In this document: positions 1 to 28,682 of the stretch, piece by piece
How positions within the stretch are numbered: the first letter of the stretch is position 1
Layout of the letters: the number at the start of each line of letters is the position of its first letter
Made by a program: the position numbers and the translations under genes
Notes under the pieces: generated by a model
What the model was told of the DNA's origin: nothing
Database searches by the model: none
What the model saw: the letters and a program-made list of their open reading frames with translations, nothing else
DNA from: an uncultured Verrucomicrobiota bacterium
GTDB lineage: Bacteria; Verrucomicrobiota; Kiritimatiellia; CAYTQP01; CAZOLK01
Reading direction: 5' to 3'
Assembly (NCBI GenBank): GCA_964580325.1
Contig: CAZOLK010000051.1
Span: forward strand, 1 to 28,682
Length of the DNA: 28,682 bases

Positions 1-505
1 GATCCTGAACGTCGGCGGCCGGGCCCTCTGAGCGGCGGCGCGGGGGCGCCGGCCTGGGGCGTGATGCGGTCCGTCTGCGACTGATGCGTCGCATGGCGCC
101 AACACCGGCCGCGGCCTTGAATTTGCTGATGATCTCGTCTGCTACCCGATCCAGGTTGCTGCTGACCGTTCCGTCCGGTTTGGCGATATAATCGAACGCG
201 CCCAGTTCCAGCGCTTCGAACGTGGTTGATGCGCCGGTGTGGGTCAACGACGAAATCATGACCACCGGACAGATCTTCTCCTCGTTGACGATCTGTAGCA
301 CGCTCAACCCGTCCAGCTTGGGCATGTTGATGTCCAGCGATAACACATCCGGTTTCATTTCGCGGGTTTTAGTGACCGCATCCTCACCGTCGCGTGCATA
401 CCCGATCACCTCGAATGCGGGATCTTTTTCAAGCATTTTGATCAAAGTGCGGCGCATGAGCGCGGAATCATCCGCCACCAGAACTCTGATTTTTTTGTCA
501 GCCAT
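1..505 (-). CDS. cheB: CheB-like response regulator, 5' part only (receiver domain plus linker); gene runs off the left edge
   Basis: Minus-strand ATG at 503-505 follows an AT-rich leader. Translation reads MADKKIRVLVADDSALMRRTLIKMLEKDPAFEVIGYARDGEDAVTKTREMKPDVLSLDINMPKLDGLSVLQ...FDYIAKP. The receiver has the DD pair, the phospho-acceptor Asp in DINMPKLDG and the Lys in AKP. It is followed by a KFKAAAGVG linker resembling the CheB REC-to-methylesterase linker. No stop occurs before position 1. The methylesterase domain itself is not visible. Confidence 0.6.
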   Translation of the reverse strand, partial: MADKKIRVLVADDSALMRRTLIKMLEKDPAFEVIGYARDGEDAVTKTREMKPDVLSLDINMPKLDGLSVLQIVNEEKICPVVMISSLTHTGASTTFEALELGAFDYIAKPDGTVSSNLDRVADEIISKFKAAAGVGAMRRISRRRTASRPRPAPPRRRSEGPAADVQD

Positions 506-693
506 AGCCAAACTCCATAAAAAATACAAGAATGATAAACGTAATGAAATAATGAATAAGATACGAATTTTTTACCCATATCCATCAATGCCCGAGCTGT
601 TTATCCTCTGGCATGTGCGGTCAGCGCGCAGATCGCGACAGTCCGGATGTCCTCTGGAACCTATCCATATCCGTTCCGCGATCCACGCCTGTT

Positions 694-2670
694 TTATTCC
701 GCGCTGTCCTTATCTGGAATCTCTTTTTTGGCGGTTGACTTGGCACGTGATCGCGAGCCGTTCTTCCGAACCGGCTGTTTCGGCGGTTTGGCAGGTTCCG
801 CGGCCTTGGCTTCCGCCTTGGTGCGGGACTGGTGCAAAATGCTTTCCACATCCAGGAACACGATCATGCGCTTGCCGTCATCCACCTTCGCAATGCCGGA
901 AATGAAACGGTCCTTGCCATCGCCATCCACGGCTTTGGGCGGCGGCTCCACGTCGCGGTTGGCGATGTTCAACACCTGGCTCACGCTGTCTACACGCAGC
1001 CCGGTCTTGGTGCCGTCCAGGTCGACGATGATGATCCGTGTGCGATCATCCGTATCCACCGCGGGCATGGCAAAATGCGACCGCAGGTTGATCACCGGGA
1101 TCACCTCGCCGCGCAGGTTGGTCACACCCTCGACAAAGGCCGGAACGCGCGGAATGCGCGTGATTTTGGTGTAGCGGTCGATCTCGCGGATCTGCGCGAT
1201 CGGCACGCCAAACTCCTCCGCGCCCAGCTTGAACGTGACCAGCAACTGCTCGTCCATCTCGCGCTTCTTCTGCCCCTCTTCGTTCTTGTCAACGACCGCT
1301 ATGTCGCCATTGCCATTGAGCGATTCCTCGACGACCTGCATATCTTTCGACTGCAGCAACTTGCCCGAATCCAGAATCATGATCAACCGCTCGCCATCGT
1401 TGAGCTTGGCAATGCCGGCCAGCTCCGCGTTCTGACTATCGCTCAATTGCGGCGCCGGATCGGTGCACTCGTTGGGCACATTCAGCACTTCATTGACATG
1501 ATCCACGACCAGCCCCAGCAGCGTGCCGTTGGTGTCTACCACCACGATGCGCTGGTCTTCGGCAATAGCGCCGGCCACCATGTCTTCAAATCGCTGCTGG
1601 GTATGAATCACATCATCCAGCAGCGGCGCCACAACGCTCTTGAACGCACTGGCGGCTGCCTCGGCATCCTGGTTCTTGTTCAGAAAATCGGCCACGGTTT
1701 TCTGTGCTTTTTCGTTGCTGGCGCGCAGGTGCGTGATGCACTCGGTCAGCTCCTCGCTGGAACTACTCACCTGGCTCAACCAATGGCGCAGTTTTTCAGG
1801 CGCATGGGTCTTGGGCGCATCCACCTCGGGGTTCTCGCTCCAGGTGACCAGGGCCTCTTTCCACAAGCCGTAACCTTGGCGCAGACGCTCGCAGCAGGCG
1901 CGCAACTCATCAGCCAGCAGCGGCTGATTCATGACCAGGCGCAGATCCACGATGGGCAGCAGCTTGCCGCGCACCGTCAGCACGCCCAGGAGATAGCTGG
2001 GCGCTTCCGGAATCTGGCGTGCCGGTTTGACGCGCAGAATCTCGCGTACCTTGTCGATGGGGAACGCATACTCTTCGCGCGCCACCTTGAATGTCACCAT
2101 CTGGGTGATGTCCTGGGTGGCCTGGTCGCTGACTTCGTTGAGCTGTTCCTGAACCGCACTGCCTTCGGCGCGCGCCTGGGCTGCCTGGATCTGCTCCAGG
2201 TTAGCCTTGCACACTTCGACCGCGTTGAGCACAATGATGATCCGCTTGCCGTCCTCCAGCTTGACCACGCCGTCGAGATACTCTGAACTGACCTCGCCGA
2301 TCACGCTGGGCGGCGGCTCCATATTGGAGGCGGAGATGCGGTCGACCTGCCTGACCCGGTCCACGCGCAAGCCGGTTTTCTGACCGTGCAGGTCAATCAC
2401 CAGCAGACGCGTTCGATCCGTCTCATCCACGCGCTCCATACCGAAGCGCGTGCGCATGTCGACAATGGGCAAGACCGTACCGCGCAAGTTGGCCACTCCG
2501 TCCACATATTCCGGAGTCAAAGGAACACGGGCGATATCCGGAGGTCGGATAATCTCTTGGATATCCATGATATCAAACCCGAATTCTTCGTCCCCGAGCG
2601 AGAAGGAGACCAGTTGCATTTCGTCTTTCTGGGTCTTGACCTCGTCTAATTGCTCGGTTGTATTTTCCAT
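694..2670 (-). CDS. Multi-CheW scaffold protein with three CheW-like domains and a Lys/Ala/Pro-rich basic C-terminal tail
   Basis: The 658-aa ORF contains three segments of the form LVxFxLG(D/A)EE(F/Y)G(F/V)xI...IxxVPxxPxxVxGVxNLRGxV(L/I)P(I/V)(I/V)(D/N)(M/L)R, which matches the CheW fold signature. The middle domain is split by an insertion of about 110 aa. The C-terminus is AKAAEPAKPPKQPVRKNGSRSRAKSTAKKEIPDKDSAE. Confidence 0.85.
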   Translation of the reverse strand: MENTTEQLDEVKTQKDEMQLVSFSLGDEEFGFDIMDIQEIIRPPDIARVPLTPEYVDGVANLRGTVLPIVDMRTRFGMERVDETDRTRLLVIDLHGQKTGLRVDRVRQVDRISASNMEPPPSVIGEVSSEYLDGVVKLEDGKRIIIVLNAVEVCKANLEQIQAAQARAEGSAVQEQLNEVSDQATQDITQMVTFKVAREEYAFPIDKVREILRVKPARQIPEAPSYLLGVLTVRGKLLPIVDLRLVMNQPLLADELRACCERLRQGYGLWKEALVTWSENPEVDAPKTHAPEKLRHWLSQVSSSSEELTECITHLRASNEKAQKTVADFLNKNQDAEAAASAFKSVVAPLLDDVIHTQQRFEDMVAGAIAEDQRIVVVDTNGTLLGLVVDHVNEVLNVPNECTDPAPQLSDSQNAELAGIAKLNDGERLIMILDSGKLLQSKDMQVVEESLNGNGDIAVVDKNEEGQKKREMDEQLLVTFKLGAEEFGVPIAQIREIDRYTKITRIPRVPAFVEGVTNLRGEVIPVINLRSHFAMPAVDTDDRTRIIIVDLDGTKTGLRVDSVSQVLNIANRDVEPPPKAVDGDGKDRFISGIAKVDDGKRMIVFLDVESILHQSRTKAEAKAAEPAKPPKQPVRKNGSRSRAKSTAKKEIPDKDSAE

Positions 2671-2724
2671 TGCTATCCTTTTTGATTGATTGAAAGCGTT
2701 TCTTCAACGAGCAGGCCCAAGCGC

Positions 2725-4677
2725 TTAACCATTCTGCAACTCATCCGCCTGCGAAGCGATATCTTCGACTGCCTGGGCGATTTCCTGGGCTGCCTTGGAA
2801 CCCTCTTCGGAGGCCACGGCTGCCTCGGAGGAGGCGCGGTTCATCTGCTCGGCCGCGGAACTGATCTGCTCGCTCGCCTTGGCTGCCTCTTCCAATGCTT
2901 TCAATGATTCCTGAGCGCCCTGTTCAATCTCGCTGATGTTTTCGTCCAGGATAGAGATATCTTTGCCGATCGATTGCAGGTTGCTTGAGGAAATACGCGC
3001 ACGTTCTACTTCCTGGGCCGCGGTCTTGCCGGACAATTCGATATCGCCGGCCACCTTGTCGATCTGCAACTGGATCGCACGCACCATATCCTTGATCCGG
3101 TCCGCGTTCTCACTGCTCTCGTTGGACAGGGAGCGGATGTCGCCGGCCACGACAGAGAAACCGCGGCCGTATTCACCGGCGCGCGCTGCTTCCACGTTGC
3201 CGTTGACCGCGAGCATGTTGGTCTGAACCGTAACCATCACAATGGCGTCCACGATCTTGTCGATGGCCCGGGTCCGGTCACTCAATTCCTGTACGTTCCT
3301 AGCCGAACTGATCGAAGATTCCGCGGCATTGCCGATTTCTTCGATCAGGTTCTCCACATTCGTACAGTTGCGCTCCAGCAACTCGCGAATGGAATTCACC
3401 CGCTCCACGCCGACACGTGCGCGGTCGGACATACCCTTGGATGCGGCATTGAGTTTTTCACCCAGTTCCATAGAGGTCTGCGCAGATTTACCCTGTTGCG
3501 CCGCAGCCTTGCTGATCTGTTCGATGGCAGCCGCGATCTGGGTGGCGGCCGCACGCACTTCTTCGGCGTTGGCTGACAACTCCTCGGCGCTGGCAGCCAG
3601 TTCTTCGGCCGATTTCTGCGCGTTGGTCGACGTTTTCAGCGTTTCCGCCTGGTCGTTCAGCATGCTGGCTGCATCGCCCATTTCGGTGAACGCCTTGGCT
3701 TGCTCCTGGACCGCCTTCAACGCTTCGTTACCGGCCGATGACGCTTCTTCCGAGGCTGAGGCGATTTCCTCCGCGCCTTTCAGATAAGCGGCAGCCCCGG
3801 CATTGGCCTCTTCAGCATTTTGCAAAATTTCCTGGGTTCCGTCCATCACCTTGGCAAAATCGTCGACAATCTGGCTCAGGTCACTGTTGATGACCTTGGC
3901 TTTTTCGACTTCTTCCTGCCCTTTTTTGCCGGCAGCTTCGGCATCGTTGGCCACCACACGGACTTGCTCTTGGATCTCGTTGACCACGTCCTGGATGCCG
4001 CGCGCACTCTTCTCGCTGATCTCGGCCAGGTTGCGCACCTCGTCGGCCACCACCGCGAAACCTTTGCCATGCTCACCGGCGCGCGCCGCTTCAATGGCCG
4101 CGTTCAACGCCAGCAAGTTGGTCTGGTCCGCGATGCGCGCCACCGCGTTTACGATCTTGCCAATCTCGTCGGACTGGCGTTCCAGTTCCTGGATCATCTT
4201 GGCCGAGTCGATGTTAGCCTTGGCCGCGGTCTGCACCCCTGCGATCAAGCCTTCAATCTCGCTCGTCGTGGTTTTAATCAAATCCTGCAGTCGCTTGCAG
4301 TTCTTGATCGATGTTTCGGCGCGTTCATTGGCCACGGTAGCGGATCTATCGATCTGGTTGATCGCCGCCCTGGACTCTTCCGCGGCCGCGGAAGCCTGTT
4401 CCGCGCCTGATGCGATTTGCTGCATGGTTTTTTCAAGTTCATCGATAGCGCCCCCCGCCTGGGTCACCGCGCTGCTGACCTGCGAGGTGGCTACCGTTAA
4501 TTTCTCAGCCACGGCCTGGGCCCGGGCCAATGTACGTGCGCGAGCGCGCTCCTCGGCTTGACGCCGTGCGGCCAAGCGACCATCATCTCTTTCTTTCGGT
4601 TCATTAGAGCCGGATCCCACCTTCCCTCTTACGGGCTCATTTGGAGCGGCAAGTGTCTTCGTCATTACTTCCTCCAC
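2725..4677 (-). CDS. Soluble methyl-accepting chemotaxis protein with two tandem MCP signalling (MA) domains
   Basis: The 650-aa ORF has no hydrophobic transmembrane segment. Two highly conserved receptor hairpin-tip motifs are present: [35 protein letters not shown] and [36 protein letters not shown]. Each is embedded in a long A/E/Q-rich heptad coiled coil. Confidence 0.85.
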
Positions 4678-4771
4678 GGATTTGTTTTTTTCATTTCAAA
4701 CACACAGGCAGCCGTATCCATCATCCCAGCTCACCTGAACTGAAACTGCCTATTTCTGTGCAAGGTCTCCC

Positions 4772-4787
4772 TGCATAAAGCGTGCCG
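4772..4787 (-). promoter_or_regulatory. Candidate sigma54 (-24/-12) promoter for the MCP-CheW3-CheB operon
   Basis: Minus-strand sequence cGGCACG-CTTT-aTGCA matches the consensus TGGCACG-N4-TTGCA, including exact GG-N10-GC spacing. It lies about 95 nt upstream of the MCP ATG at 4677, and the divergent gene encodes a sigma54 activator. Confidence 0.55.
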
Positions 4788-4827
4788 ATATGCGATTCTG
4801 GCAACAAAAAAAATGCGCCACCCGGCA

Positions 4828-4880
4828 ACACGCCCTATCTCGCACATGAACACGCCCTATCTCGCACATGAACACGCCCT
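4828..4880. repeat. 22-bp tandem direct repeat (2.4 copies) in the divergent intergenic region; candidate enhancer/UAS
   Basis: The unit ACACGCCCTATCTCGCACATGA occupies 4828-4849 and is repeated exactly at 4850-4871, with a partial third copy at 4872-4880. It lies 40-100 bp upstream of the sigma54 promoter in minus-strand orientation. Confidence 0.8.
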
Positions 4881-5046
4881 TAGCCCGTTGTCATCGCATC
4901 ATGCCCAAAGCTGGTTACTTATTGACCAGGGTGGTTAGAAAAGTACCGGTCGGCATGCTTTTTGCCGGTTGGAAAATATACTTCTTTACGCTTTACATTT
5001 GTTTTTTGCACATTTTTGTGTTAATAAATATTTATGATAAATAAGT

Positions 5047-6660
5047 ATGAGTTCGGTTGTTTTTGTTTTTTTGCCGATTAGTGTTATGGAAACCGCAATA
5101 CTATTGATCGAAGGTAATCGTGTATCTGCGGCCATGTTTCGCGAAATGCTGGCTTCTGCGGAATACACGTTGACTTGGGTTCCTGACGGGTTACAGGGAT
5201 TGAAGTTGGCCCGGGAAAACAATTTTGACATGGTCTTCGTCGATATCCAACTGGCTGGCACGGATGGTCTCGAATTGCTGCGCAATCTGCGCCGCCATTG
5301 CCCCGCGTTGACGATCGTGGTTATTTCCGCCCATATCGACAGCGCAGCTATCATAACCGCCACCCGCTTTGGCGCCTACGATTACTTGGAAAAACCGATC
5401 GATCACGAGAACTTGATCCGACTGATTGATCGCGTGCAAGGCAAGATCGATGACCGATCTGACCTGGCTGTCGGCCTCGACGAACACAAATCCACGCTGG
5501 TTGGTCAGAGCCGAACCATGCGCACAGTATATAAGGAAATAGGCCGCATCGCAGCCCTGCCTGTCACGGTGCTGGTCAACGGTGAAACCGGAACTGGCAA
5601 AGAACTGGTGGCGCGCGCCATTCACGAATTCAGCGACCGCGCCGACCAACCTTTTGTGGCCATCAACTGCGCCGCGATCCCCGAATCGTTGCTGGCCAGT
5701 GAATTATTCGGTCATGAACGCGGCGCTTTTACCGGCGCTCATACCGCGCGCAAAGGGAAATTCGAACAGGCGGACGGCGGCACCCTGTTCCTGGACGAAA
5801 TCGGCGATATGGACCACCACCTGCAAGCGCGGATATTGCGTATCCTAGAGGATCGTTCGTTACAACGCCTCGGCGGCAATGGTCGTTCCACGCGCATCGA
5901 TGTGCGCATCATCTCCGCCACCCACCGCAACCTACCAACCATGATTCAAGACCATACGTTCCGCGAAGACCTCTACCATCGCCTGGCCGTCTCGGTCATT
6001 ACCCTGCCGCCATTGCGCGAGCGCCGCACCGATATCCCGCTATTGATCGATTTTTTTCTCAAGCGCTACATGAAGCAGTTCGGCATGCATTGCCCAGGCA
6101 TGGATTCGCGCGCAGTGGAATACCTGAGCCGCAAAACGTGGTCCGGCAATGTGCGCGAACTGGAAAACTACGTACGCAGCGCATTGGTACGTGCGCGCGG
6201 TTTGGCTATCACCTATGATTTGCTGCGCGAAATCGATGGCATCCTGGCAAAAAACAGCCCGAAACAGAAGATCACCGTTCCATCAGCCCTGCCCGCGGCT
6301 GAACAGACGGCTGAACCAGTCGAAACGCCTGCCATGACCGCACTGCCCATACCTGCAAAACCCCGGCAAAGCGAGCCTGCCCGTGACCCAGCCGATGAAA
6401 ATGAAGATTTATTAGATAGATGGGTACGAAAAATGCTTGATCAAGCTGAGCATGACCATGTACGGCGTAGAGCTATGGACTGCCTGGATCGTGTGCTGAT
6501 CCGCTATGCCATGCATGAGTCTCGGGGCAACCGCACTCGGGCCGCCAAGATGTTGGGCATCAACAGGCTAACTTTGCGCAAACGGCTCAGTGATCTGGGT
6601 ATCGAAGTGAAAAGCGTTTTGAAAGTACGTGGCATGGAACAGATGGTATTGGATATTTAA
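5047..6660 (+). CDS. Sigma54-dependent transcriptional activator (enhancer-binding protein of the NtrC family): receiver domain, AAA+ sigma54-interaction domain, C-terminal HTH
   Basis: The AAA+ domain carries the Walker A motif GETGTGKE and the GAFTGA motif (ELFGHERGAFTGAH). An N-terminal receiver domain contains DIQLAGTDG, and the C-terminal HTH reads RTRAAKMLGINRLTLRKRL. The start could instead be the METAILLIEG Met at 5086. Confidence 0.9.
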   Translation: MSSVVFVFLPISVMETAILLIEGNRVSAAMFREMLASAEYTLTWVPDGLQGLKLARENNFDMVFVDIQLAGTDGLELLRNLRRHCPALTIVVISAHIDSAAIITATRFGAYDYLEKPIDHENLIRLIDRVQGKIDDRSDLAVGLDEHKSTLVGQSRTMRTVYKEIGRIAALPVTVLVNGETGTGKELVARAIHEFSDRADQPFVAINCAAIPESLLASELFGHERGAFTGAHTARKGKFEQADGGTLFLDEIGDMDHHLQARILRILEDRSLQRLGGNGRSTRIDVRIISATHRNLPTMIQDHTFREDLYHRLAVSVITLPPLRERRTDIPLLIDFFLKRYMKQFGMHCPGMDSRAVEYLSRKTWSGNVRELENYVRSALVRARGLAITYDLLREIDGILAKNSPKQKITVPSALPAAEQTAEPVETPAMTALPIPAKPRQSEPARDPADENEDLLDRWVRKMLDQAEHDHVRRRAMDCLDRVLIRYAMHESRGNRTRAAKMLGINRLTLRKRLSDLGIEVKSVLKVRGMEQMVLDI

Positions 6661-6665
6661 TTTAT

Positions 6666-7343
6666 ATGGATGTGCTGATTGTAGACGACGAGGCCGACTT
6701 CATCGATGTGTGCATACGCCTGCTCGCGCGTGAACCTTACCGTATCGAAGGTGCGCAATCAGGTGAACAGGCGCTGGCCAAGCTGGCAGACAAGACCTAT
6801 CATGTACTTGTCAGCGATATTCGTATGCCCAATATGGATGGCCTTGCACTCATGCAAAAGGTTCAGTGGCTCTACCCGGAAACAGCCATCGTTGCCATCA
6901 CGGCCCATGGCGATATCGACCTTGCTGTACAGTGCATGAAATACGGCGCGCTGGATTTTCTGCAAAAGCCTGTGGGCTCAGCTAAACTGCGCGAAACACT
7001 GGCATCCGCCATGCAATCCCGCCGCACTTCGGATATGCTTGCAGAAAACCGCGATAGCCTGGATCATCAGGTCTCTACCCGTGTCATGGAGGTGTTTATC
7101 GAGGATACGGCCCGTGTCCTGGACGAGATGGAAATCCATATCCAACGCCACGAATACGGCAACGTGCGCGAACTGGCCCATTATCTCAAGAGCAGTTGCT
7201 GTACGATTTACCGCATGGGCATGGACATGGTCGAACTCTGTGTGCAGCTCATGCACATGGATGAGTACGTCACAGAGCAGACCTGGCAACTCAAACGGTG
7301 TAACCTGCTAGACCTTTTTCAAGCTGTTCCACAAGGGAAATAG
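6666..7343 (+). CDS. Receiver domain fused to a C-terminal Hpt (histidine phosphotransfer) domain
   Basis: The N-terminus MDVLIVDDEADF...VLVSDIRMPNMDGLAL...AITAHGD is a canonical receiver. The C-terminal NVRELAHYLKSSCCTIYRMGMDMVELCVQLMHMDE resembles the Hpt HxxKG helix. The start codon sits 5 nt after the EBP stop. Confidence 0.75.
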   Translation: MDVLIVDDEADFIDVCIRLLAREPYRIEGAQSGEQALAKLADKTYHVLVSDIRMPNMDGLALMQKVQWLYPETAIVAITAHGDIDLAVQCMKYGALDFLQKPVGSAKLRETLASAMQSRRTSDMLAENRDSLDHQVSTRVMEVFIEDTARVLDEMEIHIQRHEYGNVRELAHYLKSSCCTIYRMGMDMVELCVQLMHMDEYVTEQTWQLKRCNLLDLFQAVPQGK

Positions 7344-7384
7344 CATGGATATGAAACGTTTATATATAGAAAGAGGAGGTTGAG

Positions 7385-8266
7385 ATGGAACCACACGCCT
7401 ATCTAAAATCAGGCACCAACGAGTTGAAGATCATGGAGTATTCGACCAGCGGCGTTCACTTTGGACTCAACATTCTGAAGACCAGCCGCGTGGTCAGCCT
7501 GCCGCCCAAGCTGCACCAGCCCGGCAATATGCACCCCGCGGTCATTGGCCTGATGAACGATCACGGGATCATCGTGCCCGTGATCGACCTGGCCCTGTTC
7601 TTGAAGTTGAAAGATAAACATCCGGACGAACACGAACTGCGCGGGCGCATCCTGATCACCGAGTTCTTCGGCCAGGTCAACGGCTTTCTGATCGATGCTG
7701 TGCACTATGTTCACACCATCATGTGGGAACGTGTATTCGACGCGGTCGAGATCATGGGCAACCTGGTGGGCAAATACGTGATTGGCATTGTGCGGCCCGA
7801 CGAAGAAAAAATGATCCTGCTGCTCGATTACGAAAAGATCATTCTCGATTTGAGCCCCGTCATCGAAGCCAATGAGCGGCAGAAAATGGACCATGAGATA
7901 CACGGCGAAAACCGCAAATTGCTGATTGCCGAGGATTCCACCGCAGTACGCGACATGTTGGCCGTGGAACTGAGCGATATGGGCTTTGAGGTGCTGATCG
8001 CCAAGGACGGTCGGGAAGCATGGCGCATCTATGAACAGAACCGCGATCTCGCCATGGTCGTTTCCGATGTGGAAATGCCCCAACTGGAAGGGTTGAGCCT
8101 GACCAAAATGATCAAGGACGACAATCCCCAGATGCCGGTCATTGTCTACTCGTCCATTGGCGACATTGGTATGAAAAAGCGGGCCGAAGACGTACAGGCC
8201 GATGCCCATGTCACCAAGCTGAATGTCAAAGAATTGATGGACGTAACGCGAGAACTGTTGTCATGA
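7385..8266 (+). CDS. cheV: CheV-like coupling protein (N-terminal CheW domain plus C-terminal receiver)
   Basis: The N-terminal part is a CheW-like fold, and the C-terminal KLLIAEDSTAVRDML...MVVSDVEMPQLEGLSL...VIVYSS is a receiver. The RBS GAGGAGG lies 6 nt upstream. A 4-nt ATGA overlap joins this gene to the next. Confidence 0.85.
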   Translation: MEPHAYLKSGTNELKIMEYSTSGVHFGLNILKTSRVVSLPPKLHQPGNMHPAVIGLMNDHGIIVPVIDLALFLKLKDKHPDEHELRGRILITEFFGQVNGFLIDAVHYVHTIMWERVFDAVEIMGNLVGKYVIGIVRPDEEKMILLLDYEKIILDLSPVIEANERQKMDHEIHGENRKLLIAEDSTAVRDMLAVELSDMGFEVLIAKDGREAWRIYEQNRDLAMVVSDVEMPQLEGLSLTKMIKDDNPQMPVIVYSSIGDIGMKKRAEDVQADAHVTKLNVKELMDVTRELLS

Positions 8267-9009
8267 GCAAAGCCGAACAACCAGCCCAGGACCCTTTTCT
8301 GACCTACCTGGTCCATGACCTGGAACCGGCCATGGCCTCGTTTCAAACCTTGCTCCGCTTGCTCAAGCAGAAACGCTACGCCCCAGACAACCCGATGCAC
8401 GGCAAGCTGGTGCATAGTTGCGACGCGGCCCTGCAATTCAGCCTGGGGCTGTTGCGCGACATGCTCGAATTCTCCAAGATGAAACGTATGGACTGGCCTG
8501 TACATCCCGCATCCTTTGCCTGGTCGGGCCTGTTCGACGAATGCCTGGCGCTCGCGTCAGTGCTCGCCGCGGACCGGGAGGTCGCCATCAACGGCCATAG
8601 CCTGGATACGGCGGATGAGTTCATGTCCGATGCCTGCATGATCAAACGCATTGTGGTCAACCTGCTGACCAATGCCATCAAAAACGTCGACCGCGGCGAC
8701 AAAGTGCAGTTGCGCTATACCAGAACCGACAAAGGCGCACTGATCCAAGTGGAGAACAAGGTGGACGGCATGGACGAGGCGTTTTGCAACAGAATTTTCG
8801 ATGAGCATGTGCAGTTGCCTGCGCACGATGGCAAGCGCGCTTATCGCGGCGTCGGCCTGGGCTTGAGCTATTGCCGCGCCGCCTGCGAAAGATTGCGCGG
8901 TAGCATTGCCGCCGAACTGCACGACCAGGGACGGCGCTTGCGTATGGTTCTCGAACTGACTCCATGGCCATCGCAAAGCAACGGTCCTGTGGATGGAGGC
9001 GAAGACTGA
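8263..9009 (+). CDS. Small cytoplasmic histidine kinase (HisKA plus HATPase_c only, no sensor domain)
   Basis: The H-box is LTYLVHDLEPAMASF, the N-box is VVNLLTNAIKN and the G-box is YRGVGLGLSYCRA. The 248-aa protein has no TM or sensor segment. Confidence 0.8.
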   Translation: MSKAEQPAQDPFLTYLVHDLEPAMASFQTLLRLLKQKRYAPDNPMHGKLVHSCDAALQFSLGLLRDMLEFSKMKRMDWPVHPASFAWSGLFDECLALASVLAADREVAINGHSLDTADEFMSDACMIKRIVVNLLTNAIKNVDRGDKVQLRYTRTDKGALIQVENKVDGMDEAFCNRIFDEHVQLPAHDGKRAYRGVGLGLSYCRAACERLRGSIAAELHDQGRRLRMVLELTPWPSQSNGPVDGGED

Positions 9010-9010
9010 A

Positions 9011-10183
9011 ATGCTGCACCAGATCAACATCCTGCATATCGAAGACAGCCCAATCGACAGCGCCTTGATCAAAGGTATGCTAGAATTGGACGAGCAGCAG
9101 CGTTTCACCTTGGAAAACGCCAAAAGCTTTGCCGAAGCTTGCCAGTTATTCATCCGAAACAAGTACTCGTTGATCCTGTGCGACTTGAACCTGCCCGACA
9201 TCATGGGCCGCGACACCGTGATCAACTTGCAGGAATTCGCAAAGTCAACGCCGATCATCATCCTGACCGCCAATGACGATGAGGCATTCAGTCGTGAAAT
9301 GGTGCAACTGGGTGTACAGGATTACCTGGTCAAAGGACATTTCAACTCTGATCTGCTCAAGCGCGTGATCTACTATGCCATCGAACGTTTCGAGGTGTTG
9401 AAAAAACTGGAACGCAAACAGGTCCAACTGGCCCATGCCGGGCGCCTGATCTCGCTGGGCGAAATGTCCGCTGGCCTGGCCCACGAATTAAACAATCCCC
9501 TGCAGATCATCCGCTCCGCCATCGATTTAATTGAAGTCACCTTTCGCGAACCCGACTGTGACGATGACGAGATCCAGTTGATGATCGATCGCATCAAAAA
9601 ACATGTCACACGGGCCAGCAATATCATCAACAACATGCGCATGTTTGTGCGCCAGGGCAACATTGGCGAAACCCATACGGTCAACCTGCGCGAAGCCATC
9701 CTGCAGGCCATGAACTTCATGCGTCAGCGTCTCTACCAGCATAATATCGATTATCGCGAGGAATTGGCGCCCAAACCCTGGCCGGTCAAAGCCCATACGC
9801 AACGCTTTGAACAGGTGGTGATCAACTTGGTCAGCAATGCTTTTCACGCCATCGAATCCAAGGTCTATCAACGTGGAGAACCGCGCCAACTGACCATTAC
9901 CCTGCAAAACATAAGGCAACTGCCCGCTTATATGACGCAGTCGGACAGCAAACAAGACGCGTGGGTGCTGATGGAAGTGAGCAATAACGGCAGCCCCATG
10001 AGCGAGGAGCAGCAAATGAACTGCTTCGAACCGTTTTACACGACCCGTACCGAAGGCATTGGCCTGGGCCTGTCCATCGCTTCCTCGCTGATCAGGGATT
10101 TCAACGGCATCATCGATGTCTGTGCGCGCGATGACCTCACCGTGTTTGGCGTAGCCCTGTCGGCCATAGGACAAACAGATTGA
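9011..10183 (+). CDS. Hybrid kinase with N-terminal receiver followed by HisKA and HATPase_c (REC-HK)
   Basis: The receiver reads INILHIEDSPID...LILCDLNLPDIMG...IIILTAND. The H-box is GEMSAGLAHELNNPL, and the ATPase motifs are LVSNAFHAIE and GIGLGLSIASSLI. The start was chosen at the Met directly after the upstream stop (TGAAATG), which has GGAGG about 12 nt upstream. The ORF-track start at 8993 is an alternative. Confidence 0.8.
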   Translation: MLHQINILHIEDSPIDSALIKGMLELDEQQRFTLENAKSFAEACQLFIRNKYSLILCDLNLPDIMGRDTVINLQEFAKSTPIIILTANDDEAFSREMVQLGVQDYLVKGHFNSDLLKRVIYYAIERFEVLKKLERKQVQLAHAGRLISLGEMSAGLAHELNNPLQIIRSAIDLIEVTFREPDCDDDEIQLMIDRIKKHVTRASNIINNMRMFVRQGNIGETHTVNLREAILQAMNFMRQRLYQHNIDYREELAPKPWPVKAHTQRFEQVVINLVSNAFHAIESKVYQRGEPRQLTITLQNIRQLPAYMTQSDSKQDAWVLMEVSNNGSPMSEEQQMNCFEPFYTTRTEGIGLGLSIASSLIRDFNGIIDVCARDDLTVFGVALSAIGQTD

Positions 10184-10228
10184 ATTCAGCCCAAAGGGGT
10201 ATCCACGTAACAAGGCGACCCGGATAGA

Positions 10229-10741
10229 TCAGAACAAACATTCATGATCTATGGCGACCACAACCCGGCGTCTGCGTTTGCCATAGGTGATGATCCCTTC
10301 CATGGGTTCGACGAAATCATCGATGCTCTTGATCCGACCGTCGAACACCGCGGTGTTGTTGAGCGTGTGCTTTAAACACGCGTTTTTCCAGCCACCAGTA
10401 AAGATGACCTGACGCAAATAGCGGAACTTGACCAGGATCGCACGCAACCGCTCCGACTGGGCATTGACGTTATCGCCGCTGAAACAGGGCACAAAATCGA
10501 CACGGTCGCTGAACTCCCGCAGAAAGTCCGGCAACTCGGTATCGTTCTGTTGCAAGCCAAGTATAATAACCGCCATCTCACGGAAGAGCTGACTCTTGAT
10601 TTTGCGCTTCAAGAGGGTAATATACCCCTTCGGATCCGTGATCACTTTACTGCACGCCAGCGCGAACTCATCGGGATGGACCACCACGTAGGCTGTGACA
10701 GGCCCCTCGTCCACACCTGATCTGGTCCGATCACTCATCAT
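10229..10741 (-). CDS. Hypothetical 170-aa protein translationally coupled to cheR; family not recognised
   Basis: The ORF is intact and overlaps the CheR stop by ATGA, so it belongs to the same operon. I recognise no motif; it does not match CheD, CheC or CheX signatures by eye. Confidence 0.5.
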   Translation of the reverse strand: MMSDRTRSGVDEGPVTAYVVVHPDEFALACSKVITDPKGYITLLKRKIKSQLFREMAVIILGLQQNDTELPDFLREFSDRVDFVPCFSGDNVNAQSERLRAILVKFRYLRQVIFTGGWKNACLKHTLNNTAVFDGRIKSIDDFVEPMEGIITYGKRRRRVVVAIDHECLF

Positions 10742-11589
10742 GCTTTCCGATAATAATACTTATGCTTTACGCGAAAATCAAGATCCGGGACATAGTTGGT
10801 GATCGGATAAGCCAGGCTGAGAAACAGGTAACCGCCCGGCGCCAGGCTCTCGTACAACGCACGGATGACCCGTTGCTGCGCATCCATGCTGAAATAGAAA
10901 AGCACATTCTTACAGAAGACAAAGTCAAAATTGCGCATGGCGCGCAAACTGGCAAAATCGGTCAGGTTCAAACAAGAGAACTGGACCATCTGCTTGACGA
11001 TCGGTTTGACCGCATAACCTTTGACGCCGTAATCGCAATACCGGTAGCTGAACGATTCGGGCAGCGTGCGCTCCAGCTCGCGGCTGTACACGCCTTGCCG
11101 GGCGATCTCCAGGTAATGGCGCGAGATGTCCGTGGCCGCAATCATGTAGCGCCACGTCTCGTTCCGCCCTGCGTCAAGCATCAGCATGGCCAGCGAATAG
11201 GGCTCTTCGCCCGTGGAACAGCCGGCGGACCAGGCCTTCAGCAACTGGCTGCCACGAACACGCTTGGTCTGCTTGACTTCAGGCAGACACTCCTCGACAA
11301 ACACTTCCAGTTGACGCTGATCCCGAAAAAAAAAGGTTTCGTTGACGATCAGCAACTCCAGGAAATACTGGAACTCACCCTCGAGTCGCTGGTCCGCGGC
11401 CAGCAATTGATAGTATTCGTCAAAGGTCAGATCAAGTGCGCTCATGCGCTTTTGCAGACTGCTGGACAGGCCATATTGTTGCTTGGCCGCCATCTCGATG
11501 CCGGTGCGCATCTGTACCAGGGCGCCGACGGTTTCGATATCTTCAGCAACAGGTTTACGATAAGGCATAATATATTCCTTTGGAAACAA
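10738..11589 (-). CDS. cheR: CheR-type chemoreceptor glutamate methyltransferase
   Basis: The motifs ETFFFRDQ, the SAM-binding WSAGCSTGEEPYSLAM and DFVFCKNVLFYF are CheR hallmarks. Confidence 0.9.
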   Translation of the reverse strand: MFPKEYIMPYRKPVAEDIETVGALVQMRTGIEMAAKQQYGLSSSLQKRMSALDLTFDEYYQLLAADQRLEGEFQYFLELLIVNETFFFRDQRQLEVFVEECLPEVKQTKRVRGSQLLKAWSAGCSTGEEPYSLAMLMLDAGRNETWRYMIAATDISRHYLEIARQGVYSRELERTLPESFSYRYCDYGVKGYAVKPIVKQMVQFSCLNLTDFASLRAMRNFDFVFCKNVLFYFSMDAQQRVIRALYESLAPGGYLFLSLAYPITNYVPDLDFRVKHKYYYRKA

Positions 11590-11618
11590 TTCACTATACG
11601 TCTATTTGATATAATTGC

Positions 11619-11750
11619 AAGCCTTCCGATCAGCATTTTGGCCAGGCTGATGGGCTTGCACATATAGTCTTGCATACCCGCGGCCATGCCTTGCTTGCGG
11701 CTCTCTTCCAACGCATCCGCAGTCATGGCGAGATATATGGCGGGTTCGCA
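11619..11750 (-). pseudogene. Remnant of a receiver-domain gene (only the C-terminal beta4-alpha4-beta5-alpha5 part) upstream of cheR
   Basis: The translation PAIYLAMTADALEESRKQGMAAGMQDYMCKPISLAKMLIGRL is the C-terminal half of a CheY-like receiver. No phospho-acceptor Asp or DD pocket is encoded upstream in any frame. The upstream part of the listed ORF (TTG start) is the 31-bp repeat element rather than coding sequence. Confidence 0.5.
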
Positions 11751-11821
11751 GGCGCCGTAAGTTGGTGGCCCTTTGGACCGACGAGATGGCAACGTGATTA
11801 AGGAGAGCATTTCCAATTTTA

Positions 11822-11852
11822 GTGAACGATTACGGGCGACAATTACGGCCAA
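11822..11852. repeat. 31-bp element, left copy of an inverted repeat pair (partner at 21731-21761)
   Basis: GTGAACGATTACGGGCGACAATTACGGCCAA is the reverse complement of 21731-21761 with one mismatch. It contains an internal direct repeat CCGTAAT(T/C)GT x2. Confidence 0.85.
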
Positions 11853-11947
11853 TTAAATAAATAACCTTTTCGTTCTTTTTTTATCATGCTAAAACCAAAG
11901 GATCATATGGAAGTTGTCATCATATGTTTTGGGAATAAGCGGATGTG

Positions 11948-11997
<50 letters not shown>

Positions 11998-12042
11998 CAT
12001 TTTTCCCACGCTTTATTTCACCAAATGGACGGACTTGAGGAC

Positions 12043-13218
12043 ATGATGAAGAATACGGAATTATACAGACAGCTTGTTGCACATCACCGCCGGCAATACC
12101 AGTGCGACCCTTATCTAGTGGCCTATGCGCCCGGTCGCGTTGAGGTACTGGGCAATCATACCGACTACAACGAGGGCTTCGTGCTCTCCGCTGCCATCGA
12201 TACCGGCATTTTATTCGCGCTTTCCGAATCGGTTCGGGACCATTGCCGGCTTTTCTCGGTCAACATGAACGAACAGGTGACGTTTACCCCCGAATCCATT
12301 GAGCCGGACCTCCAGGCCGCGGCAGGCTGGAGCAATTACAGCAAAGGGGTTTTTAAACTGATCCAGGAGCGCCGGAAGCCGGATCGCTGTTTTGACGCGA
12401 CTTTGTGCAGCAACCTGGCCATGGGCGCCGGTTTGTCCAGTTCGGCGGCCATTGAAATATCCACGGCTCTGGCCTTGAGCACGTTTTATGGTTTGGACAT
12501 CGATCTCCTCGATCTAGCGAAAATCGGTCAGCGCGCGGAGCGCGAGTACGCAGGTGTCAGTTGCGGGCTGCTCGATCAACTCACCAGCTTGTTCGGTCGG
12601 CACAATGCCCTGGTGTACACCGATTTTCGCAGCCTGAACGTGAAACCCGTGAACATGCCGGAGCAGATCGTGTTCCTGCTTTGCAACACCAAGGTCAAGC
12701 ATAGTCTGGTGGATTCGGAGTACAATGAACGCCGCGCTTCATGCGAAAAGGCGGCCGCATTCTTCAATCAAGCGCGCGACCGCGAGATCAAGGCCCTGCG
12801 TGACGTGACTTGGGCGGAATGGGAAGCGCACCAAAACGCTATGGATCCCATGCTGGCCAAGCGCGCCGCTCATGTGATCGGTGAAAACGAGCGCGTGCGC
12901 AAAGCGCTCGATCTGCTCGAACACGATGACATGAAAGCGTTCGGTGAGTTGATGTTCGCCTCGCACGAAAGTTCGATTACGTATTTCGAAAACTCATGCC
13001 CTGAGCTGGACTTCGTGGTCTCATGCGCCCGTGACATACTGGGCGTGCTGGGCGCACGCCTGTCCGGCGGCGGTTTCGGCGGCAGTGCAATCCTGCTGCT
13101 GGAAAAACAGAACCTGGACAGCGTAGCCATGGCTCTGGAAAAGGCTTACGTGGAAAAGATCGGTCATCCCGCGGAAATCCGCACCGTACTACCTTCGGAC
13201 GGCGCCCGCATGGTTTGA
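12043..13218 (+). CDS. galK: Galactokinase (GHMP kinase family)
   Basis: The GalK signature PGRVEVLGNHTDYNEGFV and the GHMP ATP loop MGAGLSSSAA are present. The start was taken at the ATGATG preceded by GAGGA. The longer ORF-track N-terminus (from 11914) overlaps the tRNA-like fragment and is probably not translated. Confidence 0.85.
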   Translation: MMKNTELYRQLVAHHRRQYQCDPYLVAYAPGRVEVLGNHTDYNEGFVLSAAIDTGILFALSESVRDHCRLFSVNMNEQVTFTPESIEPDLQAAAGWSNYSKGVFKLIQERRKPDRCFDATLCSNLAMGAGLSSSAAIEISTALALSTFYGLDIDLLDLAKIGQRAEREYAGVSCGLLDQLTSLFGRHNALVYTDFRSLNVKPVNMPEQIVFLLCNTKVKHSLVDSEYNERRASCEKAAAFFNQARDREIKALRDVTWAEWEAHQNAMDPMLAKRAAHVIGENERVRKALDLLEHDDMKAFGELMFASHESSITYFENSCPELDFVVSCARDILGVLGARLSGGGFGGSAILLLEKQNLDSVAMALEKAYVEKIGHPAEIRTVLPSDGARMV

Positions 13219-13348
13219 ACACGCCGCTATGCCGTATTTCACCGTATCAACACGGCTAGACGGCTAGACCGGAAACATCACGTGGCGACGTCATGATGTA
13301 CATGATTTGTGCGGGGGATGAGTCGATGGAATCGATGGATTCTGATAG

Positions 13349-14641
13349 CTAGCGTAATTCATCGCGCACGAACTGGTAGAGCGCTTCCTGGCCAAAGTTG
13401 CCGGACTTGAGGACCAGCAGCAGGTTTTCACGGTCCGTGGGGAAGCAATAGGGAACGCCCGGCGCCAAGGGCAGGCCCACTTCAACGGCGCGGATGTCCA
13501 GCTTGCGGCAGACCGCACCCGAGGTTTCACCGCCGGCCACAATCAGCCGCCCGACCGCGCCGCGCTCCACCAGAGTTCCGGCTATGCCGGCCAGCGTATC
13601 GGCAATGCGCTCGCCGGTCCGGACACTGTTCAAACCCTGATCCGCGCCCATTTGCTGTATGCGCTCGATGCCGGCCCGGTCCATGGACGGGGCCTGGACC
13701 AGCGCACCGCCAGCCTGGTTCAACGCCGCTTCTGCCAGGTCCAGAACGTTGGCTGGATCATAGGTTCCTTGCACAATGGCCGGGATATCCAGGGTTAACT
13801 TTTTAAAGTCATGGGCTTCGGCATGTTGGGTCTGGCGCGCCGAGGTGGGTGACTGGCTGCCGGAAACGACCAACGTGGCGCGCGGCATAGCTTGCAGGCG
13901 CTTGCTGAAATCGAGCGGCTTGGTCTGGCACCCGTGGGCCGCGGGCAATGCTGCGGTGATGCCCGAGCCGCCGCTGATCAGGGGCCAGCCCCTGACCGCC
14001 ATAGCAATCCGGTCCAGGTCGTCCTGACAGACCGCGTCGGTCACCAGCCAGACCGCGCCTGCATCGACCAATTGCTCCAGTTTCTGGCCCAGGTCCGGCC
14101 CGCGCACCGTTTCCAGCGGAACCAGCTCTACCTTGCGGTCGGTCTGATATTGCAGCCAGCGCACCAGGTTGGCGTCGGTCATGGGGTTGAGCGGATGGTT
14201 GCGCAGAGCGGATTCGGACAGCAGTTTCCGGCCGACAAATAAATGGCCCTGGTACACCGTGCGTCCATTGACCACCAGGGCCGGGCAGACGATCGAAGCC
14301 CTGGCCAGCGGCAGTGCGCCCAGCGCCGCGTCAAGGGTCGGCCCGATATTGCCTTCGCGTGTGGAATCGAATGTCGAGCAGTACTTGATCTGGATTTGTC
14401 CCACGCCCAGGTCGCGCAGCAAACTAACGGCGCGCGATGTAGCCGCGGCAGCCAGCTCGGGCGCAACCGAGCGGTTCTGAGTTCCGATGACCACGGCCTG
14501 AAACGCGTCCAGCGCAACCGGCGGATGGGCCAGGTCATTTTCGTTCATGATCAACAGCGTGCGTGCACCTCGCTCGGTCAGCATGCCGGCCGCATCCGTG
14601 GCGCCTGTATTGTCGTCGGCGATAATGCCCCATTTCAGCAT
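13349..14641 (-). CDS. Four-carbon acid sugar kinase family protein (DUF1537; OtnK/YgbK-like 3-oxo-tetronate kinase family)
   Basis: The N-terminus GIIADDNTGATD and the C-terminal nucleotide-binding region VAGGETSGAV match the DUF1537 kinase family. Confidence 0.75.
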   Translation of the reverse strand: MLKWGIIADDNTGATDAAGMLTERGARTLLIMNENDLAHPPVALDAFQAVVIGTQNRSVAPELAAAATSRAVSLLRDLGVGQIQIKYCSTFDSTREGNIGPTLDAALGALPLARASIVCPALVVNGRTVYQGHLFVGRKLLSESALRNHPLNPMTDANLVRWLQYQTDRKVELVPLETVRGPDLGQKLEQLVDAGAVWLVTDAVCQDDLDRIAMAVRGWPLISGGSGITAALPAAHGCQTKPLDFSKRLQAMPRATLVVSGSQSPTSARQTQHAEAHDFKKLTLDIPAIVQGTYDPANVLDLAEAALNQAGGALVQAPSMDRAGIERIQQMGADQGLNSVRTGERIADTLAGIAGTLVERGAVGRLIVAGGETSGAVCRKLDIRAVEVGLPLAPGVPYCFPTDRENLLLVLKSGNFGQEALYQFVRDELR

Positions 14642-14656
14642 GGACTTGTCCTCACC

Positions 14657-15292
14657 TTACATTTGACGGTTGAGCAATTCGTTGACTTGCGCTTCGTTCA
14701 GCGCTTCACCGCCCTGGCGCACCCAGAGCCACTGGCGGCAGTTTTCCTCCAGCTCCTCCAGAATGCCCAGCGCCTTGCGCCCGGTCGGCCCCATAACCAG
14801 TACGCCATGGTTGCGCAACAACAGGGCACGGTGCTGTTGGACGCCTTGGGCAATAACCTGAGCCAGTTCCGCACTGCCTGGCGGGTGATAGGCCAGCACA
14901 GGGACGTGTCCGGCACGCATGACGAACTGCGGCGTGACCGACGGCAGCCGGTCGCCGACAGCCAGAAAAGTCGATGCGGCTATGGCGTGGCTCGGATGCG
15001 CATGCACCACACAGCGTACATCCGGACGCTGACGCAGAATCGCCAGGTGCCCGCCCTTCTCCTTGCTGGGACGCCGGTCATTGAGCGCGCAGCCATCGAG
15101 CGTCAACAGGGACAGGTTATCTATACGGATATCGGCCATACCCACGCCGGTCGGCGTAACCGCGCAGCGCCCGTCTTCGCCCGGCAGGCGGATGCTGGCG
15201 TTGCCGCTGGTCGACGTGCCCAGCCCACTGCGCGCCAGCGCGTGGCAGACATCCACCAACTCGCGCAAGGCTTGTTCGTCGCCCGTGTTCAT
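14657..15292 (-). CDS. Class II aldolase/adducin-family protein (OtnC/FucA-like)
   Basis: The motifs GNASIR, PSKEKGGH and VVHAHPSHA are typical of class II aldolases. The start was taken at MNTGDEQ, which overlaps the upstream stop by ATGA. The longer ORF-track N-terminus is unlikely. Confidence 0.7.
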   Translation of the reverse strand: MNTGDEQALRELVDVCHALARSGLGTSTSGNASIRLPGEDGRCAVTPTGVGMADIRIDNLSLLTLDGCALNDRRPSKEKGGHLAILRQRPDVRCVVHAHPSHAIAASTFLAVGDRLPSVTPQFVMRAGHVPVLAYHPPGSAELAQVIAQGVQQHRALLLRNHGVLVMGPTGRKALGILEELEENCRQWLWVRQGGEALNEAQVNELLNRQM

Positions 15293-15978
15293 TCCGTATC
15301 CCTGAAAGACGCGGCCCGCAGCTCGCGCAAAGTCGCGGCCAGGCGCTGCATGGCCGGTTGCGGACTGGAATAGATCGGGACCGCCCGAGTATCCTCGGGC
15401 AATTGTTCGACGATCCGCGCCATGGAAGCCTGAGCCAGGCATACGGCATCCACATCGCGCATCAGGTTTTCCAGCGCAGCCTTGACCAATCGGTCGTGGG
15501 CAGCCATGTCACCGGTGAACAGGGCGTCGTACGCACCTTCAACCAGGCACTCGACCACGACGGTATCGCGCCCTTCTTCGTCGGCCAGGTCACGGGTCAA
15601 CGCAACACTGGGCCGCAACGTAGCCGGATTGGTGGCGATCAAGCCGTTGCGCGCATGCTGTTGCACAGCGCTGCGCAGCATGGGATCGTCGATGCAGAGC
15701 ACCGGGATCGACGTCATCTGCCGCGCCAGCGGGGCGCATGGCGAAAGCGACGAGCAGGTGAGTTGAACCACACCGGCGCCGGCATCGGCCGCGGCCGTGA
15801 TGTGGTCGCACACCCGCCGGGTAATGGCCGGAGTCAAGCCGCCGGCCGCGAGCAGGCGCTGGATCAGGCTGTCGTCAGCCACATGGAACAGCTTGACGTC
15901 CGGAATGGTTTCGCACGCCAACTGATCGAACGCGTCACAGACCTTCCAGAGCGAATGCAACAGGCAAACCTTGATCAT
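15289..15978 (-). CDS. Asp/Glu/hydantoin racemase-family protein
   Basis: The fold-level resemblance is to the Asp/Glu racemase / arylmalonate decarboxylase superfamily (MIKVCLLHS..., paired Cys-containing segments). The start was taken at the Met that overlaps the upstream stop by ATGA. Confidence 0.5.
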   Translation of the reverse strand: MIKVCLLHSLWKVCDAFDQLACETIPDVKLFHVADDSLIQRLLAAGGLTPAITRRVCDHITAAADAGAGVVQLTCSSLSPCAPLARQMTSIPVLCIDDPMLRSAVQQHARNGLIATNPATLRPSVALTRDLADEEGRDTVVVECLVEGAYDALFTGDMAAHDRLVKAALENLMRDVDAVCLAQASMARIVEQLPEDTRAVPIYSSPQPAMQRLAATLRELRAASFRDTE

Positions 15979-16616
15979 GAAGCGTCTCCCCCGGGCTCCT
16001 GCTTGGGCAGCATGATTTCGATAAAGCCTTCGGTCTGGTCCAGGGTGAAGGGCATGAGCTGGGTGCGGAACGGTACATAGCCGTAGCAATCGCCGCTCTT
16101 GCGAATCTGAGCAGCTTCATAGGCAGTGTTGACGCGACGCTTGTACTCGTCCTTGACATCCTCGAACACAGCAGTCAGGCCGTTGCCAATGTAGTTGTCG
16201 GCTGTTTTGGCGTGGAGGTCGTAAGCGGTGCGGGTCAGCGCGCCTACGGTCTGGGCATAGAGCCAGTAGCGCAAGGTCTCCTGCCATGCTCCGCGCTGTA
16301 CCATGACCCAGGGCGTGACCTGGATCAGCATGGTGACGGCATAGTTCAACTCGCCAGTCCAGGCGCCGATTTGATCGTAGCCGAGGGCCTTATCCAGGAT
16401 GACCCGGGCCAGGGCCTGGGCCGCGTTGGTCGGCTCGCTAGTATCGCCGCCGTCCATGGCCGCGATGGTGTCGGCGACCTCCATAAAGGCCTTGCGGTAA
16501 TGGGTCGATATTTCAGCGGTCGCATTTTCAGCGATCAGCGCATCCGCGATTTCATTGGCCAATGCTTTCACTTTTTCATCAATATCCGGCCTGTTGTCGT
16601 GTGGTATATAGGGCAT
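15975..16616 (-). CDS. Hypothetical 213-aa protein, family not recognised, translationally coupled to the racemase-family gene
   Basis: The ORF is intact with RBS AAGGA and overlaps the downstream gene by ATGA. It has no signal peptide and no motif I can assign. Confidence 0.5.
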   Translation of the reverse strand: MPYIPHDNRPDIDEKVKALANEIADALIAENATAEISTHYRKAFMEVADTIAAMDGGDTSEPTNAAQALARVILDKALGYDQIGAWTGELNYAVTMLIQVTPWVMVQRGAWQETLRYWLYAQTVGALTRTAYDLHAKTADNYIGNGLTAVFEDVKDEYKRRVNTAYEAAQIRKSGDCYGYVPFRTQLMPFTLDQTEGFIEIMLPKQEPGGDAS

Positions 16617-16642
16617 ATCGTTTTCCTTACTATTCTACTTTT

Positions 16643-19316
16643 TTATTCTACTTTTTTACTATTCACGCGCTCCAGATCCTCTACGGCCAGGCCGCAGAGC
16701 AACGGCTCGCCTGCATGCGGAACCAACTCCACGCGCACGCCCTGGTTGTCGCGGGTGCGAACCACGACATGCTCCATGACCGCATTGCGCTCACCGTAGC
16801 GCTCGGCCAGGTCCAGATCCTTCATCACGAGCCGGCCATTGATCTGGATATCGAACACGCGCCGGCCTTCGGGATCGGCGCCAGTCTGCTCGTTAGGATC
16901 GCGGCGGCAGGCGCGCGGAAACGGTTCGGTCAGACACAAGGAAACCCGATACAGGCTGTCCGGCAGGTCGATCCGGTAGTGGCGCAAGCCGACCAGGAAG
17001 GTCTGAAAAACGGGCAACAGCTCAGTGCGGCGGATATTATGGCGCACGCCTTCGCGGATCCCGTGCCAGGCAGCCATGCTTTTCCAGACACGGTAAAAGC
17101 GTCCCTCCAGGTGGCCATAGGCGCCAGCAGCGTATGGGCGGTCCGGTGCCCATATATCGCCGGTGAGCGGGTCGTGGAAAAAGGTGCGCGACTGGCCCAG
17201 GTTGATGCACAGCTTGCGGGGCCGCTCGATCACGTTCAGTTCAAGATGATCCGGCAAGGCCTCGCACGCCGGGTCACGGCTCAACGCAAGCAGGCTGTTG
17301 CGGCCGGCGGTCAGCGGTACGTTCCAGACCGCGCACTTGTTCTCGATCCGGCGAACGCCCAGCGACTTGCCGTTATGGATCAATTCGACCTGTACGCAAT
17401 TACTGTAGACCTGGATCGGTTCCCCGGACGCCTCAGGATCGAGCCGCAAACGCTGGGGCCAATCGTGTTCGGCAATGTGGACCATGGGTTCCGGGTTCCA
17501 GTGCGCCTTGTAGAGGTAGAAGGTATCCTTGCGCCGCCGGTCGCCGGTCAACAAACCCTTGTTGTTGATGTGCTTCATGCTGTCGCCAATGGAATTGCGC
17601 TGGAAATCGACCAGAGTCCAAATAAACATGCCGGCGATCCAGGGCCGGGTTTCGACAGCGGCCAGGTAGGCCTTGTGAAAGCGGTCGGCATGCTCGGGGG
17701 TCATGTCGTATAGGGTCGGTTCGTGGGTATGAACGCGCGTATCCGTACCAGCGCCAAACTCAGCGATCAGGTAGGGCCGGCGCGGAGCGTACGTACGTGT
17801 CTGGGCCAGAATTTCCGGCAGACGCTCGATGGACCCGTGGTACCAGCCGAAATAAAGGTTCCAGCCGTTGAAATCGTTGATTTCCGTCAACCCGGCCTCG
17901 GCGTTCCATTGCGGATTGGGATCGGTATGGAAATCGTTGGCGGTCAGCCGATACGGGTCCAGTTCCTTGATCAGCGTCTCCATGCCGGCCATCAACTCGC
18001 GCACTTCGTGAAAATGGCGCTGGAGCCGGCCCGGGTGCTGGGGTTTGGGCCAGAACCAATCGGCGTCGCCCAACGGTTCGCAGGCGTAACCCCACATAAT
18101 CACCGCGGGGTGGTTGTAGAGCTGGAGCACCATCTCGCGCAACGTCTGATGGTATCGGTCGCGAAACTCGGGCGCCATGGAGACACGGTCCATAATCACG
18201 GATTTGACCCAGCACATCACACCGAGGCGATCACAGGAATCGTAGATTTCGCCGGCCAGCGGGTAATGGCCGCGCATGGCATTGGCGCCCAGCGCTTTGA
18301 TTTCACATACATCGTTGTGCAGCACCTCATAGGGCACGGCATAACCCAGGCCAGCGTAATCCTGATGCCGACCGATGCCGCGTAGGAAACAGCGCTCGCC
18401 ATTGAGGAAAAAGCCCTGTTCCACATCGACGCTGAACGCACGAAACCCGAGCGGAGTGGACAGTTCATCCAGCACATCGCCTGTTTCGCTGTCCAGGATG
18501 CGATGCAGCACGCAATAGACATAGGGATGATCGGGCGACCAGGGGTGAGGGTCGGGCACGGAGTCGGATACGGCGCAGGTCAGGATTTGGGCGCCGGCTT
18601 CGAGGACCAGGGTTTGCTGCAGAGCCGTCACGCTTTTGCCCTCTGCGTCGCACACTTCGCTCCGCACGACCAGGGTGCGATCAACCGCGCTTTCATTGAC
18701 CAGCCGGGCGCGTACGCGCACCGGTGCATGACCAGGCGCAAAGTCGGGCGTATCGACCAGCACGCCGCACGATCCGCAATGCATCATATCAAAATGAACC
18801 AAGCCGGTACGCACCAGGTGGACATAGCGGTACAGGCCGCCGAAATGGCCCAGGTCGCCGCCCAGCGGGGCCACCTCTTCGTTGTGTGCATTGCTCAAAC
18901 GCACGTTGAGCAGGTTGGCGTCGCCGACATGGGCCAGGTGGGTGATATCGACGCAGAACCCGGTGAAACCACCGTAATGGCGACCGGCCTCGCCGCGGTT
19001 GAGATAAACCACGGCATCCTGGTTGGCGCCGTCAAAATAGAGGTAAAGTTTGCCTTCCAGGTCCTCGGGTTGCAGGTGCAGTTCCTTTTCGTACCAAGCT
19101 TCACCACGGTAATACGCGAGCCTGGACCCGCCACCATAGCCGGCAAAAGCGCCACATGCGTCATCGCCGGATGGTGGTGCATCGCGCTCATCGGCGATCA
19201 GGTCGCGGGCGTTCCAGGTATGCGGCAGATTGACGATCTCCCAGGCAGGCGGATCGCGATCCGCTTTGGCAAAACGCCAGCCGCTGTTCAAGGTCTGCTT
19301 ACTTCTCACATTCGGC
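16643..19316 (-). CDS. Glycoside hydrolase family 2 protein (beta-galactosidase/beta-glucuronidase-like), cytoplasmic, with an extra C-terminal domain
   Basis: The GH2 N-terminal sugar-binding region reads LNSGWRFAKAD...WEIVNLPHTWNARDL. The central TIM-barrel region contains NAMRGHYP and MWGYACEP. The start was taken at MPNVRSK, which has GAGGAG 8 nt upstream; the 53-codon N-terminal extension in the ORF track is unlikely. Confidence 0.8.
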
Positions 19317-19919
19317 ATCGATAACTCCTCAAGCTGGTTACAACCTAATAGCCCACAGAAAAATATCATGCCATTTTGAGGGCCAACTATCCCATCCAGC
19401 GGCGTTGCAAAAACTCGAAATATTCCAATATTCCTGCGTTTTTGCGCCTTGTTGGACTGGGCAACTTGACTCCACAAAATTCATCTTATTTTCCCGTAAA
19501 CCATAAAGTCACCATCATGCGTCAACAATTCACAAACTTCTACCGCGATTCTGCAGTTTTTTGCGCAGAATACGCAAATTCTTAAATTGCGGATTTTATC
19601 TTGCCACCCGCGACTTGACATACGGCTGATGCCTATTGCACTTCTACCAGCTTCGATGCGCAGGGACGCCTGCTGCTTTCGCTTGAGGTGGACGGCGCTT
19701 TCCAACTCTGCCGCATGGACCACCGCAACGGTAACGACCTGGTTGGCGTAAACCTGGAAAACGAGACCCATGTTTTATTCAGCCCGCCGGAAGCTTCTCA
19801 CACGATGGACAACTGGTGCTGTTCACTTCGGATTGCGAAGGATCGCCGAGTCCGTTTTTGGTGGAGCTTTAGGGGAACCCCACTTGTTATCGGCCAGGGC
19901 ACTGATATTTTTCATTGCC

Positions 19920-20040
19920 TGTGACAACGAAACTGCCGTGGAGATGTCGGATTACGTTCGTAGTCCAGGCTTTAGCCTGCTGAATGCTTCGTGCCTGCAA
20001 ACAACAGAAAATCCACGGCAGTTTCGTTGTCATAGCATCT
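19920..20040. repeat. Perfect 21-bp inverted repeat (arms 19920-19940 and 20020-20040) around a 79-bp spacer, in a low-GC non-coding stretch
   Basis: TGACAACGAAACTGCCGTGGA and its exact reverse complement TCCACGGCAGTTTCGTTGTCA. The spacer contains the small hairpin CCAGGCTTTAGCCTG. Confidence 0.85.
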
Positions 20041-20267
20041 TGCCCCTGAACTTCCGGAAGCAAAGGCCTGCTAGAAGATATTTTGCGAATTTTTCGGGGA
20101 ATTTGTCGCCGACAAGCAGCGTCAAAAAGAGTGGCATTTTTCCCCTTTTGGCAAATCACAAGGACTGCCGACTGTACGCTGCTTCCCTTGGGGCCTTAGG
20201 CAATTCAACATACCTTCGCCTTGTATTGTCCAACTCCCAATTCGCAACTCCTTCCTTCCCCAATCGG

Positions 20268-21056
20268 CTAAACTTCAAGCACGCAGATGGCCTTGGCATG
20301 ACGGATGTGCAGAGCCATGCTTTCGCTGATGAAGAATTCGAATTCCGTGGCTGATGGGCCGATATAGCCGATGCTCATGTCCTGACCGACCACAATCATG
20401 ACATAGGGTTTGCCGGTGGCGACCAACACGCCGCCTTTTTCCAGGTAAGGAGCCTTGACAATGCCGTCGGTCACCATGGTTTTCAGGTGTTCCAACTCGC
20501 TGGGGCCATTGCTGTACAGGCGATAGAGCTTGTTGTACAGGTTTGGCGCCAGGGCCAGGGCGAACGGGCCGAAAACGCCGGTTTCATCCATGGCGGTCAG
20601 GGCCTTGATCACGTCTTCGGACGCCATGCCAACGCTTTTCCAGTCCTGGCACTTGATCTTTTGCACGCCCTTGACTTTGAGCAGGCCCGGCGCATTGTCC
20701 GTACCTTTGAAAATCAGCATTTCTTCCCTGGTCGCAGCCTCACGGGTGGCTTTGGCCACGGCAGAGGCCGGGAAATTGAGGCCATCGTGCTCAAAAGCAG
20801 CGATATCGCGTTGATTCAGGCTGAAATTGACCCGAAATTCGATCAAGGGCAGAAAGCCGGGTACGCTGAGGCCGTCTTCGCCGATTTTGTCGGCCAAAGG
20901 TACACCTTTGACGCCCACACCGAGCGGTCCTTGCAGATGCAACAGCTTGCGACCGGTCAGAAGGGCGTTGGCGTTTTGGATCATGATCTTATCCATACGC
21001 TCCCAGATGGCAGAATCAAAGGGCGCGTCGTCGCGAAACAGATATTTATTCGACAT
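20268..21056 (-). CDS. Family 1 encapsulin shell protein (linocin M18-like, HK97 fold)
   Basis: The 262-aa protein resembles the T. maritima encapsulin along its length, including the conserved GQDMSIGY segment (GQDLSIGY in T. maritima). Confidence 0.8.
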   Translation of the reverse strand: MSNKYLFRDDAPFDSAIWERMDKIMIQNANALLTGRKLLHLQGPLGVGVKGVPLADKIGEDGLSVPGFLPLIEFRVNFSLNQRDIAAFEHDGLNFPASAVAKATREAATREEMLIFKGTDNAPGLLKVKGVQKIKCQDWKSVGMASEDVIKALTAMDETGVFGPFALALAPNLYNKLYRLYSNGPSELEHLKTMVTDGIVKAPYLEKGGVLVATGKPYVMIVVGQDMSIGYIGPSATEFEFFISESMALHIRHAKAICVLEV

Positions 21057-21082
21057 GTAAATTCTCCGGAATAGGTTGTGAT

Positions 21083-21475
21083 TTATTTAAGGGAACCGAT
21101 GGTGGGCGAAGTGCCGCCATCGTCGTCGATTTCTTGGCCCGCTTCGGCTTCCACGCTTTCCGCAGCGGCGGCACCTGTGAGTTTAGCGATCTCTTCCTCG
21201 ACTTCCGCGGCGCCTTCTTTCAGGTATTGCTCCTCGTCGCCGGTCAAATATTGCAGCAGCCGCATGAATTCACCAGCATGCACGCGCTCTTCGTTGGCCA
21301 CGTCGCGCAGAACCTCTTTGGCCACCGGATCGTCCGTGGCGTCGGCCTGGGCAGTGTACAAGTGAACAGCCTCGTGCTCCGCGGCAAGGGATATGCGAAC
21401 CGCACGGATCAACTCTTCCTTCGTCATTTTCCTTTCCGGAACCATACCGGAAAAAGGGTTTGAAAACTCAGCCAT
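21083..21475 (-). CDS. Encapsulated ferritin-like cargo protein (EncFtn) with C-terminal encapsulin targeting peptide
   Basis: The EncFtn-like di-iron motifs are AAEHEAVHLY and ERVHAGEF. The C-terminus GGTSPTIGSLK matches the encapsulin cargo-loading peptide consensus. The start was taken at MAEFSNPF, which has GAGGAG upstream. The gene lies immediately upstream of the shell gene. Confidence 0.75.
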   Translation of the reverse strand: MAEFSNPFSGMVPERKMTKEELIRAVRISLAAEHEAVHLYTAQADATDDPVAKEVLRDVANEERVHAGEFMRLLQYLTGDEEQYLKEGAAEVEEEIAKLTGAAAAESVEAEAGQEIDDDGGTSPTIGSLK

Positions 21476-21730
21476 GTTATCGCTCCTCATGTTAGCAGGT
21501 CCATTGAAGCAATGTAAAACAACACAGCCTTGCCCCACAATAAAAAAAGCAGTTTTCCTTGAATCGGGCGTAACAGGAGGGAGCAGAAGGGAGGGTGCAG
21601 GGTGAAACGTGACCATCGAGGCGGTCGCGCACGGCACGCTACGCTACGTCAGAACTCGGACATCATCATGGTCTGTGAAATCCGCAATTGCAGAGCGCGA
21701 ATTGCGCGACATGGCCATAGCCAAGGGCAG

Positions 21731-21761
21731 TTGGCCGTAATCGTCGCCCGTAATCGTTCAC
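21731..21761. repeat. 31-bp element, right copy of the inverted repeat pair (partner at 11822-11852)
   Basis: TTGGCCGTAATCGTCGCCCGTAATCGTTCAC matches the reverse complement of 11822-11852 at 30 of 31 positions. Confidence 0.85.
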
Positions 21762-21992
21762 CGGGTGTTCTTGGTTAGAAGCCGTCGCCCCCTCCCTCCC
21801 CCTCCCGTGAACGGTTACGAATGCCTTTATATTCATGCGCGTCCATTTGCGTTCATTCGCGTTTCCCCTCAAGTATGGCCCTGGTTTGTTGGCCCACTTT
21901 TTTATGTTGTGCGTACACTTGGGGATGACAATCTATAGTCATTCGTCCTGACGGATGCTGGCCCGGCATGACGCACAAGACGTTTTATCCTA

Positions 21993-23894
21993 TCAAGACG
22001 ACGGCGCCAGGGTATACGCACCCGGCGCCAACACGCCGTCCTCGCCTTGCCAGTTCCGCTCGCCGAAATTGACGGTCACGTGCGCGCCAGAAGCATACGT
22101 GCTGCGCTCCACGGTGCGGTCGTCGTCCAAAAACGCATGATCGACCATGGCCTCGCCGCCGATGCGCTGCATCCAGGCGTCGAACTCTGAGCAGGCCCCC
22201 ACCATAGGACGGATTCGCGACCAGTTGACGGCAGTGACACGAATATGGGTCAGGTGCAGGCCATTGACCAGCAATGCCAGCATGCCTCGTTGAAAACGGG
22301 ACATGTCATCCGGCTGGGGCGGCCGTGCATCGTGCGGGTCCAGCCCGAGCGCCGCGCTGAAACCGAGATGCGCATCGTGGAAGACAAGCGCCCACAACGG
22401 CACGCTGACACCCGTGGTATGACGGCTGGGATTTGGCGCCCAGTCGACCACGGGCACGCCGAAATCGCAACCCACTTCGCTGCCCGTGATCAACCCCTGG
22501 TGCGCGAGATAACCGAGCATCGCGGTCCTGTGGGCCTCGTCCTCGGCGCGGGTCATGCGGTGATCCGGGTCATGGTTCTCGTAGAGCTGAACCGCGTTGT
22601 TGGTATCGAGATAAACCGCGCGCACGCCATGGGCCAAGTAGTGGGCCACGTTCTGCTTCATCTTGTTCATGACCTGACCGTAATCCAGCAACTGGCACTG
22701 GCCGCCGGACCAGATACCGCCGCGCAACCGCGTGCCGTCAGCGCGCAGCAGGATGCCGTGCGGGTAACTGGGCGACTGACGGTAAATATCGGCGTAGTTA
22801 TCGAGTAAACCGGGTACGACCGGATCAGGCATGCGCACGAGCGCCTCGAAATCGGCAACGCTGCCCAGGGCCGGTTCCGGCGGCCAGGCGTCGGGAAACT
22901 GGTCGTCCCAACCGCCATGCGACCAGCCGGGCAACTGGGCCAGCCCCCTATACCAGCCGGCCTTGTGCGCATCTTCCAGAATCTCGCGCGCCTGGTTGAA
23001 CGTGGTCGCAACATACGGGCCATCCGGCTCACTCGCCGCCCAATCCGGCACGGGCTGCCACTGGTTCTCATAAGTGGCGCGATAGTGCGGTTTGGACAGC
23101 AGAATCGATATTTTGCGGCCGCCGATCAGGTTAGCCAAATGCGGACGGGTTTCGGTCTTGTCGGCCAGCGATACGAACAGACCGTTATCCATGGCCCATT
23201 GACGAAAAGCGGCGGCCATGCCCACATAACCGTCGCGGGTGAAAACATAGCGCACGATACGTTGTCCGCGCCATTGGCCCAACGACTTCAACCAGACTGG
23301 CGCGGTCGCGCAGCCGGCATGCATGACGCCAGCATCGGCATGGCCGCGATGCATGATCGCGACCCAACCGCGACCAGTCGCCTCGTCCACGATCCCGCCA
23401 AACCAACGCATGCGCAGGTCATGCCCGTAAAAACGGTGGATACGGCGGCAGAAGTTGGGCAAAGGCTCGCGCAGCCACTCACCCGTACCGCACGGCAGCA
23501 CCAGGCTGGCGGATGCCACGGGCGTCGGAAAACAGAGCGAAGGCAGGCTTTCGTCCACCTCGTCCAGGATCACGTCTAGGCCTTCGGGATTTAAGGCATA
23601 ATGCGCCGAAAACGCACCACGTGCGACGCCGTCTTCGTCGAGTACCTGCCAGCGCACACGATCCGGACCAACGGCCTGACCATGGAAACGGCAAGCGTAC
23701 TGCTCGCCGATCAGCCGGTCGATACGATGCCAGCACAGCCCGTTCTCGATGGGTCCGTCCTCCTGCAGCCCCACACGACCAAACGCGAAACGTGTCCCAT
23801 CCTCGCGGGCAACCCAGACCGCCGAGCCATCCTCGCGCACCATCAACGCGCCCGCGCCGTTCTCCATAGATACTATTTGTCCTGCTTCCTTCAT
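21993..23894 (-). CDS. Putative glycoside hydrolase-like protein (633 aa, family uncertain)
   Basis: The ORF is a long cytoplasmic protein with a good RBS (AAGGAG). Its aromatic-rich segments (PGWSHGGWDDQFPDAWPP, YLDTNNA) suggest a carbohydrate-active TIM-barrel enzyme. The family assignment is not secure without a search. Confidence 0.4.
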   Translation of the reverse strand: MKEAGQIVSMENGAGALMVREDGSAVWVAREDGTRFAFGRVGLQEDGPIENGLCWHRIDRLIGEQYACRFHGQAVGPDRVRWQVLDEDGVARGAFSAHYALNPEGLDVILDEVDESLPSLCFPTPVASASLVLPCGTGEWLREPLPNFCRRIHRFYGHDLRMRWFGGIVDEATGRGWVAIMHRGHADAGVMHAGCATAPVWLKSLGQWRGQRIVRYVFTRDGYVGMAAAFRQWAMDNGLFVSLADKTETRPHLANLIGGRKISILLSKPHYRATYENQWQPVPDWAASEPDGPYVATTFNQAREILEDAHKAGWYRGLAQLPGWSHGGWDDQFPDAWPPEPALGSVADFEALVRMPDPVVPGLLDNYADIYRQSPSYPHGILLRADGTRLRGGIWSGGQCQLLDYGQVMNKMKQNVAHYLAHGVRAVYLDTNNAVQLYENHDPDHRMTRAEDEAHRTAMLGYLAHQGLITGSEVGCDFGVPVVDWAPNPSRHTTGVSVPLWALVFHDAHLGFSAALGLDPHDARPPQPDDMSRFQRGMLALLVNGLHLTHIRVTAVNWSRIRPMVGACSEFDAWMQRIGGEAMVDHAFLDDDRTVERSTYASGAHVTVNFGERNWQGEDGVLAPGAYTLAPSS

Positions 23895-23910
23895 CTGCCT
23901 GCTCCTTCTT

Positions 23911-24846
23911 TTACCTGTTCTCGATTAACATCATACAGCAGCAGAACCAGTCCATGAAAAAGTCGTCCATGGCAAGGTGGGAAGGCTTAAGGACCGCGCC
24001 CATGAAAAAATTATCGTTGAACCGCGCACCTACACCCTCCAGATCGAGCATGAACTGGATCATCTTTTTGCTAAAACTCATGTTCACATCCCAGATCAAC
24101 CCTGTTTTTCCACCCTTTTTTATGAGCGCCTCCACCTTATCGAGAAAACGTTTTTTGAAATGCTCGTAGGATTCGTCCTTCAATGGAAGCTGGCAATCGT
24201 ACACGATACCGTGCCATTCGGCGATGGCGACCGGACCGTACTGGTAGTTGTTCTGGTATATAGGCCGCGGATCTATGCGAATGTAATGGAAGCTGAGCAA
24301 ACGATCCGCGCCGCGTGCGATCAGGTGTTCGGCCATGGACTGGTAACAGCCGAACAGGTTATAGGCGATCATATCGCACGGCAGATTGACCTGGCCCACG
24401 GAAATGAGCACGAACGGTTTGCCGCGGGCCAGCAGCAAGGCTGCATCAGCCTGGGGCATGGCAGCGGCGGCATAGACGACAAGGCCATCATACGCCCGGG
24501 GCGCGGGCTGGTCAAAGTAGGCGGGAAAAGCCTTGTGCCAATCATCACCCAAGTGATCCATAAAACAAGTGGCACCCAAAAGATCCAGCACTTCGCGGAT
24601 CCCATCCCGGATGCCGCCGGCCAGCGGGTCAGCACGAGTATCCGCTTGCCGGCCAGGAAAGGCCCGTCCTGTGCAGCGCGTAGACGAGGGCCGACCGCAA
24701 ATACGCCCCAGTCGATTTTTTTCCAACACGCCCAAGGTGGTCAAACGGGCCAACAGGCGGCTCAACGCGGCGTGCGGCAGGTCGAGCACTTCACCGAATT
24801 TGGCTGATTTCACCGACCCAGCACTCTTGAGCGCCTTTTCAATCAT
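23911..24846 (-). CDS. Transcriptional regulator with N-terminal winged-HTH and C-terminal periplasmic-binding-protein-like (LacI-core-like) sugar-binding domain
   Basis: The N-terminus FGEVLDLPHAALSRLLARLTTLGVLEKNRLGR resembles a wHTH. The C-terminus PFVLISVGQVNLPCDMIAYNLFGCYQSMAEHLIARGADRLLSFHY resembles the LacI/GalR ligand-binding core. The stop lies 17 nt upstream of the GH-like gene. Confidence 0.5.
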   Translation of the reverse strand: MIEKALKSAGSVKSAKFGEVLDLPHAALSRLLARLTTLGVLEKNRLGRICGRPSSTRCTGRAFPGRQADTRADPLAGGIRDGIREVLDLLGATCFMDHLGDDWHKAFPAYFDQPAPRAYDGLVVYAAAAMPQADAALLLARGKPFVLISVGQVNLPCDMIAYNLFGCYQSMAEHLIARGADRLLSFHYIRIDPRPIYQNNYQYGPVAIAEWHGIVYDCQLPLKDESYEHFKKRFLDKVEALIKKGGKTGLIWDVNMSFSKKMIQFMLDLEGVGARFNDNFFMGAVLKPSHLAMDDFFMDWFCCCMMLIENR

Positions 24847-25233
24847 GCTCAGTTCTGCTCAGTTCTTTTTCTGTCATTTCACGGCCTCTCGCTGATGTTC
24901 ATACGTGGAGCCATCGACTTTGCAAGGTTGCCAGGCCCATCGTCATTATGCCTGCCTCAACCCGAGACGCGACGACTCGCGGAGGTGAAGCGGTACTTGA
25001 TTTATCGGCGCCTGGCACAAGCAAGGACCGGGGGTTTTTCGCTGTCAGCGGGACTGCACCCCAAGCGATCATGCTTTGCGAAGCGGCTATTGACGCGCCC
25101 GGCGTCCACGAAGTCACCGACACCGGAACCATCTTTCCCAATGCCGGCATCAGGCATTTGGCAATCCGGCGCTGGCATTGGTGCATTAACGCGGCTGCCA
25201 TGGCCAGCCGTAGCGCGTGCCGCGAACAGCCGC

Positions 25234-25740
25234 TCATAACGGGTTCCTCTCGTCGACCTCCCGGGCAAAGTCGAACAGGAACGCGATCTGCGACTTGGTT
25301 TCAACGGCAGCCGGTTCGGCCTGGCGTACCTGTGCGACAGCCTTCTCGACCGAAGATCCCTGCTGGATCAGGTAGGCGGCCAGGATAGTGCCTGTCCTGC
25401 CGATGCCGCCATGGCAGTGAACAGCCACAGCTTTGGGCGCCTGGCGGATGAAGTCCAGAATCGCGAAAGCCTGTTCGATTTCCGGTGGATGAAAATCGGG
25501 GATCGGGTTGGCCGTGAAAGCGAAACCCGCAGCTTCGTACACGGGTGCGTCAGTGGGAATGTTGAGCAAACAGACGACGGAGCGAATGCCCGCTTCGTAT
25601 AAAACGGGAAGGTCGTCGTTAAAAGCCGTCAAGCCGGCGTCGTGCTGCATACGGCGCTCAGGATGAACAAAAGGCATGGGCATGCCGACCAATTCGCCCG
25701 GCAGCAGCCACCACAACAAGTATTCAGCAGGATGTGCCAT
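25234..25740 (-). CDS. Protein-tyrosine/dual-specificity phosphatase-family protein (CX5R active site)
   Basis: The active-site motif VHCHGGIGRTGT (HCxxGxxR) is present in a 168-aa protein with no signal peptide. Confidence 0.7.
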   Translation of the reverse strand: MAHPAEYLLWWLLPGELVGMPMPFVHPERRMQHDAGLTAFNDDLPVLYEAGIRSVVCLLNIPTDAPVYEAAGFAFTANPIPDFHPPEIEQAFAILDFIRQAPKAVAVHCHGGIGRTGTILAAYLIQQGSSVEKAVAQVRQAEPAAVETKSQIAFLFDFAREVDERNPL

Positions 25741-25870
25741 GATCAGGGTTGCTCCTAAGAAAGATTTAAACGCCAGCTAGAAATAGGCCCGATTACATAT
25801 TATGTCAACGCTGTTCTTATATTCCTGCAAATTCGCGTCTTTCCGACTGGGCGACTTACCTCTACAATGG

Positions 25871-25936
25871 CGAAGTTGTTTCTGCGCGAAGTTGTTTCTG
25901 CGCACGCCCTAAGTAAGCGTCAAACAACCTTTGACG
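25871..25936. promoter_or_regulatory. 16-bp exact tandem repeat (CGAAGTTGTTTCTGCG x2, 25871-25902) followed by the 7-5-7 palindrome CGTCAAAcaaccTTTGACG (25918-25936), upstream of the beta-helix gene
   Basis: Both motifs are read directly from the divergent intergenic region between the phosphatase gene and the gene starting at 26002. Confidence 0.5.
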
Positions 25937-26001
25937 TTGCCCATACCTATGAATTAAACTCGGCGAAAATTTACCGTGTGTCCAAATGAACGGAGTATCG
26001 C

Positions 26002-27777
26002 ATGAAGGTTATCCAGGCTGAAGATTTCGGATTGGTCCCCAACACGGCGGAGGATTCCTCGTTGCCCTTGACCCGTTTGTTGTGGGATACGGCACGCCTT
26101 AAAGATGCCTGTCTCACGTTTCAGGCCGGTGTGTATCATTTTTATGCCGAACATGCCGCAGAACGCTATTTGTTCGTATCCAACAACGAGCATGGTTTGA
26201 AACGGGTGGTTTTCCCGCTGCTGGGTTGCGAAAACTTGACCGTGGACGGCCAGGGCGCATCCTTTATTTTTCACGGTCAGATGATCCCGTTTGTCCTTGA
26301 GCGTGCGCGCGACCTGACCTTGAAGCATTTCAGCGTGGATTGGGAGCAGCCGCTTCACGCGCAGGGGCGCGTGGTAGAAATTGGGATCGATTACGTCGAC
26401 ATCGCGGTTGACCCACCGGCCGAATTTTACATGGACCGCGGTGTTCTCACTTTTTGCGGCGAAGGCTGGCAGGCCGAGTTGTCTAATGTGCTGGAAATCG
26501 ACTTGGCCACCCTGGCGCCGATGGTGCGCAGCGGCGATAACCATTGCGGTGGCTGGTGGGGCGAGCGCTGGGACATCCGCCAGTCCGGTCCGCGCCGGTT
26601 GCGTTTCAAAGGCACTTTTTCCATTCCACCGACCAAGGGCTCCGGCATCGTATTCCAATTGCGCCGGCGCCGCAGCCCGGGGATCTTTCTCAAGGACAGC
26701 GTCAATACAACGCTGGAAGGGGTCACGCTGCACCATGCCGGCGCCATGGGCCTGGTGGCCCAGAAATGCGAAGACATTTGTTTGCGTGCGTTTCATGTGA
26801 TGCCGCGCGAAGGTTCGGGCCGCCTTTTTTCAGCCGGCGCCGACGCCTCCCATTTTGTTTATTGCCGCGGCCAGATCGAACTGGACGGCTGCCGCTTCGA
26901 GAACGAGCTGGACGATCCGATCAATGTCCATGGCATCTATGCCACCATAAAAAAGCAGTTGGACGACGCAACGCTGCTGATCAAGCTTAACCATCCGGAA
27001 CAAGTGGGTGTGACGATCTTTGACCCAGGCGACGAAGCCTCCTTCAACCGCCTCGACACGCTGATGCCCTATGCCAATACGCGCGTGCGTCGGCTGGAAC
27101 GGATCAATGCCGCCTACAGCCTGCTGAGTATCGAGCAGGTTCCGGCCGGCTGCTGCGTCGGCGATGTTCTCGAGAACCTATCCTGGGCGCCTGACGTGGT
27201 CATCCGCAACTGCCATTTCCGGCGCAATCGGGCGCGCGGGATTTTGGTCTCCACCAGCGGTCGCGTGCTGATCGAGAACAACCACATCAGCGCGGCCGGC
27301 GCCGCGGTGCTGATTGCCACGGACGCCAACAGTTGGTTTGAATCGGGCGCCGTACACGATGTCACCATCCGCGACAACTGTTTTGTCGACTGCCTCTACG
27401 GCACGGAATCCTGGGGGCCGGCAACCATCACCATCATGCCCGCCATGCGCCAGACCTTGCCGGCGCCGTTATGCCTGTACGAGAACATACGCATCGAGAA
27501 CAACCGTTTCGAAATGAACGAAGCGGCGCTGGTATTTGCCCGTTCGGTCAAGAGTTTGGTGTTCAAAGGCAACCGGTATGAGCCCAGCCGGCGCCAAATC
27601 CGTTGGCGCCAGGGGCAGCAGGTCGGTTTTGTGCTGGAACACTGTCGTGACGCGCGCCTGATCGAAAACCAACTGGGCGACGACCCGGCCGTGGCCACCG
27701 TGCGCTGCGACAAGGCCGGCGCCTCGGCGCTGGAAATGGATTTGTCCATGCATCTCGAGGAGATCGAAGGGATCTGA
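26002..27777 (+). CDS. Right-handed parallel beta-helix repeat protein, putative glycoside hydrolase (GH110-like alpha-galactosidase or pectate-lyase-fold glycosidase)
   Basis: The 591-aa protein shows recurrent beta-helix-type repeat segments (NCHFRRNRARGILVSTSGRVLIENNHIS, IRDNCFVDC, IRIENNRFE) and has no signal peptide. The family assignment is tentative. Confidence 0.5.
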   Translation: MKVIQAEDFGLVPNTAEDSSLPLTRLLWDTARLKDACLTFQAGVYHFYAEHAAERYLFVSNNEHGLKRVVFPLLGCENLTVDGQGASFIFHGQMIPFVLERARDLTLKHFSVDWEQPLHAQGRVVEIGIDYVDIAVDPPAEFYMDRGVLTFCGEGWQAELSNVLEIDLATLAPMVRSGDNHCGGWWGERWDIRQSGPRRLRFKGTFSIPPTKGSGIVFQLRRRRSPGIFLKDSVNTTLEGVTLHHAGAMGLVAQKCEDICLRAFHVMPREGSGRLFSAGADASHFVYCRGQIELDGCRFENELDDPINVHGIYATIKKQLDDATLLIKLNHPEQVGVTIFDPGDEASFNRLDTLMPYANTRVRRLERINAAYSLLSIEQVPAGCCVGDVLENLSWAPDVVIRNCHFRRNRARGILVSTSGRVLIENNHISAAGAAVLIATDANSWFESGAVHDVTIRDNCFVDCLYGTESWGPATITIMPAMRQTLPAPLCLYENIRIENNRFEMNEAALVFARSVKSLVFKGNRYEPSRRQIRWRQGQQVGFVLEHCRDARLIENQLGDDPAVATVRCDKAGASALEMDLSMHLEEIEGI

Positions 27778-27857
27778 TTCAAGATCCGATATTCCGTTCC
27801 ATTTTTCTCCCATTTTCTGCTTGCATCCCTTTGCGACTGTGTTATGTTGGCGTAAAC

Positions 27858-28682
27858 ATGAAAATGCGGCAAAACATAACCCAGGAGCAGGTCGCGCGAC
27901 GAGCGGGCGTTTCGTTCATGACGGTCTCGCGCGTGATCAATAAGAAAGGCAACGTGCATCCGGACACGGAGAAGCGGGTGGTCGAGGCCATCAAAGCGTT
28001 GGGCTACCATCCCAACAGCCTTGGACGCGGGTTGAACATGAACCGTGTCTTTACCCTGGCCGTTTCCGTGGCTAATGAATTGCTCTCCGACGCTTTTATC
28101 GCCGGCGCTGTCACCGGCGTGCAGCAGACCTGCCGCGAGGCAGGCTACGACCTGTTGATCGCCCACCTGGACGCGCGCGACGGACGCCCTTTCCGCGCTT
28201 ATTTCGAACGCAAGGCCGACGGCGTGCTGCTGATTGCGCCGCGCCTGTCCCGCGAGCAGGTCGAGACCGTGACCGCCCACCAGATTCCCTGCGCCGTGCT
28301 CTGGGGCCGTGCGCCACATCCGTGTATATTGAGCATAACCTCTGACGATGCGCATGGCGCCTGCCTTGCCGTGGAGCACCTTGCCGAGCTGGGCCATCGC
28401 CATATTGCGTTCGTCGAGGGCCGCGCGCATATGCTCAGTGCCCGTGAACGCTTGCGCGGTTTTCGTCAGGCCATGAAAAAGGCGGGATTCGCCGTGCGTG
28501 CCGAATGGGTTTGCGCCGGCGATTTCAGCACCGAGTCGGGCGCTCGGGCCATGACCGCGCTGCTCAACCTTAAAAAGCGACCAAGCGCCGTTTTCTGCGC
28601 CAACGATATGATGGCTGTCGGCGCGATCAACGTGGCCCACCAGCGCGGTCTGCGCGTGCCGCGCGACCTGTCCGTGGTCGGT
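27858..28682 (+). CDS. LacI-family transcriptional regulator (3' end beyond the window)
   Basis: The N-terminal HTH reads ITQEQVARRAGVSFMTVSRVINKKGNVHPDTEKRVVEAIKALGYHPN. The LacI-type ligand-binding core contains HLAELGHRHIAFVEG, ARERLRGFRQAM and AVFCANDMMAVGA. The frame stays open for 275 codons to the window end. The antisense ORF 27396..28640 in the track is a shadow of this gene. Confidence 0.85.
   Translation, partial: MKMRQNITQEQVARRAGVSFMTVSRVINKKGNVHPDTEKRVVEAIKALGYHPNSLGRGLNMNRVFTLAVSVANELLSDAFIAGAVTGVQQTCREAGYDLLIAHLDARDGRPFRAYFERKADGVLLIAPRLSREQVETVTAHQIPCAVLWGRAPHPCILSITSDDAHGACLAVEHLAELGHRHIAFVEGRAHMLSARERLRGFRQAMKKAGFAVRAEWVCAGDFSTESGARAMTALLNLKKRPSAVFCANDMMAVGAINVAHQRGLRVPRDLSVVG

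Follow-up and report, generated by a model that had tools for sequence, protein, structure and literature searches.

A divergent sigma54 activator operon adjoins a contig-truncated locus of the F9 chemosensory class

Chemosensory loci of the F9 class, that of Vibrio cholerae cluster I, bear the published signature DosM plus CheW3. The F9 array is two-layered and wholly cytoplasmic, its scaffold consisting of a triple CheW and of DosM, a receptor with two signalling domains, and the published gene order is DosM W3 B. R Y A (PMC9321776 S6). In V. cholerae (DosM VC1403, CheW3 VC1402, CheA VC1397), expression of the system is reported to be conditional rather than constitutive, being seen at low oxygen, in starvation and in late stationary phase. 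Two systems outside this class are also relevant. The Che3 cluster of M. xanthus, which has membrane MCPs and no CheY, is linked to an NtrC-family sigma54 activator, CrdA, on which a conventional NtrB-like kinase acts as well (PMC3147164). In the Che3 system of R. centenum, of another Che class, the REC-HK hybrid CheS3 is encoded with the Che genes and takes its input through its receiver in the series CheA3, CheS3, CheY3, the output being CheY3 and cyst formation and not a sigma54 activator (PMC3868531).

The window analysed here is a complete contig of 28,682 bp whose left end falls inside cheB. Our preferred reading, held with somewhat better than even confidence, is that its positions 1-11589 hold the promoter-proximal portion of a chemosensory locus of the F9 class, which breaks off where the contig stops, and that the array operon of this locus is probably switched on by a divergent sigma54 activator operon. 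Pfam searches of the ORFs returned the domains that an earlier note on this DNA had named (Table 1). That note had also considered the combination of CheV, CheW3 and a tandem-MA MCP with the REC-Hpt / HK / REC-HK relay to be no textbook architecture; the tandem-MA MCP with CheW3 is in fact the defining signature of a known class, and by the published definitions the tandem-MA soluble receptor and triple CheW assign the locus to F9. Self-comparison of the receptor aligns residues 86-336 with 386-636 at 35% identity; its maximum hydropathy is 1.34, and its true start is likely to be the ATG at 4665, which follows GGAGG. CheW3 comprises three concatenated domains on self-comparison (residues 15-156, 186-250 + 374-441 and 471-616), the second of which is interrupted by a conserved insert of ~120 aa whose residues are conserved too; among the candidates scored, 815 homologues were obtained at E<=1e-20, with lengths of ~550-650 aa among the 120 listed. 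In the closest relative, L005, the counterparts of DosM, CheW3 and the CheB N-terminus are 73%, 62% and 70% identical. The truncated CheB retains the REC domain alone; compared with the same end of complete CheB proteins (REC + CheB_methylest) in four relatives (L001, L005, L007 and L093), its N-terminus shows 62-70% identity.

Table 1. Features of the region 1-11589 (strand as in the contig; a dot marks a feature without strand)
Feature	Coordinates	Strand	Details
cheB'	505->1	-	5' part, REC + linker, 168 codons, off left contig end; Response_reg E=2e-22 (Pfam)
CheW3	694-2670	-	CheW E=4e-109, 4 stretches (Pfam)
DosM-type soluble receptor	2725-4677	-	MCPsignal x2 (Pfam); no TM segment, no sensor domain
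sigma54-type -24/-12 element, dosM-cheW3-cheB operon	4787->4772	-	CGGCACGCTTTATGCA, GG-N10-GC
GC hairpin + T8 run	4803-4831	-	Between repeats and -24 element; terminator-like site 4831->4815 + T-run
22-bp direct repeat x2.5	4827-4880	.	GGGCGTGTTCATGTGCGAGATA on minus strand; TRF 100% match, score 108
Second sigma54-like element	4951-4966	+	CGGCATGCTTTTTGCC, toward activator operon
NtrC-type activator (EBP)	5047-6660	+	REC - AAA+ (GAFTGA) - HTH_8; alternative start 5086
REC + probable Hpt	6666-7343	+	REC 3e-29; Hpt 22.9 bits, below 24.6 cut-off (Pfam)
CheV	7385-8266	+	CheW-like domain 1e-20 + Response_reg 1e-18 (Pfam)
HK248, sensor-less HK core (DHp + HATPase), 248 aa	8263-9009	+	HATPase_c 2.6e-14; HisKA weak, 19.6 bits (Pfam)
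REC-HisKA-HATPase hybrid (REC-HK)	8993-10183	+	Pfam; kinase core AtoS/ZraS/NtrB type
X, 170 aa	10229-10741	-	Translationally coupled to cheR, 4-nt overlap
CheR methyltransferase	10738-11589	-	CheR 2e-49 (Pfam)

The window shares with V. cholerae F9 the sensor-less, tandem-signalling soluble receptor and the triple CheW, a likeness of architecture, as well as the order dosM-cheW3-cheB, which its relatives continue as.-R-Y-A. To these it adds a putative sigma54 promoter with a divergent NtrC-type activator operon, a sensor-less phosphorelay, CheV and a further cheR, which is coupled to the gene for a protein of cysteine-hydrolase fold; the 72 published F9 gene orders (PMC9321776) contain none of these additions. 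The single unusual part is the adjoining sigma54 activator operon with its sensor-less phosphorelay and CheV.

The sigma54 promoter and repeats that the earlier note had seen ahead of the receptor operon could both be located in the 4678-5046 spacer. The minus-strand element has 2 mismatches to TGGCAC-N5-TTGCA; with a background of 0.065 such sites per kb per strand, ~0.02 would be expected on the minus strand of this 369-bp spacer, in which no sigma70 consensus was found. L005 has an equivalent element, TGGCATGGGAATTGC, ahead of its own dosM, and in both of these activator-bearing loci the element precedes dosM by ~100-130 nt and is correctly oriented. The second element, facing the activator operon, keeps GG and GC intact with 3 mismatches over 11 scored consensus positions; it is consistent with the positive feedback loop that had been suggested, while the frequency of such sites (0.39 per kb per strand) counts against our reading. 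The two divergent elements form a 19-nt inverted repeat with 84% complementarity (4770-4788 / 4950-4968). The 22-bp repeats, unique in the window (0 expected), fall between the two elements, upstream of each, at a distance of 41-94 bp from the minus-strand -24 element and of 71-124 bp from its plus-strand counterpart; they are a candidate shared enhancer (UAS). Fis-type HTH dimers usually bind dyads, and the fact that these repeats are direct also weighs against our reading; no UAS motif common to the window and L005 was found. The hairpin with its T8 run could act as a bend or spacer element.

The GAFTGA motif of the activator was read directly from its translation, and Pfam matches cover its whole domain set (Sigma54_activat 9e-70, Response_reg 6.5e-24, HTH_8 6e-10); against the NCBIfam ntrC model it scores 445 bits, below the cut-off of 558.6 bits. 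In an alignment of receivers, D57 and K109 are kept in all, and E-G replaces the D12-D13 acidic pair in that of the activator, so that its phosphorylation may be atypical. No rpoN gene could be seen on the contig, another point against our reading. L005 likewise has a divergent activator, followed by a REC-HisKA-HATPase-REC-Hpt kinase and accompanied by a full F9 operon. The two activators are only 44% identical and, domain by domain, resemble each other no more than they resemble generic NtrC homologues, which makes them putative orthologues at best. The sigma54 link to the F9 operon, as judged from these sequences, looks real but lineage-specific.

The relay downstream of the activator corresponds to the REC-Hpt protein, sensor-less HisKA kinase and REC-HisKA-HATPase hybrid of the earlier note, with weak matches for HisKA and Hpt. 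Among PDB sequences the REC-Hpt protein matched HPt proteins alone (E=0.27), with the His motif aligned (AHYLKSS versus GHFLKGSS), and its C-terminal half is all-helical in an AF2 model (pLDDT 63-75); no close homologues of it were found, and its receiver shares 48.7% identity with the one at the N-terminus of the L005 hybrid kinase. HK248, which has no TM segment, ranks nearest in NCBIfam to the cores of hybrid or unorthodox kinases, namely TorS, LuxQ, ArcB, BarA and RcsC, and its start overlaps the stop of cheV, to which it is translationally coupled. The REC-HK matches AtoS (1.6e-34), ZraS and NR(II) in NCBIfam, and kinases of the AtoS/ZraS/NtrB type usually partner NtrC-family activators; the same REC-HisKA-HATPase architecture also follows a related activator in another locus (L008). 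In short, the relay has the HK core, receiver and Hpt set of ArcB, BarA and TorS. In contrast to those kinases, this set is split over separate polypeptides, with cheV inserted between them and no membrane or sensor part, whereas in L005 it is fused in one chain. As neither Pfam nor TM analysis detected a TM segment or sensor domain in any of the three relay proteins, the input must be receiver phosphorylation or protein-protein contact; together with the translational coupling of cheV to the relay, this makes input from the array CheA plausible. The logic so proposed for the REC-HK is that of R. centenum CheS3, by likeness of architecture. What sets the locus apart from M. xanthus Che3 is a putative relay of several sensor-less parts, next to a system of F9 type (DosM/CheW3) whose relatives keep CheY.

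The window CheR, encoded beyond the activator operon, shares only ~36% identity with the CheRs inside the F9 operons of L005 and L093, as against 62-73% for DosM, CheW3 and CheB, which marks it as an additional paralogue rather than a displaced operon copy. Its coupled partner X belongs to a rare family with the isochorismatase-like (cysteine hydrolase) fold, with no sequence-family match detectable in Pfam or NCBIfam, and it lacks the invariant Lys of the D-K-C triad. Known enzymes of this fold, such as nicotinamidase PncA, N-carbamoylsarcosine amidase and YcaC, act in small-molecule metabolism, whereas the context of X is chemosensory. The closest homologue of X lies inside another F9 operon, and cheR-X would appear to be accessory F9 genes.

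How the activator relates to the array allows different explanations. An ordinary two-component operon might have come to lie beside a chemotaxis operon by chance, regulating unrelated genes: the activator cannot be told apart from generic NtrC homologues, its nearest homologues elsewhere are accompanied by similar REC/HK/Hpt cassettes but by no Che genes, and the arrangement was seen in only two genomes, a restriction that we also count against our own reading. We regard such a coincidence as unlikely, because a sigma54-type element precedes dosM in both activator-bearing loci and is at chance level in the others (sites of this quality in 4 of 58, ~2.6 expected), cheV lies within the activator operon, the F9-linked cheR-X pair is on its other flank and the N-terminal relay receivers of the window and L005 are alike. 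The first three of these observations, with the second sigma54-like element that faces the activator operon, support the earlier suggestion that this operon is functionally tied to the chemosensory genes. A further proposal, which extends our preferred reading without contradicting it, makes transcription the output of the array, as in Che3-type systems: the F9 CheA, encoded past the contig end, would phosphorylate the receiver of the REC-HK and/or REC-Hpt, and phosphate would pass on to the activator, which would drive sigma54 genes including the array operon, in positive feedback. In its favour, the relay kinases here, like the fused protein of L005, have receivers as their sole input-type domains, cheV is coupled to the kinase genes and F9 genes flank the relay operon on both sides; the literature gives the role of F9 in the cell as unknown, and precedents exist in M. 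xanthus, where Che3 regulates CrdA with the kinase CrdS (PMC3147164), and in R. centenum, where CheA3 phosphorylates the receiver of CheS3 (PMC3868531). However, related F9 operons include CheY genes, one or two each, as their ordinary output, such an activator was absent from all 41 other F9 loci surveyed, identity between the receivers of the window and F9 CheYs is no higher than background (27-37%), and partners encoded elsewhere can control soluble sensor-less kinases. We accordingly treat it as a tentative possibility.

The earlier note had described the island as having no CheA in view. As the window is an entire contig ending inside cheB, that statement is literally true and uninformative. 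Relatives show the order DosM-CheW3-CheB-HEAT-CheR-CheY(-CheY)-CheA, with CheA in all 42 related loci that have enough downstream sequence (at least 7.5 kb after the cheB start), and L005 continues from cheB in the same manner; the HEAT-repeat gene, cheR, cheY(s) and cheA thus most probably lie just past the contig end. A truly CheA-less system, with a partial F9 set and HK248 and the REC-HK standing in for CheA, would find parallels in the 8 of 72 surveyed F9-bearing species that have dosM, cheW3, cheB and cheR without cheA or cheY (PMC9321776), a share that also counts against our own reading, in the cheR situated elsewhere in the island and in the published formation of V. cholerae F9 arrays even without CheA. 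Against this, that cheR is the divergent paralogue described above, and by Pfam neither kinase has a CheW-like P5 domain for array docking; together with the consistent presence of CheA downstream in relatives, this leaves the CheA-less alternative very improbable.

Under our preferred reading of an F9 locus with a divergent sigma54 switch, the co-transcribed relay of HK core, REC-Hpt and AtoS-like REC-HK would set the phosphorylation of the activator. The best candidate for the phosphate donor would be the array's own CheA, with CheV possibly an array-docked partner. The phosphorylated activator would then most likely bind the 22-bp repeats, which have a putative sigma54 promoter facing outward on either side, and activate both promoters. 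From the plus-strand promoter it would drive the operon that encodes it, a case of positive autoregulation, and from the minus-strand promoter the array operon, making expression of the chemosensory array inducible.

In a Pfam HMM search of each ORF, the check that the earlier note had proposed, the domains were found as it had named them, and together with the ORF listing this bears out all of its domain calls. The F9 class of chemosensory systems, that of Vibrio cholerae cluster I, is defined by DosM, a receptor with two tandem signalling domains, and by a concatenated triple CheW (CheW3); DosM-type receptors are cytoplasmic and usually lack a sensor domain (PMC7534058; PMC9321776), and F9 arrays have been imaged by cryo-tomography, their cellular role being described as unclear (PMC7534058). 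Both hallmarks are present in this locus. The receptor, which probably starts at the ATG of position 4665, behind a GGAGG, has no TM segment and displays an internal duplication (residues 86-336 versus 386-636, 35% identity). The CheW domains of CheW3 span residues 15-156, 186-250 plus 374-441, and 471-616, the second being split by an insert of ~120 aa (~251-373), in which W297, S303, L308, E310 and R316 are invariant across 12 homologues. The combination of a tandem-MA MCP with CheW3, previously taken for a non-textbook architecture, is thus the hallmark of a described class, both definitions of which fit the window proteins, and the locus is a truncated F9 cluster of an already known kind. 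What is new here is a lineage-specific sigma54/NtrC-type module, together with a phosphorelay that is split, sensor-less and accompanied by CheV, and an extra CheR paired with a protein of hydrolase fold.

Features of the chemosensory island and its surroundings, with the basis of each assignment
Feature	Position	Strand	Basis or remark
cheB', first 168 codons (receiver + linker)	505-1	-	leaves contig end
CheW3, 658 aa	694-2670	-	Pfam CheW domains, self-comparison
Soluble MCP (DosM-type)	2725-4677	-	Pfam MCPsignal x2, no other domain
Sigma54-like element, dosM side	4787->4772	-	CGGCACGCTTTATGCA; 2 mismatches to TGGCAC-N5-TTGCA
Second sigma54-like element	4951-4966	+	CGGCATGCTTTTTGCC
EBP (sigma54 enhancer-binding protein), REC-AAA+-HTH_8	5047-6660	+	Pfam; GAFTGA in translation
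REC + probable Hpt protein (REC-Hpt)	6666-7343	+	Pfam; Hpt below cut-off
CheV	7385-8266	+	Pfam CheW 22-153 + REC 180-284
HK248, sensor-less HisKA-HATPase, 248 aa	8263-9009	+	Pfam
REC-HK, REC-HisKA-HATPase	8993-10183	+	Pfam
X, 170-aa ORF	10229-10741	-	unannotated; 4-nt overlap with cheR
cheR	10738-11589	-	Pfam
Carbohydrate-use neighbourhood	11914-19477, 21993-27777		galactokinase, four-carbon acid sugar kinase-like (SBD_N/NBD_C), class II aldolase, Asp/Glu racemase-like, 944-aa GH2 with malectin domain, DUF5696/GH129-like, beta-helix protein
Small DSP-type phosphatase	25234-25740

The earlier note had seen no CheA in the island. None is indeed encoded on the contig; however, the sequence ends within cheB, with dosM-cheW3-cheB' present. 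That the window is the whole contig follows from the identical CheW3 in the protein collection, whose only source contig is 28,682 bp long. Exact-protein look-ups for longer contigs with CheW3 and DosM matched nothing, and the sole match to REC-Hpt was an identical 4-kb Logan contig (run SRR7048222) beginning inside a set of 22-bp repeats upstream of the EBP gene. We gathered F9 loci from genomes (4), from around the best protein matches (3) and from metagenomes (80); sequence relatedness was shown to environmental F9 loci with the full canonical gene order. This order is almost invariant, DosM-CheW3-CheB-HEAT repeat-CheR-CheY(-CheY)-CheA, and CheA lies downstream of cheB in 42 of the 42 loci with 7.5 kb or more of sequence beyond the start of cheB, as it does in L005, the closest relative of the window locus. 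Across 72 F9-bearing species the published canonical order is DosM W3 B. R Y A, with CheA-less partial sets in 8 of the 72 (PMC9321776 S6). We therefore regard the missing CheA as a contig-end artefact, the HEAT-cheR-cheY-cheA segment very probably sitting beyond the contig end. Compared with their L005 counterparts, DosM, CheW3 and the CheB N-terminus show 73%, 62% and 70% identity, respectively, whereas the CheR of the window shows only ~36% identity to in-operon F9 CheRs, and so is an additional paralogue rather than a relocated operon CheR.

Two comparison loci depart from the common order in other ways. In L093 a 91-aa STAS-domain-like protein (8846-9121, +; weak Pfam match, below cut-off) is encoded between the two CheY genes of the F9 operon; an 'S' component appears in the F9 gene orders of a few species (PMC9321776). 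A Riflebacteria contig, L007 (792-11012), has two tandem DosM-CheW3 pairs with a DnaJ-domain gene and cheR between them, the second pair being followed by cheB and then directly by a 1008-aa CheA.

The proposed sigma54 promoter of the receptor operon was recovered as a candidate element with GG-N10-GC intact, sites of its two-mismatch quality having a background of 0.065 per kb per strand in ~324 kb of DNA counting both strands. Similarly, the dosM of L005 is preceded by TGGCATGGGAATTGC, a predicted sigma54 site some 115-130 nt ahead of the start codon. The sequence pattern of a sigma54 promoter fits at 4787->4772 and at L005 7868, and such sites are rarer than chance. The 369-bp spacer between dosM and the EBP gene contains no sigma70 consensus, and its two sigma54-like elements form an inverted repeat (19 nt, 84% complementary). 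Between them lies a perfect 22-bp direct repeat of 2.5 copies, found once in the window, with the two -24 elements 41-94 and 71-124 bp away; these distances are within the range expected for an enhancer, and the 22-bp period would place the copies on one helix face. Based on the missing sigma70 consensus, the second element, the inverted repeat and the shared central direct repeat, the presence of two divergent activator-dependent promoters, and hence of positive autoregulation, is reasonable but unproven; of the feedback loop suggested in the earlier note, the second outward element and repeats in enhancer range are in place, and the loop itself keeps the status of a model. On the way from the 22-bp repeats to the -24 element there is a GC-rich hairpin followed by T8 (4803-4831, -); a terminator would be unusual at this place, and the hairpin may serve to bend or space the DNA. 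Further sigma54-like matches occur in coding sequence at 7000-7015 (+, TGGCATCCGCCATGCA), 385 nt upstream of cheV, and at 848-833 (-, TGGAAAGCATTTTGCA), ~330 nt upstream of cheB. These and another in-gene site (5890, -) were rejected as promoters and taken as chance matches, because the window total of 6 is not above the ~3.7 expected by chance.

Comparative evidence on the activator comes chiefly from L005, where an NtrC-type activator is likewise encoded divergently, with a REC-HisKA-HATPase-REC-(weak)Hpt kinase after it. An activator was found in 0 of the 41 other F9 loci with at least 3 kb of upstream sequence, and sigma54-like sites precede dosM in 4 of 58 other loci versus ~2.6 expected by chance, which speaks against such sites being a general F9 trait. 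Thus, the promoter type and the adjacent activator co-occur in the window and in L005, with chance-level sites and no activator elsewhere; this co-occurrence is the strongest computational argument that the EBP probably drives the receptor operon, and the sigma54/activator link is probably real yet lineage-specific. The two EBPs share only 44% identity; that of L005 is the top match to the window EBP at 459 bits, against 435 bits for generic NtrC homologues, and none of the REC, AAA+ and C-terminal parts singled it out when searched separately. Orthology of the two is accordingly not claimed. No common UAS motif or promoter-region homology was found between the window and L005. The loci of the next-best EBP homologues (L008, L010 and L011) are free of Che genes, and their REC/HK/Hpt cassettes bear no specific resemblance to the relay proteins of the window, which led us to discard the idea of an EBP-F9 module conserved across many lineages. 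On the other side, the window and L005 share 48.7% identity in the N-terminal receiver of the relay, as well as a domain inventory of REC, HK core, REC and Hpt, which is fused into one protein in L005 and distributed over several in the window. In L005 the long spacer between dosM and the EBP gene has a 50-nt imperfect inverted repeat, possibly REP-like (7361-7466), and a phage-type integrase gene (1395-2663) lies beyond the hybrid kinase gene, about 0.5 kb from the end of the latter, a hint that the EBP module may be mobile. The literature searched yielded nothing relevant to whether V. cholerae cluster I is controlled by sigma54/RpoN.

The EBP has a receiver, an AAA+ domain with GAFTGA and a Fis-type HTH, as in NtrC-type (group I) activators, with GETGTGKE and LFLDEIG as Walker A and B motifs; it scores 445 bits against the NCBIfam NtrC equivalog, whose cut-off is 558.6 bits, and is thus not an NtrC equivalog itself. 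The phospho-accepting Asp and the conserved Lys are kept in all receivers. That of the EBP (5086-5130, +) displays E-G at the CheY D12-D13 position, where the L005 activator has E-D, and this pair may reflect atypical Mg2+ binding or atypical phosphorylation. CheV shows the N-terminal CheW-like domain and C-terminal receiver of its family, with equivalents of D57 and K109, and the neighbouring ends of cheV, HK248 and REC-HK overlap. No TM segments are predicted in any of these island proteins. The HK248 core resembles those of unorthodox hybrid kinases (TorS, ArcB, BarA, LuxQ and RcsC in NCBIfam), and REC-Hpt supplies the receiver and Hpt that match this core in such kinases. Hpt domains are four-helix bundles whose conserved His lies within an HxxKG/S-S motif. 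The Hpt assignment for the C-terminal half of REC-Hpt is weak but consistent: the domain scores 22.9 bits (Pfam cut-off 24.6 bits), HPt proteins are the sole matches among PDB sequences (E=0.27, His motif aligned), and the predicted model of this half is all-helical at moderate confidence (pLDDT 63-75). REC-Hpt has no close homologues that we could find, its C-terminal domain being an orphan. By NCBIfam, REC-HK has a core of the AtoS/ZraS/NtrB type, kinases of which normally serve NtrC-family activators. Phosphate would accordingly pass from HK248 to REC-Hpt and on to REC-HK and/or the EBP, and from REC-HK to the EBP, with the array CheA as the obvious candidate donor at the start of the cascade.

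Two directions of signalling have to be weighed here. Control of array expression by the EBP is the core explanation, which we hold to be somewhat favoured. Signalling from the array to the EBP, with transcription as an output, would be a plausible but distinctly more tentative extension of it. The relay lacks a sensor domain both in the window and in L005, receivers being its only input-type domains; it is linked in the genome to chemosensory genes, cheV is translationally coupled to the kinase genes, and F9 genes occur on both flanks of the activator operon. In Che3/ACF-type pathways the output is a transcription factor that takes the place of CheY or acts alongside it, its phosphorylation being controlled by CheA, directly or via a REC-HK. 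Precedents shown experimentally are the Che3-type transcriptional control via CrdS/CrdA in M. xanthus (PMC3147164) and the CheA3 -> CheS3 step in R. centenum (PMC3868531). However, related F9 operons retain their own CheY genes, and no sequence mark of the relay receivers as CheA substrates was found. It is the weighing of these points that places expression control at the core and array-to-EBP signalling as its extension.

The 170-aa protein X, coupled to the extra cheR, has no Pfam or NCBIfam match, Pfam Isochorismatase included, and its family comprises only 20 related clusters among 1.84 billion representatives, with VHPDE and TGGW..AC as invariant motifs. Its AlphaFold model is confident (pLDDT 93) and points to a Rossmann-like alpha/beta fold of the isochorismatase-like hydrolase superfamily, the members of which have a D-K-C catalytic triad. 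The X alignment has an invariant Asp and Cys and no invariant Lys; judged from the order of secondary structure elements rather than by superposition, the two residues occupy the acid and nucleophile positions of those amidohydrolases. The closest homologue (48% identity) is encoded in an F9 operon, DosM-CheW3-CheR-X-CheB-HEAT-CheR-CheY; another adjoins clpB with no Che genes there, so that the association with F9 is not universal. A receptor-modifying role, such as deamidation, is speculation only.

A joint reading, which we consider unlikely in its entirety, would make the F9 array of this lineage a transcriptional sensor besides or instead of a motility controller. In it, CheA would act through the sensor-less split relay (REC-HK, HK core and REC-Hpt, with CheV array-docked) on the sigma54 activator and thereby on two divergent promoters, one of them the array's own, as a bistable positive-feedback switch; X would be a new receptor-modifying Cys-nucleophile amidohydrolase that parallels the CheD deamidase in function while having an unrelated fold, the isochorismatase-like one.

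Just upstream of cheR, a non-coding stretch (~11640-11775, -) translates to ...PAIYLAMTADALEESRKQGMAAGMQDYMCKPISLAKML... and aligns with the beta4-alpha5 third of receivers in a phmmer search against the collected proteins, with no Pfam match; it resembles what would remain of the 3' end of a receiver gene after truncation, and would then be the scar of a rearrangement where the island ends on the right. Farther along (20268-21637, -), a rubrerythrin/EncFtn-like gene has the gene for an encapsulin shell protein (Linocin_M18, E=2e-63) immediately downstream of it, a pair that by its predicted products is a ferritin-type encapsulin nanocompartment. Rfam and tRNA scans detected no RNA genes.

Overall, the observation made in the earlier note is confirmed and its interpretation partly supported, the surprise of a Che system without CheA being a contig-end artefact. 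The generality of the arrangement is low, as it is known from the sequences of two uncultured genomes. The cellular role and regulation of F9 arrays are called unclear in published reviews (PMC7534058; PMC9321776). Against this background, the locus supplies a testable circuit that joins an NtrC-type activator to a candidate sigma54 promoter and to a phosphorelay with receivers as its only inputs. Such a circuit could account for the condition-dependent appearance of these arrays, and it may link their signalling to transcription. It also provides a candidate accessory enzyme, a rare protein of the cysteine-hydrolase fold paired with an extra CheR in or beside F9 clusters. It offers testable hypotheses for the regulation, and possibly the output, of F9 arrays.

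What the first reader, a model, noticed from the sequence alone, without database searches (positions are those of the whole stretch)
694..2670. Three-CheW-domain scaffold with an interrupted middle domain and a histone-H1-like basic tail
Most CheW proteins are single-domain. This ORF encodes three CheW folds in one chain, which could substitute for the CheW-like P5 domain of CheA in array assembly. The middle domain carries a helical insertion of about 110 aa (SSSSEELTECITHLRASNEKAQKTVADFLNK...). The C-terminus is a low-complexity AKAAEPAKPPKQPVRK... tail that resembles DNA- or polyanion-binding tails (AlgP/H1-like).
Basis: seen in the sequence. Interest (0 to 1): 0.6.

Follow-up and report, generated by a model that had tools for sequence, protein, structure and literature searches.

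The report
Triple-CheW adaptor with degenerate zinc-sensor insert
This gene encodes the already known triple-CheW scaffold (CheW3) of F9-class cytoplasmic chemoreceptor arrays; the helical insertion in its middle domain descends from a zinc-binding sensor domain (CZB) but has lost its metal ligands, and the basic tail is a lineage-specific disordered extension.

Summary
ORF 694..2670 (-) encodes 658 aa with three CheW folds, D2 is split by a ~120-aa four-helix module, and a 43-aa K/A/P-rich disordered tail follows D3. It is not a frameshift fusion: hundreds of homologues share the architecture.

The interpretation as unusual is only partly right. A concatenated triple CheW (CheW3) next to a two-signalling-domain receptor (DosM) is the published signature of the F9 chemosensory class (V. 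cholerae VC1402/VC1403). The window has dosM-cheW3-cheB in that order. Relatives continue with HEAT-cheR-cheY-cheA.

The added result concerns the insertion. In distant CheW3 relatives, the insertion at the same site is a bona fide CZB domain (Pfam above threshold, H/C/H/H ligands). The query's clade is homologous to it (hhalign 94.5-98.6%), but the ligands are replaced by Y267/E292/N319/Q323 and the motif Gly by R295. A different polar set (C260, R264, R316, S303-305, K324) is conserved instead. CheW-CZB is a known architecture. I found no description of its nesting in D2 of CheW3, or of a ligand-less derivative. One paper apparently counted the split domain as "quadruple CheW".

The tail has no KPAA-type repeats and is absent from most close relatives. 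Basic tails do recur in about 20% of distant CheW3 representatives.

The parts
694..2670 (-). cheW3: complete 658-aa triple-CheW adaptor ORF (stop codon at 694-696)
   Evidence: RBS-like AAGGA upstream of the ATG
2209..2622 (-). CheW domain 1 (aa 17-154), intact; NLRG receptor-binding motif present (N61-G64)
   Evidence: Pfam 128.8 bits, profile 1-131; own HMM 210 bits; AF2 beta fold
2110..2208 (-). Linker 1 (aa 155-187), poorly conserved, low pLDDT
1921..2109 (-). CheW domain 2, N-terminal half (aa 188-250; profile positions 1-61), includes invariant T232-V233-R234-G235
1555..1920 (-). Nested four-helix bundle (aa 251-372), a CZB-derived module without Zn ligands. Ligand-equivalent positions are Y267, E292, N319, Q323, and the motif Gly is R295. 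Residues conserved in the clade: C260, R264, Y267, W270, E292, R295, W297, S303-305, E310, R316, N319, K324
1348..1554 (-). CheW domain 2, C-terminal half (aa 373-441; profile ~58/82-136), begins with invariant EDQRIVVV
1252..1347 (-). Linker 2 (aa 442-473), poorly conserved, low pLDDT
829..1251 (-). CheW domain 3 (aa 474-614), intact; NLRG motif N518-G521
   Evidence: Pfam 141.4 bits, profile 2-136; own HMM 212 bits; AF2
697..828 (-). C-terminal K/A/P-rich tail (aa 615-658), predicted disordered. The 43 residues from 616 have net charge +7
2725..4677 (-). dosM-like receptor immediately upstream: 650 aa, two MCPsignal stretches, no sensory or transmembrane domain found by Pfam, net charge -39
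1..505 (-). 5' part of cheB (REC domain plus linker), cut by the end of the contig. It lies immediately downstream of cheW3 after a ~188-nt spacer
   Evidence: orthologous position is CheB (REC + CheB_methylest) in L041, L037 and L079

Best explanation
The gene is the CheW3 adaptor of an F9-class chemosensory system. Its three CheW domains each keep the receptor-binding xxRG motif. By analogy with V. cholerae VC1402, they are inferred to occupy several CheW positions in the hexagonal baseplate. That baseplate clamps the signalling tips of the adjacent soluble, double-ended receptor (DosM-like, 2725..4677), giving a cytoplasmic two-layered array. CheA-F9, CheY, CheR and CheB are inferred to complete the pathway. 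Only the start of cheB is on this contig.

The ~120-aa insertion in the loop after the 'VDLR' strand of domain 2 is a four-helix bundle that descends from a CZB (chemoreceptor zinc-binding) sensor domain. In other CheW3 lineages this nested CZB keeps its His/Cys/His/His zinc site, so it probably feeds a zinc/oxidant (HOCl-type) signal directly into the adaptor. In the clade that contains this window the metal ligands are gone (Y267, E292, N319, Q323; motif Gly is R295), so classical Zn/HOCl sensing is very unlikely.

I infer that the bundle is retained as a structural or interaction module of the baseplate. A CZB-like dimer contact between adaptors, or a repurposed polar pocket, are both possible. 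The C-terminal basic tail is a lineage-specific disordered appendage and is not part of the conserved mechanism.

Shown here: the domain anatomy, the homology chain, ligand loss, conservation and synteny. Inferred: array role, CZB signalling in relatives, and the present function of the degenerate bundle.
For: Three CheW folds with a split D2. Adjacent two-MCPsignal receptor. Downstream cheB.

The literature defines F9 by DosM plus a concatenated triple CheW and the gene order [DosM W3 B. R Y A] (PMC7534058; PMC9321776). Orthologous loci L041 (62% identity) and L037 (Paludibaculum, 50%) carry dosM-cheW3-cheB-HEAT-cheR-cheY-cheA.

The insertion is present in all 120 close homologues. It occurs at the same HMM position (~60-70) in 46 of 136 classifiable proteins (the ~50%-identity representatives plus six close homologues).

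Pfam CZB is above its gathering score in the insertion of P0127, P0142, P0149, P0161, P0133 and P0173. The profile of these insertions hits the DgcZ CZB crystal structure 3T9O at E=2.3e-4, aligned across the HxxW, CxFGxW and HxxxH motifs.

hhalign of query-clade insertions against CZB-positive insertions gives 98.6% (E 1.4e-15). On the helical core alone it gives 94.5% (E 7.5e-8), against 0.2% for a reversed decoy.

Against: The query insertion itself gets no Pfam CZB hit even at E<=1. Its clade profile finds no CZB among PDB sequences. The link to CZB is therefore transitive, through CZB-positive orthologues.

The contig ends inside cheB, so cheA, cheY and cheR of this cluster are not seen. 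A partial F9 set cannot be excluded.

I had no model coordinates, so the orientation of the bundle relative to the receptor and CheA interfaces is unknown. No multimer prediction was possible, so dimerisation is conjecture.

The NJ tree did not resolve a single origin of the insertion (13 state changes).

I did not have the V. cholerae VC1402 sequence. Its unsplit D2 is inferred only from its 'W3' label in Mo et al.
Confidence: 0.78

Rival explanations
1. The degenerate bundle has been repurposed as a sensor. The conserved polar and Cys residues that replace the Zn site (C260, R264, Y267, E292, R295, S303-305, R316, N319, K324) would form a new pocket for a different cytoplasmic signal (another metal, an anion or metabolite, or redox via C260). 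That signal would modulate coupling in the F9 array through CheW domain 2.
For: Conservation in the insertion is concentrated on helices 1-3 and the 2-3 loop, the elements that build the Zn site in CZB. It includes many polar or charged residues (R316 in 120/120, N319 in 116, E292 in 107, R295 in 110, C260 in 105). The insertion is more conserved (0.69) than the linkers (0.48-0.51). Mo et al. report that 98% of DosM homologues have no sensory domain and that F9 arrays need an outside input.
Against: No ligand is known. Polar conservation can equally reflect a buried H-bond or salt-bridge network replacing the metal, or a protein-protein interface. The 120-sequence sample is dominated by Bryobacterales, which inflates conservation. 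Without coordinates it is unknown whether these residues cluster.
Confidence: 0.25
2. The insertion is a helical module unrelated to CZB. It would have been acquired independently, with only convergent resemblance as a generic four-helix bundle.
For: No direct Pfam CZB hit for the query. No CZB in the PDB sequence search with the clade profile. Fold searches are dominated by generic bundles.
Against: The insertion point in D2 is the same in both groups (HMM position ~60-70). Length and four-helix layout match. Profile-profile probability is 94.5% on the core alone, against 0.2% for the decoy. The residue-by-residue register aligns HxxW/YxxW, CxLGxW/ExLRxW and HxxxH/Nxxx. Host protein and operon context are orthologous.
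Confidence: 0.07
3. The protein has four CheW domains (a 'W4' adaptor), or it is an assembly or frameshift artefact fusing separate cheW genes.
For: HMMER reports four CheW stretches. Mo et al. list the Paludibaculum orthologue as quadruple CheW.
Against: The two middle stretches are complementary halves of one profile (1-61 and ~58/82-136). AF2 folds them into one domain. More than 100 full-length homologues from independent assemblies share the architecture without gaps.
Confidence: 0.02
4. The C-terminal tail is a functional H1/AlgP-like polyanion (DNA or polyphosphate) binding element. It would anchor or position the cytoplasmic array, for example on the nucleoid.
For: Net charge +7 over 43 residues and K/A/P-rich composition. 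The closest relative P0002 has a compositionally similar tail. 29 of 147 distant CheW3 representatives have basic C-terminal extensions, and P0134 has true AKAP/AKAK repeats. The array proteins are otherwise very acidic (DosM -39, CheW3 core -33).
Against: There is no repeat structure (a single KPPK). The tail is short and absent from 118 of 120 close homologues. No binding data exist. A basic tail could equally contact the acidic receptor bundle, membranes or a ParA-type partner.
Confidence: 0.12

Closest known systems
CheW3 (VC1402, 'concatenated triple CheW') of the Vibrio cholerae cluster I / F9 chemosensory system, partnered with DosM (VC1403)
   Same: Three CheW domains in one chain. The gene lies immediately downstream of a soluble receptor with two signalling domains and immediately upstream of cheB. 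Orthologous clusters continue with hypothetical/HEAT, cheR, cheY and cheA, as in VC1400-VC1397.
   Different: The window's D2 carries a ~120-aa nested helical bundle. V. cholerae is catalogued as plain 'W3', so its D2 is inferred to be unsplit, but I did not check the sequence. About two thirds of the representatives most similar to the query (90 of 136) lack the insertion. The window's protein also has a basic tail. CheA, CheY and CheR are not visible on this contig.
CheW-CZB proteins (architecture class in Perkins et al. 2021, PMC8262984; listed by Muok et al. 2023, PMC10653840)
   Same: A CZB-type four-helix bundle combined with CheW domains. Distant orthologues of the query (for example P0161, P0127, P0142) are CheW-CZB proteins by Pfam, with H/C/H/H ligands.
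   Different: The query fails the Pfam CZB model and lacks all four ligands and the motif glycine. The papers I could read treat 3xCheW and CheW-CZB as separate classes. They do not say that the CZB is nested inside D2 of the F9 CheW3.
CZB domain of E. coli DgcZ (PDB 3T9O) and H. pylori TlpD
   Different: DgcZ and TlpD bind Zn through 3His/1Cys and sense Zn/HOCl. The query has Y/E/N/Q at these positions and Arg in place of the conserved Gly. In DgcZ and TlpD the CZB is terminal, not nested in another domain.
CheWS (CheW-CheR-like) of Treponema denticola: a sensor domain fused to CheW (PMC10653840)
   Same: The concept of signal input or an accessory module delivered through the adaptor rather than the receptor.
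   Different: A different accessory domain (CheR-like, SAM-binding), fused at the C-terminus. It has a single CheW domain and belongs to the F2 class.
Split CheW domain in some Desulfobacteraceae CheA proteins (Berry et al. 2023, PMC10782961)
   Same: An insertion in the middle of a CheW domain makes HMMER report one extra CheW domain. The same artefact explains the 'W4' label for the Paludibaculum orthologue.
   Different: That insertion is ~50 aa, lies in CheA, and its nature is not described.

Membership tests
F9-class CheW3 adaptor | Three CheW domains concatenated in one polypeptide | tested here: met
   Pfam, own HMM and AF2: D1 17-154, D2 188-250 plus 373-441, D3 474-614
F9-class CheW3 adaptor | Encoded next to a DosM-type receptor (two MCP signalling domains, no sensor domain) | tested here: met
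   The gene at 2725..4677 (-) has two MCPsignal stretches and no other Pfam domain
F9-class CheW3 adaptor | Cluster order DosM-W3-B-(x)-R-Y-A with an F9-type CheA | tested here: inconclusive
   The window shows dosM-cheW3-cheB and then the contig ends. Orthologous loci L041, L037 and L079 have the full order. I did not classify CheA as F9 by phylogeny.
F9-class CheW3 adaptor | Forms the baseplate of a cytoplasmic double-layered array | not testable with these tools
   Requires cryo-ET. Known only for V. cholerae.
CZB domain (PF13682) | Match to the Pfam CZB model at or above the gathering score (29.4 bits) | tested here: not met
   No CZB hit for the query or its fragments at E<=1. None for P0006 or P0121. 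Met by the distant orthologues P0127, P0142, P0149, P0161, P0133 and P0173.
CZB domain (PF13682) | 3His/1Cys zinc ligands in the HxxW ... CxLGxW ... HxxxH motif, with the conserved Gly | tested here: not met
   The query has Y267, E292, N319, Q323 and R295 in place of Gly. Clade consensus is Y/E/N/hydrophobic with R/K.
CZB domain (PF13682) | Four-helix-bundle fold similar to DgcZ CZB | tested here: inconclusive
CZB domain (PF13682) | Common descent with bona fide CZB domains | tested here: met
   hhalign 98.6% with flanks and 94.5% on the core alone, decoy 0.2%. The CZB-positive profile hits 3T9O at E 2.3e-4. Same insertion site and operon context.
AlgP / histone H1-like basic repeat tails | Tandem KPAA/AKAP-type repeats forming a long Lys/Ala/Pro array | tested here: not met
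   One KPPK and no periodicity. TRF finds no repeat in 694-830. The tail is only 43 aa.
AlgP / histone H1-like basic repeat tails | DNA or polyanion binding | not testable with these tools
   Needs EMSA or polyP binding with the tail peptide.

The most novel reading that the evidence does not exclude
In a large, mostly uncultured clade (Acidobacteriota/Bryobacterales, Verrucomicrobiota, Riflebacteria and others), the F9 adaptor CheW3 carries a CZB-derived bundle nested in its middle CheW domain. The Zn site has been replaced by a different, strongly conserved polar/Cys cluster (C260, R264, Y267, E292, R295, R316, N319). This could be a new adaptor-borne sensory or lattice-stapling site. It would give the otherwise input-less DosM arrays their signal, or provide CheA-independent cross-links. 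Together with the Zn-competent CheW3-CZB relatives, it would mean that F9 systems sense through the adaptor rather than the receptor.
Probability: 0.25. Interest if true: 0.65.

Novelty: new variant of a known kind. Interest (0 to 1): 0.42.

Why it matters
The biological role and input signal of F9 cytoplasmic arrays are still unknown. The reviews read here say so, and nearly all DosM receptors lack a sensor domain.

A sizeable fraction of CheW3 adaptors carry a CZB, or a CZB-derived bundle, nested in domain 2. Among the classifiable sequences most similar to this one, that fraction is 46 of 136. This gives a concrete, testable route for signal entry (Zn, HOCl or redox in the ligand-bearing forms). 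The ligand-less clade is a natural comparison: the same module without metal chemistry.

The result also corrects a likely annotation artefact, where split-D2 CheW3 was counted as 'quadruple CheW'. It connects two architecture classes, 3xCheW and CheW-CZB, that the literature I could access lists separately.

For this particular window the protein is otherwise an ordinary member of a known system.

Tried and rejected
1. Frameshift or fusion artefact: rejected, because the architecture is conserved in hundreds of homologues.
2. Four true CheW domains: rejected, because the two middle stretches are complementary half-profiles and form one AF2 fold.
3. Direct Pfam and NCBIfam annotation of the insertion: nothing found.
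4. PDB sequence search with the query-clade insertion profile: only spurious helical proteins.
6. Obtaining the V. cholerae VC1402 sequence or domain coordinates: not possible. The genome scan patterns were clade-specific, the supplement shows only an image, and Briegel 2016 is not held. Its status was inferred from the 'W3' label.
7. Taxon names via cluster look-up: uninformative.
8. Single origin of the insertion: the crude NJ tree shows strong clustering but 13 state changes, so this is unresolved.
9. H1/AlgP repeat periodicity in the tail: none.
10. An early reading of H296/C311/H314 in the query as CZB ligands: rejected, because they are not conserved and do not align with the ligand columns.
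Full report
**1. Observation.**
The window encodes a 658-aa protein on the minus strand at 694..2670. The ATG start is preceded by an AAGGA ribosome-binding-like site. Pfam finds only CheW (PF01584), in four stretches totalling 360 bits.

Scanning fragments separately, and scanning with a CheW HMM that I built from D1 and D3 of homologues, gives these boundaries:
- D1 is aa 17-154 (profile 1-131).
- D3 is aa 474-614 (profile 2-136).
- The middle domain is in two complementary halves: aa 189-250 (profile 1-61) and aa ~373-441 (profile ~58/82-136).

AlphaFold2 on a 38-sequence alignment (mean pLDDT 73) gives three beta-rich CheW folds. Between the halves of D2 it gives four helices (252-279, 289-300, 306-332, 336-372) with pLDDT 85-95. 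The linkers and residues 616-658 are below 50.

**2. Not an artefact.**
A search of 5.8 billion proteins returned 815 homologues at E<=1e-10. The best 120 are 547-658 aa, 48-62% identical, and cover 91-97% of the query. In their alignment the insertion is present in every sequence (107-126 aa, essentially no gaps), while the tail columns are 71-99% gaps. Seventy-eight genomic loci from independent assemblies encode the same architecture. A frameshift fusion of separate cheW genes is excluded.

**3. What the protein is.**
The gene immediately upstream (2725..4677, minus) is a 650-aa soluble receptor with two MCPsignal stretches and no other domain. The gene immediately downstream starts at 505 and runs off the contig. 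It begins with a CheB-type receiver domain.

The literature defines exactly this pair. [quoted passage not shown] The array is held together by DosM (VC1403), a receptor with two signalling domains (PMC7534058). Mo et al. call the pair DosM/CheW3 the signature of F9. They give the gene order [DosM W3 B. R Y A] and find full F9 clusters in 64 of 2781 species (PMC9321776).

The closest relative of the query (L041, Verrucomicrobiota MAG, 62% identity) and the Paludibaculum fermentans orthologue (L037, 50%) carry dosM-cheW3-cheB-HEAT repeat-cheR-cheY(-cheY)-cheA. This is collinear with VC1403-VC1397.

The window's protein is therefore a member of a known family in its known context. Whether this contig's cluster is full or partial cannot be seen.

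**4. What the insertion is.**
An exhaustive HMMER search of 1.84 billion cluster representatives gave 706 proteins at E<=1e-30. Mapping CheW domain coordinates on the best 150 showed two sub-architectures:
- an intact 3xCheW form of ~490-560 aa;
- a form of ~600-690 aa in which D2 is split at HMM position ~60-70 by 85-125 residues.

In a set of 136 classifiable sequences, 90 are intact and 46 are split. This list is ranked by similarity to the query, so the true proportion in the family is unknown.

Aligning the insertions revealed the pattern HxxW ... Cx[LF]GxW ... HxxxH in the more distant ones. Pfam confirmed it. CZB (PF13682, gathering score 29.4) scores 37.5, 37.0, 35.3, 35.9, 34.1 and 32.4 bits in P0127, P0142, P0149, P0161, P0133 and P0173, exactly inside the D2 insertion. 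It scores nothing in the query, P0006 or P0121. A profile of the CZB-positive insertions hits the crystal structure of the DgcZ CZB domain (3T9O) at E=2.3e-4, aligned over all three motif elements.

Profile-profile comparison of the query-clade insertions with the CZB-positive insertions gives 98.6% probability (E 1.4e-15). Those alignments contained short CheW flanks, so I repeated the comparison on the helical core only. That gave 94.5%, E 7.5e-8, over 93 columns, against 0.2% for a reversed decoy.

The CZB-positive adaptor P0161 lies in the same cluster order, next to a two-MCPsignal receptor. So does an intact-form adaptor.

**5. Ligand loss.**
At the four zinc-ligand columns the split-D2 representatives show HCHH (8), xCHH (6), HCDH (2) and xSHH (2), plus many degenerate combinations. 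The query has Y267, E292, N319 and Q323. The motif glycine, described as almost universally conserved for steric reasons (PMC8262984), is R295.

Within the 120 close homologues the replacements are themselves conserved:
- Y267 in 113;
- E292 in 107 (plus 7 D);
- R295 in 110 (plus 10 K);
- W297 in 118;
- N319 in 116.

Other conserved residues are C260 (105), R264 (106), S303-S305 (109-116), E310 (119), R316 (120/120) and K324 (107). This sample is dominated by Bryobacterales, which inflates the conservation figures.

Mean conservation of the insertion (0.69) lies between the linkers (0.48-0.51) and the CheW cores (0.86-0.92). On a neighbour-joining tree of the CheW cores, the query's clade is monophyletic and uniformly ligand-less. 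Split and intact states are strongly clustered (13 changes against ~38 when shuffled), but a single origin is not resolved.

The query therefore fails the membership tests for CZB (model score, ligands, glycine) while being demonstrably derived from it.

**6. Mechanism.**
*Shown here:* the anatomy, the homology, the ligand loss and the synteny.

*From the literature:* CheW3, with CheA, forms the baseplates of the V. cholerae F9 array. DosM is essential for that array, while CheA is not essential for its formation. DosM almost never has a sensor domain. CZB domains are Zn/HOCl sensors in TlpD and DgcZ, and CheW-CZB is a recognised but unstudied architecture.

*Inferred:*
- In ligand-bearing lineages the nested CZB could inject a Zn/oxidant signal into the array through adaptor domain 2.
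- In the window's clade that chemistry is lost, and the bundle persists as a structural or interaction module. It may alternatively have acquired a new site built from the conserved polar/Cys cluster.
- All three CheW domains keep the xxRG motif (NLRG in D1 and D3, TVRG in D2). From my knowledge of E. coli CheW R62, this suggests that each can still bind a receptor tip.

I could not obtain model coordinates or run a multimer prediction. The orientation and oligomeric state of the bundle are open.

**7. The tail.**
The tail is predicted disordered. It has no KPAA-type periodicity and no DNA tandem repeat. Among the 120 close homologues it is shared only, in looser form, by the nearest relative P0002. 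The H1/AlgP analogy is therefore compositional only.

Across the diverse representatives, however, 64 of 147 have at least 30 residues after D3. Of these, 29 are basic at the end, several finish with ...LKIEE or ...LKRAR, and P0134 has genuine AKAP/AKAK repeats. DosM (net -39) and the CheW3 core (-33) are very acidic. A recurrent basic appendage may have a role, but nothing here tests one.

**8. Relation to the literature, and novelty.**
Triple CheW plus DosM is already known. CheW-CZB is already listed as an architecture. In the papers I could search I did not find any of the following:
- that the CZB of CheW-CZB proteins is nested inside D2 of the F9 CheW3;
- that a large clade carries a ligand-less derivative;
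- any mention of a split CheW domain in CheW3.

Mo et al. list Paludibaculum fermentans as [DosM W4 B...], a "quadruple CheW". The Paludibaculum orthologue examined here has three folds with a split D2 that yields four HMM stretches. "W4" is therefore probably the same counting artefact that Berry et al. described for some CheA proteins. Mo et al. did note CZB fused to two DosM homologues, which fits CZB as a recurrent F9 input module.

I rate this a new variant of a known kind, of moderate interest. The window's protein is an ordinary F9 adaptor. The family-level observation about the nested CZB and its degenerate form is the part worth following up.

Noticed in passing
window 5047-11589: A second signalling gene group lies divergent from dosM. 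It comprises a sigma-54 activator with a receiver domain (5047-6660 +), a response regulator (6666-7343 +), a CheV-like CheW-REC protein (7385-8266 +), a HATPase-only protein (8263-9009 +), a REC-HisKA-HATPase hybrid kinase (8993-10183 +), a 170-aa ORF with no Pfam hit (10229-10741 -) and a CheR methyltransferase (10738-11589 -). Whether this CheR and CheV serve the F9 array is unknown.
   Followed up: partly
proteins P0173, P0184, P0204 (representative library): In a few CheW3 relatives, D3 is also split at the same profile position (~65-70) by a ~105-120-aa helical insertion that lacks Cys/His ligands. P0173 and P0184 have both D2 and D3 split (760-768 aa). P0247 has a small D1 insertion as well.
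   Followed up: partly
C-termini of P0204, P0147, P0137, P0159, P0184, P0210, P0183, P0152, P0155, P0135 and others: Many distant CheW3 proteins end in a Lys/Arg cluster followed by a short ...L-K-I-E-E...L-K-I-A-E or ...L-K-R-A-R terminus. P0134 has AKAP/AKAK repeats. This could be a conserved C-terminal docking peptide. It is absent from the query, which ends ...KKEIPDKDSAE.
   Followed up: partly
L037:9983-11866 (Paludibaculum fermentans) and Mo et al. 2022, S6 Table: The adaptor catalogued as 'W4, quadruple CheW' in P. fermentans is, in the strain held here, a three-fold CheW3 with a split D2 and Y/E/N/I at the CZB ligand positions. The W4 label is probably a domain-counting artefact.
   Followed up: yes
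L079:3359-6024: Directly upstream of the F9 cluster with the CZB-positive CheW3 (P0161) lie a ParA/MipZ-like ATPase, a TPR protein and an HSP70/MreB-like protein. From memory, this resembles ParA-type positioning of cytoplasmic chemoreceptor clusters (PpfA in Rhodobacter sphaeroides).
   Followed up: no
L041:13436-14641, L037:12974-14053, L079:10959-12032: A HEAT-repeat protein of ~360-400 aa is conserved between cheB and cheR in F9 clusters of very different phyla. It sits at the position of the V. cholerae 'hypothetical' VC1400. Its role in F9 systems appears undescribed in the papers read.
   Followed up: no
window 506-693: The spacer between cheW3 and cheB is unusually long, ~188 nt here and ~204 nt in the closest relative L041. 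In Paludibaculum (L037) the two ORFs abut or overlap. I did not examine it for RNA structure or promoters.
   Followed up: no
window 11914-28640: The rest of the contig is carbohydrate metabolism: galactokinase-like, four-carbon acid sugar kinase-like (SBD_N/NBD_C), class II aldolase, Asp/Glu racemase-like, GH2 with a malectin domain, DUF5696/GH129-like, and beta-helix GLAA-B-like proteins. This would fit a polysaccharide-degrading organism. The organism was not identified, and the nearest CheW3 is from a Verrucomicrobiota MAG.
   Followed up: partly
window 2756-2795: A 21-bp unit is repeated 1.9 times (78% match) near the 3' end of dosM. It probably reflects the repetitive A/E/S-rich coiled-coil coding sequence.
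   Followed up: no

Follow-up and report, generated by a model that had tools for sequence, protein, structure and literature searches.

What is the role of a perfect 22-bp tandem repeat that lies between a sigma-54-like promoter and a divergently transcribed gene for a sigma-54 activator, and where in such a region would the activator bind? A preliminary description of this locus had taken the repeats for a likely enhancer. We considered that a second, less conspicuous group of sequences in the same region might be the more probable binding site. The window, by which we mean the whole stretch of DNA analyzed here (28.7 kb), is apparently an entire MAG contig, and the best matches of its proteins belong to Verrucomicrobiota. 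Within it, a 420-bp intergenic region (4666-5085) separates an operon on the minus strand, which encodes MCP, 4xCheW and CheB proteins, from an activator operon on the plus strand. The features of the two operons and of the region between them are as follows.

1-505, minus strand: CheB-like receiver protein, N-terminal part only; third operon gene, continuing past the contig end
694-2670, minus strand: four-CheW-domain protein (4xCheW); second gene of the operon
2725-4665, minus strand: cytoplasmic methyl-accepting chemotaxis protein (MCP), 646 aa when counted from the ATG at 4665, which is preceded by a GGAGGA ribosome-binding site; first gene 3' of the promoter
4772-4787, minus strand: predicted sigma-54 (-24/-12) promoter cGGCACGctttaTGCA (CGGCACGCTTTATGCA, 4787 to 4772), which would serve the MCP/4xCheW/CheB operon
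4807-4814, no strand assigned: A8/T8 tract separating the promoter from the repeats, with a weak GC hairpin (4815-4831) ahead of it on the minus strand
4827-4880, no strand assigned: perfect tandem array, 2.45 copies of the unit AACACGCCCTATCTCGCACATG, found by Tandem Repeats Finder and by a second repeat search
4912-4928, no strand assigned: dyad B, TGGTTACTTATTGACCA, with the core GGTTACTTATTGACC at 4913-4927; candidate activator site at about -159 from the MCP start
4932-4948, no strand assigned: dyad C, TGGTTAGAAAAGTACCG; candidate activator site whose left half, TGGTTA, is common with dyad B, 20 bp away
4951-4967, plus strand: dyad A, CGGCATGCTTTTTGCCG, of the GGCAA-N5-TTGCC type, which also reads as a sigma-54-like -24/-12 element toward the activator gene
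5086-6660, plus strand: NtrC-family enhancer-binding protein with a receiver, an AAA+ domain with GAFTGA, a long Pro/Ala/Glu-rich linker and a Fis-like HTH_8

The activator gene is the first gene on the plus strand and is followed by genes for a receiver-Hpt protein, a CheW-receiver protein and two kinases, beyond which lies a convergent CheR gene. Chemotaxis genes are thus clustered with an NtrC-family regulator, and the genes for MCP, 4xCheW, CheB, CheR, the CheW-receiver protein, the kinases and the activator are all present in the window. No CheA gene was seen in the window, and the minus-strand operon extends past the contig end. For the MCP protein, with either start codon, no database record was found.

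The promoter of the chemoreceptor operon and the neighboring activator

As the preliminary description had claimed, the minus-strand element has the exact -24/-12 spacing. Its GG (4786/4785) and GC (4774/4773) are canonically placed, one helical turn apart, and 10 of the 12 specified positions of the consensus (TGGCACG-N4-TTGCW) are matched. The pattern GGCACG-N5-TGCW occurs once in the window, where 0.32 matches are expected on both strands of 28.7 kb, and the pattern GGCAY-N6-TGC has three matches in the window, two of which lie in this intergenic region and face apart. The GC of the element is about 107 nt from the ATG of the MCP gene; with a predicted transcription start near 4761, the 5' UTR would be about 96 nt long.

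The MCP/4xCheW gene pair is widespread, and we fetched 56 such loci from species-representative genomes. Among those fetched, a divergent activator gene lies beside the MCP gene only in L042 (the same place as L002) and L045, to which a contig from ENA, L060, can be added. A promoter at the equivalent position was found in all four activator-linked loci (the window, L042, L060 and L045), compared with 3 of the 47 loci without an adjacent activator, in which it was sought within 300 bp (Fisher p = 1.4e-4). The distance from the element to the ATG is 106-126 nt in the activator-linked loci, that in L045 being shorter under another start-codon estimate. Relatives of the L045 CheW protein are encoded at two further loci (L063 and L065), neither with an adjacent activator. 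For the view that this promoter works and that the neighboring activator serves it, no better evidence is available than the joint occurrence of the two. It is very probable that the minus-strand element is a genuine sigma-54 promoter and serves the MCP operon, whose transcription would then depend on rpoN; no rpoN gene lies in the window, which is one 28.7-kb contig.

The identification of the divergent gene as that of a sigma-54 activator likewise stands on the domains of its product. Response_reg, Sigma54_activat, AAA_lid_14 and HTH_8 of Pfam are all matched, and the GAFTGA and Walker motifs are visible in the alignment; judged by these domains, the activator is complete and sigma-54-competent. 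Its score against TIGR01818 is 445 bits, below the cut-off of 558.6 and hence below the level of the NtrC (NR-I) equivalog, and on this measure it is a member of the NtrC-class family, not an NtrC orthologue. Among solved structures, the closest to its HTH (RGNRTRAAKMLGINRLTLRKRL) is E. coli Fis, the two HTHs being nearly identical through both helices, including the recognition helix. Because a Fis-like HTH is common to the entire activator family, the DNA specificity of the activator cannot be read from its HTH with confidence. Both the activator and the 4xCheW protein are singletons, whose nearest relatives are 44-62% identical. The collections searched held no closer relatives in which the conservation of the array could be tested, and the window shares its clade only with L042 and L060.

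The A8/T8 tract on the upstream side of the promoter is possibly an intrinsic bend. Between the enhancer and the promoter, no IHF site was found at one mismatch or less. We also considered a terminator on the minus strand, formed by the hairpin at 4815-4831 and the T8 run, and rejected it: the hairpin is weak, with three G-C pairs, and we know of no transcription that runs into it, and we treated the run as an A-tract. As we read the sequences, L042, L060 and L045 also have T-runs a short way upstream of the promoter.

The dyads at 4912-4967

Where, then, might the activator bind? Three 17-bp dyads of the form YGG-N11-CCR start at 4912, 4932 and 4951, about 20 bp apart, with their centers at -159 to -198; they are 30-90 bp farther from the MCP promoter than the repeats. 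The preliminary description had missed this cluster, including the second sigma-54-like palindrome within it. These dyads are most likely better candidate docking sites than the array, and they fit a Fis-type HTH dimer better. Several observations bear on this proposal. First, the position of dyad A is conserved in all three members of the clade (the window, L042 and L060): in L060, a palindrome of this type, here perfect (TGGCAAATTAGTTGCCA), stands 169 bp from the MCP promoter, compared with 179 bp between the corresponding elements of the window, and L042 carries CGGCAATTTAGTTGGCG at a similar distance. Second, both dyad patterns are unevenly distributed among the loci, in statistics that are optimistic, the patterns having been defined after they were seen: GGCAA-N5-TTGCC, with at most one mismatch, was found in 4 of 52 MCP-upstream regions, three of which are those of the window, L042 and L060, with the element 295-339 nt before the ATG (a chance of 0.02-0.03 for any one region, with 0.84 matches expected over the 52). 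In the four activator-linked control regions, YGG-N11-CCR was found 9 times where 2.4 were expected, N = 11 standing out among spacings of 5-17; in 46 control regions, it was found 28 times against 23 expected, that is, without enrichment. Third, the dyads can be compared with the Fis consensus, which for a 15-bp site is GNTYAAAWTTTRANC (PMC6907758). The array scores poorly on this consensus. The best match in the 28.7-kb window, at 10 of the 13 specified positions, is the core of dyad B; because related HTHs in the Fis-like family recognize different sequences, this match is a lead on geometry (G/C at +/-7 and an AT-rich center) and not a proof of specificity. Plain pairwise similarity among the four control regions was not significant for any element, the dyads included, which is why the dyads were assessed by pattern and position, and an exact search of the JGI metagenomes and IMG/VR with dyad B and its flank gave no match.

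Dyad A can also be read as a promoter, and we tentatively entertain the possibility that the activator operon has a working sigma-54 promoter at 4951-4966, which would provide autoregulation besides or instead of a site for the activator. The plus-strand element (CGGCATGCTTTTTGCC) has the canonical GG/GC spacing and 9 of the 12 consensus positions, and faces the activator gene at 120 nt from its ATG; the equivalent element in L060 is 46 nt from the ATG of its own activator gene. However, it is also a palindrome, CGGCA-N7-TGCCG, and together with the first promoter it makes up an inverted repeat of 19 nt. It is equally palindromic in the window and in L060, a property that a promoter does not need. 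Moreover, dyads B and C would be at -57 and -37 of such a promoter, too near for activation by looping. The equivalent is absent from L045, and in L042 the GC is missing in one direction and the GG in the other, with the result that it forms no sigma-54 promoter either way. Because the L042 element is not promoter-competent, the element appears to have been conserved as a dyad, as would be expected of a dimeric activator site.

The 22-bp tandem array

Does the array itself act as an enhancer? As to its structure, Tandem Repeats Finder reports 4827-4880 as the top array in the window, with a period of 22, 2.5 copies, 100% matches and a score of 108; alternatively, it can be described as three copies of the 10-mer AACACGCCCT, 22 bp apart. 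In shuffled windows, no match to the 22-mer was found, even at three mismatches or less. The position given in the preliminary description is correct: relative to the GG of the -24 element, the array is 41-94 bp upstream (40-100 bp had been claimed), between the promoter and the divergent activator gene, or at about -66 to -119 from the predicted start near 4761. The same description had 2.4 copies exactly two helical turns apart, of which the copy number agrees with our 2.45 but the word "exactly" does not, 22 bp being about 2.1 turns. An independent Logan assembly of the run SRR7048222 (L001) begins inside the array, and in our reading of the sequence the first 31 bases of its contig reach the first base past the array. 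If the k of Logan is 31, as we presume, this break is explained, since a graph of short k-mers breaks at a tandem repeat; in that case, the reads themselves contain the array, which would then not have arisen in the MAG assembly.

With 2.45 units at -66 to -119, the array provides the two or more sites at 70-200 bp upstream that are looked for in a UAS. Our other results do not sustain the proposal that it is the enhancer. There is no inverted repeat, and so no dyad symmetry, within 4827-4880. No degenerate, older copies of the unit were found beside the array, and the control regions of L042, L060 and L045 contain no counterpart of the unit beyond chance. The unit and its halves do not occur elsewhere in the window above chance, and the 22-mer was not found in the JGI metagenomes or IMG/VR. 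Sites under long selection usually conserve only the contact bases, and the 100% identity over 54 bp therefore suggests that the copies arose by a recent slipped-strand duplication and are not sites of this kind. This contig has two further perfect tandem duplications in intergenic DNA, one of 16 bp x 2.1 (25870-25903) and one of 13 bp x 2.2 (16631-16658), and such events are therefore not rare in the genome. Taken together, these results make slippage the most likely origin of the array, which would then be a young duplication in the looping spacer and not the primary enhancer, possibly seeded by a 10-bp direct repeat at a distance of 22 bp. As each unit is about two helical turns long, the phase would be roughly kept, and the array may for this reason have been tolerated.

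An observation in L060 points in the other direction. Between the conserved dyad and the promoter of this locus, that is, in the same place in the spacer as the array of the window, there is a two-copy direct repeat with a period of 40-44 and a perfectly repeated core of 18 nt, CGCCTCGAATACTCGTTG. For neutral duplications to have arisen twice independently at one place would be a coincidence, and the L060 repeat is therefore a hint of function. No motif is common to the unit of the window and the L060 repeat. A shared CGCC...CTCG, which we considered, was rejected, its spacing being off by 3 nt and the similarity being at the level of chance. In L042 and L045, there is no repeat comparable to the array, though both have the promoter and the activator.

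If the array is functional, the 22-bp units might be head-to-tail activator sites that form a central enhancer shared by the promoters at 4772-4787 (MCP operon) and 4951-4966 (activator operon, with positive autoregulation). The interval between two divergent promoters is the textbook place for a shared enhancer, and the array is almost midway, at -66/-119 from the predicted start of the MCP operon and -97/-150 from that of the activator operon. The 22-bp spacing would put the sites on nearly one face of the helix, and one good Fis-type half-site is contained in the G-N13-C 15-mer, GCACATGAACACGCC, that each unit junction gives as we read the sequence. The layout recurs in L060, with its direct repeat between two sigma-54-like elements 169 bp apart, and direct repeats have a precedent in Nla28 (PMC9765219). 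Nevertheless, we regard this explanation as unlikely. It is opposed by the lack of dyad symmetry in the unit, by the perfect identity of the copies and the absence of decayed ones, which indicate recency, by the lack of a motif common with the L060 repeat or the other loci, by the two loci that have promoter and activator without a comparable repeat, and by the poor score of the array on the Fis consensus, for which dyad B is the best site in the window. In addition, the second "promoter" has C, not A/T, after its GC, and its equivalent in L042 is no promoter. In a bolder form, the 22-bp units would be one central enhancer for the two divergent promoters whose copy number shifts by slippage, and L060 would have arrived independently at the same design with an unrelated repeat. 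We consider this form improbable; if it were true, slippage in the array would be a heritable dial on the amounts of chemoreceptor, scaffold and activator.

It is similarly improbable, in our judgment, that the array is functional without being an activator site, either by binding a protein other than the activator, which might be architectural, nucleoid-associated or a second regulator, or as a distance spacer of variable copy number. The tandem duplications in the same spacer of the window and L060, with periods (22 bp and 40-44 bp) near whole helical turns, would agree with such a role, and another aid to bending may be needed where there is no IHF-like site. Against it, the neighboring genes encode kinases, receivers, CheW and CheR proteins and offer no candidate DNA-binding protein, the repeats of the two loci have no motif in common, and the spacer lengths of the clade, 173, 162 and 191 bp, have no common phase. 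Finally, the array might be an artefact of assembly or some unrelated element, such as plasmid-type iterons or a replication origin, the remnant of a mobile element, or a gene for a small RNA or peptide. These possibilities can be dismissed as extremely improbable: 22-bp direct repeats beside an AT-rich stretch (4975-5085) have a surface likeness to an iteron origin, but plasmid iterons usually number four or more and there are only 2.45 units here, no initiator was found among the 20 predicted proteins scanned and no DnaA box was found, the independent assembly breaks at the array boundary in a way consistent with a repeat in the reads, a search of Rfam gave no known RNA family, only short ORFs (29-41 aa) cross the array, and the window, the metagenomes and the viral contigs contain no copies elsewhere.

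Proposed mechanism and comparison with known systems

We propose that the 420-bp region is an enhancer-dependent sigma-54 control region, with a sigma-54 promoter, an upstream dyad enhancer and a young 22-bp duplication in the looping spacer, a model to which we give, as a whole, about an even chance. Sigma-54 RNA polymerase would form a closed complex at the -24/-12 element (4772-4787). The divergently encoded NtrC-type response regulator would be phosphorylated by the neighboring kinases or through the Hpt relay, and would then assemble on the three dyads at 4912-4967, about -159 to -198, with the GGCAA-N5-TTGCC-type element at 4951-4967 as its anchor. From there, it would loop over the spacer, which contains the A8 tract (4807-4814), and open the promoter. 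The receptor and scaffold genes of the chemosensory pathway would in this way be under the control of the pathway's own output regulator. The 22-bp array would be a neutral young duplication within the spacer, adding length while roughly keeping the helical phase.

If this model is true, a chemotaxis-like pathway in a poorly studied lineage feeds back on the transcription of its own receptor and scaffold genes via a sigma-54 activator. The layout itself is that of ordinary, classical NtrC-type enhancer-dependent regulation; nothing categorically new is required, and the locus leaves the current understanding of sigma-54 regulation unchallenged. It also provides a caution, in that eye-catching perfect repeats near a promoter may be young duplications in a spacer, the real operator being a less conspicuous conserved palindrome. 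The three dyads and the one array are precise and cheap targets for mutation.

How does this locus compare with known systems? Promoters of the NtrC-activated glnAp2 type have a -24/-12 promoter and several dimer sites, dyads of about 17 bp, 100-200 bp upstream, from which NtrC acts by DNA looping. The present locus resembles enterobacterial NtrC/glnAp2 in its -24/-12 promoter, its adjoining gene for a receiver-AAA+-HTH activator and its candidate dyads of about 17 bp upstream. In contrast, the target here is a chemosensory operon and not nitrogen genes, the candidate sites are of the GG-N11-CC form with AT-rich centers and not TGCACC-N5-GGTGCA as for NtrC, and there is no IHF-like site.

The likeness to E. 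coli Fis lies in the nearly identical HTH of the activator and in the agreement of site B with the Fis consensus, whereas Fis is a small nucleoid protein and not an activator domain. Nla28 of Myxococcus xanthus recognizes tandem, imperfect 8-bp repeats in direct orientation upstream of promoters (PMC9765219), and thus sets a precedent for a sigma-54 activator with direct-orientation repeats. However, the half-sites of Nla28 are 8 bp long, imperfect and found at many promoters, whereas the units here are 22 bp long, identical and confined to one spot, and the array has no sequence resemblance to them.

The Che3-CrdA system of M. xanthus, in which an NtrC homologue replaces CheY as the output of the pathway (PMC3147164), is similar in that MCP, CheW, CheB and CheR genes are clustered with the gene for an NtrC-family factor as the likely output. 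It differs from the present locus in lineage, which here is probably Verrucomicrobiota, and in components, which here include a cytoplasmic MCP and a four-domain CheW protein; in addition, the activator here appears to drive the MCP operon itself. Therefore, if our model is true, the locus resembles Che3-CrdA, yet its target promoter can be identified from the sequence.

Palindromic elements of the control region

Within the control region that separates the MCP operon from the divergent activator gene, a second sigma-54-like element was observed:

4951-4967, plus strand: second sigma-54-like element, pointing toward the activator gene

The element reads as a palindrome, CGGCA-N7-TGCCG, and together with the MCP promoter it makes up an inverted repeat of 19 nt; counterparts of the palindrome are present in L060 and L042, the two related MCP/CheW loci that share the clade of the window. 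Two neighbouring dyads at 4912-4948 are located 20 bp apart and have the left half TGGTTA in common, and the first of them is the top match to the Fis consensus in the whole window. Overlapping the sigma-54 promoter of the MCP gene is a 5-bp inverted repeat, GCATA-N11-TATGC (4773-4793), which could either bind a repressor or have arisen by chance. The control region of L042 is much longer and holds a 50-nt inverted repeat (78% complementary; L042 5361-5466); a 42-bp tandem repeat of 2.7 copies is located outside that region, at L042 11289-11403.

The activator and the promoters of other loci

In the activator encoded in the window, the AAA+ domain is joined to the HTH by a Pro/Ala/Glu-rich linker (6250-6450; residues about 390-455), longer by several dozen residues than that of its three relatives, which might allow an unusual reach between the DNA sites and the ATPase ring. 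The HTH of the L060 activator, encoded at the 3′ end of its gene (L060 4179-4260), stops after GINRI and continues into unrelated residues, probably as the result of a frameshift in the long-read assembly or of gene decay.

Both an activator and a sigma-54 promoter are lacking from most of the fetched MCP/CheW loci. Strong matches to a sigma-54 promoter precede the MCP gene in two 'delta proteobacterium' MAG loci, L022 (about 5780, TGGCACGGCAACTGCT) and L034 (about 5760, CGGCACGACACCTGCT); because neither has an activator gene within 8 kb, their activator may be encoded elsewhere. In an Acidobacteriia MAG locus, L020, the DNA ahead of the MCP gene contains three related GGCAAT..ATTGCC palindromes (L020 439-578), and a separate sigma-54 promoter is absent. 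The contig ends 868 bp upstream, and an adjacent activator gene could lie beyond that point.

Other duplications and genes of the contig

Two further perfect tandem duplications suggest that small intergenic duplications arise readily in this genome:

25870-25903, intergenic: GCGAAGTTGTTTCTGC, 2.1 copies
16631-16658, intergenic: TATTCTACTTTTT, 2.2 copies

A block of sugar-use genes (11914-19477), encoding a galactokinase, a four-carbon acid sugar kinase-type protein, a class II aldolase, a racemase and a large GH2 glycosidase with a malectin domain, is unrelated to the sigma-54 control region. At 20268-21637, an encapsulin shell gene (Linocin_M18) adjoins a rubrerythrin/EncFtn-like gene, a pair that likely specifies an iron-storage nanocompartment.

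Conservation of the MCP/CheW gene pair

The cytoplasmic MCP and the protein with four CheW domains (694-4665) constitute a conserved gene pair across the fetched loci (L004-L059), which come from MAGs carrying the labels Acidobacteriota (mostly Bryobacterales), Verrucomicrobiota, Riflebacteria, 'delta proteobacterium' and others. Identity across these MAGs, 55-73% for the MCP and 42-62% for the CheW protein, is unusually high for chemosensory proteins.

Follow-up and report, generated by a model that had tools for sequence, protein, structure and literature searches.

Cytoplasmic chemosensory systems of the F9 class are defined by a receptor with tandem signalling domains (DosM) together with a triple-CheW adaptor (CheW3) (PMC9321776), the DosM/CheW3 arrays of Vibrio cholerae cluster I being the closest described example. 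In the published table of F9 gene orders, which covers 72 species, the usual arrangement is DosM-W3-B-.-R-Y-A and CheV is absent. Two further Che-like systems resemble the locus described here in other respects. The Che3 cluster of Rhodospirillum centenum (CheA3-CheS3-CheY3) includes a receiver-first HisKA kinase acting together with the chemosensory proteins and controls a non-motility function (PMC3868531), while in Myxococcus xanthus the Che3 chemosensory system and the classical HisKA kinase CrdS jointly control CrdA, a sigma-54 activator of the NtrC type (PMC3147164).

The stretch of DNA analysed in this work (28.7 kb, hereafter the window; Table 1) shares with the V. cholerae system a set of soluble proteins made up of a sensor-less DosM receptor with its two signalling domains, a triple-CheW adaptor, CheB and CheR. 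To this set it adds CheV, two HisKA-type kinases, a REC-Hpt protein and a sigma-54 activator (EBP). Neither a CheA nor a CheY gene was found in the window, but the contig stops inside cheB, so that a CheA may lie beyond its end. The R. centenum system differs in being of the ACF class, in combining a CheA-REC hybrid with a CheY output, and in lacking CheV, Hpt and a sigma-54 activator. In the M. xanthus system, CrdS is a sensor kinase with its own input region, CheA3 is present and there is neither an Hpt step nor a CheV.

Table 1. Features of the chemosensory locus and the evidence for each
Feature	Position (nt)	Strand	Evidence
cheB, N-terminal 168 codons (receiver domain), truncated at contig start	1..505	-	six-frame translation, MADKKIRVLVADDSALMRR... 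runs off end
CheW3, 658-aa triple CheW-domain adaptor	694..2670	-	Pfam CheW 360.5 bits, 4 stretches
DosM-type soluble chemoreceptor, two MCP signalling domains, 650 aa	2725..4677	-	Pfam MCPsignal 204.9 bits, 2 stretches
Candidate sigma-54 -24/-12 element (cGGCACGctttaTGCA)	4772..4787	-	pattern match, 2 mismatches; ~95 nt upstream of dosM start
Perfect 22-bp tandem repeat, 2.5 copies (AACACGCCCTATCTCGCACATG)	4827..4880	.	Tandem Repeats Finder score 108, 100% matches
Sigma-54 enhancer-binding protein (EBP; REC-AAA+-HTH_8)	5047..6660	+	Pfam Sigma54_activat 234 bits, REC 84.7, HTH_8 39.1
REC-Hpt phosphotransfer protein (Asp51, His172)	6666..7343	+	Pfam Response_reg 101.7 bits + Hpt
12-codon mini-ORF (MDMKRLYIERGG)	7345..7383	+	read directly from sequence
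CheV, CheW-like domain + receiver (Asp228)	7385..8266	+	Pfam CheW 74.1 bits, REC 67.8 bits
HK248, sensor-less DHp-CA histidine kinase (His18), 248 aa	8263..9009	+	HATPase_c 54 bits, weak HisKA 19.6 bits
REC-HisKA-HATPase kinase (REC-first kinase)	9011..10183	+	Pfam REC 66.9, HisKA 46.1, HATPase_c 49.6 bits
Orphan protein, 170 aa	10229..10741	-	start overlaps cheR stop by 4 nt
CheR methyltransferase	10738..11589	-	Pfam CheR 168 bits, CheR_N 25.6 bits

Both signature features of the F9 class were found, the DosM-type receptor carrying two MCPsignal stretches and CheW3 three CheW domains; judged by its gene content, the cluster in which the block of four genes from REC-Hpt to the REC-first kinase sits is a cytoplasmic F9-type chemosensory gene cluster. 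The DosM-W3-B gene order is that of the related loci. The receptor, in which no TM segment was seen, is 50-56% identical to receptors adjoining CheW3 in seven related loci, CheW3 is 36-43% identical to CheW3 of L005 and L010-L015, and CheR is 34-37% identical to CheR of L001, L004 and L012. The second CheW domain of CheW3 is interrupted by a CZB-derived insert without zinc ligands, which aligns to the CZB domain of L015 and has Y, K, N and Q at the ligand positions. The start codon of cheB lies at nt 505 and its receiver residues are canonical. For the orphan protein, no match was obtained in Pfam, NCBIfam or PDB sequences and no counterpart in the related loci. The F9 context of the receptor/CheW3 pair, with adjoining CheB and CheR, had gone unremarked in the initial annotation of this DNA.

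The EBP gene is followed by the genes for REC-Hpt, CheV, HK248 and the REC-first kinase, all encoding soluble proteins. The EBP stop codon (6658-6660) is separated by 5 nt from the ATG of REC-Hpt (6666), and the REC-Hpt stop codon (7341-7343) by 41 nt from that of CheV (7385), with an AGGAGG Shine-Dalgarno sequence inside the latter gap. The CheV stop codon shares nucleotides with the HK248 ATG (ATGA at 8263-8266), and the HK248 stop codon (9007-9009) is followed by the ATG of the REC-first kinase at 9011 (TGAaATG). An alternative in-frame ATG at 8993 would give the latter gene a 17-nt overlap with HK248, but the start at 9011 is favoured because of a GGAGG at 8995-8999. The mini-ORF spans the REC-Hpt/CheV gap from 1 nt past the stop codon to 1 nt before the start codon and may be due to chance. 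L016, a contig from an independent Logan assembly, matches window positions 4851-8945 with 100% identity. The open reading frames and junctions confirm four genes chained like an operon at spacings of -4 to +41 nt after the EBP gene, as had been annotated initially, and the accompanying domain calls were all upheld, including five receivers in the island (EBP, REC-Hpt, CheV, REC-first kinase and the cut CheB). The canonical residues are complete in the receivers of REC-Hpt, CheV, the REC-first kinase and CheB. That both kinases are devoid of sensor or membrane domains was likewise borne out: no hydrophobic segment was found in the four proteins (maximum Kyte-Doolittle 19-residue mean <=1.56), and neither kinase leaves space for a sensor domain.

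In TorS, which is the best NCBIfam match of HK248, positions 463-680 align with HK248 and the next stretch, the REC-Hpt half at positions 684-882, with REC-Hpt. HK248 (DHp-CA) and REC-Hpt appear to be the two halves of a tripartite kinase of the TorS/ArcB type without its own sensor. Compared with TorS, ArcB and BarA, the kinase would here be split in two genes with cheV between them, within a chemosensory cluster and with no periplasmic or membrane sensor.

The Hpt assignment made earlier is borderline by profile score and supported by the position of its His and the modelled fold. Pfam Hpt (PF01627) scored 22.9 bits on the full REC-Hpt protein, just below the gathering score of 24.6, and 24.8 bits (E 2.7e-5), just above it, when the C-terminal 106 aa were scanned alone. 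The AHYLKSSCC string was confirmed, and its His172 (nt 7179-7181) falls in one alignment column with the phospho-His of two genuine Hpt proteins, P0020 (AHSIKSS) and the Hpt of L004 (AHFIKGG), as well as with HFLKGS of PDB 8pbw. An AF2 model of the region forms a four-helix bundle (pLDDT 75.7), for which the best Foldseek matches were Hpt domains, namely HptB 7c1i (probability 0.99, TM 0.63), 8pbw and 3myf, at E-values of 0.2-0.4 that are not significant. P0020, a stand-alone Hpt with a Pfam Hpt score of 54 bits, was the best real match among 1.84 billion representatives; as it carries the same HxxKS pattern, the motif is not the oddity it had been taken for.

The HisKA match of HK248 (19.6 bits) lies below the Pfam cut-off of 26.9. 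Six orthologues with 33-38% identity were found, each directly after CheV, and HK248 is the most divergent member of this family (33-38% vs 38-55% among the others), with a differing C-terminal tail. A word-indexed search of 5.8 billion proteins returned one close relative only, likewise adjoining CheV. The H-box (HD[LIV]EP), N box and G2 box are conserved across the family, and the N box (NLLTNAIKN) and G2 box (GVGLGL) of HK248 are intact. In the H-box, which reads VH18D19LEP in HK248, all seven family members have an acidic residue after the His and Pro at His+4, in place of the Thr/Asn of the phosphatase motif. An acidic residue after the H-box His is needed for kinase activity and Thr/Asn for phosphatase activity (PMC3510030). 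The G1 box, which had escaped notice in the initial annotation, is degenerate: HK248 has NKVDG (nt 8755-8769), which departs from DxGxG, vs DEGxG in all six orthologues; besides Asn for the G1 Asp, it has Val where a Gly is expected. This sequence was confirmed by a second, independent contig. In this organism such a G1 box may impair ATP binding by HK248 and hence the first relay step. The PDB sequence matches of HK248 include RetS-type atypical kinases.

Numbered from the start at 8993, the REC-first kinase has Asp64 and a His164 within HELNNP, an N box (NLVSNAF), a G2 box (GIGLGL) and a variant G1 box, NNGSP, matching the NSGPP of kinase 3a0r_A, which we take to be an active, nucleotide-binding enzyme. 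A full-length alignment was obtained with LvrB of Leptospira (PDB 8vc9, E 2.7e-22; NCBIfam hybrid_RR_LvrB), which has the same REC-HisKA-HATPase order but no linkage to chemosensory genes. REC-first kinases such as CheS3 are also known from Che-like pathways (PMC3868531), and the domain order, initially described as unusual, is an established architecture.

Both domains of CheV score above the Pfam cut-offs, and Asp228, Ser and Lys are present. The protein belongs to a distinct, tight clade of 59-65% identity (P0022-P0036), the next-best matches reaching <=52%, and each clade member examined has DosM/CheW3 orthologues or further che genes in its cluster. To its counterparts in the related loci, CheV is 59-64% identical. 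An HK248 orthologue lies directly after CheV in seven of the ten loci with orthologous DosM, CheW3 and CheV (the window, L001, L004, L005/L015, L009, L013 and L014). These seven come from different lineages, those named being Riflebacteria and Deltaproteobacteria, and start and stop codons overlap as ATGA in the window and as GTGA in L005. Such synteny lends support to the earlier suggestion that the kinases are functionally tied to the MCP/CheW3/CheV genes. The HK is missing from L010, L011 and L012, which have the same CheV clade; as these three look like one subclade, the CheV-HK linkage may reflect one or two evolutionary events only. L001, L004, L013 and L014 have a lone receiver after the HK. 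The four receivers form one orthologous group, its closest relative in the window being the REC-Hpt receiver (34% identity, 68 bits), and in L004 a separate Hpt gene (Pfam Hpt 48 bits) lies between the HK and the lone receiver. Overall, the gene neighbourhoods point to a conserved module of CheV, small kinase and receiver attached to DosM/CheW3.

The true start of the EBP is likely Met14 (nt 5086). Every domain is present, with GAFTGA at residues 226-231. Its receiver retains Asp66, Ser and Lys, and Glu22-Gly23 replaces the Asp12-Asp13 metal-binding pair of CheY, leaving it short of one metal-binding Asp, so that its phospho-acceptor ability may be poor; this substitution was not mentioned in the initial annotation. 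The candidate sigma-54 element upstream of dosM is the sole match both intergenic and correctly oriented. It is suggestive only, the nine pattern matches observed in the window against about 20 expected showing no enrichment and giving no statistical support. The 22-bp repeat lies 40-93 nt upstream of this element and, from its position, is a possible activator binding site.

We propose, giving this reading an even chance, that the four genes form the output arm of a cytoplasmic system of the F9 class (DosM, CheW3, CheB, CheR), with CheV as adaptor and a relay via HK248 and REC-Hpt to a sigma-54 output. The gene structure, domains, catalytic residues and the conserved CheV/HK/receiver linkage to DosM/CheW3 were read directly; each phosphotransfer step, the array coupling and the target promoter are predictions. 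CheV, encoded between the two halves of the kinase, would most likely link it to the DosM/CheW3 array, either by docking HK248 there or by acting as its receiver partner. Phosphoryl groups would then pass from His18 of HK248 to Asp51 and His172 of REC-Hpt and on to a terminal receiver. This receiver would be, in first place, that of the co-transcribed sigma-54 activator, which the relay probably feeds, and in second place that of the REC-first kinase. Transfer from an Hpt to a sigma-54 activator would resemble the LuxU-LuxO step, and an Hpt gene directly after the activator gene the luxO-luxU arrangement. The REC-first kinase would be a receiver-gated bifunctional kinase/phosphatase (H-box HE..N) comparable to CheS3. 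The output would be transcription dependent on sigma-54, and dosM-cheW3-cheB itself may be its target. Precedents exist for Che pathways acting on classical kinases or on activators of the NtrC type (PMC3868531, PMC3147164), and these were counted in favour of the proposed relay.

A more far-reaching version, which we consider decidedly improbable, is that the CheV-tethered HisKA-type kinase is an array-controlled kinase beside or replacing CheA, with every CheA function rebuilt by CheV, HK248 and Hpt. CheV would then take the role of P5 (CheW-like docking), HK248 that of P3-P4 (dimerisation and catalysis) and Hpt that of P1 (phospho-His carrier), and the output would be to transcription (via sigma-54 here, via partner-switching modules in relatives) and not to flagella. 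Rhodobacter sphaeroides has a split CheA, CheA3/CheA4, with the kinase functions for a cytoplasmic cluster of receptors shared out between separate proteins. These proteins are fragments of the CheA family (P1, P3-P5), whereas the catalytic core here is of the HisKA type and not CheA H-kinase_dim/P4.

The proposed relay has to be weighed against a CheA-driven scheme as in R. centenum Che3, which we regard as possible though on the unlikely side. A canonical F9 CheA, encoded just past the contig end or at another place in the genome, would be the sole array-controlled kinase and would phosphorylate CheV, CheB and the receivers of the REC-first kinase and REC-Hpt. Downstream of it, both HisKA kinases would modulate the sigma-54 activator, in either a receiver-gated or a constitutive manner. 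The usual F9 order places A beyond B, where the contig stops; one to three CheA genes accompany the CheV-HK pair in L001, L004, L009 and L013, so that the HK is not required there as array kinase, and in L011 the gene next after CheV is a CheA. Moreover, a receiver domain in the hybrid kinase CheS3 is phosphorylated by CheA3 (PMC3868531), and the NtrC-like CrdA is under joint control of CheA3 and CrdS (PMC3147164). However, cheR lies at the opposite side of the cluster, so that the standard B-.-R-Y-A order is already disrupted, and HK248 has no receiver for CheA control. Neither CheA nor CheY was found within the 28.7 kb, in the L015/L005 cluster between the ParA-like gene and the PAS kinase (~12 kb) or in the 15.5-kb L014 contig.

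The degenerate G1 box, seen in two contigs and in none of the six orthologues, raises the alternative that HK248 is no longer a kinase here, having lost ATP binding and serving as a DHp-based phosphotransfer protein, sink or scaffold like Spo0B or ChpT, with phosphate supplied by the REC-first kinase or CheA. Its divergence within the family, its altered C-terminal tail and the RetS-type matches agree with such a role, but the N box, G2 box, His18 and Asp19 are intact and kinase 3a0r_A also has Asn at the G1 Asp position, and we judge this alternative unlikely. An ordinary multistep two-component phosphorelay might also simply lie beside chemosensory genes, with CheV a mere extra array adaptor and the kinases unrelated to the array, given that each protein architecture is common by itself and that signalling genes frequently cluster. 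The recurrence of the HK orthologue directly after the CheV clade in seven loci of different lineages, with a start/stop overlap in two, and the CheV gene beside the only close HK relative in the 5.8-billion-protein search make this explanation very improbable.

What F9 cytoplasmic arrays bring about physiologically has yet to be established (PMC9321776), as has the way in which 'partial' F9 sets lacking CheA pass on a signal. The recurring pair of CheV and a small kinase in related uncultured bacteria is a hint that such receptor arrays may reach gene regulation by a route not described so far. With the Hpt and the sigma-54 activator that accompany this module in the window, a concrete, testable path from F9 arrays to gene expression can be drawn. 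Should the kinase be under control via CheV, classical two-component kinases could be driven by chemoreceptor arrays in addition to CheA.

The window comprises one entire contig of 28,682 nt. The initial annotation had described a REC-Hpt protein, a CheV, a 248-aa kinase (HK248) and a REC-first kinase as chained in one operon; the gene chain was confirmed by ORF listing and direct reading, and all of the domain calls by Pfam and NCBIfam. The description of the kinases as sensor-less and non-membrane also held, as the four proteins contain no hydrophobic segment and no space for a sensor domain. An independently assembled Logan contig, L016, was 100% identical to the window over positions 4851-8945, and look-up of the CheV sequence in a contig index returned only a 4.1-kb Logan contig, ending no further than cheB. 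Scans for sigma-70 promoters and terminators remained at background level. The annotated start of the sigma-54 enhancer-binding protein (EBP) gene adds a hydrophobic 13-residue extension, and Met14 (nt 5086) is therefore the likelier start. A 12-codon mini-ORF, MDMKRLYIERGG (7345-7383, +), begins 1 nt past the REC-Hpt stop, finishes 1 nt before the CheV start and covers part of the CheV ribosome-binding site; it could be a relay of translational coupling or a product of chance. The gene of the 170-aa orphan (10229-10741, -) shares 4 nt at its start with the cheR stop; searches of Pfam, NCBIfam and the PDB matched nothing to this protein, and the related loci have no counterpart of it.

Table. 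Features of the signalling region and its flanks, in window positions
Feature	Position	Strand	Remarks
Candidate sigma-54 -24/-12 element, cGGCACGctttaTGCA	4772-4787	-	about 95 nt upstream of dosM
Perfect 22-bp tandem repeat, 2.5 copies	4827-4880		40-93 nt upstream of the sigma-54-like element; divergent intergenic region beside the activator gene
Sigma-54 enhancer-binding protein (EBP)	5047-6660	+	ORF listing, direct reading
REC-Hpt	6666-7343	+	5-nt gap after EBP
CheV	7385-8266	+	41-nt gap after REC-Hpt, with AGGAGG ribosome site
HK248, 248-aa kinase	8263-9009	+	ATGA overlap with CheV
REC-first kinase	9011-10183	+	TGAaATG junction with HK248; other in-frame ATG at 8993
MCP, 650 aa, soluble, two signalling domains		opposite to four-gene chain	
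Three-CheW-domain protein, 658 aa		opposite to four-gene chain	
CheB, first 168 codons only		opposite to four-gene chain	runs off contig start
CheR and 170-aa orphan			beyond the four-gene chain, far side

Elsewhere the contig encodes an encapsulin shell protein (Linocin_M18, 214 bits), whose gene lies immediately downstream of that for a rubrerythrin/EncFtn-like cargo protein (20268-21637, -); this pair bears no relation to the signalling cluster. Sugar metabolism genes at 11914-19477 and 21993-24846 encode a galactokinase, a four-carbon acid sugar kinase-like protein (SBD_N/NBD_C), a class II aldolase, a 944-aa GH2 protein with a malectin domain and a DUF5696/GH129-like protein, which suggests that the organism is a polysaccharide degrader. 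A plasmid search was uninformative.

The initial annotation did not recognise that the signalling genes belong to an F9 context. The F9 class of chemosensory systems is defined by DosM, a receptor with two signalling domains, and CheW3, an adaptor with three CheW domains, exactly the pair found in the window; in Vibrio cholerae they build two-layered cytoplasmic arrays, to which no physiological role has been assigned (PMC9321776). The gene order of F9 clusters is usually DosM-W3-B-.-R-Y-A, ‘partial’ sets without CheA and CheY occur in 8 of 2,781 species, and CheV is present in none of the F9 gene orders tabulated for 72 species. The second CheW domain of the window's CheW3 is split by an insert (residues about 255-365; window about 1560-1900, -) that aligns with the CZB zinc-binding domain of CheW3 from the related loci L015/L005. 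All four zinc ligands are missing from it (Y, K, N and Q for H, C, H and H), as they are from the CheW3 inserts of L011, L012 and L014.

A word-indexed search with HK248 returned a single close relative, P0002, on contig L001, where the genes are ordered CheW3-CheB-HEAT-CheR-CheY-CheA-HEAT/REC-CheV-HK-REC-CheA-REC/HK. The CheV search revealed a sharp clade (P0022-P0036) at 59-65% identity, with next-best matches at ≤52%; genome scans gave no locus with the single CheV sequence and one with a CheV alignment. Ten distinct loci of this clade, the window included, were compared. In 7-8 of the nine related loci there are orthologues of DosM (50-56% identity to the window protein) and/or CheW3 (36-43%). 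Neither was detected within the fetched stretches of L004, which has other F9-type genes instead (CheR, CheY, CheA and HEAT), and L009, which has CheR, single receivers and one CheA. An HK248 orthologue (232-248 aa, 33-38% identity to the window protein) directly follows CheV in the window, L001, L004, L005/L015, L009, L013 and L014, that is in seven of the ten loci, a figure that does not count independent events since the three remaining loci appear to form one CheV subclade. There CheV is followed by REC-SpoIIE (L010), CheA (L011) or a HEAT protein (L012). CheV residues that covary with the presence of the kinase (MPQLEG versus MPQMDG) were rejected as a sign of coevolution for the same reason.

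A lone receiver gene follows the kinase in L001, L004, L013 and L014. These receivers form one orthologous group, to which the REC-Hpt receiver comes closest in the window (34% identity), and in L004 a separate Hpt gene sits between kinase and receiver; a search of the gaps in L014 and L009 found no unannotated Hpt. The post-kinase receiver of the Riflebacteria locus L009 (12014-12469) falls outside this group and looks degenerate, with the N-terminus LIINSDKN and no clear phospho-Asp context. L001, L013, L014 and L015 also encode second kinases that belong to the HELNxP type and have REC or PAS inputs. STAS/RsbW/SpoIIE partner-switching modules lie after the CheV or kinase genes in L009, L011, L012 and L014, and the sigma-54 activator is confined to the window among the compared loci; this points to sigma-factor control as the output of these four loci, in place of the window's activator. 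In L005 (292-4569), L010, L011, L012, L013 and L015 a ParA/MinD-like ATPase and a ~500-aa Hsp70/MreB-like protein, both absent from the window, adjoin DosM and may serve array positioning or assembly.

The C-terminal domain of REC-Hpt, which had been called an Hpt subject to a profile search and a conserved His, proved borderline by profile: the Pfam Hpt model scored 22.9 bits on the full protein, just below the cut-off of 24.6, and 24.8 bits (E 2.7e-5) on the C-terminal 106 residues alone. These 106 residues found no match in a word-indexed protein search. Exhaustive HMMER searching of 1.84 billion representatives yielded one genuine relative, P0020, a stand-alone Hpt of 119 aa that scores 54 bits in Pfam and carries the motif AHSIKSS; the other match, P0019, was discarded as a spurious repeat protein. 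His172 lies in register with the phospho-His of P0020, of the stand-alone Hpt of L004 and of PDB 8pbw. AlphaFold2 modelled the domain alone as a four-helix bundle (pLDDT 75.7), for which the best Foldseek matches in the PDB were Hpt proteins, namely HptB 7c1i (probability 0.99, TM 0.63), 8pbw and 3myf, with E-values of only 0.2-0.4. A full-length REC-Hpt model built without an alignment was set aside, its receiver being poor (pLDDT 30-45) and its Foldseek matches meaningless. We accept the domain as a putative, very divergent Hpt. The HxxKS motif, earlier singled out as an oddity, is not unusual in itself because P0020 carries the same variant.

The canonical receiver residues are complete in REC-Hpt, CheV, the REC-first kinase and CheB. 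In the sigma-54 activator the receiver retains its phospho-Asp, Ser, Tyr and Lys residues and has Glu22-Gly23 (window 5110-5115) for the metal-binding Asp12-Asp13 of CheY, a substitution that may lower its efficiency as a phospho-acceptor. The activator has an intact AAA+ domain, GAFTGA loop and HTH. The sigma-54-like element and the 22-bp repeat could be a candidate promoter and enhancer site, consistent with feedback regulation of the array genes. The element is statistically unsupported, since shuffled sequence contains more such matches than the window does. The REC-first kinase has the G1 variant NNGSP, and its Asp-to-Asn change was dropped as an inactivating one because kinase 3a0r_A has the same variant.

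By NCBIfam, HK248 aligns to residues 463-680 of TorS and REC-Hpt to residues 684-882, so that the two taken jointly look like the cytoplasmic portion of a TorS-type tripartite kinase; the window's version differs in being divided over two genes with cheV in between. We propose that the region may serve as the output arm of a cytoplasmic chemosensory system of the F9 type, in which HK248 and REC-Hpt would form a sensor-less, split tripartite kinase linked to the array via CheV. Phosphate would pass from His18 to Asp51 to His172, and thence to one or both of two acceptors, the sigma-54 activator and the second kinase's receiver. This second kinase would act as a receiver-gated kinase/phosphatase like CheS3 of R. 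centenum (PMC3868531). For the combination of a chemosensory system with a classical kinase that acts on an activator of the NtrC type, the Che3/CrdS/CrdA system of M. xanthus is a precedent (PMC3147164). We infer both the phosphotransfer steps and the array coupling, and judge the proposal about evenly poised between right and wrong.

An invariant H-box (HD[LIV]EP), an N box and a G2 box (Y[RK]G[VI]GLGL) are common to the seven kinases linked to CheV. In HisKA proteins an acidic residue after the His is required for kinase activity, and Thr or Asn at His+4 for phosphatase activity (PMC3510030); with Pro at His+4, this family looks like a kinase without phosphatase activity. The G1 box is a canonical DEGxG in six of the seven and NKVDG in the window alone, where HK248 is also the most divergent member; ATP binding may therefore be weakened in this organism. 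That HK248 has been turned into a non-catalytic phosphotransfer or scaffold protein is unlikely in our view. Somewhat less doubtful is an off-contig CheA as the real array kinase, with the HisKA kinases downstream of it: the contig stops inside cheB, and four related loci have CheA genes. A fortuitous co-location of the kinases with chemosensory genes is very improbable, because CheV and the kinase are repeatedly adjacent, and in two loci the stop codon of one gene overlaps the start codon of the next.

Each protein architecture, and the F9 class of the cluster, is already known. What is new here is a CheV clade that appears specific to DosM/CheW3 clusters, together with its conserved association with a small HD.EP kinase, a pairing found neither in the F9 catalogue nor by full-text literature searches. 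It is distinctly unlikely that CheV, a HisKA kinase and an Hpt jointly substitute for CheA function at cytoplasmic arrays; if true, such a replacement would be of high interest.

Follow-up and report, generated by a model that had tools for sequence, protein, structure and literature searches.

Family 1 encapsulins and their ferritin-like cargo

In the EncFtn systems of R. rubrum and H. ochraceum, the encapsulated ferritin assembles as a D5 decamer and depends on the shell to retain its mineral, and family 1 operons follow a simple rule by which a single primary cargo gene immediately precedes the shell gene (PMC8346489). Among the closest solved relatives of the shell and cargo described here are EncA, EncB and EncC of M. 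xanthus (4pt2, 7s20, 7s21 and 7s8t), a system in which two-helix ferritin-like cargo with a C-terminal targeting peptide serves in iron mineralisation and the 287-residue EncA builds T=3 (and T=1) shells. M. xanthus has multiple cargos, which are encoded at scattered loci. The encapsulin of T. maritima (maritimacin; 3dkt and 7kq5) is a T=1 family 1 shell of about 264 residues with its Flp cargo encoded directly upstream, R. rubrum and H. ochraceum have EncFtn systems of the encapsulated-ferritin class, and in P. furiosus (2e0z and 5n5e) ferritin domain and shell form one fusion protein.

An operon of this kind is found in DNA of an uncultured Verrucomicrobiota bacterium of the Kiritimatiellia (GenBank assembly GCA_964580325.1, contig CAZOLK010000051.1), of which a stretch of 28,682 nucleotides, equal to the entire contig and referred to below as the window, was analysed. 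The locus is a genuine but standard two-gene family 1 encapsulin operon of the Flp/EncFtn class, and its proteins make it a divergent newcomer within a known encapsulin kind. It is very probably a self-contained unit in a poorly sampled glycan degrader, brought to its present place by gene shuffling or an old transfer and not by recent insertion. The operon adds a divergent Flp-type system from a barely sampled lineage, and it indicates that such a two-gene module can lie outside the oxidative-stress neighbourhoods that are usual among its relatives; the understanding of how encapsulin systems work is unchanged by these data.

The shell protein

The shell gene (20268..21056, minus strand) encodes 262 amino acids and carries the Shine-Dalgarno sequence GGAG (21064-21067, minus strand) 7 nt ahead of its ATG. 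Its product matches Pfam Linocin_M18 (PF04454) at 214 bits against a cut-off of 24.3, and the NCBIfam equivalog for the "family 1 encapsulin shell" (NF041155, encap_f1) also at 214 bits, against a cut-off of 100. A single Pfam domain spans residues 4-248 of the 262, the AF2 model (pLDDT 92.8) has the HK97 fold and no elements beyond the N-helix, E-loop, P-domain and A-domain, and neither Pfam nor the model gave any sign of a fusion domain or of the family 2 features (a cNMP-binding insertion, a long N-terminal extension).

Searched against the PDB with phmmer, the shell protein matched solved encapsulins over its full length, scoring highest with that of D. quercicolus (133 bits), followed by EncA (125 bits) and the T. 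maritima encapsulin (67 bits), and Foldseek placed the model at TM 0.86-0.88 to EncA (32% identity) and at 0.85 to T. maritima. The preliminary description had aligned the shell with that of T. maritima; the protein is nearer to EncA, and T. maritima, at 24% identity, lies on a more distant branch than had been implied. The shell of H. ochraceum (7odw) is 26% identical, and the nearest homologue of all is 53% identical. The protein is shorter than EncA, by about 15 residues around the E-loop. Superposition of the model gave lower rmsd values with T=1 conformers (2.8-3.8 Å, including 2.8 Å for 7s21 and 3.0 Å for 7kq5) than with T=3/T=4 chains (4.4-5.7 Å); together with the length of 262 residues, this may be taken as an indirect hint, at the level of a model, of a T=1 shell.

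The cargo protein and its targeting peptide

The cargo gene (21083..21475) is encoded on the same minus strand, its stop codon (21083-21085) being followed by 26 nt and then by the shell ATG at 21056, and this order fits the published family 1 rule (PMC8346489). Each of the two genes has a separate Shine-Dalgarno sequence; that of the cargo gene, evident from direct reading of the sequence, is AGGAG (21483..21487, minus strand), 7 nt ahead of the ATG at 21475. The product, of 130 amino acids, is an encFtn/Flp-type, EncB/EncC-like encapsulated ferritin-like protein. It scores 115.5 bits against NCBIfam EncB_fam (NF058679, cut-off 90) and 31.3 bits against Pfam Rubrerythrin (PF02915, cut-off 22.8), and its family membership rests on NF058679 and on solved relatives, because the scores against Pfam EncFtn-like (PF22277, 25 bits, slightly below the cut-off of 27) and TIGR04535 (86 bits, cut-off 125) fall short. 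Among solved structures it is most closely matched, again over the full length, by EncC of M. xanthus (7s8t, 66.8 bits) and by the P. furiosus EncFtn (5n5e), whose homologous domain scores 54 bits, whereas the solved encapsulated ferritin-like proteins 6suw and 33bf are weak matches at 20-21 bits. Cargo proteins encoded beside related shells are 59-68% identical. With the curated NCBIfam cut-offs passed by both proteins, and with the solved relatives and the shell model at hand, the initial identification of an EncFtn-type cargo with a family 1 shell is upheld.

Two blocks conserved in related cargos, AAEHEAxHLY and NEERxHAGEF, contribute E33, Y40, E63 and H66. The ferritin-like EExxH motif noted previously is found here as E63 and H66 in NEERVHAGEF, and these residues, along with E33 in AAEHEA, are invariant in all four aligned cargos; their motifs also align with EncC and with P. 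furiosus EncFtn. The cargo has the ligand pattern of a ferroxidase centre, a glutamate in helix 1 and Glu-x-x-His in helix 2. In R. rubrum, the counterparts of E33, E63 and H66 are Glu32, Glu62 and His65, which serve as iron ligands.

The C-terminal residues of the cargo read ...DDDGGTSPTIGSLK, with an acidic linker ahead of a tail ending in GGTSPTIGSLK. The targeting peptide itself, SPTIGSLK (21086..21109, minus strand), is as the preliminary description had read it; T(I/V)GSL(K/R) is shared by 4/4 aligned cargos, and TIGSLK matches the core of the published family 1 consensus, SDGSLGIGSLKRS (PMC8346489). No other real ORF of the window ends in this way. This arrangement, a lone cargo gene immediately ahead of the shell gene and no further ORF with a targeting peptide in the window, is unlike that of M. 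xanthus, and it differs from P. furiosus in that ferritin and shell are separate genes, with the targeting peptide as their functional link; the targeting principle is held in common with T. maritima.

By analogy with M. xanthus EncA/EncB/EncC, T. maritima, R. rubrum and H. ochraceum, the cargo would form decamers with di-iron ferroxidase centres at the dimer interfaces, and the targeting peptide would dock in the N-helix/P-domain pocket on the inner surface of the shell. Fe2+ would pass in through the shell pores and be oxidised, the ferric mineral being retained within the shell. The outcome would be iron storage together with a guard against Fenton chemistry and oxidants.

Genomic neighbourhood

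The operon sits between two glycoside hydrolase genes, both on the minus strand. The upstream neighbour (21993..23894) is a DUF5696/GH129-like gene by Pfam match, and the downstream neighbour (16643..19318), an 891-residue gene call, is by domain profiles a GH2 glycosidase with a malectin domain. A non-coding gap of 517 bp (21476..21992, GC 53%) separates the cargo gene from the former, and an apparently non-coding gap of 949 bp (19319..20267) extends from the shell stop to the GH2 gene, which starts at 19318.

Among relatives of the shell, six contigs (48-52% identity) were inspected. In all six, a cargo gene of about 120 codons immediately precedes the shell gene, and in five of them the pair adjoins oxidative-stress or redox genes: Fur, rubredoxin, rubrerythrin and a flavodiiron protein in one (P0011), desulfoferrodoxin, AhpC and rubrerythrin in two (P0007 and P0010), and flavin reductases in two others (P0004 and P0009). 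By analogy, the neighbours Fur, rubredoxin, rubrerythrin, desulfoferrodoxin and AhpC of the closest relatives would point to a part in the oxidative-stress defence of anaerobes. The view that placement in a glycoside hydrolase locus is unusual is supported, five of the six inspected relatives lying amid redox genes instead. No encapsulin adjoins the three closest DUF5696 relatives (68-52% identity), whose gene orders differ from that of the window. Each of the six window proteins checked forms a cluster of its own at 90% identity, and the host is without a close relative in the collections; a direct search of one genome-contig collection for shell relatives returned no match.

That the operon is a transcription unit of its own we infer solely from the 517-bp and 949-bp gaps, because neither a promoter nor a terminator nor a site for a regulator could be placed. 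Searches upstream of the cargo gene for Fur, PerR and sigma-54 sites found none, the sole sigma-70-like match in the upstream gap would start transcription within the ribosome binding site, and matches resembling sigma-70 promoters or terminators are no more frequent than chance would have them.

Placement of the operon between glycoside hydrolase genes

Most likely, the placement reflects shuffling of gene order or an old transfer of the two genes and not a recent insertion; an old horizontal transfer and a local rearrangement are both plausible. The preliminary description had suggested horizontal arrival; read as the fairly recent insertion of a module into a glycoside hydrolase operon, with the flanking DNA, a 31-nt repeat and a hairpin as its traces, this we consider doubtful. 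Several observations speak for it. The context is atypical when set beside the oxidative-stress neighbourhoods of the relatives, the non-coding gaps on either side are unusually long, and the operon is absent beside the DUF5696 relatives; in locus L004, the order is a LacI-like gene, DUF5696, other glycan genes and finally a GH2 gene. The nearest shell relatives are only about 50% identical, the only taxon names among them are of Chloroflexota (Anaerolineae, Dehalococcoidia), and some of their contigs look archaeal, with Sec61-beta. Family 1 operons are known to move between phyla (PMC8346489).

Against recent insertion stands the native composition of the two genes. The shell gene has 55.3% GC and 70% GC3 and the cargo gene 57.3% and 63%, within the 52-64% GC and 61-76% GC3 of the genes in the window, and the codon-usage distances of both fall inside the range of short genes. 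The window has no tRNA gene, the scanned ORFs show no domain of an integrase or transposase, and the operon is not bracketed by direct repeats. The compared relatives, at 68% identity or less, are too distant to define an empty site.

The gaps themselves were also thought to bear signs of insertion, beginning with flanking DNA of low GC content. This is not so: the GC content of 19478-20267 is 49.7% and that of the upstream gap 53%, which is ordinary for the intergenic DNA of the window (43.9-55.8%). A search with all ORFs of seven related loci (tblastn) found no pseudogene debris of glycan genes in either gap, another point against insertion, and Rfam had no match in the gaps or in the window at large. 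Ten gap ORFs compared with Pfam at E up to 1 gave only a sub-threshold T2SSE match. An annotated ORF of 194 codons (19770-20354, plus strand) was rejected as a gene; its GC content is flat over the three codon positions (0.51/0.48/0.52), and it has neither a Pfam match nor a homologue among 1.84 billion representatives.

The T2SSE match belongs to a segment just upstream of the operon (21626..21733, plus strand; ..ATLRQNSDIIMVCEIRN..) that may be a relic of a GspE/PilB-type secretion ATPase gene, a possible but weak assignment read from the sequence. By blastn, it agrees with a gspE-like gene of the Kiritimatiellae at 35 of 42 nt (E 1.7e-5 in a search of 0.9 Mb), by tblastn 17 of 37 residues are identical, and the Pfam score of 13.7 bits lies below the cut-off. 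Such a relic would suggest rearrangement at this place and to that extent would favour insertion.

Downstream, the long inverted repeat reported earlier does exist. It is a hairpin (19919..20035) beginning 233 nt beyond the shell stop, with 24-nt arms (19919-19942 and 20012-20035) that are 96% complementary and separated by a 69-nt spacer, and the RNA fold of 19880-20270 on the minus strand has z = -3.9. A search of 0.9 Mb of PVC loci gave no further copy, which argues against its being a mark of insertion. Upstream, the G-rich tracts of the preliminary description are likewise real: the tract GGGAGGGGGAGGGAGGGGG (21788..21806, minus strand) is a motif of the G-quadruplex type that lies on the operon's sense strand, and a motif scan gave a second (21579..21602, plus strand) that is C-rich on that strand, the two pairing with one another in a single-sequence fold (z = -2.3). 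Neither the hairpin, nor the G-tracts, nor the 31-nt repeat is regarded here as an insertion scar; the repeat is a general feature of intergenic DNA in the lineage and is found in at least 118 stretches of other genomes. Long flanks, a shared repeat, a hairpin and G-tracts resemble scars, but the resemblance does not survive measurement of base composition and of how the repeat is distributed; of the results obtained here, this negative outcome is the more useful.

A dispersed family of palindromes

The 31-nt repeat is present twice in the window. One copy, which the preliminary description had taken for a flanking mark, is a solo arm (21731..21761, minus strand) 256 nt upstream of the cargo ATG; the copy is real, and it is an arm of a palindrome interspersed throughout the lineage. 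The second solo arm (11822..11852, plus strand) lies about 194 nt upstream of the start of galK (12046). The two are identical at 30 of 31 positions and have sharp boundaries, for which the chance expectation is zero. Both have the same orientation and identical boundaries upstream of their respective genes, an observation that counts against our best explanation. As to galK itself, the 390-residue call has best named matches at 53-55% that mix Aminicenantes, Acidobacteriota, Verrucomicrobiota, Kiritimatiellae and Lentisphaerae.

The full element is an imperfect palindrome of about 95 nt found in at least 118 stretches of MAGs from Kiritimatiellia, Lentisphaeria and Verrucomicrobiota. Three copies of a 13-nt unit, CGGnnnACGATTA, are succeeded in it by three inverted ones, the 3x3 internal loop being conserved, and the 31-nt motif corresponds to two ACGATTACGG-type boxes 13 nt apart. 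Among the matches listed, crude ORF calling places 118 of 146 arms outside genes, 102 are paired and 42 solo, and the modal spacer is 29 nt. Rfam searches with full elements gave only spurious miRNA-hairpin matches, a literature search on the repeat sequence found no paper in the library covered, and the repeat is absent from the loci of the shell relatives, sampled to at most 22 kb per locus. In one locus (L118) the repeat seemed to form the ends of a cassette around a four-helix-bundle gene, an idea that was dropped, the gene occurring at two loci and lying next to the repeat only in L118.

In form, the family is of the REP/REPIN type: short imperfect intergenic palindromes, present in many copies as doublets and singlets. 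It resembles REP/REPIN sequences and MITEs such as the Correia elements of Neisseria in being short, palindromic, intergenic and present in several copies per genome, in taking the form of inverted doublets or solo arms with no preference for gene or orientation, and in having an imperfect hairpin whose mismatches are conserved. REP sequences are usually species-specific, whereas the arm here is nearly identical over 21-31 nt among MAGs labelled as different classes or phyla. REP/REPINs are mobilised by RAYT transposases; no RAYT or other transposase adjoins the copies sampled (at most 8 kb around each), and target-site duplication is not evident. A palindrome family conserved across PVC classes is a by-product of more interest than the encapsulin, and it might serve as a lineage marker for binning.

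Two readings would give the repeat a part in the control of the operon. In the first, the palindromes form an undescribed family read by a lineage-wide protein, either REP/RAYT-like or a regulator, that links galK and the encapsulin genes by way of their solo arms. We think this quite improbable; if it were true, a palindrome-binding factor would couple iron sequestration to glycan catabolism. The second, for which the chances are slimmer still, makes the motif a shared operator or enhancer that places the encapsulin operon and galK, and with it galactoside use, under one regulator. The near-identity of the two copies, their like position ahead of the next gene, and paired boxes that resemble a protein-binding array all invite this idea. 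A gene-specific operator, however, is expected to show bias, and none is seen. The 144 arms in other genomes face gene starts and gene ends about equally (92 versus 98, among the matches listed), and the element occurs between convergent genes as well. Among the 190 genes adjoining copies in the matches listed, no family recurs, the largest cluster having four members, and solo arms in the same set show no bias of gene or orientation either. The repeat as a sugar-regulon operator is therefore rejected, and the glycoside hydrolase placement of the operon most likely does not denote a functional link.

Relation to phage capsids

The HK97 fold is common to encapsulins and phage capsids, and confusion between the two is frequent (PMC8346489), but there is next to no chance that the shell gene is a degraded HK97 major capsid gene of a prophage, a reading refuted for practical purposes by the 214-bit fit to an encapsulin-specific equivalog model, by structural matches of which every top one is an encapsulin, by the cargo gene with its targeting peptide directly upstream, and by a window that contains no terminase, portal, protease or other phage gene. 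The exact sequences of both the cargo and the shell protein are already on record at NCBI.

Encapsulin shell and cargo genes

The operon at 20268-21475 (minus strand) encodes an encapsulin shell and its cargo, which confirms the observation made in the preliminary description. The cargo gene (21083-21475; 130 aa) begins with an ATG preceded by AGGAG, and 26 nt past its stop starts the shell gene (20268-21056; 262 aa), which has its own GGAG. The encapsulin profile Linocin_M18 and the family-1 shell equivalog NF041155 match the shell at 214 bits each, and solved encapsulins align to the entire protein (Dendrosporobacter quercicolus, 133 bits; M. xanthus EncA, 125; T. maritima, 67). An AlphaFold model of the shell, built from 35 homologues, has a mean pLDDT of 92.8, and its top structural matches in the PDB are encapsulin shells without exception. 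It compares with EncA at TM 0.86-0.88 (32% identity) and with T. maritima at TM 0.85 (24% identity); the alignment to T. maritima encapsulin noted earlier thus stands, but EncA is the closer of the two. Two hints point to a predicted T=1 architecture: the protein is 262 aa long, and the model fits T=1 conformers better (rmsd 2.8-3.8 Å) than T=3/4 chains (4.4-5.7 Å).

The cargo is recognized by NF058679, a model of EncB-family encapsulin ferritin-like cargo (115.5 bits; cut-off 90), and by Pfam Rubrerythrin (31 bits; cut-off 22.8). TIGR04535 (86 bits; cut-off 125) falls short, as does Pfam EncFtn-like (25 bits; cut-off 27), so that the assignment leans on NF058679 and on solved relatives. The cargo also matches EncC of M. 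xanthus (66.8 bits) and the encapsulated ferritin of P. furiosus (54 bits). In an alignment with the cargos encoded next to three related shells, AAEHEAxHLY and NEERxHAGEF (E33, Y40, E63, H66) are kept throughout, with E33, E63 and H66 as predicted iron ligands. The proposed C-terminal loading peptide, TIGSLK, is likewise kept as T(I/V)GSL(K/R) and agrees with the published family-1 consensus SDGSLGIGSLKRS (PMC8346489). Among the real ORFs of the window, only the cargo ends in such a tail. Taken together, these profile, alignment, motif and model results fit a family-1 Flp-type encapsulin, apart from the two cargo models whose cut-offs are not reached. The two products are recorded, in exactly this form, for an NCBI contig of 28682 bp, which makes the window a complete MAG contig. 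At 90% identity, each of the six window proteins looked up is a singleton, and the system is a divergent representative of a well-known type in an atypical neighborhood.

Predicted function

By homology, the cargo would assemble as decamers with ferroxidase centers at the dimer interfaces, and the targeting peptide would tether it to the shell interior; Fe2+ entering through the shell pores would be oxidized by the cargo and the mineral retained within the shell (PMC8346489). The same cargo gene, of ~120 aa, lies directly upstream of the shell in all six of the contigs examined that carry related shells (48-52% identity). Shell neighbors encode Fur, rubredoxin, rubredoxin reductase, rubrerythrin and a flavodiiron protein in one (P0011), desulfoferrodoxin, rubrerythrin, AhpC and Fpg in two (P0007 and P0010), and flavin reductases in two archaeal-looking contigs (P0004 and P0009); those of the sixth (P0018) are unrelated genes. 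Such genes make up the oxidative-stress toolkit of anaerobes, and the module here probably serves oxidative-stress defense as well. No Fur, PerR or sigma-54 sites were found upstream of the cargo gene.

Placement within a glycoside-hydrolase locus

The operon sits within a long co-directional array of minus-strand genes. It is preceded by a LacI-like gene, a DUF5696/GH129-like gene and a 517-bp gap, and followed by a 949-bp gap and a GH2 gene, whose start at 19318 is that of the recorded gene call. Beyond GH2 come genes for DUF6899, a racemase, a class II aldolase and a four-carbon acid sugar kinase. With glycoside-hydrolase genes on either side, the earlier statement that the operon splits such a locus is a fair one, and this context is atypical for a Flp-type encapsulin operon.

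The cluster at 13349-16616 (minus strand), encoding the four-carbon acid sugar kinase (SBD_N/NBD_C), class II aldolase, Asp/Glu-racemase-like protein and DUF6899, resembles acid-sugar (threonate/erythronate-type) catabolic clusters and adjoins galK and the GH2 gene. The regulator-like protein of 23911-24846 (minus strand), directly upstream of DUF5696, has no Pfam match and a very weak MalI/LacI-type sugar-binding match (16.5 bits); its N-terminus appears by eye to be winged-helix rather than a LacI-type HTH. A periplasmic-binding-type (LacI-like) gene occupies the same place in a DUF5696 relative (L004).

Possible horizontal arrival of the operon

The interpretation given in the preliminary description, horizontal arrival, is supported in part: an ancient transfer is plausible, and so is a rearrangement. 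The operon is indeed absent beside DUF5696 in relatives of that gene, but these are only 68-52% identical and differ in gene order throughout, and with no close relative of the organism in the collections there is nothing from which to define an empty site.

A recent insertion into the locus is not supported. The best remaining hint of insertion, if real, is a possible relic at 21626-21733 (plus strand), translating to ..ATLRQNSDIIMVCEIRN.., like a conserved motif of the GspE/PilB secretion ATPases. It is identical to a Kiritimatiellae gene at 35 of 42 nt (E 1.7e-5), with 17 of 37 residues matching, and scores 13.7 bits with Pfam T2SSE, under the cut-off. It may be the remnant of a decayed, oppositely oriented gene just upstream of the cargo gene; if real, it would mean that the locus has undergone rearrangement. 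At roughly the right distance (21483-21566, plus strand) there is also a Walker-A-like piece, weaker and not significant. The features cited for horizontal arrival fail: shell (GC 55.3%, GC3 70%) and cargo (GC 57.3%, GC3 63%) lie within the ranges of window genes (GC 52-64%, GC3 61-76%), and their codon-usage distances are typical of short genes. Nor is the flanking DNA low in GC, as had been claimed, since the two gaps (50-53%) fall inside the 44-56% of other intergenic regions. Searches found no tRNA genes in the window, no integrase or transposase domains in the ORFs scanned, no direct repeats bracketing the operon and no glycan-gene remnants in the flanking gaps.

A palindromic repeat of PVC genomes

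The repeat reported on one flank is present as a 31-nt copy at 21731-21761 (minus strand), 30/31 identical to another at 11822-11852 (plus strand); both have sharp boundaries and are solo arms. Its core, GATKACGGGCGACRATTACGG, used as query, matched one metagenome contig and at least 118 stretches of species-representative genomes. Among the matches listed, nearly all are MAGs labeled Kiritimatiellia/-ae, Victivallales, Lentisphaerales, "PVC group", Verrucomicrobia or Roseibacillus, and a single genome often has many copies.

Elsewhere the motif makes up one arm of an imperfect palindrome ~95 nt long, which consists of 13-nt units (CGGnnnACGATTA, three copies followed by the inverted ones), with full examples at L118:1127-1221, L078:1426-1520 and L008:2753-2910 (loci from other genomes). 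The consensus reads, 5' to 3', CGG-TTGAC-GATTA CGG-GCGAC-GATTA CGG-nnnAC-GA, a variable center of 13-17 nt, and TCGT-nnn-CCG TAATC-GTCGC-CCG TAATC-GTCAA-CCG. At the sampled loci the commonest spacer between 21-mers is 29 nt (27 of 56 non-redundant pairs). In the 27 aligned elements with this spacer, each stem position hardly varies and shows a single pair type. Pairing at the three "nnn" positions of the inner unit occurs in just 4-11% of copies, which gives the palindrome a defined polarity and a conserved 3x3 internal loop.

By crude ORF calling, 118 of 146 arms at the sampled loci are intergenic. Orientation is balanced between gene starts and gene ends (92 vs 98), and arms also occur between convergent genes. 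There is no recurrent neighbor family (biggest cluster, 4 of 190 neighbors), and the solo arms (42 of 144) are equally without bias. In all this the repeat behaves as a REP- or MITE-like element and unlike an operator or insertion scar, which speaks against reading it as an insertion signature. For a REP element, such near-identity between different classes is unusual. No Rfam family matches the palindrome, the literature searched holds no description of it, and no associated transposase was seen at the sampled loci. The occurrence of the repeat here is an argument for placing the contig in the PVC lineage that carries it, and the arm upstream of the operon suggests that the gap in which it lies is resident DNA.

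In L118, a Kiritimatiellia MAG locus, two full palindromes enclose a gene (1240-2019, minus strand) and separate two duplicated sialidase-looking genes. The enclosed gene has the motif NIAEGHGR, which we take to be that of four-helix-bundle (23S rRNA IVS-type) proteins; the association did not generalize to other loci.

Other features of the gaps and of the window

The long inverted repeat described on one flank is a hairpin 233 nt past the shell stop (19919-19942 / 20012-20035), with 24-nt arms 96% complementary and a 69-nt spacer. The 391 nt around it fold with a z-score of -3.9. Searches of the window and of 0.9 Mb of PVC loci turned up no further copy of the hairpin, which may terminate or stabilize the transcript. 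The 194-aa ORF annotated in the source record at 19770-20354 (plus strand), antisense to the shell 3' end, is probably a false call: its codon-position GC is flat, and it has neither a Pfam match nor a homologue among 1.84 billion representatives.

The G-rich tracts noted upstream of the operon are also real. Of the three G-quadruplex-type motifs in the window, two are a G-tract at 21788-21806 (minus strand) and a C-rich tract at 21579-21602 (a G-quadruplex-type motif on the opposite, plus strand). Both lie in the 517-bp gap, one on each side of the repeat arm and possible gspE relic, and a single-sequence RNA fold pairs one with the other, with a z-score of only -2.3.

The chemotaxis and two-component cluster at 1-11600 includes a 658-aa protein (694-2670, minus strand) made up of four CheW-like domains in a row (Pfam CheW, four stretches), an unusual scaffold architecture. 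An exact tandem duplication of the 22-nt unit AACACGCCCTATCTCGCACATG (4827-4870, plus strand) sits in the intergenic DNA from which an MCP gene and a sigma-54 activator gene diverge, and could be a candidate regulatory site.
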